64,000 nucleotides of DNA from Mobula hypostoma (lineage: Eukaryota), in NCBI RefSeq assembly GCF_963921235.1, contig NC_086097.1, positions 54,190,001 to 54,254,000 on the forward strand, in the 5' to 3' direction. The translations under genes and the position numbers were made by a program. The notes under the pieces are model-generated. The model was not told the origin of the DNA. It ran no database searches and saw only the letters and a list, made by a program, of their open reading frames with translations. Shown in pieces: positions 1 to 64,000 of the stretch; the stretch's first letter is position 1; the number at the start of each line of letters is the position of its first letter.

Positions 1-129
1 CATGCTCTCGGGCCTGGGCCCTGAAGCCTTGACTCTGCCTCACCTCAGTTCTGCCACATCGAATCACCTCCATCTGCTCCAGCAATGGTCATAACCTTGC
101 TTTTAACTAACATCTTCTTGTCTTTTAGC

Positions 130-238
130 GTCATGTTTACTTTCATGTTTGTAATTTTATCCCATTGTAAAGAACTTTGAATTGCATCATCTGCATGAAA
201 AGTGCTCTATAAATAAAGTTATTATTATTATTATTATT
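130..238 (+). mobile_element. 3' end of an L2-type LINE or SINE with (ATT)n tail
   Basis: TGTAAAG..CTTTGA..TGAAAAGTGCTCTATAAATAAAG followed by (TTA)n, a typical L2-clade 3' terminus. Confidence 0.55.
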
Positions 239-1206
239 CAGAGAATGGTAAATTCTCCACCTTGGAGGGCTATGGAAGCTCAGTCAGTGATTGTATCTGT
301 TATGATCTTATCAGATGATGGAGCAGTAGGAGGAATCAAATGGTCTGCTGCAGTTTCGAATTCCTTGTTGTTGGATTCCTTGAGATAGAGCTTCTGGGCT
401 AATAGTGCCATTAAAATTGGAGGTTGGGATGTTATGTTGCAGTTTGTTCACTACTGAGTGCTGATGGCAACAACCAGCAGATAAGTTAACAGCAAAGCAT
501 TACAGAGCCTTATCCCATCACCTGGCAATCATGCATGTACTTTCAGCAGGGATTGCTGGATAGCATTCAGGAGTAAAGCCCCTGATGGGTTATACTATTT
601 TAAACCAAGTGTGCTAAGTTCAACCGCAAAACTCTTACCTCATCCCAGTTGAGATGAGTCTACTCTGCTCAGAGAAAAGTTTGAACCTGGGTTCTCTCTG
701 GTCTATACATGCTCACTGGTATTCAGAAGGATGAGGAAAACCTACCTAACATTAGAAGACTTGGATAGAGTGAATATTTCCTATGGTGGGTGAGTCTAGG
801 ACCAGAGCGGACAGCCTCAGAATGCAAAGATGTCCCAATGCAGTAGAACAATGTGATTGTGCAATCCAATTTCTAGGTAATTTTTTTGTAAAATGCCGAG
901 AGCTGGCAGGTGTACTTCAGTACCACAATAGTTGGATATCACCTTTTGTATTGACTGAACACTGCTGTAGATGGCAATTCAAGTTCAAGTTTAATTGTCA
1001 TTCAGCTATATACATGAACACAACCAAACAAAACAGTGTTCCTTTGGCATGAATGAGGACCTGGTTGGTGCAACAACTGAAGCCACACAGCTTCTCACCA
1101 ATGAACCAGTGAATATGACTCGTAGCATTCTACACTACCAACGCTCAACAGGGTCTTGCAATCATAACAAAAACATCCAAGATAATCACCTGCACCGTCC
1201 GTTGGA

Positions 1207-1336
1207 TCACACGCTGAGCTCCCGGCTGAAGTAGGCTGCAAAAACAGTACACACCAGGTACAGTTCCACCACCATCCAGCAACTCGCTAGGGGGGTAGGT
1301 CTGCAATACTTGGCGTTCTTGATAACCGGCAGTGAC
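1207..1336 (-). CDS. Candidate terminal coding exon of an unidentified host gene with a hydrophobic C-terminus
   Basis: Minus-strand acceptor catcctttccatctttttcacAG, then an open frame (R)SLPVIKNAKYCRPTPLASCWMVVELYLVCTVFAAYFSRELSV*. Non-repetitive, with CpGs retained. No homology recognised. Confidence 0.25.
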
Positions 1337-1814
1337 CTGTGAAAAAGATGGAAAGGATGAACTACAAGTTTGAATAAAGCAGATGGTCCCCATGGCTTTG
1401 CTTCCCTTCGAACTAGAACCAATGAGAAAGGAACCACCTAGAGCTACCATCAGTGTCATTTTCAGGTAATGTGCTGTACAGATTTATCTGTTGATGTGGC
1501 AGAATCAATAACTGCTGATTGTATTTCTGGGTGTCGGATGCAGAGAGTCCAATACGGGACGTGTAGGCTCTGCACATCCCATATTGACTCTGAGTAGGAT
1601 AAGTAGCTTGGGACATTGCATGCTCCTTTGTTCTTTATAAATGATCTCTGCACGTACCTATCACAGATAATCAAATAGTCAGTGCCTTTACAGGGGCTCT
1701 TTGTCCATTCCCAAGGATCAATGAGGATGTTACAAATTTTAAGGAAAATTGTGGATACAGTATATTTGAATTGTATTGGTTCCTGTTTTGGGGATAGGGA
1801 GGATGATCAGATAT

Positions 1815-1945
1815 TAGCAGTCCAGATGAAGAATCTCAAACCAAAGGTCGACTGTCCGTTTCCTCCACAGATGCAGTATGATCCACTGAATTCCTCCAGC
1901 ATTTTGTTTGCTGCTCAGATTCCAGCATTGACAGCTTCCTGTGGC
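1815..1945 (+). mobile_element. Degenerate Penelope-derived pLTR fragment
   Basis: gtccagatgaagaatctc...ggtcgactg...agatgc...ttcctccagcattttgt...ttccagcat aligns by eye to the better PLE ends at 50439 and 51800. Confidence 0.6.
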
Positions 1946-2473
1946 TTTAGGGAGCAGTTGATGGGATGGGAGAGTAAATGCTAGCAGTCAGGGAGCAATT
2001 GCTGGACCACTGGGGTAGTTGGGTAACTGGCACATGGTCAGAGAGTGATTGCTATGCCTTCCCAGACAGTTGAAAACCACATGTTAAATTGTTGGGACTC
2101 GTTGAGACTGATGACCTAGAAGAGAGTGGCGCTGGAAGGGGATTGGTTGGTTCTTTTGCAAAGAAAGAAGCAGAGAGCTTTGAGGCCTTTTGATGGGGAT
2201 TAGAAGTGTACCCAGCCTCCACTGCATCCGTTCCCAGGATGTGGCTTTCCATTTCAGGACATCAGAGAAATAACCCTTCCTCCACTATTGATGCTGCCCT
2301 CACCCATATCTCCTCCACTTCCTGTACATCTGCTCTCCCCCGCCCCACCTTCCCACCACCATAATAGTGATAGAGGCCCTCTTGTCCTTACCTACCACCC
2401 CATCATCCTCTGCGACTTCCACCATCTCCAAAGGGTTCCTACCAGGATACATATCTTTACCTCTCCCCCTTCC

Positions 2474-2845
2474 TGTCATGGTCCCATCTGGCTGTCCCCC
2501 ATCTTGCTCCTATCTCCTTGATTATGCCTTAATTCCAGTCATTATATTCCCAATTGCTGCTAGTTCACTTAATTACAGCACACCTGGTTTCCATCAGAGA
2601 CTGCAAGATAAGAACTCTAGCATCACAACCACAGGTCGCCAGTTTGTTGGCTGACTCCAGTGTGTATTAACCTCATTTCCTGATCTCTTAGGACCATTAG
2701 TTCAAAGCTCCACTCCATTCTCTAGATATTCTACGAAAACTTTGTCTCCAAGTCAAGACTCCCCAGGTTATCTGTTCCACACTCGACCCTGTCCCCCTGC
2801 CTGTGTCCTGCGCTTGGGTTCATCCCCAGACCCTCCCTTGCAACA
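2474..2845. mobile_element. Solo LTR (372 bp)
   Basis: TGTCA...CAACA termini with an exact 5-bp TSD CTTCC (2469-2473 and 2846-2850). It interrupts the PLE. Confidence 0.8.
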
Positions 2846-2979
2846 CTTCCACTTTCAGCAGGGATTGCTCCCTCCATGATTCCCTTGTCCATTCATCCCT
2901 CCCCACTAATCTCCCTCCCAGCACTCGTACCTGCAAGCAGCCTAAATGCGACACTTGCCCATACACCTCCACTGTCACC

Positions 2980-4143
2980 TACCAACACAGCCGATCGACA
3001 GATGACGCAATATGCTGTCCTTACACATCTGGAGAAGAGGGATACTTATGTGAGAGTGCTGTTCTTCGACTGCAGTTCAGCATTCAACACCATAATTTCC
3101 TCCAGTCTCGACAAGAAACTCAGAGACCTCAGCATTCACCCTGCCTAGTGTAGCTGGATCCTGGACTTCCTGTCAGATTGCTGACAGCTGGTAAGAGTGG
3201 GCTCCCTCACCTCCAACCCTCTGACCCTTAGGGCTATGTACTAAGCCTCCACCTTTACTCCCTGTATGCCCATGACTGTGTCGACACCCACAGCTCCAAT
3301 CTGCTAATTAAATTTGCAGATGATACCACATTGATTGGCCTTATCTCAAATAATAATGACGCAGCCTACAGAGAAGAAGTCATCACCATCACAGTGGCGA
3401 AAAGAAAACAACCTCTCCCTCAATGTTGCAGAAACAAAGGAGCTGGTTGTGGACTACAGGAGGAATGGAGACAGGCTAACCCCTATAGACATCAACGGAT
3501 CTGGGATTGAGAGGGTGAACAGCTTTAAGTTCCTCAGCATAAACATCACCGAGGATCTCATCTGCTCTGTACATACCAACCGTGTGGTGAAAAAGGCACA
3601 ACACCTCAGACGGCTGAAGAAGTTTGGTATGGGCCTCCAAGTTTTAAGAACTTTCCACAGGGGCACAACTGAGAGCATCCTGACTGGCCGCATCACTCCC
3701 TGGTATGGGAACTGTACCTCCCTCAATCACAGGACTCTGCAGAGAGTGGTGCGGACAGCCCAGCATATCTGTAGATGTGAACTTCCCACTATTCATGACA
3801 TTTACAAAGACAGGTGTGTAAAAAGGGCCTGAAGGATCACTGGGGACCCAAGTCATCCCAACCACACACAGTTCCAGCTGCTACCATCCAGGAAACGGTA
3901 CCGCAGCATAAAAGCCAGGGCTAACAGGCTCCGGGACAGCTTCTTCCACCAGGCCATCAGACTGCTTAATTCATGTTGACACAACTGTATTTCTATGTTA
4001 TACTGATGATCCCATTGTACATAATATTTATTATAAATTGCACATTGCACATTTAGATGGAGACGTAATATAAAGATTTTTACTCCTCACGTATATGAAG
4101 GATGTAAGTAATAAAGTCAAGTCAATTCAGTTCAATTCAATTC
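2980..4143 (+). mobile_element. 5'-truncated Rex1/Babar LINE (RT and 3' tail)
   Basis: YVRVLFFDCSSAFNTI, KFADDTT and NNLSLNVAETKELVVDYR motifs. AATAAAG followed by a (CAATT)n tail. Confidence 0.88.
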
Positions 4144-4718
4144 ATTCAGGACCCCAGGCAGTTCTTCCAGGTGAGGCAACATGTCACCTGTGTACCTGTT
4201 GGAGTTGTCTATTGTGTCTGGTGCTCCCGATGTGGCCTCATCTACAATGGTGAGATCCATCATAAATTGGAGCACCTCCACACCGTTCGGCAAAAGTGGG
4301 ACTTCCCAGTGGTCAAATATTTTAATTCCGATCCCCATTCACATTCCATCATGTCAGTCTATGGCTTCCTCTTGTGCCAAAACGAGGCCACCCTCAAGGT
4401 AGAGGAGCAACACCTTATATTCCGTCTGGGTAGCCTCCAACCTGATGGCATGAATATCAATTTCTCATTCTGGTAAACAAATTTCCCCCTACCACCTCTT
4501 CCTCTATTCCCCACTCTAACTCTTCTCAACTGCCTATTATTTCCCACCTGGTCCCTTCCTCCTTCCCTTTTTCCTTTTGTCCACTTTCCTCTCCAATCAG
4601 ATTCCTTCTTCACCAGTGCTCTACCTTTCCCACCCACCTGGCTTCACCTATCACCTTCCAGCTAGCCTCTTTTCCCTCCCACCATCTGTTTATTCTGGCA
4701 TCTTCACCCTTCCTTCTC

Positions 4719-4754
4719 AGTCCTGAAGAAGGGTCTCAGCCTGAAACGTCATCT
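4719..4754 (+). ncRNA. Minimal hammerhead ribozyme motif (PLE pLTR)
   Basis: agtc-CTGAAGA-A-gggtctcagcct-GAAACGTC. Core intact, stem I partly decayed. Confidence 0.6.
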
Positions 4755-5316
4755 ATTTATTCATTTCTATAGATGCTGCCTGACCTGCTGTTCCTCCAGC
4801 ATTTTGTGTGTGTGATCTAGAAGACATGCTGTCTTCTGGACTCAACAGTTCCATCAGTTGTTTAAACTCTGTTGCATTGCAGCAATATTAAAACAAAGCC
4901 TGGAGTTCAAGTTTCATCAAGCTGACTTAATTTTACCACCATAAACATGTTTGAAGCATTTTGTCTGTGTTGCTCTGAAGTTTCAGCATCTGCAGAATAA
5001 CGTGTTTATTAGTGCTGTAGTTACGACAACAAAAAGCAGCTCATGTATTTACGATTAAAGCAAAGAAGATAAAAACAAATGTGTAACAAATTGAGCAAAT
5101 TTGTTCTTCTACTGTGCCAACAGACATGGTTTGTAATACATTCATTAGCCAATGGTTAACTTTTCTCAAGCACTTTAGTTATGAATACAAAGGACCACAA
5201 GCTTATCAACTGAAGGCCCAAAAGACAGTTAGAGATAAGTGCACAATATATGATCCAGTTCAAATAAATAAAATCATTAAAGCAACCAGTATTGATGAGG
5301 CAACTTTGTGAACTTT

Positions 5317-5607
5317 GAGGGGGGATAGTTTTAAGGTGCTTGGAAGTAGGTACAGAGGGGATGTCAAGGCTAAATTTTTCACACAGAGAGTGGTGGGTAT
5401 GTGGAATGCACTGCCAGTGATGGTGGTGGAGGCGGATACAATAGGGTCTTCTAAGGATTTCTTAGACAGGTAGATGGAGTTTAGAAAAATAGAAGGCTAT
5501 AGGGTGGGGAAATTCTAAGCTGTTTGTAGAGTAGGTTACATGGTCAGCACAACATTGTGGGCTGAAGGGCCTGTAATGTGCTGTAGATTTCTATGTTCTA
5601 TGTTCTA
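5317..5607 (+). mobile_element. CR1 LINE 3' fragment
   Basis: ttcacacagagagtggtgggtatgtggaatgcactgcca...gggctgaagggcctgta...(TTCTATG)n tail. Confidence 0.8.
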
Positions 5608-7048
5608 GTGTCAATTTTTGCCTAAGCTACACAAACTGTTTGACTTTTTTTGTAAATTATATGTGACAGAATGAATTGTATTAGAGCTATTAAGTCACTA
5701 CTAGTAAAAATAATAAGCATACAAATAATCTCTTTCACATTTTAATAGTTTGGCATTTAACACCCACATGTTCAACAATATCAATGATTAAGCAGTTGTC
5801 GAGGTTCCAAGTAACAAGTTAAAAACTTGACCTATGTGTGGTATTCAATTCCTCCATAAAGTAAGATCAAAAACAAATCGAGCAATATAAATACTTTCCA
5901 AGATCAAGGCAACAGAGAGAAGCGGGTAAAAGTGTAGCCAATTGACAATATATGGTAAGGGGTGTTATCCTGCCTCATCCTTCTGAACATCAGTATGTCA
6001 GAGAGAACCCAGGTGAAATAATGTCTGATTCATTCACACTCACACTGTAGGAAGTAGCATTAGCTACACTCCCTGTCCCCCTAAATATAAACTAAGATTA
6101 TATAATATTATATTCCTTATAAAATCAAGCAACATTCCATTCACATCCTAACCATAAGTTTAAGGATTAATGTTTGGACCTTTAGTTTTGCTTTAGGGTA
6201 TTTAAATATTTGCAGATTTCTGCTGCTCCAAGCTTCAGCTTCAGCCTATAAACCCCCATGACAATAACCTTTCTAGGTTAACTCATTGAAGACAACTTAA
6301 AAAGCCATTTCAAAGAAGTTGAAATACTCATCCTTATGTGATCTTGGTGAAAAATAATGGATTTGTACTATTGACCCTTTGATCTTCTCTCCCAGTGGGA
6401 AGTGTTTTACTTCCATTCAGCTTTTCTCCCAGACAGTCGAGATAAGATCAAGAATTCTTTAGCTTGGGAACTGTGCCCAGGCACTAATCGCACTCCCTTT
6501 CTATTGAGACAATGATATTCTGCATCACCTTCAGGACCAAATATTTTTTCCAGGTTTTGATGCTCTCGACCTTCAATTTTTACAAATTTCAATTCTAACA
6601 CCAAATCATAAATATATCCAGCAAAAAAAAAGTGTATTTGTGTCCTTGTGCAGCTTTTCTGCATGCTTTGTTCATGATCATAAACCTCTTACAACGATGG
6701 AAAATTGCTTGAAGGTGAACAAAATGCTGGGAATGTGAGGAGCAAAGTAAATTTTTTGGTAAATAGTTAATCATTCTATTTCTGCGGAAGGGGGTAAAAT
6801 TAAAGACAAACCACTTTATATTTCTGATTTATCCTTTAGAAAAGGAATTTTGATGTTCAGTTCGATAACCAATTTAGTTAATAAGTCTACTGATATGTTC
6901 CTTCCTGCTGGTCCTACAAGACCAGATGCCTAGTACTAAAAAGTGGGCCTGGAAAGGGCAGTGCTTTATTAACCAGCACAAACAGAAAGAGCCAAACAAA
7001 TGGCCTTCTTCCAAGCTGTAAATATTCTTTCATTCTATGATTGTAAAG

Positions 7049-10000
7049 CCTCCCTATGCGCTGTTCCTTATCGTGATGGGGAGGTTTGAGTGCCTTAGTG
7101 ATCCTGGGAGCTATGCCAGCTGGGACTTCAGTCCCTGGTAGGTTCAGCCTTGCTGGGCAGGTTCCAGGTGAAGGGCCAGATGAATACAGCACCTGGTCCT
7201 CCAGGCTGGGGGTTGGGCGTAGGGCCAGCAACCCTACCCTCTAAAATCTTTACCGCTACAGAAACCGAAACAAGGAGATTTATTGATGCCGGTGAGAGGA
7301 GTGGAGCAGAACTGGGTACAGAAATTATGATGGACGGAGATCAATGCCACCAGAACATCTCCGGACGGAGAGCTGATTTTCTTTCACCCAAAGAAACTAT
7401 CCATATTGGATGCTGAAGTGTTTGAACTTCATATCAAACTGGAAAGCTTGCACAGACTATTAAAGAGATGCATAACTACTGACTGCAGTTGCTTGGAATA
7501 CAAGAAACGCATTGGACAGATTCTGGAAAGCGACCCCTAGCATCTGGCGATACAATCATATGGTCAGGCCGCAAGGACAACCACCATTTTCAAGGTGTGG
7601 CACTCTTCATGGACAAGGATGCCTCGAGGGCCTTATTAGAATGGAACCCCATCTATGAGAGACTCCTGTATGTTTGTTTAAACTCTACGTTCGCTAAACT
7701 GTCCATAATTGTGGTATATGCACCTACTGAAGATGCGAAAGAAGAAACTAAAGATGAGTTTTATAACAGCCTTCAAGCTGCTGTAGAAAAGATCCCGAAA
7801 CACGATGTGCTCATTGTAATGGGGGACCTTAATGCAAGAGTTGGGAGTGAAAACAGTAATCGCGGAAGGCATGGCGTTGGAGTCATGAATGACAATGGTG
7901 AAAGACTTTGTGACTTTTGTGAAATGAACCGTCTTACAGTAGGAGGCACCATTTTCCAGCATAGAGAGATCTATAAACTCACGTGGAAATCCCCCGATGG
8001 GAAAACAGAGAGTCAGACTGACCATATCATTATCAACAACAAATGGAAGAGATCACTCAACAATGTTCGGGTAAAAAGGCCAGCGGATGTTGGCAGCGAT
8101 CACCATCTCCTTGTAGCAAAAGTGAAACTAAAATTGAGGAAAGTGAGAATGGGCTTAGGCAGAGGCCAACACTGCGATTCCAGCAAACTTCAAAACTTTG
8201 AGATGCAGAGAAAATTTACACTCAAACTTACAGACAGATTTAGCATACTTGGCAAAGATACTGACATGACAATCCACGACTTTAATAATGTGATGAAGGA
8301 ATCTAGTAAAAAGATCCTGAGATACCAAAAGAAACGGAAAGAAGAATGGATTAGTGAGACAACCTGAATGAAAATAACGAAAAGGAAAGAAACCAAGAAA
8401 AGGATGCTGAGTACAACTTCCTGTCGCCCGAAGGAGAGACTTGCTGCTGAATATGCCAGGAATGACAAGGATGTTAAACGAAGCTGCAGAAAGGACAAGC
8501 AACAGTATTTTGAGACACTTGCCTCAAAAGCTGAAGAAGCTGCAAAAAATATGGATGTGAGAACATTATACAAAATAACCAAGTGCATGAAGGGGAACTA
8601 TGGAAATAAGCATGATATCACTATAAAAGCAAAGGATGGCAATATTACCAAAAATGAGAAAGGAATAACCACCAGATGGAGAGAACATTTTGAAGCAGTT
8701 TTGAATAGACCAACACCTCGAGAAACCCCTGAAAGACCTTGATATCTCCACGGAACCACCTACAGATGAAGAAGTCTAGCAAGCCATCAAGAAAATGAAA
8801 TCAGGAAAGGCACCCAGAGAAGATGAGATAAGTGCAGAAATGCTTCAGGGAGGTGGCAGAGAAATGTGCCGTGTGCTGTGTCAAATCTTTAACACCATCT
8901 GGAAAAGTGAAGAAATGCCCGAGGAGTGGAAAACTGGACTTATTGTAAAACTGCCAAAGAAAGGAGATTTAAGTATATGCAACAACTGGAGAGGTGTTAC
9001 ACTCCTCTCAATTACAAGCAAAGTTTTCAGTCGCATCTTGTTAAATCGGCTCTCAGAGGTTGTAGAAGATATCATTTAGAAAGAACAAGCTGGCTTTAGA
9101 AAAGGTCAATCTTGCATAGACCATATATTCGTACTAAGACAAATTCTCAAACAATCTGCAGAGTGGAACAGCAATCTTTATGTTCTATTTGTGGACTTCG
9201 AAAAAGCATTTGACAGTACCCACCGAGAAACACTCTGGAAAATTTTAAGATACAGATTTCCCCAAAACATTGTCAACATTATTCAAATGATGTACAGTGA
9301 CTTTCAGTGCAAGGTGATTTGTGGAAAACAACTGACAGAAAGCTTCAGGGTATGCACAGGAGTTAAACAGGGATGTATACTATCACCTTTTCTCTTCATT
9401 TTAGCAATGGATTGGCTAATGAGGGAAACAATCACAGAAAAGAACTGGGGTATTCAATGGACACCTACCTCAACATTTGAAGACCTAGTTTTTGCTGATG
9501 ATATTAGTCTGCTAGCGAGTCGTCATTGTGACATTCAGGAGAAATCAGACAGTCTTACATCACATGCATCACAACTTGGGATGAACATTCAAGTGAGAAA
9601 AACAAAGATCATGAAGATGAACGCTTCCAACCTCCAAGCAGTAATGATCAATAATCAGCAAGTGGAAGAGGTAGATGAGTTCACGTACCTTGGGAGTAAA
9701 GTCAGCACTGATGGAGATAGTGGTAAGGATGTATTAGCAAGACTATCTAAAGCAAATCAAGCTCTTGGCAGCCTCAATGCATTTTGGAAATCCACACAAC
9801 TCAGACTTAACACCAAAATCAGAATTTTTAAAAGCAATGTCCTAAGCGTGCTGCTTTATGGAAGTGAAAGTTGGAAGATGACGAAAGATATCTGCAAGAA
9901 ACTTGACACGTTCCAGACAAAATGTCTACGACGTATCAAGAAGATCTTCTGGCCTGAGAAAATCAGAAACTAAGACTTGCTTACATCTTGCAATATGGAA

Positions 10001-10281
10001 TCAATCTCAGTTTGTGTGAAAAGAAGACGATGGAGATGGCTGAGCCATGTAATGATATTGCCAAATGATCAACGAGCAAAGGTAGCACTAAGGTGGACCC
10101 CACAGGGAAAGAAAAGTAGGGGCAGGCCCAAGATGACGTGGCGAAGATCTGTGGAAGTAGAACTGAAAGAAGTAGGCATGAACCGGGTAACGGCGAGCAG
10201 CAGAGCGAAAGACCGGCAGAAATGGAAGACCCTTGTGGATGTGTCATGTGCCAACTCGGTACTAAGGGTTCAGACGGACGG
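7049..10281 (+). mobile_element. Full-length, inactivated RTE-clade LINE (APE endonuclease and RT)
   Basis: Exact 12-bp TSD ATGATTGTAAAG (7037-7048 and 10282-10293) and a (GACG)n tail. APE motifs GIQETHW, YAPT, MGDLNA and SDH; RT motifs DFEKAFD, GVKQGCILSP, FADD and YLGS. Several stops and frameshifts. Confidence 0.95.
7327..10260 (+). pseudogene. Disrupted RTE endonuclease/reverse-transcriptase ORF
   Basis: ORF pieces 7150-7416, 7489-8367, 8368-8742, 8795-9079, 9191-9973 and 9977-10285 join into one RTE polyprotein. The start codon is approximate. Confidence 0.88.
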
Positions 10282-10679
10282 ATGATTGTAAAGAGGGAAA
10301 AAAATAATGAGTGTGAGGAAATTTTTATTTTCAGTAGGAGGTGATGGGTGACAGGAAGTGGTAACCTTGGTCTTGAAAATTGTTGAAGACAAAGCAGGAT
10401 ATTTGTAGCTATGTGGCTAAGTGTTGTAGTTAAAGCAGAGGAATGGAAGGAATTTAGGGTTTTGCTGGGGTGTTGGACGTAACTAGGTCAACAAGTCAGT
10501 TTGTTTCTCACTTAAACATTATTGACTGAATATAAATATTTCAATAACCTTCACATAGTCACAGTCTGAAAAATTATACCTTTGAAATATCCATTTCTAC
10601 TTATAATTTTTAAAATCGCACATTTCTGGATCGATTTTATCCTTAATGCAGTTTCAAACATTTGACATTTGTCATTGAG

Positions 10680-11240
10680 ACACATTGGTCTATGGCCTCC
10701 TCTATTGCCATAATGAGCCATAGTCATGTTGGAGGTGTGACACACCATATTCCATCGGGGTAACCTCCAACCTGATGGCATAAACATCAATTTCTTTAAT
10801 TTGTGGTAATATCTCCTCCTGCCCCTTCTTTCTTTTTCCATTCAACATTCTGGCTTCCCTCGCATCTCTTCTCCTTCCCTGTCCATTACCTCTCTCTGGT
10901 GCTCCTGTCCTTCCCTTTCTTCAATGTTCCACTGTCCTCTCCTATCAGATCCCTTCATCTTCAGCCCTTCACTTCTTTACCTATCACGTCCAAGCTTCTT
11001 ACTTCATCCTGCTCTTGAACTACCACCTTCCCCCTCAACTGGTTTCACATATCACCTGCCAGGCTCTACTCCTCCTCCTCTCCCCTCCTCCTTATTCTGG
11101 TTTCTTTCCCCTTCCTTTCTGGGCAGGATGAAGGGTCTCAACACAAAACGTCAACTATTTATTCCTCTGCAGAGATGCTGCCTGACCTTCTGAGTTCCTC
11201 GTGTGAGTTGGTCAAGATTCCCAGAATCTCTTGTGTTTTT
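10680..11240 (+). mobile_element. Penelope-like element 3' fragment (GIY-YIG end and pLTR)
   Basis: ctccaacctgatggcataaacatc (LQPDG.NI), a pyrimidine-rich UTR, and a degenerate hammerhead at about 11121-11156. Confidence 0.8.
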
Positions 11241-11639
11241 CAATGAGAAGTACTGCACTTGAGAGAATCTCCAATCCATCTCTTCTTACACAAGTTATCT
11301 CTAATCTTGTAGTTCTTTTCTAATCTACTTCATTTCAAAGAATACTAGATATGCCCCCAGTGACCACTTTATTAGGCACAGGAATGGAATCAGGTGTGGT
11401 CTTCAGCTGCTGTAGCTCATCCATTTCAAGTTTCAACCAGTTGTGCATCCAGAAATGCTTCTCTGCACTCCACTACTGTAACGCATGGTTATTGAAGTTA
11501 CTGTTGCCTTGCTGTCAAGCTTGAACCAGTCTGGCCATTCTCCTCAGACATTTCTCATCAACAAGGCATCTTTGCCCACAGAACTGCCACTCAGTAGATT
11601 TTTTTTTGTTTCTCACACCATTTTCTGGTGGACATGAAA

Positions 11640-12475
11640 AGTTCAAAGTAAGTTTATTATCAAAGTACATATACGTCACCATATACATCCGTGACATTCA
11701 TTTTCCTGCGGGCATACTCAATAAATCGAATAACCATAATAGAATCAAAGAAAGACCACACCAACAGGGCAGACAACCAATGTGCAAAACACAACAAACT
11801 ATGCAAATACAAAAAGAAAGAAAAAAAGGAAATAATAATAATCAATAAATAAGCAATAAATTAAGAGAACATGAGATGAAGAGTCCTTGAAAGTGTACTT
11901 CATAAAGTGTGCGAACTGTTCAGTGATGGAATGAGTGAAGTTGAATGAAGTTTATCCCCTCTAGTTCAGAAGTTCTGATGAATGAAGGGTAATAACTGTT
12001 CCTGAACTTGGTGGGGTGAGTCCTGAGGTTCCTGTACCTTCTTGCAGATGGCAGCAGTGAGAAGGCAGCGAGAATTAGGTGGTGGGGGTTCCTGATGACG
12101 GATGCTGCTTTCCTATGACATCACTTCATGTAGGGGTGCTCAATGGTGAGGAGGGCTTCAGCCATGATGAACTAGGCCATATCCATTACTCTTTGTGGGA
12201 TTCAAGGATGTTAGTGTTTCCATTCCAGACTGTGATTCAGCCAGTCACTATACTCTCCACCACACACCTATAGAAGTTTGTCGAAGTTTTACACGTCATG
12301 CCGAATCTTCGCAAACTCCTGAGGAAGTAGAAACGTTACTGTGCTTTCTTCGTAATTGTACTTGTGTGTTGGGTCCAGGACAGATCCACTGAAATGATAA
12401 CACTGAGGTACTTAAATCCCAGGAGGTCAGAAGTTTCAGAGGACAGGTCCTTTGAAATGATAACACTAAGGAATA
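11640..12475 (-). mobile_element. Rex1/Babar LINE 3' fragment
   Basis: The minus strand encodes the LLPS.RRYR-type C-terminus. The tail aagttcaaagtaagtttattatcaaagtac lies at the left end. Confidence 0.8.
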
Positions 12476-12520
12476 CTACATACCGGCTATGTGGTGAAAA
12501 AGGCACAACAGCGCCTCTTT

Positions 12521-14833
12521 CATAAGAACATGAGAAATAGGATCAGGAGTAGGCCATCTGGCCCATCGAATCTGCCCACCATTCAATAAGATCATGATGG
12601 CTGATTTGTCCGTAAACTCAGCTCCATCTGCCTGCCTTTTCCCCATAATCCCTAATTCCCTTACTATATAAAAACCTATCTAACTGTTTCTTAAATATAT
12701 TTAGTGAGGAAGCCTCAACTGGTTCCCTGGGCAGAGAATTCCACAGATTCACCACTCTCTGGGAAAAACAGTTTCTCCTCATCTCCGTCCTAAATCTTCT
12801 CCCCTGAATCTTGAGGCAATGTCCCCTAGTTCTAGTTTCACCTACCACTGGAAACAACTTTCCTACTTCTATCTTACCTATCCCTTTCAAAATTTTGTAT
12901 GTTTCTATAAGATGCCCTCTCATTCTTCTGAACTCCAGAGAGCATAGTCCTAGATGACTCAATCTCTCCTCATAGGTTAACCCCTTCATCTCTGGAATCA
13001 ACTTGGTGAACCTCCTCTGCACTGCCTCCAAAGCCAGTATATCCTTCCTCAAGTATGGAGACCAGAACTGCACACAGTACTCCAGGTGTGACCTCACCAG
13101 TACCCTGTATAGTTGCAGCATGACCTCCCTGCCTTGAATTCAATCCCTCTAGCAATGAAGACCAACATTCCATTTGCCTTCTTAATAACCTGTTGAACCT
13201 GCAAGCCAACTTTTTGCAATACATGAGCAAGCACTCCCAAGTCCCTCTGCACAACAGCATGCTGCAATCTTTCACCATTTAAATAATAATCTGCTCTTCT
13301 ATTATTCCTTCCAAAGTGGATGATCTCGCATTTACCGACGTTGTATTCCATCTGCCAGACCTTGGCCCACTCAATAACCTATCTATATCCCTCTGCAGAC
13401 TCTCCACATCCTCTGTATAATTTGCTTTTCTACTCAATTTAGTGTCATCAGCAAATTTTGCTACACTACACTCAGTCCCCTCTTCCAAATCATCAATGTA
13501 GATGGTTAACAGCTGCGGGCCCAGCACCGACCCCTGCGGCACCCCACTCACCACAGACTGCCAACCGGAAAAACACCCATTTATACCAACTCTCTGCCTT
13601 CTCTTGGTTAACCAATCCACTATCCATGCCAGTACACTTCCTCCGACTCCATGCATCCGTATCTTATTTTTAAGTCTCTTGTGTGGCACCTTATCGAACG
13701 CCTTCTGGAAATCCAAGTATATGACATCCACCTGTTTCCCCTCTATCCACTGCACTCATTATGTCCTCAAAGAACTCCAGTAAGTTTGTCAAACAGGACC
13801 TGCCCTTTTGAATCCATGCTGCGTCTGTCTCATGGAACCACTCCTTTCTAAATGTTTCGCTATTTCTTCCTTAAATACAGCTTCAAGCATTTTCCCGACT
13901 ACAGACATTAAGCTAACTGGCCCATCTTTTGCCTATACCCTTTTTTAAAAAGTGGCGTGACATTTGCTGTCTCCCAATCAGCTGGGACCTGCCCAGCGTC
14001 TAGAGAGTTTTGATAAATGATTACCAACGCATCAACTATAACCTCCGCCAATTCCCTCAGAACCCTGGGATGCATCCCATCAGGACTAGGGGACTTATCT
14101 ACCTTCAGGCCCTCTAGTTTGCTCGTCACTATCTCTTTTTAATGACAGTGATTTTATTGAGGTCCTCACCTCCCATTTCGTCCATAACATCCTTCTTCGA
14201 CATATTAGATATGTCCTCCACTGTGAAGTCCGACACAAAATAGTCGTTCAATGCCTCAGCCATTTCCTTATCACCCAATATCAATTTCCCCTTCTCGTTT
14301 TCCAAGGGACCTACGTTGACCTTAGCCACCCTCTTCTGCTTCATATATTTATAAAAACTTTTGCTATCTGCTGTTATATTTTGTGCTAATTTACTTTCAT
14401 ACTCTATCTTCCCTTTCTTTATTTCTTGTTTAGCTGTTCTCTGTTGCTTTTTAAAGTTTTCCCAATCCTCCAGTCTCCCACTACTCTTTGCGACTTTGTA
14501 CACGAGCTTTTAATTAGATACTATCTTTTATTTCCTTAGTTATCCAAGGCTGGTTCTCCCCACACTTACTGTCCTTACTTTTGACTGGAACGTACTTTTG
14601 TTGAGCACTGTGAAAAATCTCTTTGAAAATATTCCACTGTTCCTCAACTGTCCTACCAAATAGCCTGTGCTTCCAATCCACATTAGTCAACTCCTCCCTC
14701 ATCCTGTTGTAGTCTCCCTTGTTCAAGCATAATACGTTAGTTTTAGATCTATTTCATCCTCCATCTGAACACGAAATTCAATCATACTATGATCACTCTT
14801 TCCAAGAGGATCCCTGACTATAAGATCGTTAAT
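12521..14833 (-). mobile_element. CR1 LINE (5'-truncated ORF2 and 3' UTR)
   Basis: ORFs contain VDVIYLDFQKAFDKVPH, GVPQGSVLGP, KFADDTKL, HLEYCVQFWSP and FSQRVVNLWNSLP. Tail cataagaacat. Confidence 0.95.
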
Positions 14834-15361
14834 CTTCACCTCAGACGGTTGAAGAAGTTTGGTATGGGCCTCCAAATTTTAAGAACTTTCTACAGGGGCT
14901 CAATTGAGAGCATCCGGACTGGCTGCATCACTGCCTGGTATGGAGACTGTACTTCCCTCAATCGCAGGACTCTGCAGAGTGGTGTGGACAGCCCAGCACA
15001 CCTGTAGATGTGAACCTCCCACTATTCAGGACATTTACAAAGGCAGGTGTGTAAAAAGGGCTCGAAGAATCATTGGGGACCCAAGTCACCCCAACTACAA
15101 ACTGTTCCAGCTGCTACCATCCGGAAAACGGTACCAAAGCATAAAAGCCAGGACCAACAGGCTCCGGGACAGCTTCTTCCACCAGGCCATCAGACTGATT
15201 AATTCACACTGACACTACTGTATTTCTACGTTATATTGACTATCCTGTTGTACATACTATTTGTTATAAATTACGATAAATTGCACATAGACGGAGACGT
15301 AACATAAAGATTTTTATTCTTTATGTATATGAAGGATGTAAGTAATAAAGTCAATTCAATT
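14834..15361 (+). mobile_element. Rex1/Babar LINE 3' fragment, continuing 12480-12520 across the CR1 insertion
   Basis: HLRRLKKFGMG...LLPSGKRY..RLRDSFF. Highly similar to 3600-4130. The upstream VVKKAQQRL codons sit at about 12490-12520. Confidence 0.88.
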
Positions 15362-15689
15362 TGACTAATGAGCAGGTGTACAGGTATACCTAATAAAGTG
15401 GAAACTAAGTGTATGATTCAAGGTGATTAACTTTGCTTTTATCTGTTATTTGTAATGTTCAATTAAATGTTTTCCACTGTAATGTACAGTTGAGAAGTGT
15501 TACCATGATAATCATTAATATGGTTACTAAAATAAAATAATATAAATCATTTTCAGCAATAACGCAGGTTATTATAGAATCATTTTTCTAATTAATTCAG
15601 TTGGGCAAACAATAACAACTGGAGCTAGGTTAATGTACATTTATATGTGATGCTTTAATCTATCTTTTTTTTGGTTTTAATTCTATCAA

Positions 15690-16378
15690 ATCAACGCAGA
15701 TGGAGTTGGAGTGAGCAATTTGGTGAGGAGAAGTCAAGGCAGAGGAGTTTTGATGCCCGTCCAACTAACCTGGGTGTGAGGTTGGATCGATCTAAGTGCC
15801 AAGCCGATTTGGAGAGGCCAAGATCGGCTTCTTCAGCAGCAAAATCTAAGTCCGAAGCGAATTGTTGGGTGGCGTATTCTTGGCCCAGAGTGATTCACCG
15901 TGGCAGGGCTCGGGTTCTAATGAGAGGTATGATCCACTGTTTGTACAATTTAAATGCCAGCCCAGATAAACTGGAAAGACAGTGTGTCGAGAGTCAGGCC
16001 AATTTTGCTCGCTGTCCCGCGATGTTCGTTCCTCTCTCCGCGATGCAGAAGCTGTGAAACTTCCCCCAGCTGCTGTGCTTTGTGTCTGCAAACTTTGCGA
16101 TGATTTGCCCTGCTCATACAATGAACTGATACCAAGGCTTTGGGCCTACTCTGGGGATTTGGATCTAAGAGCTCAATTCGGTTCGGATTGCCATTGTTGT
16201 TCGCTTCCGTTGTTTGCATCATTTTGTGAGGTTTTCTTCACTTTCTCTGCGCTTGGGGGATGGGCTTTTTAAAATCTGGGTTCTTTCGGGTTTCTTGCTT
16301 TGTTTCTGCCTGTAAGCAGACACATCTCAAGGCTATATAATTTATACATTCTTTGATAATAAATGTACTTTGTACTTT
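15690..16378 (+). mobile_element. Non-autonomous element with a GC/CpG-rich body and a Rex1-type 3' tail
   Basis: The tail cctgtaag..atctcaagg..tttgataataaatgtacttt resembles Rex1-type tails at 36580-36655 and 59620-59700. No RT coding sequence. Confidence 0.5.
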
Positions 16379-19300
16379 ATTTCCTGTTAATAGTTGTTAA
16401 TTTCCTCAGACCTTATTACTGAATATACTCTGTATTACTCCATTTTACTGGAGCGAAAAATTGCCTTGATTACAAAAATATATATCAAATTAAATGCAGA
16501 AACAACATTAATAATTATATTATCTAAATGGAATGTAAATTAAGTACTGAAATTGTTAACGTGATAGAATTTCACAGTTAATAGACCAAATTAATATTTC
16601 ACAAACTTTGAGAAAAGTGGGATTCTACACTTTAACATGCAAGAAACATGTGGGTCTCTGACTTCTTACAGAGCAGAAATTTATGCTCCAGATGGAAAAA
16701 TAACAGAATTGTCGGAGATGTATATATATTTATATACACAGAGAGAGAGAGAGAGCTTCTGAAACTGAAAATAAAGCGATTACAGCATCAGACAAGCAGC
16801 CTAGAACATCCTGGGATCTCTAATAATAAGTCAAACACTGATCCATGACATGCTACTTAATGTTTTGGTCATGGCAAACTGCTCAGAGATTCATTGGTGC
16901 TCAAAGCCTAATGTTTCAACATTGCTGAGTCTAGCCTGCTCCAAGAAAGGTCTTTACCTTGTATGAAGTTCTAAGGGATTACCAGTGGTTTTGGGGCAGG
17001 GGGTGTAGAAGCCTGGGTGGAAAAGAGTGGTAGATTTGAAGGTGCACAGGGAGAACAGGGCAGAAGTTGGCACGGGCAGTTGGGCCTGCAATGGCAGGTC
17101 GGCAATGTAGTTTTGGTGAGCTGGGGGACTGCAATCAGCAGCAGTTACAAGGAAATGGTCTTGATGACTGACTGGGTTGGGGAGGCTAATATTGGGGAAG
17201 CTGTGGTGGGACTTACTTGGTCGTCAGTACTTGAAGAGTCAGATCTGGTTAATGGTTGAGTCAGTCAGTGGGTGAGGTGAATGGAATGACCAGAAAGCTT
17301 GGGGTGCTCATAGGTGACTTCATTATGTGGAGCTTGAGGCCTCATGGAGTGTGAGTATGTAAGTACAATAAAGATCACTAATCTGCATCAGCAACCACTG
17401 TCAGGCTAGTTCCTGTTCCCTTACTCAGAACCTGAAAGAATTATTTTGAAATCCCATCACTGCCTAGAACATCCCTGGAAGTTAAATTTGCAGTGTAACT
17501 TCTTTTAAACTGTCAGCCTAGTCAGTTCTATGGTTGAGAAATGTATAAAGACCAGCTTAGCAAATGGAATATGTGTCTGCTTTCATAGGCAATAAAAGAC
17601 TGGAGAAGAGCAGAGCTGTCAATCTAGTTAAGGTTTCAGAAATATCAAAAAATCCTAGACCAGACTCTACAGAAATAAAGACATTCTTCCCAGTGTTAAA
17701 ACAAAAACATTTTTTTGTTTGGTGTGCCTCCTTGTATTGGAGAATCCCACTTTTACAACCTCCAACATTTACAGATGCATGGTTTTGAAACTTGTCTCGC
17801 AATAGTAGTGGACCTGTACAGATGCCTTATAATCATTCACACTAACTTGGTTTAAATATGACCTTAGCTCTCCTTGCATCCTGACTAACTGCACCAGATG
17901 GATAACAGACACTTTCAACTGTACATCAAAATAAAGTTCAATACACTCACGGAAATAAACATTCAGTCAGCTTCTGATAGTGTATGTCAACTGGAAGAGT
18001 ATAATCCATAAACACAGGCTAAAAAGCGAACAGGTGCAAACAGAGACAGTATCACTCAAAGGAAAAGTACAATATGCCAATAATGAACAGCCTTGTTTTC
18101 CCTTGTGAAAATAAATCAAGTACTTAAAATATCTTGATATCATTATAAAAGGTATTTAACGTCAGGTTTTTAACCCAAATATTTAAAATATACTTGGGAT
18201 TATATTCTCTTCATAGCTCATTATATCAATCATACCAGAAATGTCAGAAGTTTAATGCATGATCTGTGTTTGGCGAACTGATTGCTATAGTCAAGATTTG
18301 TATTACTGAATCTGTAATCCAGAGGCCTGTAATAATCATACAAGGGGATGTGTTTAAATGCTGCCAAGGCAGCGTAACAATTTTTAAAAAATCTGTAAGA
18401 GATGTTACCAGCATTAAATATTATGATGCTATCAAAATGTCATTCCTAATTAGACCACTAATGTCCTGGTCAGTTCATTTACATCCATTAGGAAAGGAAG
18501 CTTATTTTTCTCATTTGGTTTGGCCAGTGTGTGACTTAAGCCTCCTATTAACATGGCTGACTTGAAGAGAGGAGTGTTAAAAGTCGACCACATTGATATG
18601 GAACGAGCAAGCCCTTCTGGTGGTTCGCCTCATCATCTTTTCCACTCAACCGAACTCGTCTTGCTTCCCGCTCCCAGTGTCTGAAAACAAATATTTACAA
18701 GTTGGCACACTTGATACTCACCACACCCCATTCTCACCTGCCCCCAGCTGTCCCCTCCTGCTGTTGACTTAGGAATATCAACCAAAAAGTATGTACCCCA
18801 ATGGTGGTTGAGAAGACCTGTAAAAATGGAGCAACCTCCGGAACTCTTAACAAAGAATGGTCACTTGAATGAAATAATGCACTTGACATTGCATTCCACA
18901 AAATATTTGGGGGGGGGGCTAAAATAAAAGTGATGCATAATTTTTCTAGGTTTGGTCCGTGTGCTGCTAAGTGGGATGGGCATTTGCTAGTCATCGTGCA
19001 CATAGTGGACTGAGATTCTGCTTCTGTGAAGTATGATTGTATGAATCAAAATCCTACGTAATATTGTTGCAGAAAGGCATGTGGTAATTGGCCTAGAATT
19101 ACAAGACTGTTGGGCTTTCCCACTAATTATTGTAGATGAAAACTGCAGTTTCTGGTGTTGTAGTTTAAATTCTAGAGAAGGTGGGGGAGAGATAGATAGA
19201 AGAAAGAGAATATCACTGACAGAGTGATTTTACGGGGGAATTAGTTGTAGAGGTGAACTGGTTGATAGGGGCAGTTAGAGGGGCATTAAGTTGCACTTAA

Positions 19301-19929
19301 TAGCAATAATAGGTTCTATATAAATGAAAGTTCTTTTTACCACAGAGGTTAACAAGCTTCCTTGCCAAAATCTGAGTTAGGCTTCATAGTTTAACTATAT
19401 AATACCACTTAACCCAAGTAAAACTTGTCTCATTAGATACCATTCATTAATAAATCAATGTAAATTTTAAAAATTTCAACTATTTTGGGTAATGAACCTG
19501 GCCAGGTGACCGGCTTTTCAAAGGGTGAGCAGTTTGGGAACAATGATCACAACTCCTTCTGTTCTAAGATAGCTATATATAAGGGTAAGTATAGACCTTG
19601 TGAGAGAGTATTAAAATGGACCAGGGCAAATTACGAGAGCATTAAACAGGAACTAGGGAGAGTTAATTGGGAAGAGTTGTCTTTGGCAAGTCCACACCTG
19701 ACAATGGGAAGGGTACTTAAAGACCAGCTGCATAGAGTACAGGAAACGTACGTTCCAGCCAAAAGGAAGAACAAGGATGACAAGGTAAAGAGAACTTTGC
19801 ATGTTGAGGGAGGTGATGAATTTAGTCAACAAAAAGGAAAAGTATGCAAGGCTTAGGAAGCTAGAATCAAACAGAGCCTTGGAGCTTTATAAAGAAGTCA
19901 GAAAATAACTCAAGAAGGGAACGAGGAAA

Positions 19930-20143
19930 AACATCGAAAACGCTGGAGGAACTCAGCAGGTCAGGCAGCACCAGTGGGAATGAATAAACAGTGGACATTT
20001 CAGTGCCCGAATGCAGGGTCTCGACCCGAAATGTCAACTCTTTATTCATTTCCATAGATGTTGCCTGATCTGTTGAATTCCTCCAGCATTTTGTTTGCTT
20101 TGCCTTGGATTTTCAGCATCTGCCGATTTCCTCATGTTATTAC
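19930..20143. mobile_element. Penelope-derived inverted pLTR insert
   Basis: Imperfect inverted arms (aaaacgctggaggaactcagcagg... / ...ctgttgaattcctccagcatttt). Degenerate TSD ggaacgaggaaa (19918-19929) and ggaatgaagaaa (20144-20155). Confidence 0.75.
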
Positions 20144-20186
20144 GGAATGAAGAAAGCTAAGAGTAGCCATGAAAAGTTCTTGGCAA

Positions 20187-20451
20187 CACACATCAAAGTT
20201 GCTGGTGAACGCAGCAGGCCAGGCAACATCTGTAGGAAGATGTACAGTCGACGTTTCGGGCCGAGACCCTTCGTCAGGCCTAACTGAAGGAAGAGCTAGT
20301 AAGAGATTTGAAAGTGGGAGGAGGAGGGGGAGATCCAAAATGATAGGAGAAGACTGTACCTCTTCCTAGAGATGCTGCCCGGCCTGCTGCGTTCACCAGC
20401 AACTTTGATGTGTGCTGCTTGAATTTCCAGCATCTGCAGATTTCCTCGTGT
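20187..20451. mobile_element. Penelope-derived inverted pLTR insert with 15-bp TSD
   Basis: Exact TSD AAAAGTTCTTGGCAA (20172-20186 and 20452-20466), inverted arms, and a hammerhead on the minus strand. Confidence 0.9.
20246..20281 (-). ncRNA. Minimal hammerhead ribozyme motif
   Basis: Minus strand reads aggc-CTGACGA-A-GGGT-ctcg-GCCC-GAAACGTC-gact. Confidence 0.7.
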
Positions 20452-21456
20452 AAAAGTTCTTGGCAAGTAGGATTAAAGAGGTATTCTATACATACATAGG
20501 GAGCAAGAGGACAACTAGGGAGAGGGTATGATCACTCAAGATTGAAGGGGGAACATTTGTTTGTGTGCAGAGGATATGTATAAAGTTCTTAATGAGCATT
20601 TTACATCAGTATTTACCAAGGAGAAGGATGTGGAGGACAGGGAGATCAGTGCCAATCATAGTAATATGCTAGAGCATTTTGAAGTAAAGGCATAAGTAAT
20701 ATTAGGTCTTTTAAAGAGCATTAAAGTGGATTAGTCCCTGGGAACTTATGGGATATACCCCAGGTAATTGAGAAAGTAAAGTAAAGAGATTGGGGCCTTG
20801 ATCAATATCTTTGTGTCCTGTCTAGCCACAGTTGAGGTCCCATAGGACTGGTGAGTGGCTAATGCTGCTCCACTGTTCAAGAAAGGAACCAGGGATAATC
20901 CAGGAAACTCTAGACTGCTGAGTTCCATGACAGCAGTGGTCGGGAAGTTACTGGAGAAAATTCTTACGGATAGGATTTATGTGGATTTGGAAAACCATGG
21001 TGCAATTAGATTGGGCCAGCATGGCTTTTGTGGGGCAAGTCGTGTCTTACTAACTTGATTGAGTTTTTTGAAGAGGTAACGAGGGTGATTGATGAAGGTA
21101 GAGCTGTGGATGTTAGTCTACATGGATTTTTGTAAGGTGTGTGACAAGATCCCTCTTGGGAGGTTCGTCCAGAAGATTAAGATGCATGGGATTAGCTGTT
21201 TGGATTCAGAACTGACATTCCCATAGAAGACAGAGGGTGGTGGTCGAAGGGATTTTTTTCCAGCTGGGGGTCTGTGATTAGTGGTGTTCTGCAGGAATCT
21301 GTACTGGGACCTCCACTGCTTATGATTTATATAAATGGCCTGGATGAAAATGCAGGTGGGTTGATTAGTTAGTTTGCAGTTGATACAAAGGTTGGTGATG
21401 TTGAAGATAGTGTAGATGACTGGCGAAGAAAACAGCGGGATATAGATCAGTTGCAG

Positions 21457-22307
21457 GAATGAGGAATGAGATATACCAACTAGTGGAGTGGTGCCACAGC
21501 GACAACCTGGCAATCAACGTCAGTTAAACAAAAGAGCTGATTGTGGACTTCAGGAAGGGTAAGACGAAGGAGCACACACCAATCCTCATAGAGGGATCAG
21601 AAGTGGAGAGAGTGAGCAGCTTCAAGTTCCTCGGTGTCAAGATCTCTGAGGATCTAACTTGGTCCCACCATATCGATGTAGTTATAAAGAAGGCAAGACA
21701 GCGGCTATACTTTATTAGGAGTTTGAAGGGATTTGGCATGTTAACAAGTACACTCATGAACTTCTATAGTTGTACCATGGAGAGCATTCTGACAGGCTGC
21801 ATCACTGTCTGGTATGGAGGGGCTACTGCACGGACCGAAAGAAGCTGCAGAAGGTTGTAAATCTAGTCAACTCCATCTTGGGGCTACAAAGTACCCAGGA
21901 CATCTTTAAGGAGCTGTGTCTCAGAAAGGTAGTGTCCATTATTAAGGACCTCCAGCACCCAGGGCATGCCCTTTTCTCACTGTTACCATCAGGTAGGAGG
22001 TACAGAAGCCTGAAGTCACACACTCAGCGATTCAGGAACAGCTTCTTCCCCTCTGCCATCCGATTCCTAAATGAACATTGAAGCTTTGGACACTACCTCA
22101 CTTGTTTTAATATACAGTATTTCTGTTTTCGCACATTTTTAAAAATCTATTCAATAGAAATAATTGATTTACTTGTTTATTTATTATTGTTTTATGTTAT
22201 TTATTATTTTTTTCTCTGCTAGATTACGTATTGCATTGGACTGCTGCTGCTAAGTTAACAAATTTCACGTCACATGTCGGTGATAATAAACCTGATTCTG
22301 ATTCTGA
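21457..22307 (+). mobile_element. Rex1/Babar LINE 3' fragment inserted in CR1
   Basis: DFRKGKTKEHTPILIEG..FKFLGV..LLPSGRRYRSL, a (CTGATT)n tail, and a 5-bp flanking repeat TGCAG (21452-21456 and 22308-22312). Confidence 0.9.
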
Positions 22308-25300
22308 TGCAGATATGGGCGGAGAAATGGCAGATGGAGTTTAACCCAGCTAAATGTGAAGGGTTGTACTTTGGTAGGTCAAATGTAAAAAGACAGTACA
22401 CTGTTAAGCACAAGAACCCTGATGAGCAGAGGGATCTTGGGATCCAAGCTCATAGCTCCCCAAAAGTAGCTGCATAAGTTGATACAGTGGTTAAGAAGGC
22501 ATAAGCTGTGTTTACCTTCAATAGTTGAAGCTCTGAGTTCAAGAGTCAGTAAGTTATGTTGCAGCTTTAAAAGCTCTAGTTAGGCCACATCTGGAGTATT
22601 GTATACATTTCTGGTCACCTGACTATAGGAAAGATGTCAAGGCTTTGTAGAGAATGCTGAAGAGATTTACTAGGATGCTACCTGGATTAGAGCACATGTG
22701 CTATGGTGAGAAGGTGGACAAACCTGGGTTGTTTTCTCTGGAGCAGCTGAGGCTGAGGGAAGATCTGATAGAAGTTTATAACATAGATAGAGAAGAAGGA
22801 CTGTATCTTTTTCCAGGGTTGAAATATCTAATACCAGAGGTGAGAGGGGTTAATTTTAAAGGACATGTGAGAGACAAGACTTTTTTACACAGACAGTGGT
22901 GAGTGCATAGAATGCACTGCCTGGGGTGGTATTTGAGACAGATACATTAGGGACTTTTAAGAGACATTTAGATAGGCTCACAAATGTATGGAAAATGGAA
23001 GGATATGGATTTTGTACAGGCAGGGGAGATTGATTTATTTGGTGATTTGATTACTAATTTATTTGGTCCAGCACAACATTGTGGGCCAAAAGGCCTGCTC
23101 CTGTACTGTACCGTTCTGTGTTCTATTTTTAAAATAAAATTTATCAAAGCTTGCAAACAGCTTCATTTTCTAATTCACCAAACAAATCAGAGTTTCAAAG
23201 CATCACAAAATGATTTTTTTTAACACAGGAAATAACCATGTCTTGCCATTTAACAAGTCAGTATCAGATATCATTTTACCCCTTTTCCTTCATGCATTTA
23301 CATTAGTTATTAAATTAACTGATACAAAAAGCAAGGTAAATATTGAAAGGAGAACATTAGTCCAGATCAGAAATGGTATCGTTCTGCCTTTTCTGCTGTT
23401 TTAGGAGTTTCTCAACCCTAATTGAAACAGGGTGAGTTGAAAGGCTGTTACTGCGTTAGTTGGTTTTAGTTTGCATCCCTTTAATAAGATAACCAACAAA
23501 ATCTGTTGAAAAGCACATGTTGCTGAAGTTTCTGCCTGGGGCAGCACAGGAGTGCAGTGCAGACCCTACCTCCTGCCTTCGGACGGAGATCACAGATTAA
23601 AGCATCAGAGCTCTTTGTCACTCATCTGATGTTTCAACTAACTGATTTTCATCGGTTCCGGTGCTAAGTGGAAGTGCCACGTGGATGCAAGACATATCTA
23701 AGAGATGAAAACTGATATTGTTCAGCATATCTCATCTAAAGAATTTGTTTGGATAGCTAATCAACATTCCCTTACCATTAACCATTCGGGCTTTAAATAG
23801 TGGTGAATTTAGTAAAGGTAGCCGATCAATGATCACTCCATTAACTGTGCAAACTTTAAATAATTGCGAATTTAGTAATAGGAGAGGAAACAGGAAGACA
23901 TGCTCAGAAGTTGGAGTTCAGACCATCTCTCACAGAGAGTGGGTGCTGCATGTGACGTTAGTGTCTAGTTGGGTGAGCACCCCGCACCCGAGAACTGTGT
24001 AACTGGCAACATAGTTATTAATTGGTAAGGTAGTTCGCCAAGTTTTCTTTCACACTTCTGCAGTTTCTTGCACAGTTCCCAATGGTAATGCCTTTAAGGA
24101 GGCTGCAGCTCCACATCACTGACACTGTGAAGTGTTAGAAGGCTGACCGAGGTGTAAAGAATCTTCCTCCATGGCAGGCTACAGCGAGGACAACCATAGA
24201 GGACAGGTAAAGTGAGGGGGAGGGGAGACATGTGTCCGGAAAACTCCATCCATCACGTCATAATCTCATGCACAGTTCAAGTCCTACGCCATGAGCCCCA
24301 CACACTGTGAAGCCTAGGTTCCTTAAGCGTGCATCTGTTCATAAAAGGGAAGCTATTAGTCAGGGGGGTGCCCAGCAATAGGGATAAGCTGATGAATAGA
24401 AACTGGAGCAGTCTGATGCAGAAAGCAATATATTATGGAATTATACCTCCTTGCCAATCTTCAGTGGGGAACGCTCTTTGTTCTTCTGTAAGCTATAAAC
24501 ACAGATCATGATTGTACCATTATCGTCCAACTTCTATCAGAAAACATGGATATAGGCACTGCTCACCCAATGACATCATTAACTGTGGAAATGACACCAG
24601 GCAAATGTCAACAATACCAAGGGCATTCAAGCCTGTAAATGCCTGAGCCAATTACCTAACAGTAAACAAATTGATCGCCAGAACCAGGGCATTAAATGGC
24701 CTTTATATGTCACAAGCTTGCAAAAACAGAGGAAATGACTCCAATTTCTAGGTAAAGGTGCTTCACTTTTTTAAAAAAAGTCTGACTATAAAATGTTCTT
24801 CAAACAAAATAATTTCTGTCTGCAATTAAATTAATGCATTAGAAGAACATATAAAAGAGATGCTTGGATATTTTGAAGATGTGGGTGGTCTGTGCAGATT
24901 GGTGTTCCAAGCATATCAGCCCACAGATAAAAACAAACCAGAATTGACCTGTTGTTCAAGACTTTAAAGCATAAAGCTTAACATATGTACAAATTAAATT
25001 ACATACTGTATATAAGTTTTCACAAGCTACTGAACCTCTTTACTTCCTATATTGTTATTGGCCCTGCTTACAATTCGTTTTTGGATTTCCTGTTTAATCC
25101 TGAAAGGCCTGTTCTCATTGTTTACGTCTCTTAGGAGAAACAAATGGCTTAACCTTTTAAATGCTGACACAAATATTATTTCATTTAACTTAATATTCCA
25201 AAGTTTAACTTAATATCTTAAAGTAACTTAAGATTTCTCTCACTTAAATCCAATAAGCATCCTTTTTTTCGTAAACATGTTCAATCAAAATATTTAAAAT

Positions 25301-26117
25301 GTTCTGCCGAGAAAGATGCTCAATTTCTGACCTAATTAAAGAGTTTGAAATGCTGGGTGTCCTGTGAAGTATCTATGTCGAGATGAAATGGTAAACAACA
25401 ATCATTCAGACCTTTATACCATGAAAAGTAATCGGAAAATTCCTGAAAGCGGCTTCCTGCAGGGGACTCCTCTGACACTAACCAGCTCCCACTGACTGGA
25501 AATAGCCACTTGAGAAACTATCACTTCCTTTACTTATCAACTTCTGAAGAAACAAACCTACATAAAGAAAAATTACTTAAATGCCTGATCTAGCTCCTTA
25601 CACTTAAACTGTGTACACTGCTGTTTACACTTTACACAAACAATGGCACGTCTTTCATGTAATGCATAGACTGAGGGCTGCAGGATTCATGCTCTCAACT
25701 TCAATTTATTCAGGAGATTTTGTGTGTGTGCTCTGCTCACTTTGAAGGATTCCAACTAGTAACAACTGATTTTCTCAAGTGCAATTCATTATTTGAAAAC
25801 ATGGTTTCAATTTCAGTTACCTGCATTTCAAAATACTTGCTCTGAAATACTTTTATTTTCCCCATTTCCAATTCTGATTCATAGATGCGTGATTCTACAG
25901 TGGCAATATTTTTAGCCAAGTGACAATCTCTATGTGTAAACCTAACAGCAAACATTGCCAAACCTTTCAGTGTGAGGGATAATTGTCGTCAAGCCTGCTC
26001 TTGCCCTCATTTGCACACATGGAATCCTTCCAGTTTAGGTTACTAATTATACATCAGAAACAGGAACCCAGCTAATTTGCTTCTCCATTGCAAACAAGAC
26101 CAATTTGTGAGAACGAA

Positions 26118-26413
26118 GGCAGCATGGTAGTGTAGTGGTTAACACAACACTTTACAGTACAGGTGACCTGGGTTCAATTCCCACTGCTGCCTGTAAGGAG
26201 TTTGTAGGGTTTCCCTGTGGTCGCATGGGATTCCTCCGGGTGCTCTGGTTTCCTCCCACAGTCCAAAGATGTATCGGTTGGTAGATTAATTGGTCATTGT
26301 AAATTGTCCCATGGTTAGGCCAGGGTTAAGTCGTGGGTTGCTGGGCGGCAGGGCTCGAAGGGCCAGAAGGCCACGTTCTGCGCTGTATCTCAATAAACAA
26401 ACAAACAAACAAA
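26118..26413 (+). mobile_element. tRNA-derived V-domain SINE (HE1-like)
   Basis: A-box TGGTAGTGTAGTGG, B-box GGTTCAATTCC, V-core GGAGTTTG...CCTCCGGGTGCTCTGGTTTCCTCCCACAGTCCAAAGA, a CR1-like 3' end, and an (AAAC)n tail. Confidence 0.88.
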
Positions 26414-26505
26414 TTGAATATCACTTACTAAACTAGGAAAAGTATAAATAAATTGTTACTATACCTGGGAGGGGTGGACGATCTTTAGCATCCCTGGATG
26501 GTAAA

Positions 26506-26698
26506 TGTGGTGATATCATGTGTCACATGTCAGAACGTGATTGGAGCAAATTGTGAGCATGCGCAGAACTGAAAGCATGATCGAGAAGCTTGTATGTTAG
26601 ATGTGGTTGCTGTTTGCTGTTAAGTAAAAGTTCTAGTTATGTTCTTCCAGAATATGTGTCTCTATGAGTAACCCACGGTATGTATAAAGAACACAACA
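26506..26698. mobile_element. Short solo LTR (193 bp)
   Basis: TGTGGTG...CACAACA termini, flanks GTAAA and GTAGA (4/5 match), and an internal AGTAAA. Confidence 0.6.
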
Positions 26699-26729
26699 GT
26701 AGAACTAGTACAGGTAAAAGGGCTGGTGT

Positions 26730-27120
26730 TGCTTCTCCTGTCTGTCCCTGTCCCACTAGGGAAGAAGACATGCCACATCCACGTTAGGACCACCGGGCTC
26801 AAAACCAGTTATTTCATCAGGCTGATCAACACCTCTACTCATCAATGCACCCAACCACCCCACCACCCCATCACCCCATCACCACCACATACACATCACC
26901 TAGGGTCACTTCGCGTACATACAATCAGTCTATGTGTAAAACAATTACTTGTACATTGTGTTTTATAGGATTGCGTTTATATTTATAATTATTGCATTTC
27001 TTTGCTCTTTTATGTTTATTGTGTTTTATTATTTTGCATCAGGCCCAGAGTAACAGTAACTTCGGTCTCCTTTGCATTCTTGTACTGAAAATGACTATAA
27101 ACAATCTTGAATCTTGAATT
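26730..27120 (+). mobile_element. Rex1-type LINE 3' fragment
   Basis: RTTGLKTSYF-like remnant and a (TCTTGAA)n tail. Confidence 0.6.
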
Positions 27121-28550
27121 GAATGGGAAGTATGGGGAACCTGTGTTTGGTGATGAAATCTTGCTGAAGATGACAGGAATAATGGAGGCTGATGCAATGA
27201 TTGTAGCGAGTGCTGTGCTGGAAGAGGGAGTCCATCCTCACTTTCAGTGAGATGAGCGGCAGTGACATCAAAAGTGTAGGAAATAGAGCAGATGCAGTTG
27301 AAGCCCTGAGATCATGACTGAGAGGAAGCCATGATAAACCATGCCTGTTCTCTAACTTCTCCAATCTTTTGATAAAAGGACCCTGACCTGAAACATTGCT
27401 TCTCTTTTCCTGATTATGCCATGTGTCCCGCTGGCTAAGCCATCATTCTCCTGCAGAGGAAACAGACACAAACAAACAAAGCCTCGAGTTGCATTTAAAA
27501 ATGCCGCCTCCACAACCATTAATTTGCTTGTTCACTCTACTGCTTCTGACTGAGCTACATAATTTTTCAGCATTTTCTCCTTTTGTAGTATTCATACTCC
27601 CATCACATCAAAGATTCATTATCTCACCACAACACTGGGTTGATAAGAATGGCAATGGCAAATAAATTGAGCAACATCACACGTTGCAAACACTCAGTAA
27701 CTTAATGCACAGAAGGCAAAACTTGCAACACCATAAAAAATGCAGTCTGTACAGAAGACGAGAAAGTGTAGATGTTATAGCTGTGAAACTAAGGGAAGGT
27801 GATAAATTCCATCGATTCTATTCAAAAGTCATTCTGGAAAAGTAGAAGCTTCACCTGGAAGCAGAAAAGAGAGAACGTCTGCCCATTCTATTCTTTCTTC
27901 CAATGTGAGGGACTTACTTGTGCTTTGCTTTAAACTTGCAGACTGTACTCCCCACTCATGGTACAGATTACACAAATTATACTGTATGTGCGCTTTCCTG
28001 AACAATCTAAAGTTCACAAGCATGCTTGCAAATACCAATGGCTCATGACCGATCCCTATGTCGCTCCAAATTTGACATCATATAACCCTGAGATTCAATC
28101 ATGAGTTTGAGCTGCAATTTTATGTCCAAATCCATTTCAAAATCATTCCTGAATGCTTGGTTTTACATGTTTGTATCTACTTATTTTACACTAAAACCTG
28201 ACTTCCATTGCTGTACTTCCTTTAATGACAGTTTTTTCAATTTATCTGCCGTTATTTGATTGAAGTGATCATTTCGGTCCAATATCCATGAAGAATTGTG
28301 AAGAAGTGATGAAGGAGGGGGATTTTGAGAACCTGGAGGGAAGGTTTTCTTGAATGATAATGACGAGATTAGTCTTAGATTATAGTAGAAATTTGATAAG
28401 GTGATAAGTTGGGCAGAGAAATGGTGGATGGAATTTAATCCTGATTAAATATGAGATCCTGTATTTTGGGGGGGGGACTACAAAAGGAGGGCAAACAGTA
28501 AATAATAGTAGGTCCCACAGGAGAACACTTGAGAGAAATATATATATATA

Positions 28551-29830
28551 TAAGACCATAAAACATAGGAGCAGAATTAGGCCATTCAGCCTATCAAGTC
28601 TGCTCTGCCATTCCACCATGGCTGATCCCAGATCTCACACAACCCCAGGCACCTGCCTTCTCACTATATCCTTTGATGCCCTGACTGATCAGGAACTGAT
28701 CAACTTCCACCTTAAATGTACCCACAGACTTGGCCTCCTCCGCAGTCTGCGACGTAGCATTCCATAGATTCACCACTCTCTAGCTACATTCCTCCTTACC
28801 TCTGTTCTAAAAAGTCACCCCTCAATTTTGAGGCTGTGCTCACTAATTCTGGATACCCCCACCATAGGAAACAATCTCTTCACATCCAGTCCTTTCAACA
28901 TTCAATAAGTTTCAATGAGTTCCCCATGCAATCTTCTAAATTTCAATGAGTACAGGCCCAAAGCTGCCAAACTTAATGCCTTCATTCCTGGAATTATCCT
29001 TGTGAACCTCTTCGGGATTCTCTCCAATGACAACATATCCTTTTTGAAATATGGAGCCCAAAACTGTTGACAATACTCTAAGTGCAGCCTGACTAGTGTC
29101 TTATAAAGGTTCAGCATTACCTCCTTGCTTTTATATTCTATTCCCCTTGAATATAAATGCCAACATTGCATTTGCCTTCTTTACCACAGGCGCAACCTGT
29201 AAATTAACCTTCTGGGAATCTTGCACGAGGACTCCTAAGTCCCTCTGCACCCCTTACGTTTGAACCTTCTCCCCATTTAAATAATAGTCTGCAATATTTA
29301 CCTTTTACCAAAATGCATTAGCATACATTTCCCAACAGTATTCCATCTGCCACTTTTTTGCCCATTCTTCCAATTTCTCTAAGTCCTACTGGAGTAGTAT
29401 TGCTTCCTCAGTACTACCTACACCCCTACCTATCTTTGTATCATCTGCAGACTTTGCCACAAAGCCATCAATTCCATTATCTAAATCATTGACAAACAAT
29501 GTAAAAAGTAGCTGTCCCAATACTGACCCCTGAGGAACACCACTAGTCACTGACAGCCAACCCTTTATTCCCACTTGCTGCCTCCTGTCCGTCAGCTATT
29601 CCTCTATCCATGCCAGTATCTTTCCTGTAATGCCAAAGGATTTTATCTTGTGAAGCAGCCTCATGTGTGGCACCTTATCAAATGCCTTCTGAAAATCCAA
29701 GTAAATGACACCCACTGCCTCTCCTTTGTCCACGCTGCTTGCTGCTTCCAGGAAGAACTCCAACAAATTTGTCAGGCAAGATTTCCATTACGGAAACCAT
29801 GCTGACTTGACTTATTCTATCATTAGTCTC
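28551..29830 (-). mobile_element. CR1 LINE RT and 3' fragment
   Basis: GVPQGSVLG..ADDTKIG, HLEYCQQFWAP and VNLWN motifs. Tail taagaccataaaacatagg. Confidence 0.9.
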
Positions 29831-29839
29831 CAAGAACCC

Positions 29840-30510
29840 AGAGAGGCCGCACTACTTCCTTTACACAGAGGATATGAGCACCTGAATGAGCTATCAGAAG
29901 TGGTTGAGGCAGGTACATTTATAATACCTAAGAGGCATTTGGATAGGTACATGGAGGGTTAAGGGCCAAACGCACGCAATTGGGACTAGCGTGGAGAACG
30001 CTGTGGTCAACATGGACAAGTTTGGCCACAGGGCTGTCTCTAAGCTGTATTACTCATAGACGATGAGATTCATCAGGACGTGATGCAGTACAGAGAGCGT
30101 CAGTTATGAGGAGGCATCAGATCTGCTGGGTTTGTTTTCCTGCGTGGAGAGGAGGCCAAGGGTAGACCTGATTGAAGTGAACAAAATTACGAAGGGCGTA
30201 GGCAATAATAAACTTTTCCTCAAGGTGGAGTTTCCTAAAGCCTAAGTAGATAAACTTAAAGCATAGGAAAGGCATTCAGAGGGACCTAAAAAGATTCCTC
30301 CACCTAGACGGTAGTTGGATTTTGGAACACGCTGTCAGAGAGCATGCTGGAAGCAGACTCTCACAAGGTTTAACACATACCCAGACAAGCACTCTGTTCA
30401 CAAAGGTATAGAAGGCTACAGGCTAGTTGTGGTGAATGGGATTAGTATAAACGAGTACTTGATGTTCGTCATAGATATGATGGGCTGAAGGGCCTGTAGA
30501 ACTCCATGAC
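29840..30510 (+). mobile_element. Two degenerate CR1 3' fragments
   Basis: CR1 3' motifs (ttggataggtacatgg; gggctgaagggcctg). Confidence 0.6.
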
Positions 30511-30853
30511 TGAGCATTGAGTACTGCAGCTTCCATGATTTGGACAGAGGCAAATTGCCCCCTTAAAATAACTTACTGAGCAACCCATTTTCTGAGAACA
30601 GGACAGAGATCCTGAATGTCCCCGTTAACATGAGAAGAAAGCAAACACAACTCTTTTTCTATCTCAGCTTCCAAATCACAATCTGCTTTGGCTTAGTGGA
30701 GTTAAAGTTTCCTGCCACTTACTTTAAAATATAACTATGTTCTGCTTCTATTTGCATGCTCAAGCATTGTAGTGTGTATTATACATTCTTGGATACCAAT
30801 CCACATCACAGATCTTGACTCACCTGCTATATGTTGCAGCTTTTACTTTTATC

Positions 30854-32678
30854 TATTTACTTAGAGATACAGCACTGTAATAGCCTCTTCCAGCCCAATG
30901 AGCCCATGCTGCACAATTGCACCCATGTGACCAATTACTTTCTTTCTTTTCAAATCTTTTTTTATTATTATTATCCAAAATTAACATAAGTACATTTAAG
31001 TAAGCAACACTTACAATGTCTCCAGAAAAAAAACATTATTTTAAAGATTGAAAAAATTTTGGTGATTAAAAAAAACCCCTACTAAGCAAGAAAAAGTGGG
31101 GGAAAAAAACCATTAGGTGTACAACCCCGGAGCAATGCGTCATACAAAAAGCTTCTAAAGATAAACATCAAACCGCCAGGAAGAAAGAAAAATGTACCAA
31201 AAATTTACAATTCCATCGTGGAGGAAATCTATCAATTAACTCAAATGATAATAACGAGCAAATTAACCCCATCTTTTCTCAAAATCAAACAAAGGTTCAA
31301 AGGTTCGACTTCTAATTTTCTCCAAACTAAGACATAGCATCACTTGAGAGAACCACTGTGACAAAGTGGGAGCTGATGTATCCTTCCACTTCAACAAAAT
31401 GGCCCTCCTATCTATCAATGTAACAAATGCAATAACATGTTGGTCAGACAGAAATACCACAGATACTTTGAGGAATTATTCCAAAAAGCACAGTTAATTT
31501 GTTAGGTTGTAAATTAATTTTAAGTGCTTCAGAAATTGTCGAAAAAACTGACTTCCAGAACTGTTCTAGTATAGAACAAGACCAAAATATATGTGTCAGT
31601 GTAGCTGTCTCAGTTTTACATCTATCACAATAACTATCAACATTAGGGAATATTTTAGACAATCTCTCCTTCGTCAAATGGTAACGATGTAAATTTTAAA
31701 TTGAATCAGTGAATGACTAGCACAGATCAAAGAAGAGTTAACCAGCTTCAGAATCTGTGTCCAATCCTCCGTCATAAAAGTCAAATTGAGTTCCTTTTCC
31801 CAATCTTGTTTAATCTTAAATAAAGGACACTTATCCCATTGTAATAGTAAATTATGTATTCTACCAATAGAACTGTTCATGGAAGGGTTCATACCCATAA
31901 TAGTATCTAACAGGTCAGCATCCAATATGTGAGGAAAATTACTTAAATATTTTTGGAAGAAATGTCTAATGAAGGTATTGTAAAAAGTGTGAGTATGAAA
32001 GAGAATATTTATCAATTAATTGTTCAAAAGACATCAGTCTATCTTTTTTAAATAAATCCAAAAAAGAATTAATACCTTTACTTTCCCAAAGTAAAAATAT
32101 TGGATCACTCAAAGAAGGCTTAAAAAAGTAATTTTGATAAATTAAACTCGAAGTTTAAATTTTTTAGGATTAAAAAACTTGCGGAACTGGAGCCAAGTTT
32201 GTAAAGAATCCTTAATCACAGGGTATAAGTTTAAGTTAGCAACTTTAGCTAATTGTATAGGTAAAGCAGCTCCCAATAATGAGGTTAAATAAAACTTTTT
32301 CACAGCTTTCAATTCCAAGTCTACCCAAATTGGCCGATTGTTCTTATCAACCCAATATAACCAAAAGGACATGTATCGCATATTAACAGCCCAGTAGTAC
32401 ATTCTTAAATTAAGCAAAGCGAGACCTCCACCCTTTTTCAACTTTTGTAAGTGACATTTACTAATTCTTGGTGTTTTAGTATTCCAAATAAAAGATCATG
32501 TGACCAATTACTACTAACCCTTACGTCTTTGGAATGTGGGAGGAAACGGGAACACCTGGAGGAAACCCACGCGGTCACGGGGAGAACATCCAAACACCTT
32601 ACAGGCAGCAGTGTAGTTGAATCCGAGGCGCTGGCACTGTAATCGTGTTATGTTAACTCCACGCCACCGTGCTGCCCC
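30854..32678 (-). mobile_element. V-domain tRNA-SINE split by an L1 insertion
   Basis: Head and V-core at 32513-32678 (minus: ggggcagcacggtggcg..., ggattcaact, ggtttcctccaggtgttcccgtttcctcccacattccaaagacgta). 3' part at 30854-30939. Confidence 0.8.
30940..32496 (-). mobile_element. 5'-truncated L1/Tx1-clade LINE
   Basis: GGLALLNLRMYYWA and a CCHC knuckle CDRCKTETATLTHIFWSC. A-rich tail. Exact 16-bp TSD CATGTGACCAATTACT (30924-30939 and 32497-32512). Confidence 0.92.
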
Positions 32679-33489
32679 AAATACTATTTTACCATAATAC
32701 AAATCAAAAGTTCTGGAAAACCTCAGTTAAAGTGGCACCTGCGGAAAGAGAAACAATATTATCATATCAGGTCAGGCATACCTCATCAGAACTGAAAGAA
32801 AGAACAAGCTAGTTTTAAGTTGCAGATGTTGTGATTTTGGAATGAATTGGGATAAAGAGAGCACTTTGAAAAAGGTTGACTTAGTGAAAAGATGTTAATG
32901 AAGCTACTTGGTGTGGCAGATTAAAGATGTTAGTTAGAGAGAGAGGAAACAAACAAAGTACTATGTAAAGGCTGCAAAATGTGTTCGCATGACTTAGAGC
33001 AGAAATAGCCAAGCAGAGAAAGCAAGTTGTGGTTGTTGATTCAGTATTGTACCTGGAAGGATACAAGCTTTAGCTTTTTCAGACTTCCAGTATCTGGGGT
33101 GTTTCAAACTTTATTTTTAGAAATTGGAATCCTGGGCATTCATGAATTCCAACAGTCGGAATTGAAATAAACTACTTGCAAAAATTGCACAAGAGACTCT
33201 GCAAAGAAACTAGACAAAAAGAGGCTGACTAATGAAATAGAAACAAAAGGCAATAACAACCACTGTCAATAGCTTTAAATTCTAAGGTCTGTCTTTCATC
33301 TAAGCCAAAGTGATTGTAGGAGACTTGCTATACTCTTAACTTAGTGAATATAAAATTATTTGCCGTGCCTTGCACCCTGGACATTCCTAATCCACATGCT
33401 TCAGCTGTTGGTAATTTTTTTTCCTAAATCTTTCTGCTGATCACTAACCATTCAATTTTGGCTTAAAGTCCAAACCTGCAAAAGTTTAA

Positions 33490-34141
33490 AGTTGCTGGGT
33501 GTCAGCATCTCAGAGGATCTATCCTGGGCCTAATCCTTTGATGCAATCACAAAGAAGGCAGGTTAGCTACACTAGGAGTTTGAGGAGATTTAATATGTCA
33601 CCAAATTTCTATACAAGTACGGTGGAAAGCATTCTGACAGGCTCTATCACCGTCTGGTATGGAGGTACCAATGCACAGGGTCAATAAAAGCTGCAGAGGG
33701 CTGTAGACTCAGTCTGCCACCAACAAGGACTTCTTCAAACTACAGTGCTTCAGGAAGGCAACATCTACCAGTCAGGACCCTCACCGTCCAGGACATGCCT
33801 TCGTCTTGTTACTACTACTGGGGAGGAAGTACATGAGCTTAAAGACTCCATGATTCAGAAACAGCTTCTTCCCCTCTGCCATCAGATCTCTGAACAGTCC
33901 ATGAACCCATGAACACTACATGTTATTCCACTTTTTTTGCACTTGCAAGTAAATTGCCAAGATCGGAGAACAACTCAGCCTATCCATTAATGACCCGAGC
34001 TACACATCTTCCAAATTATTTCCACAATTTATTTATTTTTGTCATTTATGGTCATTTTTATGTCTTTGCACTATTCTGCTGCTGCAAATCAACAAATTTT
34101 AAATCATACACATCAATGATAATATATCTGATTCTGATTCA
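33490..34141 (+). mobile_element. Rex1/Babar LINE 3' fragment
   Basis: RSLRRFNMS..TVESILTG.ITVWYG and a (CTGATT)n tail. Confidence 0.8.
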
Positions 34142-36439
34142 GATACTGAGCAATCCTGTGCCCTGGTAGTTACTGACACCAACAACTCTGTGTTGTCTCA
34201 GCACAAAACCCAGCAAGCCATCAGCTCCTTCGGGAATGAACATTGGAAACATACGCAGAAGAAATTTAAGAAAAGGAAGAATTGAAACAAGATAATATCT
34301 TCAGACTAAGTTGTGATTGACCCACTTCAGGTAGTTCTATTTTTCTCCCCATTTCTCCCATCTTGAGATATACTTGCCAAACATTTAGCTAATTCTAGCA
34401 TAGTAAATCTTCACCCTTTCATTTCATGCAGGGTTTTGTGCTAGAAATTACAACGTGGAGCTGAATTTCTGAATGTACACAGATCCACATCAGGAGAATT
34501 AAAGATGAAAACTTAACACTATGTGAATTCTTACAGCAAGTGACTGATAATATTTTGGCATGGCATTACTTGATCGGCAAAATGATCTACACTTCTGGAG
34601 AAGTTACTGAATAGCAGATGGTATGCATAACTTTTGTTTGGTTTTCCTTTCTATGCCTCAGGTTCATAAATTGATTGTATTGACCTTACCCACAAATAAT
34701 GTCCCATCTTAGATCAGTCGGGGGAGTGTTAGTTATTAGTTTTGGGCCATATCATAATACACAAAGTATTTTCTGCCTTATCCCCAGGAGTTCAAGGAAA
34801 GATTATTCTTAGTCAATTAATTTTGTCAAGAAAATTAAGCAGACCTAAGGTAAGAAAATTTTTGAATACATGGATTTCTGCCACATCCAGGGCATTTATT
34901 TCAGATGCTTCTTGTAATTGAGACAGAGCAATGACGTTTTGATAATTTGTTCCTACTTCACACGAAGAACCCCAAAAACTCTGAGGAAACAGCATTTTAA
35001 ATATTCCACAATAGGAAGAGAATACTAATGTCACCAGAGACATTAATAATGTAAGTGCTTGAAAGCAACAAAAAAATCAGAACTTATAAGAAAAAGAAAT
35101 AGACTAAATGTTTATCTCCAAATTCCAGAGCTATCATTGTGATCAGTTCAGGAGTCAGAATTCCTCGTACAGGTTACCCCATTCCTGCTGCCATTAATCC
35201 AGGTTGAATAGCACATGAATGCATTATGTCTTAATAGTTAACATATCACTGACTTACACAATTTACATATCTAAGCACAATTGTTCTCATTTGGGTGTCT
35301 CACTGAACATCATTTGTACTATATATTTTGGGAGTAGAACAATACAATGCATAAACTGAAATAATCTAGAATATGGATTTACTTTCAAGGAATCTACAAC
35401 TTAGGTTCTCTGTGTTATTTATTATTGTGATAGAAAAGAGTTTGCTGATTGCAAAGGTTCTAAATTCAAAGGTCTTAAGCCCTATTGGATATAAACAGCC
35501 ACAAATACTCTCACAAAAAGGAGATTATACTGTAACTACCTAATCTTCAAAGACTAGTTCAAAACTCACAGAGGATTTCTATCTTAAAAGTTTAGTTCCC
35601 AATTACAAACCGTTTCTAAAGCAAAAAGCATTTCTTAACCTCAAAAGGTTTCCAAACCGCAGATATAATTCCTACAAACTAAAAAAAAACTCATGATGCG
35701 GACAAGAAAGTCATCTAACACAGCAATTGAAGCTAGATGAATGGATTCTATTCATCCCACTTTCCTATCATTCTCCTTGATGTTCCACAGCCATTACTAA
35801 TAAGCCTGAACTGCTTTCTATATTTATACCATTTTTCTACCACTTGGGTGACTTCTCACGCATATGATATTTCCTCAGCTGTCCTTTCAACAGAAATGGT
35901 CTAAAAACCTTTTGGAGACATAGTTCTTTAGGTGCCTACCATTAATGCTATAAAACTGTGAAGCTAACTTCTTGACAACATAATATCTATCAACTGTAAA
36001 CACATATTTATTGATATGCTAAATAATATTATTCCTCTGTTCTGCAAGCTTCCTTGAACCAAGCAATTTAAGAGTCAGCTTGTCTGTTTAAAACAACCTG
36101 AATTAAACAACCCATTGTCTTATATTGCATCTTGAGCAGTAATAAAACAGGTGTAGTGTGCTAAAGCTTACTTCTCCCAGACAGAATGTCTACACCTACA
36201 ATGCTTGTTTGCAAAGCTGGTCTTTAGACAATACTTGTTTTAACCTCAAAGTGATTAGCGCTTACTGCTCCATTTACACTTCAAGAGCTAAACACTGACT
36301 TCCTTTTATGACGAGAAGTCAAACAATGTTGTTGGAAGTTTACTTACATCTGTTTTTGATCTTACAAGTGGCAAATGCTGTGTTTAGAAAGCAAGATTAG
36401 CAAACAACCAAGAAAGAGAAAGAGACCTACCGTCCAAGA

Positions 36440-36656
36440 AATGAATATCCGTCACATTATTGTTTGTTTTTTCTTGTATTTGCACAGTTTGCCTTCTTTT
36501 GCACATTGGTTGCTTTGTCAATCTTTGTGTGTGGTTTTTCATTGATTCTATTGTATTCCCTTGTTTTACCTTGAATTCCTTCAAGAAAATAAATCTCAGG
36601 GTAGTATATCGTGATATAGACGTACTTTGATAATAAATTTACTTTGCACTTTTGAA
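36440..36656 (+). mobile_element. Rex1-type 3' UTR fragment
   Basis: aatctcagggtagtatat...tactttgataataaatttacttt tail. Confidence 0.6.
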
Positions 36657-36929
36657 CATCGACGTCTGCAGCCTATGCTTCAATCAGAGAGACCTCAGTT
36701 TTGGCTATGGTTTCAAGGATCTCTTTTCTTTGGTGTTGTCCTGCTTCTTTGCATGTAGCAGGTTACTGAAAGATTGAGGTTTTCACTCCAATTTCAATGT
36801 TCAACTGAGTTACTGGTCACCAGTAGCTGGGCTTAAGAGATCATTGAAGCGATTTGCTGATGCAAAGTTGCTTGAGTTTTATTTTTATTGGTAATCCTAC
36901 ATCAGCTGTGGAGAATTTGGTTAGCTGGT

Positions 36930-38420
36930 TGTCACATGTACTGAGGTTCAATGAAAAACTTGAATTAAGTACCACTCATTCAGATCATTGAGGTAGTAGA
37001 AGGCAAAAAGAATAAAAGTGTGCAGAATAAAGTGTTACAGTTACAGAGAAAGTGCAGTGTAGGTAAACAGTACGGTGCAAGGCTAAAACAGGAGCCCATC
37101 TTATCACACTAGGGAGCCATTCAATAATCTTATAACTGCCAGGTATGAGCTACCCTTGACCATGGTGGTATGTGCAAATGGGTATCTTCTGCCTGATAGA
37201 AGTGGGGGGGAGAGAGAAGAGAGAATATCCACTGTGGGTGAGGTTTTTGACTATTCAAGCTGCTTCACTGAGAAGTCTAGACAGAGTCCACGGAGGGGAG
37301 GCTGGTTTCTGTGATGTGCAATGCTGTTTCCACAACACTCTGCAGTTTCTTTCCTGTCACAGGCGGAGTAGTTGTCATGCGAAACCGTGATGCATCTGGA
37401 TAGGATGCTTTCTTTTGTACACCGATAAAAAAGAACATGCCTAATTTGTTTAGCCCCCTGTGGAAGTAGAGGCATGTGAGATTTCTTGACCATGGTGCCA
37501 ACATGTTTGAGCCAGGACATGCTGTTGATGGTGTTCACTCCTAAGAACTTGAAACTTTCAACTCTCACAACCTCGGCATTGTTGATATAGACAGGAGCAT
37601 GTGTACCGCATCCCTTCCTGAAGTAACTGACTAGTTCTTTTGTTTTGTTGACTATGAAGAAAAGCTTATTAAGATGCCCTGTCGTTCGACTCTCTATCTC
37701 CTTCCTGTAGCCTGATTCCTTGTTATTTGAGATATGGCCCATTATGGTGATATCATCTGCAAACTTGTCTATGGAGTTAGAGAAATCTGATCATGCAGTC
37801 ATGAGTATACGGGGAGCAGAGAAAGGGGCTGAGGACTCAGCCTTGTGGGGCACCAGTGTCGAGGATAATCATAATGGATGGGTTGTAACGTGTCCTTACT
37901 GATTGTGGACTATTTGTCAGAAAATCAAGGATCCATTTACAATTGGGTGTTGTTGAGTCTCAGGGCAAGGAGTTTGGAGATAAGCTTGCATGGAATTATA
38001 ATACTGAAGGTGCACCTGTAGCCAATTAATAATAGTCTAGACAGTCGGTGTCTTTACTGTCCAGATGAGCCAGAGACAATTGTAGGGCCAGAGAGATGAC
38101 ATCTGCCATAGACCTGTTTCAGCAATGGGCAAATTACAGTAGGTCAAGGTTGTCTGGGAGGCTGGAGTTATTGTGTGTTATGACCGACCTCTCGAAGCAC
38201 TACATGATGATTGGTGTCAGAGCCTCCAGGCAACAGTCATTAGAGTAGGTTACTTTGCTTTCCTTGTATTGAGATGATAGTGGTCCTCTTAAAGCAGGTG
38301 AGAGCCTCATATTGAAGCAGGGTGAGATTAAAACTATCTGCAAAAGCCCTGTGGGCTGATCGGTGCAGGATGTAAGAACATGACCAGGGACACCAGTCAG
38401 GCCAGACACTTCCTCAAGAT
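36930..38420 (-). mobile_element. Degenerate Rex1/Babar LINE
   Basis: NKTKELV..FRK..VESFKFLGV and KFADD remnants on the minus strand. Confidence 0.8.
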
Positions 38421-38554
38421 TGTTTAATGTCATCTACAGTACACAAGTGTTAAGGAGAACAAAATAACTGTTACTCTGATGCAGGCCAAATAACACAGTA
38501 AGATAAAGAACTCAATAATAAAAAGAGCACAATAAATAGAGTATAAATACATGA

Positions 38555-39100
38555 CATACATCAAAGTTGCTGGTGAACGCAGCAGGCCAGGCAGCATCTA
38601 TAGGAAGAGGCGCAGTCGACGTTTCAGGCCGAGACCCTTCGTCAGGACTAACTGAAGGAAGAGTGAGTAAGGGATTTGAAAGCTGGAGGGGGAGGGGGAG
38701 ATGCAAAATGATAGGAGAAGACAGGAGGGGGAGGGATGGAGCCGAGAGCTGGACAGGTGATAGGCAGAAGGGGATACGAGAGGATCATGAGACAGGAGGT
38801 CCGGGAAGAAAGACGGGGGGGGTGACCCAGAGGATGGGCAAGAGGTATATTCAGAGGGACAGAGGGAGAAAAAGGAGAGTGAGAGAAAGAATGTGTGCAT
38901 TAAAAAGAGTAACAGATGGGGTACGAGGGGGAGGTGGGGCCTAGCGGAAGTTAGAGAAGTCAATGTTCATGCCATCAGGTTGGAGGCTACCCATACGGAA
39001 TATAAGGTGTTGTTCCTCCAACCTGAGTGTGGCTTCATCTTTACAGTAGAGGAGGCCGTGGATAGACATGTCAGAATGGGAATGGGATGTGGAATTAAAA
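38555..39100 (-). mobile_element. Penelope-like element 3' fragment with 13-bp TSD
   Basis: FNSTSHSHSDMSIHGLLYCKDEATLRLEEQHLIFRMGSLQPDGMN. Exact TSD TATAAATACATGA (38542-38554 and 39101-39113). Confidence 0.92.
38614..38649 (-). ncRNA. Minimal hammerhead ribozyme motif
   Basis: Minus strand reads AGTC-CTGACGA-A-gggtctcggcct-GAAACGTC-GACT, with stem I AGTC/GACT. Confidence 0.72.
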
Positions 39101-40254
39101 TATAAATACATGAGATAGTTTGTATATACAGATCTGCAATAGTGGCTGGATTCAGGTGTTATGGAGGTTGTTGAGGTGCATGATGACACCCCAATCTCCT
39201 TCTATCCAAAACATGCACAGAATACATTAAGTTCATCACTGTTGTCAGTGATGCAGTCTGACTCCATTATAGCAAGTAAGTCATGCTACAACTGATGACT
39301 AGTCTGAGCTCAAACTCAGCTTTGGACCGGACTGTCTATTGGCTTCTGTGATAGCTTTACACAGGTTGTATCTAGATTTCTTGTAAGGGTCTGGGTCTCC
39401 TGATCTGAACACCATGATCCTAGACTTCAGCAGGGAGTGAATCTCTTGGTTCATCCACGGTTTCCAGTTTGGGGAAACCCAGATTGTCCTGTTTGGTGTA
39501 CAGTCCTCAATTCACTTGATGATGTAGTCTGTAACAGTGGTGGCATGTTTATTTAGGCCAATTACCAACACAAAGCAGTCACACAGAAGCTCATCTGTTT
39601 CCTGAGACCAGCAGAGTAAGATGTTCTCTATCAGATCCTCCTATGTCAGCTTCTATTTGTATGCAGGGAGAAGCAGTACAGCCCGGTGGCTTAATTTACC
39701 AAAGTGTGGGTGGGGCTAGGTTGGTAGGCATCTTTGATGGTTGTACAGCAATGATCGAGAGTGCTTGAGCCATTGGTAGGCCAGGAATCATGCTGTTAAT
39801 ATTTTAGTAAAATACTCTTGAAGTCACTGGCAATAATTAAGAAGATCTCAGGGTATACCATTTCAAGGCTGTTGACCATAGATTATAGTTCATTGAGGGC
39901 ACACTTCACAGCCACCTGGGATGGGATGTAGACTGCTGTCAGGATAGCTGAAGTGAACTCCCATGGCAGATAGTATGGGTAACACTTCACTAATAGATAT
40001 TCTGATAGGGGAGCAGGAGCTCAATTCACTGATTTCTCACCATCCCTGTAACATGACTGGATTCTAGCCATTCTGTAAACCCTGCAACCAAGTATTACTT
40101 GGGCACAGATATTGGAAAGTCATCAGCCTAGAAATATGAATGTGTAGCACTATTTATTACAGTGCACAAGTATGGGTTTTGTTTTCTGGATTGGAACAGA
40201 ATCATAATTTCTGTGTTGAAAATCACCACTCTACTTCCATTAGCCAATTCAAGC

Positions 40255-42110
40255 CAAGTTGAGTTGAGTATAGTGTCATGTGTATAAAATACATGAAACT
40301 GAAAAACTTTCAGCAGCATCACAGGCACACACAGATAACACACAGAATATAAAGCATTAATTATTATCCAAGACATTGAAGAGAGCGAGAAAAAGAATAT
40401 CGTACATAAAAAGCTTAGTGCAAAAAAAGGACACCATCAAAGACAGGGCCATAATGGTGCAAAAGGTGTTCCATACTGTTCTGTTGCTTGAAATTGGATT
40501 AGGGCTGGTAGTTCCTGGTAGTTCAAGATTCTGACAGGACATAGAATATAGAACTTTACAGCACACTACAGTCCCTTTGACACATGTTGTTGTGCTGACT
40601 TTTTTGGCCTACTCTAAGATCAACCTAACCCTTCCCTCCATCTTAGCCCTACATTTTTCTATCATACATGTGCCTATCTAAGAGCTTCTTAAATGTCCCC
40701 AATGTATCTAGCTGTACCCACCACCCCTAGCAGGGAGTTCCATGCACTCAGCACTCTCTATAAAAAAAAATTACCCCTGACATTCCCACCCCCCACCATA
40801 CTTCAATTTCTTTATTTACCTTAAAATTATGCCATTTCCATCCTGGGAAAACGTCTCTGGTTGGCCCCTTGATCTATGCCTTTTTTATCATCTTGTAGAC
40901 CTCTGTCAAGTCACCTTTCATTCTTCTTCACTCCAAAGAGAAAAGCCCTAGTTTACTCAACCTATCCTCATAAAACATGCTGTCCAATCCAGGCAGCATC
41001 TGAGCAAATCTTCTCTGCGCCCCCTCTAAAGCTTCTACATCCTTCCTATGACCAAAACTGATCACATTATTCCAAGTGTGGTCTAAGCAGGATGAATGCA
41101 GAAAGTAACTCTTCCTGAAACTGGTGGTGTGGTGCTTGAGGCTTCCGTACTTCCTGCCTGATGGTAGCAGTGGGCTGACCCAGAAGGTGGGAATCCTTGA
41201 CAATAGAGGCCACCTTTCTGAGTTCCCCTTGCTAAAGCTTTCAATGCTCAGAAGAGTGGTGTTCATTACTTTCTGCAGCTTCTTATGATCCTGTGTTTTT
41301 GAATTGCCATACCAAGCCAGATATAGTCAGTCAGGTTGCTTTCAACAGTACATATGTAGAAGTTTGTTAAAGTATTTGATGTTGTGCCAAATCTCCTTAA
41401 GCTTCTAAGAAAGTAGAGGCACTGGGATTCCTTCTCCATGACTGCGTCAATGTGCTGTGCCCCAGAAGCTAATCAAAGATGCTAATGCCCAGGAATTTGA
41501 AGTTGCTTTTTCTCTCCAACTCTGAACCACCAATAAGAGCTGGCATGCGGTCTCCAACTTCCCCTTCTGGAGTTAGCAATTAGCTCCGTAGTCTTGTTGA
41601 CATTAAACTTGAGGTTGTTATTACAGCACCACTCAACAAGATGTTCTGTCCCACTCCTGCACACTGACCCATCACCACCTATAATTCAGCAAAGCTATTG
41701 GAACTGAGTTAGCCAGATAATCATGAGAGTAAAGGGAGCAGAGCACAGGGCTAAACATACAACCCTTAGGTTCACCCCTGTGCTGATGATCAGTAAAGAG
41801 CAGATTTGTTACCAATCCATACAGACCGAGATCTGCTGATGAGGAAGTTAAGGATTCGGTTGTAAAGGGAGATACAGAGGCCCAGGTCTTGGACCTTGGT
41901 GATAATTTTGGAGGGGATGATAGTGTTGAACACGAAGCTATAGTCAATGTATAGCAGCATGACATAACATATCCAGATGATCTAGAACAGAGTGGAGAGC
42001 CAGTAAAGTATCATTTGATGTTGACATACATGGCAATAAGTAAACTGAAGGGGATCCAGGTCACTTCTGAGGCAGCAGTTGATTGGTAAGATAACCTCTT
42101 GAAGCACTTT
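40255..42110 (-). mobile_element. Rex1-type LINE remnant with a nested CR1 3' fragment (about 40540-41090)
   Basis: Rex1 motifs LLPSGRKY and WCCNNNLKFNVNKTTELI; CR1 motif LEGAQRRFAQMLPGL..LGLFSLE. Confidence 0.75.
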
Positions 42111-44678
42111 ATGTTTGTTGAGCTTGCATTGATAAATGTGCATATAATAATATTCCTTTAGTATACTGCAGGGAAAGTTTGCACCTGCTATTGGGAACTC
42201 TCAGAATAGCAATGATTTAATAGTGGTGCATGACTGACAATTGTACACTTTGAAGAACCATACAGAGCAGCTTCCTGCCCAACAATGAGAACCTGATTTA
42301 GGCAAGGCCCTTTAATTTAATTGTTTACCAAAACACCTCAAGTCCCCATTCTCACAGATCACAATTCTAAGGCAATCCATTCCCCCACCGTCTAATCTGT
42401 CATGCTCCTCCCTCTCACTTCCAATCTCCAGACCCCAATTCACTCTCCACAGGCCTAATTGGAACTAACCCACTGAGCCAAGCCTCAACCTCCAAGACTC
42501 ATTCCCCAATGACTCAACCTCCTTCCAAGGCAGTGCCCAGAGAAAAGGATTTAACTGAAGGAAAGGAAAATGCCAGCTTAAATTCAGGGACAAAAGAACA
42601 TTAGCCAAGAGGGAGAGTAGATCTAAATTAAATGGCTGAAATGAAAGAATCAGATTAAGTTTGGCGGAAAGAGTTCCTTTGAGTTGACTTGAACTAAGGG
42701 AGGGCATGGAATATAGCAAGTCTATAGTTAAAGGCACAGAGAGGGAAGTGTGATCTGTTATGAAGGAAATTGCTAATAAGACACACCAGCATGAATATTA
42801 TATCAGTTTAAAGAAGAACACATAGTTTAATGGAAAGAGAGAGCTGAATGAAGTCAGGGCTGGTGGAAGCAGAAGATGAGTGGCCCTGTGTACCGAGAAG
42901 TAGAGACTGCAGATGAAGACCAAACTCAGTTGTAACTCCAGACAGCCACCAATCAAACCCTCACGACACCTTGTGAGCTGAGTAGAAGACCACTTTTGTG
43001 TCACTTTGACAAATTTATGAATAATATCATGAAAAGGTAAGTACATTTCTCAAAAGTCTAAGTCGAAGTGTCAAAAAAAAGACAATTTCTCTGCAAGAAA
43101 AGCCAGGAAAGCTTCAAAATTCCAACCATAACAAGATTACACAAGTGTCAGAATATTACCAACATGGGCAGCTCAAGTTACAATATCCCAGCTCAGGCAT
43201 GATACTAAAACCCAACCTAAATATTCACAGCTAATGTGAATCCAAGTCCAAGAAACCGGCACACATCACCGGGTGCTGTCAGGCTCATGATAGATTGCCA
43301 GTATCTACTTCTGTGTGCTGCAGTAATGCTGGGGGCACCTACCACCAACGTCATCCCAGCTAGCTTTCTTAGGTCCTATCTGTTCTTGTCAGACTCCTCG
43401 TGTTTCCAAGGTTGGCATGTAAGAGTTACGAGTTGCCCTCATTTAAATCCACAGAGGCAGCAAAACCAATTTATCATCATCTTGTTTCCAAACACCATCA
43501 GTTCTATCAAACAGGAGTATATGCCAGAATATTCCATTAAGATTTACTACTGGTATTCTAGTGCTTTGTTGAAACAGATGGCATTTAATCAGCAAATTAT
43601 GTGGGCAGTTCACCAATATTGCTCAGGAATGGAGGAGTGTTCAATTCATTTCTGCCTTATCTATTGACACAGCAAGTTGTGCGGTAATTATGCAGCATCA
43701 TTGAGTAAGCTTCTTGGCTTCATGGATCATGTCATCACAAGCAAATTTAGTAGTTCAGCATTTAACACAGCTGCAGAATGCACTCATTTCCTAACCAAGA
43801 AACAGATTCTACCAATTCCAGGGCTGTAATATCAACCTGGCTTCTGACCTTTAGATCTTTAATCACTTCAGATAAATAATGACCTTAGACTCACTGAAGC
43901 TGAAACTCCACAGGGGTTCTGCTGGCCTCCTGTCGTAACTTCAGACAGAGACCAATCAAACCTTCATGACATTTCAGCCCATTTACACAATTGACTGCAT
44001 GTGTTACATGGCCAAAATATGAACTTCTTTGTGGCATCTTGTTGTTCAACTGAAGACATCAATTCTTTGCAAGAGTACTGTTTCATAGTCATTGATCATC
44101 TTCCAGTACTGTGGCTGAGTTGCCAATAATTATTTGAGTGTCTTTGATGATGTATACAGCAGATGCAGTGGTTAATATCAGAGCACAGTCCTGTCCTCTG
44201 TAAGTGCATATACAATGGCATTGCAAATCGAGTAGAATCAGGAGTGTGGACATTTATTTCCTCTCTATCTACATCCTAGGTATTTAGGTGAACGGTGCAA
44301 CCTCTATATCTGAGATGTTGCAACCCAATGGCTGAAACTGGGATTCACAAATTCTGTGCCTTGACCAAGTGCAGTCAGGGTAGCTGGAATCTATTGTGGG
44401 CAAATAGGATTAGTGTCAATGTAAGCATGGACAACCTGGGAAAGGTGCCCATTTCTGTTCTGTATAAAACTATGACTCTGACTCTGTTTTGGTAGGAAAC
44501 ACTCAATGAAAGGGTAAAAAGACATCGATGACACTGAAAAGGTAAACCAAGATGTAGCAGTAAATTAAGGGAGTCTAAATGTGGAAAATAATAGAAGCAA
44601 GGGGTTGAGGAGTAAGGGATTGGATCAATAATTACAGAGTTCCCAGCTGCTCTGTCCAGCTAATACTCCTGTGAGGCT

Positions 44679-44852
44679 ACACACACAAAAAGTGCTGGTG
44701 AATGCAGCAGGCCAGGCAGCATCTATAGGAAGAGATACAGTCGATGTTTCGGGCTGAGACCCTTCGTCAGAACTAACTGAAAGAAGAGATAGTAAGAGAT
44801 TTGAAAGTGGGAGGGGTAATTTCCAGCATCTGCAGATTTCCTCGTGTTTGAG
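44679..44852. mobile_element. Penelope-derived short inverted insert
   Basis: Minus-strand pLTR with a hammerhead remnant, then a plus-strand tail ttccagcatctgcagatttcctcgtgtttg. Flanks ctcctgtgaggct and ctcctaagaggct (11/13 match). Confidence 0.8.
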
Positions 44853-44964
44853 CTCCTAAGAGGCTGATATGTCTGGTGCAGTTAAACAATAAACCCCAGA
44901 TGTTGCCTGTGGAGGCACAGATGCTTTACAGAGTACCCATGGAGTACAAATACCGCCATTTGAT

Positions 44965-45642
44965 TCAAGGTTCAAGATTCTTTATTGTCATTCTAACCGT
45001 ACATCAGCTCTGCGGGGCAGAATGAGACAGCGTTCCTCAGGGGCAGTGCAATCATAACATAACAAACGCAACACTAAATAATAAACGTAACAATAAATAG
45101 TAAAACACAACAGCCACATGTCAGTTAAATCAGCTATAAGTGTCCAGTGCAAGTTAAAAGTGTCCAAAGCAGAGTCAGGTGGAGCAGCTATTTAGCAGTC
45201 TGACTGTCTGTGGGAGGAAGCTGTTTAGTAGCCTTGTGGTTTTAGTTTTGATGCTCCTGTAACGTTTGCCTGATGGCAGAAGAACAAACAGTTCATGGAG
45301 AGGGTGTGAGGGGTCTTTAATGATGTACCGTGTCTTCTGGAGGCATCGACTCTGAAAGAGGTCTTGGACAGAAGGTAGGGAGACCCCAATAACCTTCTCT
45401 GCTCCCCTAACCACCCTCTGCAAGGCTTTTTTGTTGACAGCACTGCAGCTGGAGTACCAGGTTGTGATGCTAAAGGTCAGCACACTCTCAACCACGCCTC
45501 TGTAGAATGTAGTTAAGATGTTAGTGGGGAGTGATGCTTGTTTAAGCTTCCTCAGAAAGTGCAATCTCTGCCCGGCCCGTTTCACAATCCCAGTGGTGGT
45601 CCTGGACCAGGTGAGATTGTCCGAGATCTGCACCCCAAGGAA
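44965..45642 (-). mobile_element. Rex1/Babar LINE 3' fragment
   Basis: ORF 45175-45633: QRLHFLRKLK..VESVLTFSITTWY..LLPSGKRYRSI. Confidence 0.88.
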
Positions 45643-46146
45643 CAGAATGCAACAGAATGGAAAATGCTGTAATATTATATAACGAAGAAAAGATGCGTAT
45701 GTTACTTAGAAATCAGGCCGTATCTGTGGGAAGAAAGAAAGAGTTTATTAAGACTTCAGGTCAAGACTATTTATTTCTCTCCCTATCATTGCTATTTGGC
45801 CAGCTGAGTTTCTCTCACACAATTTTCATTTTTACTTCAGATTTTTATCAGCTACAGTGTATTGCTTTTCAATTACTGCCTTATTTTATGATTATTGTGC
45901 TCAATATCTTCTCATGTTCAACATCCTGGTTTTCTTCAAAACATAGTCTGACATCCCTTGCACTCAACACAATGTCATAAGGCACCCAATATCTAGTTAA
46001 CAGTATCTGGGTTCTGAGATCACCACAGAGTGCCCTGATCCTGTACTCCAGCTGTCATAATTGATCTTGCATCACCACATTACACTCTTCCATGTAAAAT
46101 CCATGCTGAATATGTACTACTCCATCCTGAAACCGAGGCTCTAAAT

Positions 46147-46226
46147 CAGGGGCTCCCAACCTTTTTTATGCCATGGAGCCTTATTATTAACCAGAGGGGC
46201 CATGAACCCCAGGCTGGGAACTCCTG
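46147..46226. mobile_element. 80-bp hAT-type MITE
   Basis: TIRs CAGGGGCTCCCAACC and GGCTGGGAACTCCTG. 8-bp TSD CTCTAAAT / CTCAAAAT (7/8 match). Confidence 0.75.
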
Positions 46227-48323
46227 CTCAAAATGAAACAGATATTTATCTTAAATTAAACAGGTAAGTTATGGTATCTTTGTCAATGTATAAAATCTAT
46301 CTAAATTTCCCTCTGCATCCAAACTTTAAACTCATTGGTCCCTTCTTAAACTGTGAAAACCCTGCAGTTTCAAAATTGCTGCTGAACTAGCACAAGTCAA
46401 CAAAACATTCTTCTGTCTTAAAAGTTGAACATTGGTCTTGAGTGAAGCAGGCTTCTCAGATAAATCCAGAGCAAACCTCTTTGAAGTTAAGTGAAAGGCC
46501 TCTTTTTTTGCCCTCTTTAAATATTAACTATATATGCAGCCTTTGACTATACTATCTGATGCAATGTGCAAAGTGAAAGCTTTGGTCTCCAACTCGATCA
46601 CAGAGACTTCCGTCAATGTTGCATCAGAACAAGACACAGGAGCTTAAAAAGGACGCAGGACCATTGGATAAGGCATGGAAACCCCACTGAGTCTGATCCA
46701 CTATTCAATTCGATCATGGTTGATCTTGGACACCAACTCAGCCATTTGTTTGATTCCCTTAGAAGACAAATTAAATCAACCTCAACATCCAATATATCCA
46801 ATGCTAGTCATCTGTACCCCTTTTGGATTAAAAAAAACCCAATTCACATTCCTCTGAGGGAAAAACATTTCTCCTCATTTCAGTCCTAAAACCCTCATTA
46901 TGAGAATAAGTGGCCATTTCTCCTCATTTCAGTTAATGTGGCCATAATTCTCAGTACAAGGGAATCAGTCCTTTGGTATCTATCCTATCGCCCCAGATCT
47001 TCTTATGTTTCAATGACATCACACCTCTTTCCTCTAAACACCAGCTGATAGGATTCATTCTACTTAATCTCTCCATATGAACACATTAGGAGCAGTGGTA
47101 CACTACTCAGCACCTGGAATCTTCTCTGCAACTCAATACTTTATGGCTGAACTGATTGTAACCTCAATTCTGCTAATCTTTCATCCCCTTGCTTATCAAA
47201 ACTCTGTCTGCCTTGGCTTTAAAATATTGTTTCCACTGTTCTTTGGGGAGAAGTGTTCCAAGCATTTTCAATGTTAAGAGAAAAGCTTCTGCCGCTTAAA
47301 CCAGTGATGCTTTAGTTTTAAACAGTGGCTCTCTGTTCTAGGTTACACAAAGAAACTTACTTTCCGCATCCTGTCATGACACATCCCAGAGTAATCCAGA
47401 AGAGATCTCAAAGGCCTGTAAAGTTGTAGCAAAATTTCATTACTTTTTCAGAAAACTGTATTCTCTTTCCTAATTGCTTGCTGCATTTGCTTATTAAGTT
47501 TTGTTTAACATACTCCCAGATCTATCTGACCACAAACACTTAATAGCTTTTCTCCACACAAAAGAAAATATTTTTTCTATTCCTCTCCTCAAAGTACGTG
47601 ACCTCACATTTACCCACATTCACACACTAATTGCTGCCTTCCTCCTGACTCAATCTGACCAAGTCTCTTGCAATGCTTTATGTTTCCTACTTATTTTCAA
47701 CATAGGACATCCAGCCAGAAGTCAGCAACAAGACAAATGTAAGTACCAGCGCACCTGTCATTATTTCACTGGACTTCATATGGAGCCTCATGACAGAGCC
47801 CAGACATGCTAGGAGTTCCCAGCATTATGCAGGCAATTCCAATTTTGTGACCCTACTTACCATAGCATAAGTAATCTATTCCAATGAATGGAGATTTCTG
47901 ACCTGGAAGTTAGGAACAAAAAGGGAGGTTCAGTTCAATGATATATTGCTTGAATTTTGTACTTGATTTTGATATTTTATTCATCATTAATTGGTGTTTT
48001 AATTGATTTTTAATATAATTTTTAAAACTGTAAGTAATTTTAGTTTTAATTATGTAGAATATTTTCACCTCCTAGCTTTGTCTGCTGTCAAAGACCAACA
48101 GTGCGTTCAAATGCCTGGCTGGATGATGTTCCAAAGTCGGAAGCCCAGTATGATTATTCCCACACCCATACATCATTCCCTGTTAGTATCAGAGTGGAGT
48201 CATGGTATGAGCCAATCCAGACAGCTGACCAAGTATAGCATCATTCAACCCATCGTGATCCCTTGAGCACTCTATTTCTACTTCCCATTAACCTCTATTA
48301 ACTCATCCGTATCTCCCTACATT

Positions 48324-48856
48324 GTACAATACTATTGAAAAGTCCTAGGCACATATAGTGTATGTAGCTAGGGTGCCTAAGATTTTTGCACAGTACTGTA
48401 TCTGTCAACGTGGAGCAGAGAGCACATTTGTAAATCTGGTGTGAGCAAAGGATGTTGGGAATGGTGAGGATGGACGGGAGGGGTGTGGGACAGGTGGCAG
48501 AGAAGGGGTTCCAGGGGCGGGAGGTGGTATGGGTGCAGACACACCCAGTACTGAGACTCCAGGCAAGGTCATTTGATTCCAAACAATTGGTTCATTGATC
48601 ATTACAGAATGTCTCTCTGGTGCTTCCTGCTCCCTCCCTCTCCCTCCCCCTTTTCCCAACCATGATCCCCTCTCCCTGTGCCCTTCCCACTCTCAGTCCA
48701 CAATAGAGACCCATATCAGAATCAAGTTTATCATCACTCACTTATGTCACAAAATTTGTTTTCTTTTTTTGTGGGCAGAGTATAGGGCAAAAAATAAAAT
48801 TACTACAGAACTGTGCAAAACTCATAGGCACCCTAGCTATATATATGCACACAGTA
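48324..48856. mobile_element. Composite repeat with two inverted tiny Tc1-type MITEs
   Basis: tagctagggtgcctaagatttttgcacagtactgta (about 48365-48400) is the near reverse complement of tacagaactgtgcaaaactcataggcaccctagcta (48804-48839). A Rex1-type tail lies at about 48715. Confidence 0.6.
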
Positions 48857-50438
48857 TTATAGCTCTATTTTATTGCACTATAGTCATAGTCATAGTCATA
48901 GTCATACTTCATTGATCTTGGGGGAAATTGGTTTTCGTTACAGTTGCACCATAAATAATAAATAGTACTAACACTAGCTTCCTTCAAAGCTGCAGTGATC
49001 TTTCAGATTGAAGGGAATTTGCAAGATGACCACTAGAGCATCCACAAACCCCTGGAATACAGAGCATCTGATCTAGGACACTTATCAACTTCTTGTCGCA
49101 TTAAATTTTCCCGAACTTTTGTTTGTAAATATTAATTCAAATCCCTTATTCACATTAAATAGTTATTTATGTCATTACTATTCTGCCTCCTGTTATGAAG
49201 ACAAGAATCAAAATTGTTTTTTTTTAAATCATCCCAGCCATTTCTTTAATCTCCACAATTGATTCTCCTGCCATTGCTTCTAAGGGGCTCACCATTCATC
49301 ACTTTCACCCCTTCTTCCTTTTGGAAAATTTTAGAAATTCTTACAACCAGTATTTACGTTTTCAAGTTTTGTCATACACAGGAATGGATCTAAAGTGCTT
49401 TAGGATCTCCTGTTGTCCTGGTATGTTCTTTCTTTGTTTTTCATACCTTAACGGTGCAAACAGAGGTATAACGTTAAGCTGTTAGAAGTCTGGCTGGTGC
49501 ACAAGAACATAGATGGTCAGGAAGTCACTCTGTGCACACCTGCTTGTGCAAGAAAATTAACTTGGCATCATTCAGGTTAATCCCACTGTTCAATGTGAAG
49601 CCACAATATCAAGTCCCCCTGCTGCACTATGTGCATACATTTAAAATGGCACTCTGTGACTCAGCTTGCATCCTTATTCAAGATATAATAAGATGTTAGC
49701 AGCTTGGATGTGCTGCTCACCAATTTGATATACAGTGAAATGCAGGCCCACCTTATTCTGGCAGACCATGCTGAAACAGTAACCTTTCCCTTATCTGTTG
49801 ACACACCCTCTAAAATCTTAAGATCGAAATCACTCTGGTATTTCCTGCCAAACAGCTTAAATGTTTTTACTGCTAGAAAGGCACCTTGTAATGCCAAGAA
49901 AGCAAACTTCCCACACGGTACTACTCACATAAAGACTTCCAAAGATGACACAGAAATTGGTGTTGATGCATATATTCCTAAAGCTATACCATCTTCTATC
50001 GTGCTGAAAAGATGAATATGCTGCCTTCAACCTTTAAGAGTTCTGATTGTATGCTCATTTGTGCAACCCTTGTTTTCCCCTCCCAATGATAATGCATTCC
50101 CACAGCTAGGCCTTATCCACGCCAGGAATTCATGAGTAGCTGGAGGCTGCCTTTGCAGAATATCACATGATTGCTCTGACGCAAAGTTGGTGAGTATTAA
50201 ATTTGTTGAACAGAGTTACGGTCACTTTACAATCAGAAAATGCTCTCTTGGTTGAGGATACATGAATCAGAAAAAGAATATTGAAGGAATGTCATAGGCA
50301 ATTGCTGTTGTGAATTGAAACAAAGGACAACAATGATAGAAAGAGATTGGAGACTAGAATTAAGATGACAAGCTCAATGCATTAGCAAATCACTTTTTAA
50401 AATTCAGAACAAATGGAAAGGTGACCTGGATTAGATAT

Positions 50439-50574
50439 CAGTCCTGATGAAGCATCTCGGCGCGAAACATCAACTGTTCACTCTTTTCCATAGATGCTGC
50501 CTGGCATGCTGAGTTCCTCCAGCACTTTGTGTGTGTTGCTTTGGATTTCCAGCATCTGCAGATTTTCTCCTGTT
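50439..50574 (+). mobile_element. 136-bp PLE-derived mini-element starting at the hammerhead
   Basis: Exact TSD TTAGATAT (50431-50438 and 50575-50582). Begins CAGTC-CTGATGA-A...GAAACATC-AACTG. Confidence 0.82.
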
Positions 50575-51259
50575 TTAGATATGTTGTTTTATTGGTGATG
50601 GTAACACAAACTAGCTTCCATTTTCTCTCTGGTTATAGAAAGGTGACAAAATAGCAAGAAACTAGTGAAAAGATGTCTCATACTGGGATAAGTTACAACA
50701 CCACCTCAGATCTCAATCACTGCTCTGTTATATAGGAAAATACTCCAATATACTCCGGCTTTCTTTCATTAAAAGCAATAAACGTGGAGCAGTTCAGTTA
50801 CCCCTCAAGCACACAGAATGTCCACCACACTCCAGTTAAAACCTGCTGCCATATTTAAGGCATTACCATATTTGAATGTTCCATGGCATCACAAAAGGAA
50901 AAAAATAAAATTGTACATTAGTGACTTTAGTACTGGTAGCTGTTTATGTCTGGTCCAATGACATATGACAGCATGAATAACTAGTCTAAAATCATACAGC
51001 TAGTGTAAAGACACTGTTCAAATCTCTGTTCTCTTTCACTTCATGTTCACGTGCTCAAGGTGAAAAACATTTTGTGCATAATGGAGTAAATCTTTTAGCT
51101 GCACTTGGAGAAAAAAGAATTTCAGTCCGATTGGATCCATTCAGGAATGCTAATATTAATCTATTATTTCTGCAGAATCATAGCTTAATAGCAGTGTGCA
51201 CCATAGGAGAATACATTAAGAACAAATTACAGCCTTTACTACTCAAAAATCAGTAAATG

Positions 51260-51897
51260 TCCCGACGCAGACTGGGAGATCGTTTCGCTGAACACCTACG
51301 CTCTGTCCGCCAGAGAAAGCAGGATCTCTCAGTGGCCACACATTTTAATTCCACGTCCCATTCCCGTTCTGATATGTCTATCCACGGCCTCCTCTACTGT
51401 AAAGATGAAGCCACACTCAGGTTGGAGGAACAACACCTTATATTCCGTCTGCGTAGCCTCCAACCTGATGGCATGAACATTGACTTCTCAAACTTCCGCT
51501 AATGCCCCACCTCCCCCTCGTACCCCATCCGTTATTTATTTATATACACACATTCTTTCTCTCTCTTTCCTTTTTCTCCCTCTGTCCCTCTGACTATACC
51601 CCTTGCCCATCCTCTGAGTTCCCCCCCACACCTTTTCTTTCTCCCTGGGCCTCCTGTCCCATGATCCTCTCATATCCCTTTTGCCAATCACCTGTCCAGC
51701 TCTTGGCTCCATCCCTCCCCCTCCTGTCTTCTCCTATCATTTTGGATCTCCCCCTCCCCCTCCCACTTTCAAACCTCTTACTAGCTCTTCTTTCAGTTAG
51801 TCCTGATGAAGGGTCTCGGCCCGAAACGTCGACGGTACCTCTTCCTAGAGATGCTGCCTGGCCTGCTGCGTTCACCAGCAACTTTGATGTGTGTTGT
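51260..51897 (+). mobile_element. Penelope-like element 3' fragment (GIY-YIG C-terminus and pLTR)
   Basis: RRLGDRFAEHLRSV..VATHFNS..EEQHLIFRL.SLQPDGMNIDF. Close relative of 38555-39100 and 63449-64000. Confidence 0.92.
51800..51833 (+). ncRNA. Minimal hammerhead ribozyme motif (best-preserved core and stem II)
   Basis: GTC-CTGATGA-A-GGGT-ctcg-GCCC-GAAACGTC-GAC. Predicted cleavage after C51830. Confidence 0.75.
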
Positions 51898-52547
51898 TAA
51901 ATGATGTGTTGAATGGATTCCTACTTTGAAAACATTTTTTCCTTAATAAGCCACTATTTCCATTTTGACTTTGGGTTATTTTATCATAAGTGATCAAAAT
52001 GATCAGTTATTTCAATACAGATATGAAATCTAATCATTAGAAATTTGGATTAACTTCATCATGAGATAACATTTGGAGAATTGAACAGCTCTATAATATG
52101 AATGTCAGTAATTTTAATCTGTCTTTTGTCATTTTAGATACCAATGGATCTACTGGTGATCATCAGCATCTCCTATTTTAGTACTCGGTTCACCACTTTT
52201 GCTCTTGAACTCATGAATATCATTAGTCAATCCCTGCGAAATATAAAACAGGATCATTTGAAATTCAAAACTGAACACCAACAAAATGGTTTACGTAGCA
52301 CTACCGATCCTGCAAAATGTCACAAGATACTTTACAGGAACAACAGCAATCAAAATTTAGGAAGCGAACACAAGGAAGGTATTGGAACAAAAAAACAAAT
52401 ATTTGATCAATGAAATAGGTTACAATAAGGAAAGAGAAATGGAGAAGTGGGGAGCTTTAGGAAGGGAACTCCAGATCTAATGGAGCAGCTGGTGGAAGTG
52501 TGACTGTGAGGGATACGTAAATTCAATCATTTGACAGCAACTACACT

Positions 52548-52616
52548 ATCAGAATCAGAAGCAGGGTCAGAATCAGGAACAGATTCAGAATCAGAATCAG
52601 AATCAGAATCAGAATC
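52548..52616. repeat. (ATCAGA)n microsatellite tail
   Basis: Directly visible hexamer array at the Rex1 3' end. Confidence 0.85.
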
Positions 52617-54824
52617 GGGTTTATTATCACCAGCAGGTGTCATGAAATTTGTTAACTTAGCAGCAGCAGTTCAATGCAATGCATAATATAGAAGAAGAAA
52701 ACTAATAATAAAATAATTATTAATAATAAATAAATAAATAAATAACAGTATACGTATATTGAATAGATTAAAAATCATGCAAAAACAGAAATAATATATA
52801 TTTAAAATGTGACATGGTGTTCACAGGTTCAACATCCGTTTAGGAATCGGATGGCAGAGGGGAAGAAGCTGTTCCTGAATCGCTGAGTGTGTGCCTTCAG
52901 GCTTCTGTACCTCCTACCTGATGGTAACAGTGAGAAAAGGGCATGCCCTGGGTTCTGGAGGTCCTTAATAATGGACGCTGCCTTTCTGAGACACTGCTCC
53001 TTGAAGATGTCCTGGGCAATTTGTAGGCTAGTACCCAAGATGGAGCTGACTAAATTTACAACCCTCTGCAGCTTCTTTCAGTCCTGTGCAGTAGCTCCCC
53101 CATACCAGACAGTGATGCAGCTTGTCAGAATTCTCTCCACGGTACATTTATAAAAGTGTTTGAGTGTATTTGTTGACATACCAAATCTCTTCAAACTCCT
53201 AATGAAGTATAGTCGCTGTCTTGCCTTCTTTATAACTGCATTGATATGTTGGGACCAGGTTAGGTCCTCAGAGACCCTGACACCCAGGAGCTTGAAACAG
53301 CTCACTCTGAGGATTGGTATGTGTGCCTTTGTCTTACCCTTCCGGAAGTCCACGATCAGCTCTTTTCTCTTACTGACATTGAGTGCCAGGTTGTTGCTGC
53401 GACACCACTCCACTAGTTGGTATATCTCGCTCCTGTACACCCTCTCGTCTCCAGCTGAGATTCTACCAACAATGGTTGTATCATCAGCAAATTTATAGAT
53501 GGTATTTGAGGTATGCCTAGCCACACAGTCATGGGTATAGAGAGAGAAGAGCAGAGGGCTAAGCACACACCCCTGAGATGCACCAGTGTTGATCATCAGT
53601 GAGGAGGAGATGCTATCACCAATCCACACAGATTGTGATCTTCTGGTTAGGAGGTTGAGGATCCAATCGCAGAGGGAGATACAGAGGCCCAGGTTCTGTA
53701 ACTTTCTCAATCAGGATTGTTGGAATGATGGTATTAAATGCTGAGCTATAGTCGATGAACAGCATCCTGACGTAGGCGTTTGTGTTGTCCGGGTGGTCTA
53801 AGGTCATGTGAAGAGCCATTGAGATTGCATCTGCCGTTAACCTATTGTGGCGATAGGCAAATTGCAATGGGTCCAGGTTCTTGCTGAGGTAGGAGTTCAG
53901 TTGAGTCATGACCAACCTCTCAAAGCATTTCATCACTGTAGATGTGAGTGCTATCAGGCGATAGTCTTTAAAGCAGCTCATGTTATTCTTCTTAGGCACT
54001 GGTATAATTGTTCCCATTTTGAAGCAAGTGGGAACTTCTGCCAGTAGCAGTGAGTGGTTGAAAATGTCCTTGAATATTCCCACCAGTTGGTTGGCACAGG
54101 TTTACAGAGCCTTACCAGGTACTCCATCGAGATCTTCCACCTTGTGAGGATTCACTCTCTTTAAAGACAGTCTAACATCGGCCTCTGAGACAGAGGTCAC
54201 AGGGTCATCAGGTACAGCAGGGATCTTCACAGCTGTAGTTGTGTTCTCCCTTTCAAAGTAGGCATAGAAGGCATTGAATTCATCTGGTAGTGAAGCATCG
54301 CTGCCATTCATGCTATTGGGCTTCACTTTGTAGGAAGTAATGTCTTGCAGACCCTGCCAGAGTTGCCATACATCCGATGACGCCTCCAACCTTGTTTGAA
54401 ATTCTCTCTTCACCTTTGAAATAGCCCTCTGCAAATCATACCTGGTTTTCTGGTACAGACCTGGGTTGCCAGACCTGAATGCCACATATCTCCCTTCAGC
54501 AGATGACGTACCCCCTGGTTCATCCACAGCTTTTGATTTGGGAATGTACAGTAAGTCCTTGCAGCCACACACTCATCTACACAGGTTTTAATGAAGTCAG
54601 TAACAACTGCAGCATACTCAACCAGGTTCGAAGATGAATCCCTGAATACAGTCCAGTCCACCGATTCAAAGCAGTCCTGTAGGCACTCCTGTGCTTCCTT
54701 TGTCCAAACTTTCTTAGTCCTCACTGTTGGTGCTGCAGACTTCAATCTCTGCCTATACTCAGGGAGTAGAAGTACAGCTAGGTGATCAGACTTCCCGAAG
54801 TGAGGGCGTGGAATAGCACTGTAG
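52552..54824 (-). mobile_element. Rex1/Babar LINE (about 2.3 kb, 5'-truncated)
   Basis: [30 protein letters not shown] and KFADDTTIVG motifs. (ATCAGA)n tail. Flanking repeat ACTATCA (52545-52551 and 54825-54831). Confidence 0.93.
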
Positions 54825-55340
54825 ACTATCAAAGCACCACTCATGTTCTTTTTGTTGTAAAAGAAAAATACCCCAGCAACAGAAAAGCAAAGTCCAAGTT
54901 AAATTTTCAGATTTATCTAATGGTAATACGGACCACAGGTTTTGTTTCTGAATGAAAGCAAAATAAGGGAAAATGAAGATCAAATTCCATTCTGCACATG
55001 ATGAGTTCTGTTAGTCCAACCCAATCCAATTACAGAAATGACAGTTTAAGGAGATGGAGACCCTGGAATACAGACGTGACTCTTCTGGAGATTTATTTTT
55101 AAAGCCATGAACGCTTTTGACTATCCAGCTCACTTTGCTTCTTCATCTTTCACATTTTTTTTCAAACCAGCCTGTAACTTCCTTGTTCATTTCTGGTCTG
55201 ATTTTCCTGCCATGATTTTCATGCTATCGGACCAAACTCTGGGCAAACCAGGGAACTATATATAAACAACATTTGAAGAACTATATGTGAACAATGCCAG
55301 AGGGAGCATTGTTTCAAAATAATATCAATGTTTTTGATAT

Positions 55341-55470
55341 TCTGCCGAAGGGTTTTGGCCCGAAATGTCGACTCTACTCTTTTCTATAGATGTTGCCTGG
55401 CCTGCTGAGTTCCTCCAACATTTTGTGGGTGTTGATTGGATTTCCAGCATCCGCAGATTTTCTCTTGTTT
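55341..55470 (+). mobile_element. PLE pLTR mini-fragment
   Basis: ctgccgaagggttttggcccgaaatgtcgact...ttccagcatccgcagattttctcttgttt, with the same extent as 50439-50574. Confidence 0.7.
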
Positions 55471-55714
55471 TGGATCTTTTTCACTTTGTACTAGTTACTA
55501 CTGTTGCTTGTAAATCAGAGATTCAAACCTCATTGTAGAGACTTGAAGATAGACTAACATTTTGGTACGACATTGGACACACAGTCAAAAGGTGATTTAC
55601 TGAAAAACCTCATCTCCCAGCAGGACAGAAATATTACGTGGTAACATTAAAAGTGTAACAGAGCAAGTCCATTGCAATACCCAATACTTAGCCCTCAACA
55701 TAGGCAAAAGAAGA

Positions 55715-55870
55715 AACAGCAGATGCAGAAATCTAGAGCAGCACTCCGAAGCTGGAGGACCTCAGCAGGTCGGGTATCATCCACGGAGGGAAGTAGGTTT
55801 TCAATGTTTTGGGTCAAGAACCATCATCTGGACTGAAAGATGATGGAGTTCCTCCAGCTTTTTGTGTGTG
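55715..55870 (-). mobile_element. Degenerate PLE pLTR fragment with partial inversion
   Basis: gcagatgc..gctggaggacctcagcagg.. and an inverted gagttcctccagc. Confidence 0.55.
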
Positions 55871-56994
55871 GTTAAACAGAAATCAATTCAATTGAGAATT
55901 GTATTGGTGGTTTTTGGATCTTGCTGTCCACAAACCAGCTGCCACATTTCCCTATATTGTTGTAACGATGTTTTTGGCTGTATTTGGAACATCCAATGCA
56001 TTGTCAAAGTTACTACGTAAACAAAAGTTAATAAACAGAATAGCAAAGGCACTTAGTTTTGAAACCTATGCAATAATATATACGGGAGCAGAAGGGCTTT
56101 GCAATGTCTCATTCCACTGTGTAAGTGACTAATAATGCATTAACATAATTTACTTTTATCAGTTTCAATCCATTTGTTATCTAAAAGTTTGAGGATTACT
56201 TATCAAAGAGATAAGTACAAAACTTTATTTACTTACACTACAAAACTAACTAGATTACAAAGGAAACCATGTGTTACCCACAAGCTTCCTTATTTAACTG
56301 CCTTTGAAGATGTCTGCTTGTGATCCAGGCCTGATTATCACAGGGCAGTCAAATCAATTTTCTCTTTCCCAAGTAGCCTGATGAAATTTGATTTTAAAAA
56401 ATACATATTAATCAGTATTTTAAAACATGGTACATTTTTGCATTAGATGAAATGATAACTGAATTATAAACAGTACAGAAAGCTGTTAAAAGCTGAATAC
56501 ATTTGACTTTTTTCAGGTAAAACTTAGAGGGTAAAGTGCAACAATAGTAAAATATAAAGTACATTCAAACACATGGTGTTCTAGCACCAGTATTTTTAGA
56601 AGACATACTTGCATCTTCTTGAGCACAAAACTATGTATTTCATTTAAATTACTTCATATTAATGTTCAATGAATTTATTAACTACCTCCTCAGTCCAAAA
56701 GTTGAGGGTTGAATCCCAGTAATATTAGTTCATATCCATCCTTGGAAAGGTGCCACTGGTTCCATCTGAGCCAAAAGGCAGATCCAAAGTAACACAGTGT
56801 TGCCTTTAGACTATATTTTAAACACCAGTGTCGTTCAAAACCAAAATGTTTCATCAACAAGCCAATAGTTAAGTTTTCTTCAATATTTACTATTTTATCT
56901 TTAAATTTGCACTGATAAGCTTTGTAGTCCTTTCATATTCAATGGTGAATGATTGTGGACAATTAAACTGCTAACAAGAGGAGGAGAAAGTTTT

Positions 56995-57620
56995 CAAATC
57001 AAATCATGTTTAATTATCATTCAAACCATACATGGATACAGTCAAACCAGACAGTGTTCCTCTGGGGCCAAGGTGCATTACTTTCAAAACAGCGAGCAAG
57101 AAAGAAAACACACATTGTTACACAAAAAACACATGTTCTATCCAAGCCCCTGAGCGACATGCAAATTGATGGTACAGCTCCCGGCAATCCAGCCTGTCAT
57201 TCCGATGTCTTCAAGTAGCAGGCAGCAGGACAGTCTGCACCCAGATCAGCTCCTCCGAACCCAATCCAGCCCATCTGCTGGCTTCTCCTTCTTCAGCCTG
57301 AGCGCCGGCTTTTCCTTTTCCAGCCCAAGCACCGGCTTCTCCTTCTCTGGCCCAACCACCAGCTTCCCTCTCTCTGACCCAAGCACTGGCTTCTCCTTCT
57401 CTGATCCAATGGCCAATTTCTTCTTTATCAACTTGTCAATCGGCTCCTTTGACGCCCCAGGCAGCTGCTCTGAACAGCGAATAACTGATGCAGTAGACCT
57501 GCTGTACCCACTGTTTGTGGAGTCCAATACAGTCTTACAATCATAAAAAATACATTTTAAAACAAAAGTACACCTTTGGTTGACTCCCGAGGGGCCACTG
57601 CATTTGAACTCGCTGCCATA
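56995..57620 (-). mobile_element. Non-autonomous element with a LINE-type tail and an internal minisatellite
   Basis: The tail at 56995-57075 resembles 978-1050. No RT coding sequence. Confidence 0.45.
57268..57429. repeat. 27-bp minisatellite, 6 diverged units
   Basis: Units start at 57268, 57295, 57322, 57349, 57376 and 57403. Consensus is approximately AGCCCAAGCACCGGCTTCTCCTTCTCT. Confidence 0.85.
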
Positions 57621-58285
57621 TTATGGGACATTTTGAGGACATCCTTATTCTCAATAAAGGTGGAACTCACAATGAGTGTCAAAGATACATTTGAAGCTTT
57701 TGCAAAAGAAAGTGCCAGTGAAAGATGTACTATAGGCTTCTCTAGAGCTCATGAAAACCAATAATTGAATAATTTTGTACAATCTAATAATAACAAGAAA
57801 TGACTGAGATTACTGGATATCACAAAAGGCTTCCAATGTTGAAGATGTATTGTAGAATAAGCAGTATCTCCAGCCAAGCTGTTTCAGTACAATTACAACC
57901 CCAATATCCACCTGCCAACGTGGGAAATTGTCCAGATATTTCTCACTAACAAGAAGTAGGAAAACCTCAATCTACCACTTTACCACCCAATCAGTCATCA
58001 GCAAAGTGAGGAAAGATGCTATCGACTGTGCATTAAATCAATAATGTGCTCACCAATGCCCACTTTGGGCTTCACTGGCCACTTAATTCCAGACCTCTCC
58101 TGAGCTTTCACCTAAACATGGGCCAAAAAACTGGAATCCAGAAGTGTGGTGAAAATGACTGGACTTGACATGAATTGATTGGATGTGGCATCAGGAAGCC
58201 ATGATAAAACCAAAATTATTGAGAATCCTAGGATGATTCTTTTCCATTGGCTGGAGTCATGCCTTGCACAAGGGAAGATGATTAT

Positions 58286-58455
58286 GGAACACACATCAAA
58301 GTTGCTGGTGAACGCAGCAGGCCAGGCAGCATCTCTAGGAAGAGGTACAGTCGATGTACCTCATCCTAGAGATGCTGCCTGGCCTGCTGCGTTCACCAGC
58401 AACTTTGATGTGTGTGTTTCTTGAATTTCCAGCAACTGCAGAATTCCTGTTGTTT
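58286..58455. mobile_element. PLE-derived palindromic insert with 13-bp TSD
   Basis: 61-bp arms at 58289-58349 and 58355-58415 (1 mismatch, 5-nt loop). TSD GGAAGATGATTAT (58273-58285 and 58456-58468). Confidence 0.9.
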
Positions 58456-58549
58456 GGAAGATGATTATAGTTGTTGGAAGTTAATTACATTCCTCAGGAT
58501 CTCAGTACAGGAGATCCCCAGTTATATCTTAGGCCATACCATCAACAAC

Positions 58550-59700
58550 AACTTGGTGTTAACATTTAAGATGACCTGTACTGGGCCCAGCACGTAAGTA
58601 CAATTATGAAGAAAGCACAACAGTGCCTCTGCTTCCTTAGGAGTTTGCAAAGATTTGACATGACATCTAGAACTTGGACAAACTTCTATAGATGTAGAAT
58701 GGAGAGTATATTGACTGGCTGCATTGCGGCCTGCTATGGAAACATTCAGAACATACTCAATGCCCTTGAATGGAAAAATCTGACAAAAAGTAGTGGACAC
58801 AGCCTGGTCCATCACAGGTAAAGCCCTCCCCACCATTGAGCACATCTACACCAAGCATTGTTGCAGGAAAACAGCATCCATCATCAGGGACCCCCACCAC
58901 CCAGGTCATGCTCTCTTTTCGCTGCTGCCATCAGGGAAAAGGGTGAGGAGCCTCAGGATTCACACCACCAGGTTCAGGGACAGTTACTACCCCTCAACCA
59001 TCAGGCTCTTGAATCAAAGGAGATAACTTCACTCAACTTGACTTGCCCATCATTGAAATGTTCCCACAACCTCTGGACTAATTTTCAAGAATTCTTCATC
59101 TCATGTTCTCAATATTTATTATTTACTTATTGACGATGATGATGATTATTTATGTTATTATTATTATTCCTTTCTTTTTGTACTTGCACACTTCGTTGTC
59201 TTTTGTACGCTGGTTGTACACCCAGTTGGTGCAGTTTTTCATTGATTCTTTTATGATTACAGTCGGCCCTCCTTATCCACGGCGGGGGGGGGTCCCTGAA
59301 CCAATCCCCCGCGGATACCAACAAACGCGGATGCTCAAGTCCATTATATAAAATGGCGTAGTATTTGCATATAACTGATGCACATCCTCCCGTATACTTT
59401 AAATCATCTCTAGATTACTTATAATACCTAATACAATGTAAATGCTGTGTAAATAGTTGTTATACTGTATTGTTTAGGGAATAATGACAAGAAAAAATGC
59501 TCGAACAATGAGTGCTGGAGAGAGAACTTCCGGGTTTCCCCGATCTGCGGTTGGTTGAATCCGCACATGTGGAACCTGCAGATAAGGAGGGCCGACTGTA
59601 TTGGATTTATTGAGTATGCCTGCAAAAAATGAAACTCAGGGTTGTAAATGGTGACATACAGCATATGTACTTTGATAATAAATTTACTTTGAGCTTTGAG
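58550..59700 (+). mobile_element. Rex1/Babar LINE 3' fragment interrupted by a MITE
   Basis: KKAQQCLCFLRSL..MESILTGCI..HPGHALFSLLPSG. Tail tactttgataataaatttacttt. Confidence 0.85.
59260..59598. mobile_element. Tigger/pogo-type MITE resembling MER2
   Basis: Perfect 18-bp TIR CAGTCGGCCCTCCTTATC and TA target duplication (59258-59259 and 59599-59600). The interior matches my recollection of the MER2 consensus. Confidence 0.85.
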
Positions 59701-59840
59701 GGGTGGGTGCCTGGTATGCAGTGCCTGGGGTGGTGGTAGAGGAAGATACATCAGGGAATTTTGAGACTTTTAGATAGGCACATGGATGTGAGGAAAATGA
59801 AGGGATATGGACATTGTGTAGGCATATAAGGATTATTTTA

Positions 59841-60622
59841 CAAACACTATAAAATCTGCAGATGCTGGAAGTCCAACGTATCTCACACAAAATGCTGGAG
59901 GAACTCAGCAGGCCAGACAGCATCTACGGAAAAGAGTAAACAGTCAACGTTTTGGGCCGAGACCATTCATCAGGATTGGAAAGGAAGGGGAGAAGTCACA
60001 GTAAGAATAGTTGGAAATTGATTGGTGAAAGAAATGAAGGGTTGGGGAAGGGGGAATCTGGTAGGAGAGGACAGAAGACCATGGAAGAAAGGGAAGAGGG
60101 AGGTGCACCAGAGGGAGATGATGGGCAGGTAAGCTGATGAGGTGAGAGAGGTAAAGAGGAATGGGGAATGGTGAAGGGAGGGGGACAATTACCAGACGTT
60201 CAAGAAATCAATGTTAATGCCTCCGGTATATTGGTGAGACCCGATGTAGATTGGGAGACCACTTCACTGAGCACCTATGCTCAGTCCGCCGGAAAAAGCA
60301 GGATCTCCTGGTGGTCACCCATTTCAATTCTACTTCCCATTCCCAGTCTGATACGTCAGGCCATGGCCTCCTCTACCTTCGTGATGAGGCTACAGTCAGG
60401 TCAGAGGAGAAGCACCTTATATTTCGTCTGGATTGCATCCAACTTAGTGGCTTCTTGCCCTTCCCTTTACTTCACCCTCTCCCTCTCCTGGTTTCACCTG
60501 TCACCTGCCACTTTGTACTTCTTCCTCCCCTCCACCCATCGCCTTACTCTGACTTCTCCCCATCCTTTCCAGTCCTGAATAAGGGTCTTGGCCCAAAACG
60601 TCTCCTGTTTACTCTTTTCCAG
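59841..60622. mobile_element. Penelope insert (inverted pLTR and GIY-YIG remnant) inside a CR1 3' end
   Basis: GDHFTEHLCSVRR..EEKHLIFRL and two oppositely oriented hammerhead remnants. TSD GGATTATTTTA (59830-59840 and 60623-60633). CR1 flanks at 59700-59830 and 60634-60705. Confidence 0.85.
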
Positions 60623-61374
60623 GGATTATTTTAGTTGGCTATCTGATTATTAATTTATCTGGTTAAGGTCTGTTTCTGTGCTGTACTGTTCTATGTTCTA
60701 TTTTCTAGAATAGATTTTAACACAAAGGCAATGAAAAGTTTGAAGGATGGTATTGTATGTTGAAGGTTTTCCTTTTCTCATCTTCATGTCAATTGCTCTC
60801 TTACACATAAGCACACACTATTGCAGATGATTTTATCTACATATAGTATTTTGCAACCTCTAAGGTGCTACATTAATGCAATTTGTTGTTACCTTGTCAT
60901 TTAAATTTAATTTCAAGACCACTATGTCTAAACCCTCCACTTTTTCTAAAATTTCACCCTGGTTGTCCCGTATCTAAATCTGAATGACAAGGGATTTTCT
61001 CCGTTAATTACGTGCCACTTCCAAGTCAGTTGTCTGTGAAGCCATACCGTTCACAATTTGGTTCCCTTTCTGATCCTGAGCTGAGTGTTGGACTGTTCAT
61101 CTGTGGCACCTCTAAGGCATTTTTATTTTCATCTAATCGACTCTTCCGCTATATCCCCCTTTCCTGTCAAATTCTCCTCAAACCAAAGGCTGAGCTATTC
61201 CAGTGCACTAGTGGCCAGCTTCCTTTATTTTGCCCCGGTCAAAGCTGAACCCTGGGGCTCAAACCTGATTTTTGTCAAGTCCTATTCACCCACCTTATTG
61301 GGCTTGCTGACCAACCATTACTCCAATCCTCCTCCATTCCATACCTCCAAGGACTGTCCCATTCTAACAACGTT

Positions 61375-62942
61375 CAAAATTCAAAACAGATTTTATTATC
61401 AAAGTACGTATATATCATCATATACAACCATGAGATTCTTTTTTTTTCAGGTCATACTCACTAAATCTATAAAATAGTAACTGGAACAGAATCAGTGAAA
61501 GGTCAACCAGAGTGCAGGAGACAACAAACAGTACAAATGTAAAAAGAAGAAATAATAATATAAATAAATAAACAATAAATATCAAGAACATAAGACAAAG
61601 AGTCCTTGAAATTGAGTCCACTGGTTGTGGGAACATGTCAGCGACAGGGCAAGTAAAGTTAAGTGAAGTTATCCCCTTTTGTTCAAGAGCCTGATGGTTG
61701 AGGGGTAATAACTGTTCCTGAACCCGGTAGTGTGAGTCCTGAGGCTCCTGTACCTCCTTCCTGATGGCAGCAGTGAGAAGTGAGCATGTCTTGAGTGGTG
61801 GGGGCTGCTGATGATGGATGCTGTTTTCCTGTGATAGTGTTTCACGTAGATGTGATCAATGGTTGGGAGGCCTTTACCCACAATGGACTGGACCGTATCC
61901 ACTACCTTACATTGATTTTCTATTCAAGGGCATTGGTGTATCCACACCAGGCTGTGACGCAGCCAGTCAGTACACTCTCCGCTACACATCTATAGAAGTT
62001 TGTCGAAGTTCTAGATGCCATGCTGAATCTTCGCAAACTCCTAATGAAGTAGGGGCGCTGCAGTGCTCTCTTCATAACTGGGCCCAGGACAGGTCATCTG
62101 AAATGACAACACCAAGGAATTTCAAGTTGTTAACCCTCTCCACATCTGATAATCCAATAAGGACTGGCTCATGGACCTCCAATTTCCTTCTCCTGAACTC
62201 TATGTAATCCTCAGGTTCAGCCGCCAGTGTTGGTCTAGGAGAAGACACTCTGCAGCCCGCCAAACTTGTGAAATTTCATTTGTGTGGATGTTGCATGATG
62301 TTTTCTGCTGTTACAAATCAGTACCACAAAATAACAAACACTACACCATATGCAATTAAAGGATTTAGCTTTATAATTCTTAATTTGACTGGAGGGTTAG
62401 TAAAGAAAACAAAAAGAAAGAGAGCCCATTTCAATGAAACAGTCTAACGTGCACATTGGAGATTACGATTTTCCCGTCTGTTCATTCTCCATCGATTTCC
62501 TCCAGGCGTCGGCGACTCCCAACCCCATTACACGTCCACTCAGTCCTGTAGTCTATGACCTCTCTGATCTGGCATCTTCTCTCTTCATCTTCCGCTGAAC
62601 AAAAGCCCGTGAATACCTCGCTCTCGGGCACGCAAGAAAGCAAAACACTCCCCTCGTTGGATGCGCACATTTCCAAGCCCCCGGTGGCTCTAGTCATAAC
62701 CCAAATACTGCTGCTACAGAGAAACCATTACATTAGCAGTGAGACCTTTCCCAGGGCCTTACATCTGTAATCAGTTCCTTGGTCTTGTGACATTGAGTAG
62801 GAGGTTGTTGTTATGACCATTCAGCCATATTTTCAATCTCCCTCCTATATGCTGATACGTCACCACCTTTGATTCGGCCTATGGCAGTGCTGTCATCAGC
62901 AAACTTGAATGTGGTATTAGAGCTATGCTTAGCCACACAGTC
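61375..62942 (-). mobile_element. Rex1/Babar LINE fragment interrupted by a solo LTR
   Basis: LLPSGRRYRSLRTHTT, VERVNNLKFLGV and a KFADD remnant. Confidence 0.85.
62203..62763. mobile_element. Solo LTR (561 bp)
   Basis: TGTAA...TTACA termini, flanks TCTA and TCTG. Rex1 sequence resumes on both sides. Confidence 0.72.
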
Positions 62943-63164
62943 ATAAGAACCCATTTGAGATATCTAAGTGCCTCCAGTTCAGGTCTCTTGGTCATCCCCA
63001 GAGTTAATCATGGCATCACTGGTGGCTGGGCCTCCCATATACCTAAACCCTGGAATTTTCTCACTGAATTTCTTTATCTCTCTATCCCCTTCAAAATGCT
63101 CTTTTCAATCTCTCTCTTTGATTAGGCAGCAGAAAATAGACAGTTAGCTTGACCTCAGTGGTTG

Positions 63165-63445
63165 GAGTCAATTGTTAAGGATGAGGCTATAGAGTACTTG
63201 GTGACACAGGACAAGTTAGGACAAAGTCAGTGTGGTTTCCTTAAGGGAAAATCTTGCCTGAAACTTTGAAAAGATCACAAGTCGGATAGATAAAGGGATG
63301 TAGTGGATGTTGTATATTTTGACAAGGTGCCACACATGAGGCTGCTTACCAAGTTAAGAGCCCAAAGTATTACAGGAAAGTTACTGGCATCGTTAGAGCA
63401 CTGGCTGATTGGTAGGAGGCAGCGAGTGGGAATAAAAGGATCCTT
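63165..63445 (+). mobile_element. CR1 RT fragment
   Basis: GF.KGKSCL and DVVY..FDKVPHMRLL..WLIGRRQRVGI motifs. Confidence 0.8.
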
Positions 63446-63448
63446 GCA

Positions 63449-64000
63449 GCACACACAAAAAATGCTGGTGAACGCAGCAGATCAGGCAGCATCTATAGGA
63501 AAAGGTGCAGTCGACATTTCGGGCCGGGACTCTTCATCAGCACTAACTGAAAGAAGAGCTAGTAAGAGATTTGAAAGTGGGGGAGATCCGAAATGATAGG
63601 AGAGACAGGAGGGGAGGGGTGGATCTAAGAGCTGGAGAAGGGAGAGGATCATGGGATGGGAAGCCTGGGGAGAAAGAGAAGGGGGGAGGGGAGCCTGGAG
63701 GGTGGAGAGCAGGCAAGGAGTTATAGTGAGAGGGACAGAAGGAAAAAAAGAGAGAGAGAACAAAAGGGAGGGAATAAAAAATATATAAAAATATATTAAA
63801 TAAATAGATAAGGGATGGGGTGTGAAGGGGAGAAAGGGCATTAATGGAAGTTAGAGAAGTCAATGTTCATGCCATCAGGTTGAAGGCTACCCAGATGGAA
63901 TATAAGGCGTTGTTCCTCCACCCTGAGAGTGACTTCATCTTGACAGTAGAGGAGGCCGTGGATAGACATATCAGAATGGGAATGGGATGTGGAATTGAAA
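63449..64000 (-). mobile_element. Penelope-like element 3' fragment (runs off the window)
   Basis: Same family as 38555-39100. GIY-YIG C-terminal codons at 63840-64000 and a hammerhead remnant at about 63509-63544. Confidence 0.88.

Follow-up and report, generated by a model that had tools for sequence, protein, structure and literature searches.

A probable minimal type-I hammerhead at the end of a truncated Penelope-like element of Mobula hypostoma

The sequence at positions 51800-51833 of a 64,000-nucleotide stretch of the Mobula hypostoma genome (contig NC_086097.1, positions 54,190,001 to 54,254,000; hereafter the window) is very probably a minimal type-I hammerhead. It is located in the end repeat of a Penelope-like element of the kind that encodes an endonuclease (EN+ PLE), here truncated at its 5' side. 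Such a motif would cut only as a dimer, likely in the RNA of the parent element and with the help of its protein, while this lone copy and those around it in the window have probably lost activity and are decaying. Minimal hammerheads of this class (min-HHRs) are described as lacking helix III, which two copies supply through their palindromes, with monomers inactive and dimers weak (PMC4209133). According to this scheme from the literature, the loopless ACGU palindromes of two motifs would pair to form helix III, and each core would cut its partner after C17. The motif would serve the tandem RNA of the parent element, and reverse transcription would start at two sites just downstream of it; because of this starting point, nearly every truncated insertion would carry the motif or part of it, explaining the density of motifs in the window. 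In Anolis carolinensis, reverse transcription of the Poseidon element began at two sites delimiting the tail, its motif was cleaved only with the element's protein, ribozyme mutants still inserted in vitro, and RNA-seq ends at the cut site were not found in the material reported (PMC11167929).

The motif was delimited as 51798-51835 on the plus strand from its letters, a strict descriptor and a check of the helix pairs. Helix I consists of a 5' strand at 51798-51802 and a 3' strand at 51831-51835, where the family letter at 51834 was taken from two assemblies: the copy under study carries a private T-to-G change there, while T makes up 97-98% of the aligned contig depth in both assemblies. The inner helix I strand GTC (51800-51802) is followed by CTGATGA (51803-51809), an extra A (51810) between A9 and G10.1, helix II (51811-51822, with GGGT at 51811-51814 pairing with GCCC at 51819-51822), GAAA (51823-51826), the loopless palindrome ACGU (ACGT in DNA, 51826-51829), C17 at 51830 and GAC (51831-51833). 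The predicted cut falls between C51830 and G51831. Thus the CUGANGA and GAAA core, the UH cut site, the G10.1-C11.1 pair and the loopless palindromic helix III of the min-HHRs are all present in this copy; C11.1 is replaced by U in 28-35% of the aligned contig depth, with pairing retained. The initial annotation had read stem I as GTC/GAC, which is indeed found in this copy, although the family helix I comprises five base pairs (YAGUC/GACUG) rather than three. The loopless ACGU and the extra A, which it also pointed out, are in the letters and had already been published for the class (PMC4209133).

Using a strict descriptor (a 3-bp helix I, the core, an optional extra base, a 3-bp helix II, GAAA, pairing of 15.2 with 16.2, and UH), we found two sites in the window, at 51800 on the plus strand and at 38615-38648 on the minus strand, and no match of any kind in 200 shuffles. 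A looser core pattern matched nine times against 1.39 expected, and six of the nine were family members. The suggested search with hammerhead models gave a divided result, as the descriptor succeeded while an Rfam covariance-model search of the window (E up to 10) returned seven matches, none of them to a hammerhead family. Such a miss would be expected for a motif that has no helix III.

Penelope-like ancestry, already proposed in the initial annotation, is borne out by the surroundings of the motif: a GIY-YIG frame ends 300 nt upstream of it, and the shared element end follows 65 nt after it. This frame (51260-51502, plus strand) is the 5'-truncated C-terminal part of the endonuclease with its stop codon. 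Its identity is 91% with a protein of Mobula hypostoma and 83-87% with three proteins of Hypanus sabinus; ray proteins at 91% and 86% have the full series of reverse transcriptase, linker and GIY-YIG. Its relatives (P0001-P0005) carry a reverse transcriptase, a CxxxxCxxC linker and, in P0001-P0003 and P0005, a C-terminal GIY-YIG domain, with Pfam scores below the curated cut-off. The order of reverse transcriptase, CX2-5CxxC linker and C-terminal GIY-YIG that characterizes EN+ PLEs of the Neptune/Nematis type was seen in these relatives and in the remnants at 2217-4467 and 51260-51499. Judging from these sequences, the family probably belongs to the Neptune-type Penelope-like elements, Neptune versus Nematis being assigned by the linker motif and not by a tree. 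The frame is followed by a pyrimidine-rich 3' UTR or pseudo-LTR (51503-51797), the motif, and a conserved block (51836-51896) that runs to the shared element end at about 51896, this copy being without a tail. The insertion is flanked by a putative 6-bp target-site duplication (51254-51259 on the left and 51898-51903 on the right).

Coding remnants of the element occur at seven places in the window, where copies run on into endonuclease coding sequence. Mapping of the element end gave about 22 pieces, which share a common end near the equivalent of 51896, some with a further tail of about 40 nt; behind 51896, 487 and 509 contigs have loose ends in the assemblies of two organisms. In these assemblies, 196,184 and 108,895 contigs match the stretch, figures that indicate great abundance and are not a copy number. 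Two raw-read runs of DNA gave 3 and 0 matching reads, and runs presumed to be RNA contain about two thirds of the sequence words searched. Six head-to-head inverted pairs are present in the window, each with one tail-bearing arm. Among 11 insertions examined for target-site duplications, adjacent ones of 8-13 bp were found in five and of 6-7 bp in three, while none was convincing in the other three. Three of the five longer duplications flank inverted pairs, so that each of those pairs is a single event. An inverted truncated partner, an optional tail at one end and a target-site duplication make up the architecture of EN+ PLEs. Canonical EN+ PLE insertions (PMC8557442, PMC3846280) likewise show 5' truncation, an inverted truncated 5' partner, target-site duplications and palindromes at the inverted junctions, with a tail of 30-40 bp at one end only, as here. 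In contrast, the available passages of these two sources make no mention of 5' ends clustering at the helix I edge, which we describe below. A head-to-tail tandem of the motif was absent from the piece map of the window, and none of its eight tandem arrays contains the motif. A contig joint leading from 51896 back to 51341, seen in both assemblies (2 and 1 contigs), suggests that partial head-to-tail tandems exist elsewhere in the genomes.

An ungapped scan with a threshold of 21/34 or better gave 14 rows, namely 13 family members and one unrelated sequence (46871); together with gapped copies at 1820 (plus) and about 32760 (minus), the family has 15 copies in the window. The dozen or so copies reported earlier were thus recovered at all 13 named positions, while those at 55800 (minus) and 32760 (minus) had been missed. 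The catalytic core (CUGA-N-GA and GAAA) is kept in 7 of the 13 ungapped copies, and ACGU in four of these seven. These are the four that had been described as intact; however, the inner three pairs of helix I survive in only two of them, as the motif at 4720 retains 2/5 helix I pairs and that at 20247 has a G-A mismatch in helix I. The two fully intact motifs lie on opposite strands, 13 kb apart. One is the copy under study, and the other (38613-38650) belongs to a solo truncated minus-strand copy at 38554-39101 with a 12-bp target-site duplication. The longest copy (2217-4822, plus) extends from the end of the reverse transcriptase through linker, endonuclease and UTR to the motif with the broken helix I (4720-4753), and is interrupted by a LINE-like insertion.

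Among the inverted insertions, that at 20184-20452 has a 12-bp duplication and comprises a minus copy with the mismatched motif (20247-20280) and a tail-bearing plus-strand partner, which begins at the cut site with a 3-nt microhomology. The arms of another, at 58288-58455 (13-bp duplication, without a ribozyme core), join at a GTCGAC palindrome centred on the cut site. The insertion at 44679-44852 combines a minus copy, whose motif at 44740-44773 has an intact core and helix I but ACAU for ACGU, with a tail-only partner. Decayed motifs are found in the remaining three, at 59842-60626 (59943 minus and 60572 plus; 11-bp duplication), at 19900-20138 (20005 plus; second subfamily) and at 55706-55870 (55800 minus; an old insertion). 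Short tail-bearing plus-strand copies include 50439-50575, which begins at the first base of helix I and has an 8-bp duplication; 55339-55475, which begins at the helix I edge, has a broken core and retains a substrate half that could pair with the copy under study on paper; and the old copy at 1818-1945, which also begins at the helix I edge and has a decayed motif. The copy at 50439-50575 is the nearest same-strand neighbour of the copy under study, and its motif is decayed (ACAU, mismatches in helices I and II). Decayed motifs are also present in an old plus-strand copy at 10652-11229 (at 11122) and in a truncated minus-strand copy that extends beyond the window end (63446-64000, at 63510-63543), while a very old minus-strand copy at 32680-32800 is a weak match. 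Two small orphan pieces of the element end lie at 4955-5007 and 45765-45814 (both plus), the latter a weak match that begins at the cut-site position.

The majority letters of the two subfamilies agree in 35/38 columns of the ribozyme, compared with 5/23 upstream and 6/13 just downstream. However, the next downstream block is nearly as well conserved (31/35 columns), so that conservation alone does not single out catalysis. In the assemblies of the two organisms, 747 and 775 contigs of the other subfamily cease matching right after 51833. Variants in the motif region, among the 40 of 371 rows listed, affect N7, C11.1 and 51834 and none affects the core. Covariation among the 15 window copies was not above that of shuffles (161/500 and 131/500), and core changes (7/115) did not differ significantly from those of the downstream block (40/417; p 0.27). 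Both results are as expected for dead copies, and the variation within the window looks like neutral decay. The earlier proposal to refute the motif by a lack of stem covariation across genomic copies was ill-posed, because inserted copies decay neutrally; the outcome among window copies was negative, and we infer that selection acted on the parent elements rather than on inserted copies.

Metagenomes were scanned with a pattern of this core in which GUC/GAC of helix I and the ACGU were fixed and the middle was free, yielding 28 loci (L001-L028). They fall into several related groups and represent several repeat families without sequence relationship to one another. In 12 of their 18 distinct middles, helix II can form with 4 bp or more, against 0.5 in shuffles (helix I being part of the search pattern), and this cross-family pairing supports the fold. 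No Penelope protein was found within 300 bp of the 28 loci, and a second pattern, taken from the sequence after the cut site, had no match among viral or metagenome contigs.

According to the folding predictions, the lone motif adopts an inactive hairpin in which G5-A6-N7-G8 is paired with C15.2-G16.2-U16.1-C17, and forming the active homodimer from two folded monomers is calculated to cost about 10-12 kcal/mol. Fourteen same-strand combinations of enzyme and substrate (two of them homodimers) retain at least three helix I and at least two helix III pairs, and for all 14 the prediction is unfavourable, with energies 3.6 to 18.1 kcal/mol higher than those of the separately folded RNAs. These energies come from a nearest-neighbour model without tertiary terms for the core, which could understate dimer formation. 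The best pairing near the copy under study, with 51800 as the enzyme on 55339 at a distance of 3.5 kb, is uphill by 5.4 kcal/mol. Even with the partner at 1 mM, no more than 3e-6 of the RNA is predicted to be active. Fold z-scores were unremarkable (-0.17 and -1.24). In addition, the core and the 5' strand of helix II in the copy under study are predicted to be 82% paired to the UTR before them (11 bp within 51784-51814), as against 39% when the UTR was shuffled. We considered whether such masking is a general feature and rejected this, as p was below 0.05 in 4/5 related subfamily-A copies, 1/4 subfamily-B copies and 3/21 metagenome loci (the 28 loci less one with a short flank and six duplicates). 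At two metagenome loci, L006 and L007, the sequence preceding the motif could pair with the motif's helix II strand (at least 12 bp in L007), a possible on/off switch, with the overall 3/21 near chance.

The family closely resembles the min-HHRs of metazoan PLE pseudo-LTRs (PMC4209133): both are type-I motifs with CUGANGA plus one extra base, G10.1-C11.1, GAAA, loopless palindromic 15.2-16.2, a short helix I, U-rich flanks and a location in the end repeat, and both occur mostly as solitary copies with some close pairs on opposite strands. The published consensus reads CUGANGAH / G...C / GAAAN palindrome UH, and its C-G palindrome and extra base recur in the rows for fugu, Tetraodon, cichlid and lamprey as they do here; the supplement file searched contained no row from a shark or skate. 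Helix II, at 4 bp, is at the short end of the published range, and the window yielded neither a full-length element nor a tandem one. These features, the extra base, the loopless C-G palindrome and the dimer model, including pairing through the palindrome as the initial annotation correctly stated, have thus been known since 2014 (PMC4209133), and what the family adds to the class is a new and very abundant member from cartilaginous fish. In the mainly open-access literature, we found neither this ray family nor insertion ends at the cut site reported before. In both the ray family and Poseidon (PMC11167929), the element can end at either of two closely spaced sites beyond the hammerhead, with an optional tail between them, and the both-strand cleavage described for Poseidon would suit the two-armed insertions seen here. 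The ray element is set apart by the CxxxxCxxC linker of Neptune/Nematis. In Poseidon the ORF starts inside helix II, and its cleavage was measured, whereas the ray family is known here from sequence and predicted folds.

A family of this abundance offers thousands of insertion junctions, and counts of their 5' breakpoints at the helix I edge and at the cut site could help to show, without bench work, whether hammerheads of this class act in cells and to what purpose. The outer edge of helix I is a favoured starting point of short insertions, also in the assemblies of the two organisms, and there is weak evidence that two or three start at the cut site. Among 15 short pieces, the first base lies no more than 3 nt from the outer edge of helix I in four and no more than 3 nt from the cut site in three. 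The starts of 19998, 55339 and 55846 (minus) were set by eye from the junctions; alignments placed them at -25, -31 and -43, giving an edge count of 3. For the edge cluster, p was 0.002 for a fixed window and 0.147 when any window was allowed; for the cut-site cluster, p was 0.019, or 0.10 without the weak 45765 piece. Before 51799, 544 and 581 contigs have loose ends, which are long (median 80 and 123) and agree poorly (0.38), compared with 0.44 and 0.43 at the true element end and 0.62 and 0.67 at the subfamily boundary (51833). This supports a likeness of the 51799 ends to a true element end and not to a subfamily boundary, though subfamily-B UTR is included. An association of the tail with edge starts was considered and rejected (4/11 against 0/9; p 0.094). 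No start at the cut site was seen among the 12 loose ends listed (1796 more) or the 15 joints listed (220 more). The GTCGAC sequence is itself palindromic and offers microhomology for head-to-head joining, which counts against the cut-site reading. From one side of the cut site to the other, contig depth increases by 34% and 58%, perhaps because the motif is rich in CpG and decays.

Both a transcript start site and a splice acceptor would suit the edge, two possibilities that these data do not tell apart. As to the latter, the UTR (51503-51797) ends like a 3' splice site, with a branch-like A at 51780, a pyrimidine tract and TAG at 51798-51800; a branch-point-like A, a pyrimidine tract and YAG ending at helix I were present in 5/6 copies examined (51777-51800 in the copy under study). 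As to the former, the edge fits the initiator-like consensus YYANWYY (compare the promoter passages of PMC2377424). Two origins of edge starts found no support: trimming of cDNA to the base of a hairpin, as the DNA hairpin was predicted to be marginal in 4/4 copies folded, and spliced RNA, as no shared first exon was seen and no donor was found in three subfamily-A copies.

From these observations arises the alternative that the motif is kept as an RNA structure, or as a promoter or splice landmark for replication, with cutting incidental or absent. We regard this as unlikely, though it is the most probable of the competing explanations. It would suit the short insertions, whose starts favour the helix I edge over the cut site, the initiator-like and acceptor-like features of that edge, the intron of D. 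virilis that ends at the same place (PMC4209133), the in vitro insertion competence of the Anolis ribozyme mutants (PMC11167929) and the Naiad elements that thrive without the motif. Against it, nucleotides relevant only for catalysis are common to both subfamilies and to unrelated families, the Anolis motif does cleave once its protein is added (PMC11167929), and no splice donor was found in the three subfamily-A copies scanned. A somewhat fainter and quite speculative prospect is that the 5' breakpoints are a fossil map of the ends of element RNAs, where reverse transcription from the 5'-proximal end repeat would run off either at the helix I edge (the transcript start or splice acceptor, with the upstream masking hairpin gone) or at G1.1 of ribozyme-cut RNA. 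The G1.1 class, if true, would be genomic evidence of in vivo cutting by a Penelope hammerhead, countable from assemblies alone.

It is improbable that the copies form a non-autonomous tandem retrozyme or SINE family with a master of its own instead of being truncated Penelope ends. Four to five short copies of about 135 bp do share a common start and end, and tandem retrozymes derived from such end repeats are known, a cartilaginous fish being among their hosts (Li, Clavereau and Pollet, bioRxiv 10.64898/2026.07.22.740005). These non-LTR retrozymes, like the ray copies, are PLE-derived type-I hammerheads with dispersed monomer offspring; they are defined, however, by head-to-tail tandem units with intact motifs, and here the motif is missing from all eight tandem arrays. 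Moreover, seven copies extend into endonuclease coding sequence, and short copies are found as arms of inverted insertions, together with longer copies inside one target duplication.

The initial annotation went further than truncated, inactive element ends and proposed that tandem or neighbouring copies cut read-through or host pre-mRNA. In this form, dispersed same-strand copies in one long transcript would pair through ACGU and helix I and cut it; this would matter more than the preferred reading, if true, and we consider it very improbable, as it is without support here. Its favourable points are the 14 same-strand combinations that pair on paper (e.g., 51800 on 55339), the extreme abundance of the family, and a 2026 preprint reporting that related tandem retrozymes are depleted in Xenopus introns (bioRxiv 10.64898/2026.07.22.740005). 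However, the window holds no tandem, its intact motifs are on opposite strands, all pairings are uphill with the minute active fraction given above, and the core under study is itself predicted to be largely masked by upstream sequence. Published evidence is also unfavourable, including the inactive monomers and weak dimers (PMC4209133), the lack of cleavage in vitro by 8/9 Xenopus retrozyme dimers (bioRxiv 10.64898/2026.07.22.740005) and the RNA-seq ends not found at the Anolis cut site (PMC11167929). The pre-mRNA itself is hypothetical because a host gene could not be identified in the window: a Pfam scan of 190/230 open frames gave only a retroelement zinc finger and weak matches, the 40 others being in or beside known retroelement remnants. 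An open frame behind an acceptor-like site at 52138-52410 (plus) was considered as a host exon and rejected, as a convincing relative was not found.

That the hammerhead likeness arose by chance in a GC-rich repeat end, to which the missing Rfam match, the ordinary fold z-scores and the lack of covariation among window copies might point, is practically negligible in view of the strict descriptor (two matches against 0/200 shuffles), the agreement with the published consensus at the published position (PMC4209133) and the independent pairing of helix II in unrelated families.

The inverted insertions at 58287-58417, 20184-20452, 19900-20138 and 59842-60626 would form near-perfect RNA hairpins of 60-70 bp or longer if transcribed, and double-stranded RNA is more plausible than cleavage as an effect on host RNA. 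Weak Rfam microRNA matches at 58287-58417, below the gathering score, stem from the inverted insertion there. Other repeats of the window include remnants of several LINE families at 7483-9970 (plus), 12618-14509 (minus), 45175-45705 (minus) and 53078-54898 (minus), three of which have endonuclease and reverse transcriptase matches. A repeat with a tRNA-like head, probably a SINE, occurs at 26118-26296 (plus) and 32501-32676 (minus), the two being 77% alike with a weak tRNA-Sec match. Finally, a 27-bp tandem repeat of 4.8 copies at 57280-57409 is open in several frames.

Follow-up and report, generated by a model that had tools for sequence, protein, structure and literature searches.

A miniature Tigger-type transposon in a LINE tail of a probable cartilaginous fish and a possible horizontal spread of the MER2 family

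How would a short transposon reminiscent of MER2, a human repeat that was among the earliest to be named, come to lie in what is probably the genome of a ray or shark? The question is raised by a single element in a stretch of 64 kb (hereafter the window, meaning the whole DNA analysed), and it bears on a wider one, namely where the DNA transposons came from that swept through the genomes of early placentals. The reading we favour, and to which we give a probability of roughly two in three, is that the element is a miniature pogo/Tigger transposon of MER2 type, whose family entered both the cartilaginous-fish lineage and the placentals by horizontal transfer. A near-identical sister of MER2 in a ray would mean that a known human repeat family had an origin outside its present hosts, and would furthermore provide a second, better-preserved sample of that family.

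The element occupies positions 59260 to 59598 (339 bp) and carries a TA on each side, the left one (59258-59259) being the target site and the right one (59599-59600) its duplicate. Its terminal inverted repeats (TIRs), located at 59260-59282 on the plus strand and at 59576-59598 on the minus strand, match each other perfectly over 18 bp, namely up to 59277 in the left arm and from 59581 to 59598 in the right one, and with the TA included the arms are 100% complementary across 20 nt. Allowing for three transitions, at arm positions 19, 20 and 22, extends the arms to 23 bp, and from position 24 onward the likeness is gone. As these three transitions fall within two adjacent would-be CpGs and fit the decay of two adjacent methylated sites, the original TIR was likely 23 bp long. 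Perfect inverted pairs of at least 18 bp with their arms 60-3000 bp apart occur four times in the window, and the pair described here is the sole one starting with TA; when the window was shuffled by dinucleotides, under the same 60-bp minimum distance between arms, any such pair appeared in 1 of 50 shuffles. A perfect 34-bp inverted pair at 20187-20414, about 230 bp across, lacks TA flanks. No other TA-flanked pair of Tigger-type ends and no second copy of the element were found within the 64 kb. No reading frame of the element stays open for more than 56 codons, and at 339 bp it is a short, non-coding unit.

The site of insertion is the tail of a LINE. Its 3' part to the left of the element (58551-59257, plus strand) consists of a broken ORF2 C-terminus, recognizable by a PF09004 piece at 58570-58818 (E 1.3e-7), followed by a 3' tail. 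The same domain follows the reverse transcriptase in the longer LINE copy of the window, and over 437 bp the left part shows 65.9% similarity to the RVT_1 and PF09004 containing LINE near 53 kb. With this order of domains, RVT_1 and then PF09004, we take the host LINE to be of the Rex1/Babar type. To the right of the element the tail resumes at 59601-59699 (plus strand), in register with three paralogues, which are found at 11638-12403 (minus strand; 79.1% identity, K2P 0.25), at 61374-62116 (minus strand; 82.0% identity, K2P 0.21) and, as a short tail, at 36456-36652 (plus strand; 76.3% identity, K2P 0.29). The element is absent from all three paralogous tails examined in the window, and once it is removed together with one TA, each of the three aligns over the junction with gaps of at most 1-2 bases. 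These empty sites show that insertion duplicated the TA and that the interrupted LINE copy predates the element. An earlier note on this DNA had described a 339-bp element with perfect 18-bp TIRs and a TA duplication, nested in a LINE tail and younger than that LINE copy; direct sequence comparison and the three empty tails bear out both parts of this description.

The kind of genome that harbours the element can be read from the LINE proteins of the window. For a CR1-type ORF, the best named relatives among 120 listed of 184, most of which are nameless, come from Chiloscyllium (68%), Hypanus (64%) and Callorhinchus (67%), the next named ones being from a turtle (52%) and a crane (55%). For the ORF with RVT_1 and PF09004, the top identity among 120 listed of 561 belongs to Pristis pectinata (65%), and all named relatives are fishes. 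The genome had been called apparently non-mammalian in the earlier note, and these relatives agree with that call and point to a cartilaginous fish. An autonomous partner of the element would combine a CENP-B-type HTH with a DD29-36D transposase. Outside the element, none of 384 frames of at least 55 codons matched a transposase or host-gene family above the curated cut-off, and the matches above it were exclusively to LINE domains; no tRNA was found in the window.

Several other features of the window deserve mention in their own right. A fairly intact LINE at 7483-10282 encodes an endonuclease (PF14529/PF03372) and a reverse transcriptase (PF00078, PF20049), the long frames of which are broken by a few stops, and appears younger than the other LINEs of the window. 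At 57154-57620, both strands bear long open frames over a tandem array of ~30-bp units, with no Pfam match. Closer to the insertion, a near-perfect palindrome (58289-58415) has 61-nt arms that are 98% complementary and separated by 5 nt; the arms have a 25-nt piece in common with 59901-59925, beside an element at about 59928-60620 with 78-nt inverted ends (87%) and a broken frame (60218-60631) without a Pfam match. The palindrome may be a collapsed copy of an inverted-ended element of this kind, and by eye the broken frame resembles what we take to be the GIY-YIG endonuclease end of a Penelope-type element.

The interior of the 339-bp element is partitioned into GC-rich flanks and an AT-rich core. 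The left subterminal region (59274-59333) is GC-rich, folds into a hairpin at about 59274-59317 (-11.7 kcal/mol), and contains copies of a motif from the inner TIR at 59275 (+), 59309 (-) and 59325 (-). A non-coding core with 25-38% GC follows at 59340-59499, and the right subterminal region (59539-59575) displays degenerate copies of the motif at 59543 and 59559 as well as a weak hairpin. Within one mismatch, the motif occurs four times in the element, one of them being the seed, against a mean of 0.23 in shuffles, none of 500 of which reached four; this test is biased, as the motif was drawn from the element itself, and because the motif is partly self-complementary a count at two mismatches counts copies twice. 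Likely, these copies are additional, putative binding sites for a transposase. The element folds strongly (z -5.8), as TIRs and subterminal hairpins would lead one to expect. An RNA gene or microRNA was considered and rejected, as no Rfam family fell on the element at E values up to 5 in a search over 58500-60500, where the sole match (RMST_8, E 1.4) was at chance level and outside the element. Furthermore, the observed/expected ratio of CpG, which is 0.20 in the host LINE and 0.27 across the window, rises to 0.87 in the element, a value reached by just 1 of 188 equally long tiles. The CpGs kept in this way fit a relative youth of the element, although its GC-rich ends may partly account for their abundance.

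Its assignment to the Tigger type, as a non-autonomous MITE, had been proposed in the earlier note and is sustained by the TA duplication, the type of TIR and the 339 bp of non-coding sequence. Tigger elements are characterized by TA target sites and TIRs of 8-33 bp, about 20 bp being usual (PMC9219625); the name itself covers a polyphyletic assemblage (PMC7325037). We regard the element as a real, native and dead Tigger-type MITE.

What points further, to MER2 in particular, is the core, which probably follows MER2 closely over a long continuous interior, as the earlier note also had it. The element presumably departs from human MER2 in its terminal repeats, in how the loop of the left hairpin is oriented and over ~35 bp ahead of the right subterminal region; with such differences it would represent a sister family of MER2 and not a copy of it. 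The RepeatMasker row reproduced in PMC1914374 gives 345 bp for the human consensus, and the class assigned to MER2 in Repbase is Mariner/Tc1, according to PMC5753468. In the literature within reach, which left out most subscription papers as well as the Repbase and Dfam entries, we found no report of MER2 outside mammals, and the name MER2 is absent from the supplement of PMC9219625. Searches of plasmid and phage collections by BLAST gave no match to the element, and an exact 24-base pattern of the core had none in viral, prokaryotic or metagenome contigs (0, 0 and 0), collections poor in animal DNA whose silence weighs little either way.

The alternative that survives best, and which we still hold to be unlikely, is that the element is a Tigger-type MITE of the usual sort, native to rays, whose likeness to MER2 is overstated, being confined to ends, size and AT-rich interior. 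It gains from the likeness being putative, and it is opposed by the extent of that likeness, which would cover a long continuous interior beyond the ends. As for size, the proximity of 339 to 345 bp is a weak match since many MITEs are of similar length; for instance, Tigger-like MITEs of 270-800 bp at TA sites are described for an insect in PMC4678618, and ends and size are thus not diagnostic. As for the ends, a comparison by eye with all 383 elements in Table S1 of PMC9219625, in which a closer row may be missed, detected no identical TIR (0/383), including no autonomous partner with such ends. The nearest ones belong to the ant Aphaenogaster fulva (19/23) and to three aphids and Strongyloides (18/23), which tells in favour of an ordinary MITE inasmuch as unrelated invertebrate Tiggers come this close; the five chondrichthyan TIRs of the table match at about half of the positions, likewise by eye. 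In the tree of the same paper, of which the extracted text conveys adjacency only, the aphid and Strongyloides elements adjoin human TIGGER7 and lie close to TIGGER2, a placement that we count for our own reading.

Should the identity to MER2 be as high as supposed, horizontal transfer would explain it best, and a single copy gives neither its direction, nor its date, nor its route. Transfers that involve mammals are rare, mammals or birds taking part in 24 of 975 events (PMC7070016), and this rarity counts against our reading. The Tc1/mariner content amounts to 2.30% in rays, where it expanded at least once, versus 0.14% in sharks (PMC12361510 and its preprint). This contrast fits lineage-specific invasions.

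A second alternative is vertical descent, in which the last common ancestor of jawed vertebrates would already have carried the family, which then stayed active and changed slowly in both lineages. We find this improbable, even though cartilaginous fishes evolve slowly, which counts for it; fishes and mammals split over 400 million years ago. Also in its favour, Tigger elements are present in almost all vertebrate classes according to PMC9219625 and PMC7386202, and for the related MER6 a vertical origin within mammals is argued in PMC6887750. Against it, the burst of MER2, represented by 8,377 human fragments with a median divergence of 18.5% (5th to 95th percentile 13.7-24.2%) and dated near the placental splits in PMC1914374, is far younger than the split of fishes and mammals. 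Furthermore, LINE copies around the element differ by K2P 0.21-0.29 within one and the same genome, which also counts against vertical descent.

The weakest alternative, a contaminated or chimeric contig into which human DNA was assembled, is very improbable, even though the supposed resemblance to a human repeat speaks for it: the element is bounded exactly by its TIRs, it has a TA duplication, and the fish-type LINE tail around it runs on in register on both sides, a clean TIR-to-TIR insertion that upholds the earlier note in its argument against human contamination, and a typical human copy (13.7-24.2% diverged) would keep 18/18 arm matches in less than 1% of cases, by hand arithmetic that assumes identical ancestral arms.

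Turning back to horizontal transfer, a course of events can be outlined. Pogo/Tigger transposases bind the ends of their elements and move them by cut-and-paste into a TA, which is duplicated by repair. Here, a transposase supplied in trans by an autonomous relative elsewhere would have bound the ends of the element, excised it and inserted it at the TA of the LINE tail, where repair would have duplicated the target. Thereafter, the element would have sat in methylated DNA long enough for some of its CpGs to decay, and yet it would be younger than the LINE. As regards its arrival, we would rather envisage that rays and mammals were each invaded independently from a third reservoir, probably an invertebrate one, because the closest listed TIRs come from invertebrates; a direct jump from mammal to fish seems less likely. 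On a larger scale, MER2 could mark a single arrival of a roaming Tigger lineage which, nearly unchanged, also invaded rays and arthropods; the ray genome would then retain copies of lesser age and perhaps the autonomous partner too. For and against this picture we see the chances as evenly poised.

If this larger picture is true, one could test from what source, when and by what vector MER2 invaded the mammalian germ line, and a case between mammals and cartilaginous fishes would be at hand that is much cleaner than the published ones. The process as such is already known, and a case, not a mechanism, would be added. The Tigger transfers between Eutheria and Chondrichthyes claimed in PMC9219625 have distances of 0.65-0.70 and all run via one mongoose, Helogale parvula. 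In Tables S2 and S3 of that paper, the host-gene distances of this species are ~0.9 to everything, with RPL3 at 0.925 even to hyena. We considered these transfers as instances of the same event and rejected them, as such distances suggest faulty host-gene rows; on the evidence of these tables, transfers via H. parvula in that paper, the mammal-shark ones included, look doubtful.

Among known systems, the transfer proposed here would be of the same kind as several published ones in which near-identical cut-and-paste elements occur in distant animals. For instance, Table S2 of PMC9219625 lists a Tigger distance of 0.074 between lamprey and cat versus 0.28-0.35 for host genes, Mariner_Tbel, shared by ants, tree shrew and hedgehog, has consensus identities of 95-98% (PMC3517439), and Chapaev elements are a further case of transfer into mammals (PMC4079192). 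These cases involve elements other than MER2 and are built on computed consensus identities and surveyed distributions, whereas the likeness to MER2 in our case is a putative one. With the Tigger family, as portrayed in PMC9219625 and PMC7386202, the element shares the TA duplication, the TIR of 18-23 bp and the kind of start, but it is devoid of a transposase and hence of a place on the transposase tree. Closest in build are the human MER2, MER2B and MER8, listed as non-autonomous TcMar-Tigger elements in PMC5753468, which resemble it in size, TA site and non-coding nature. Those families are human, in contrast to our element, which resides in a cartilaginous-fish-like host and keeps most of its CpGs.
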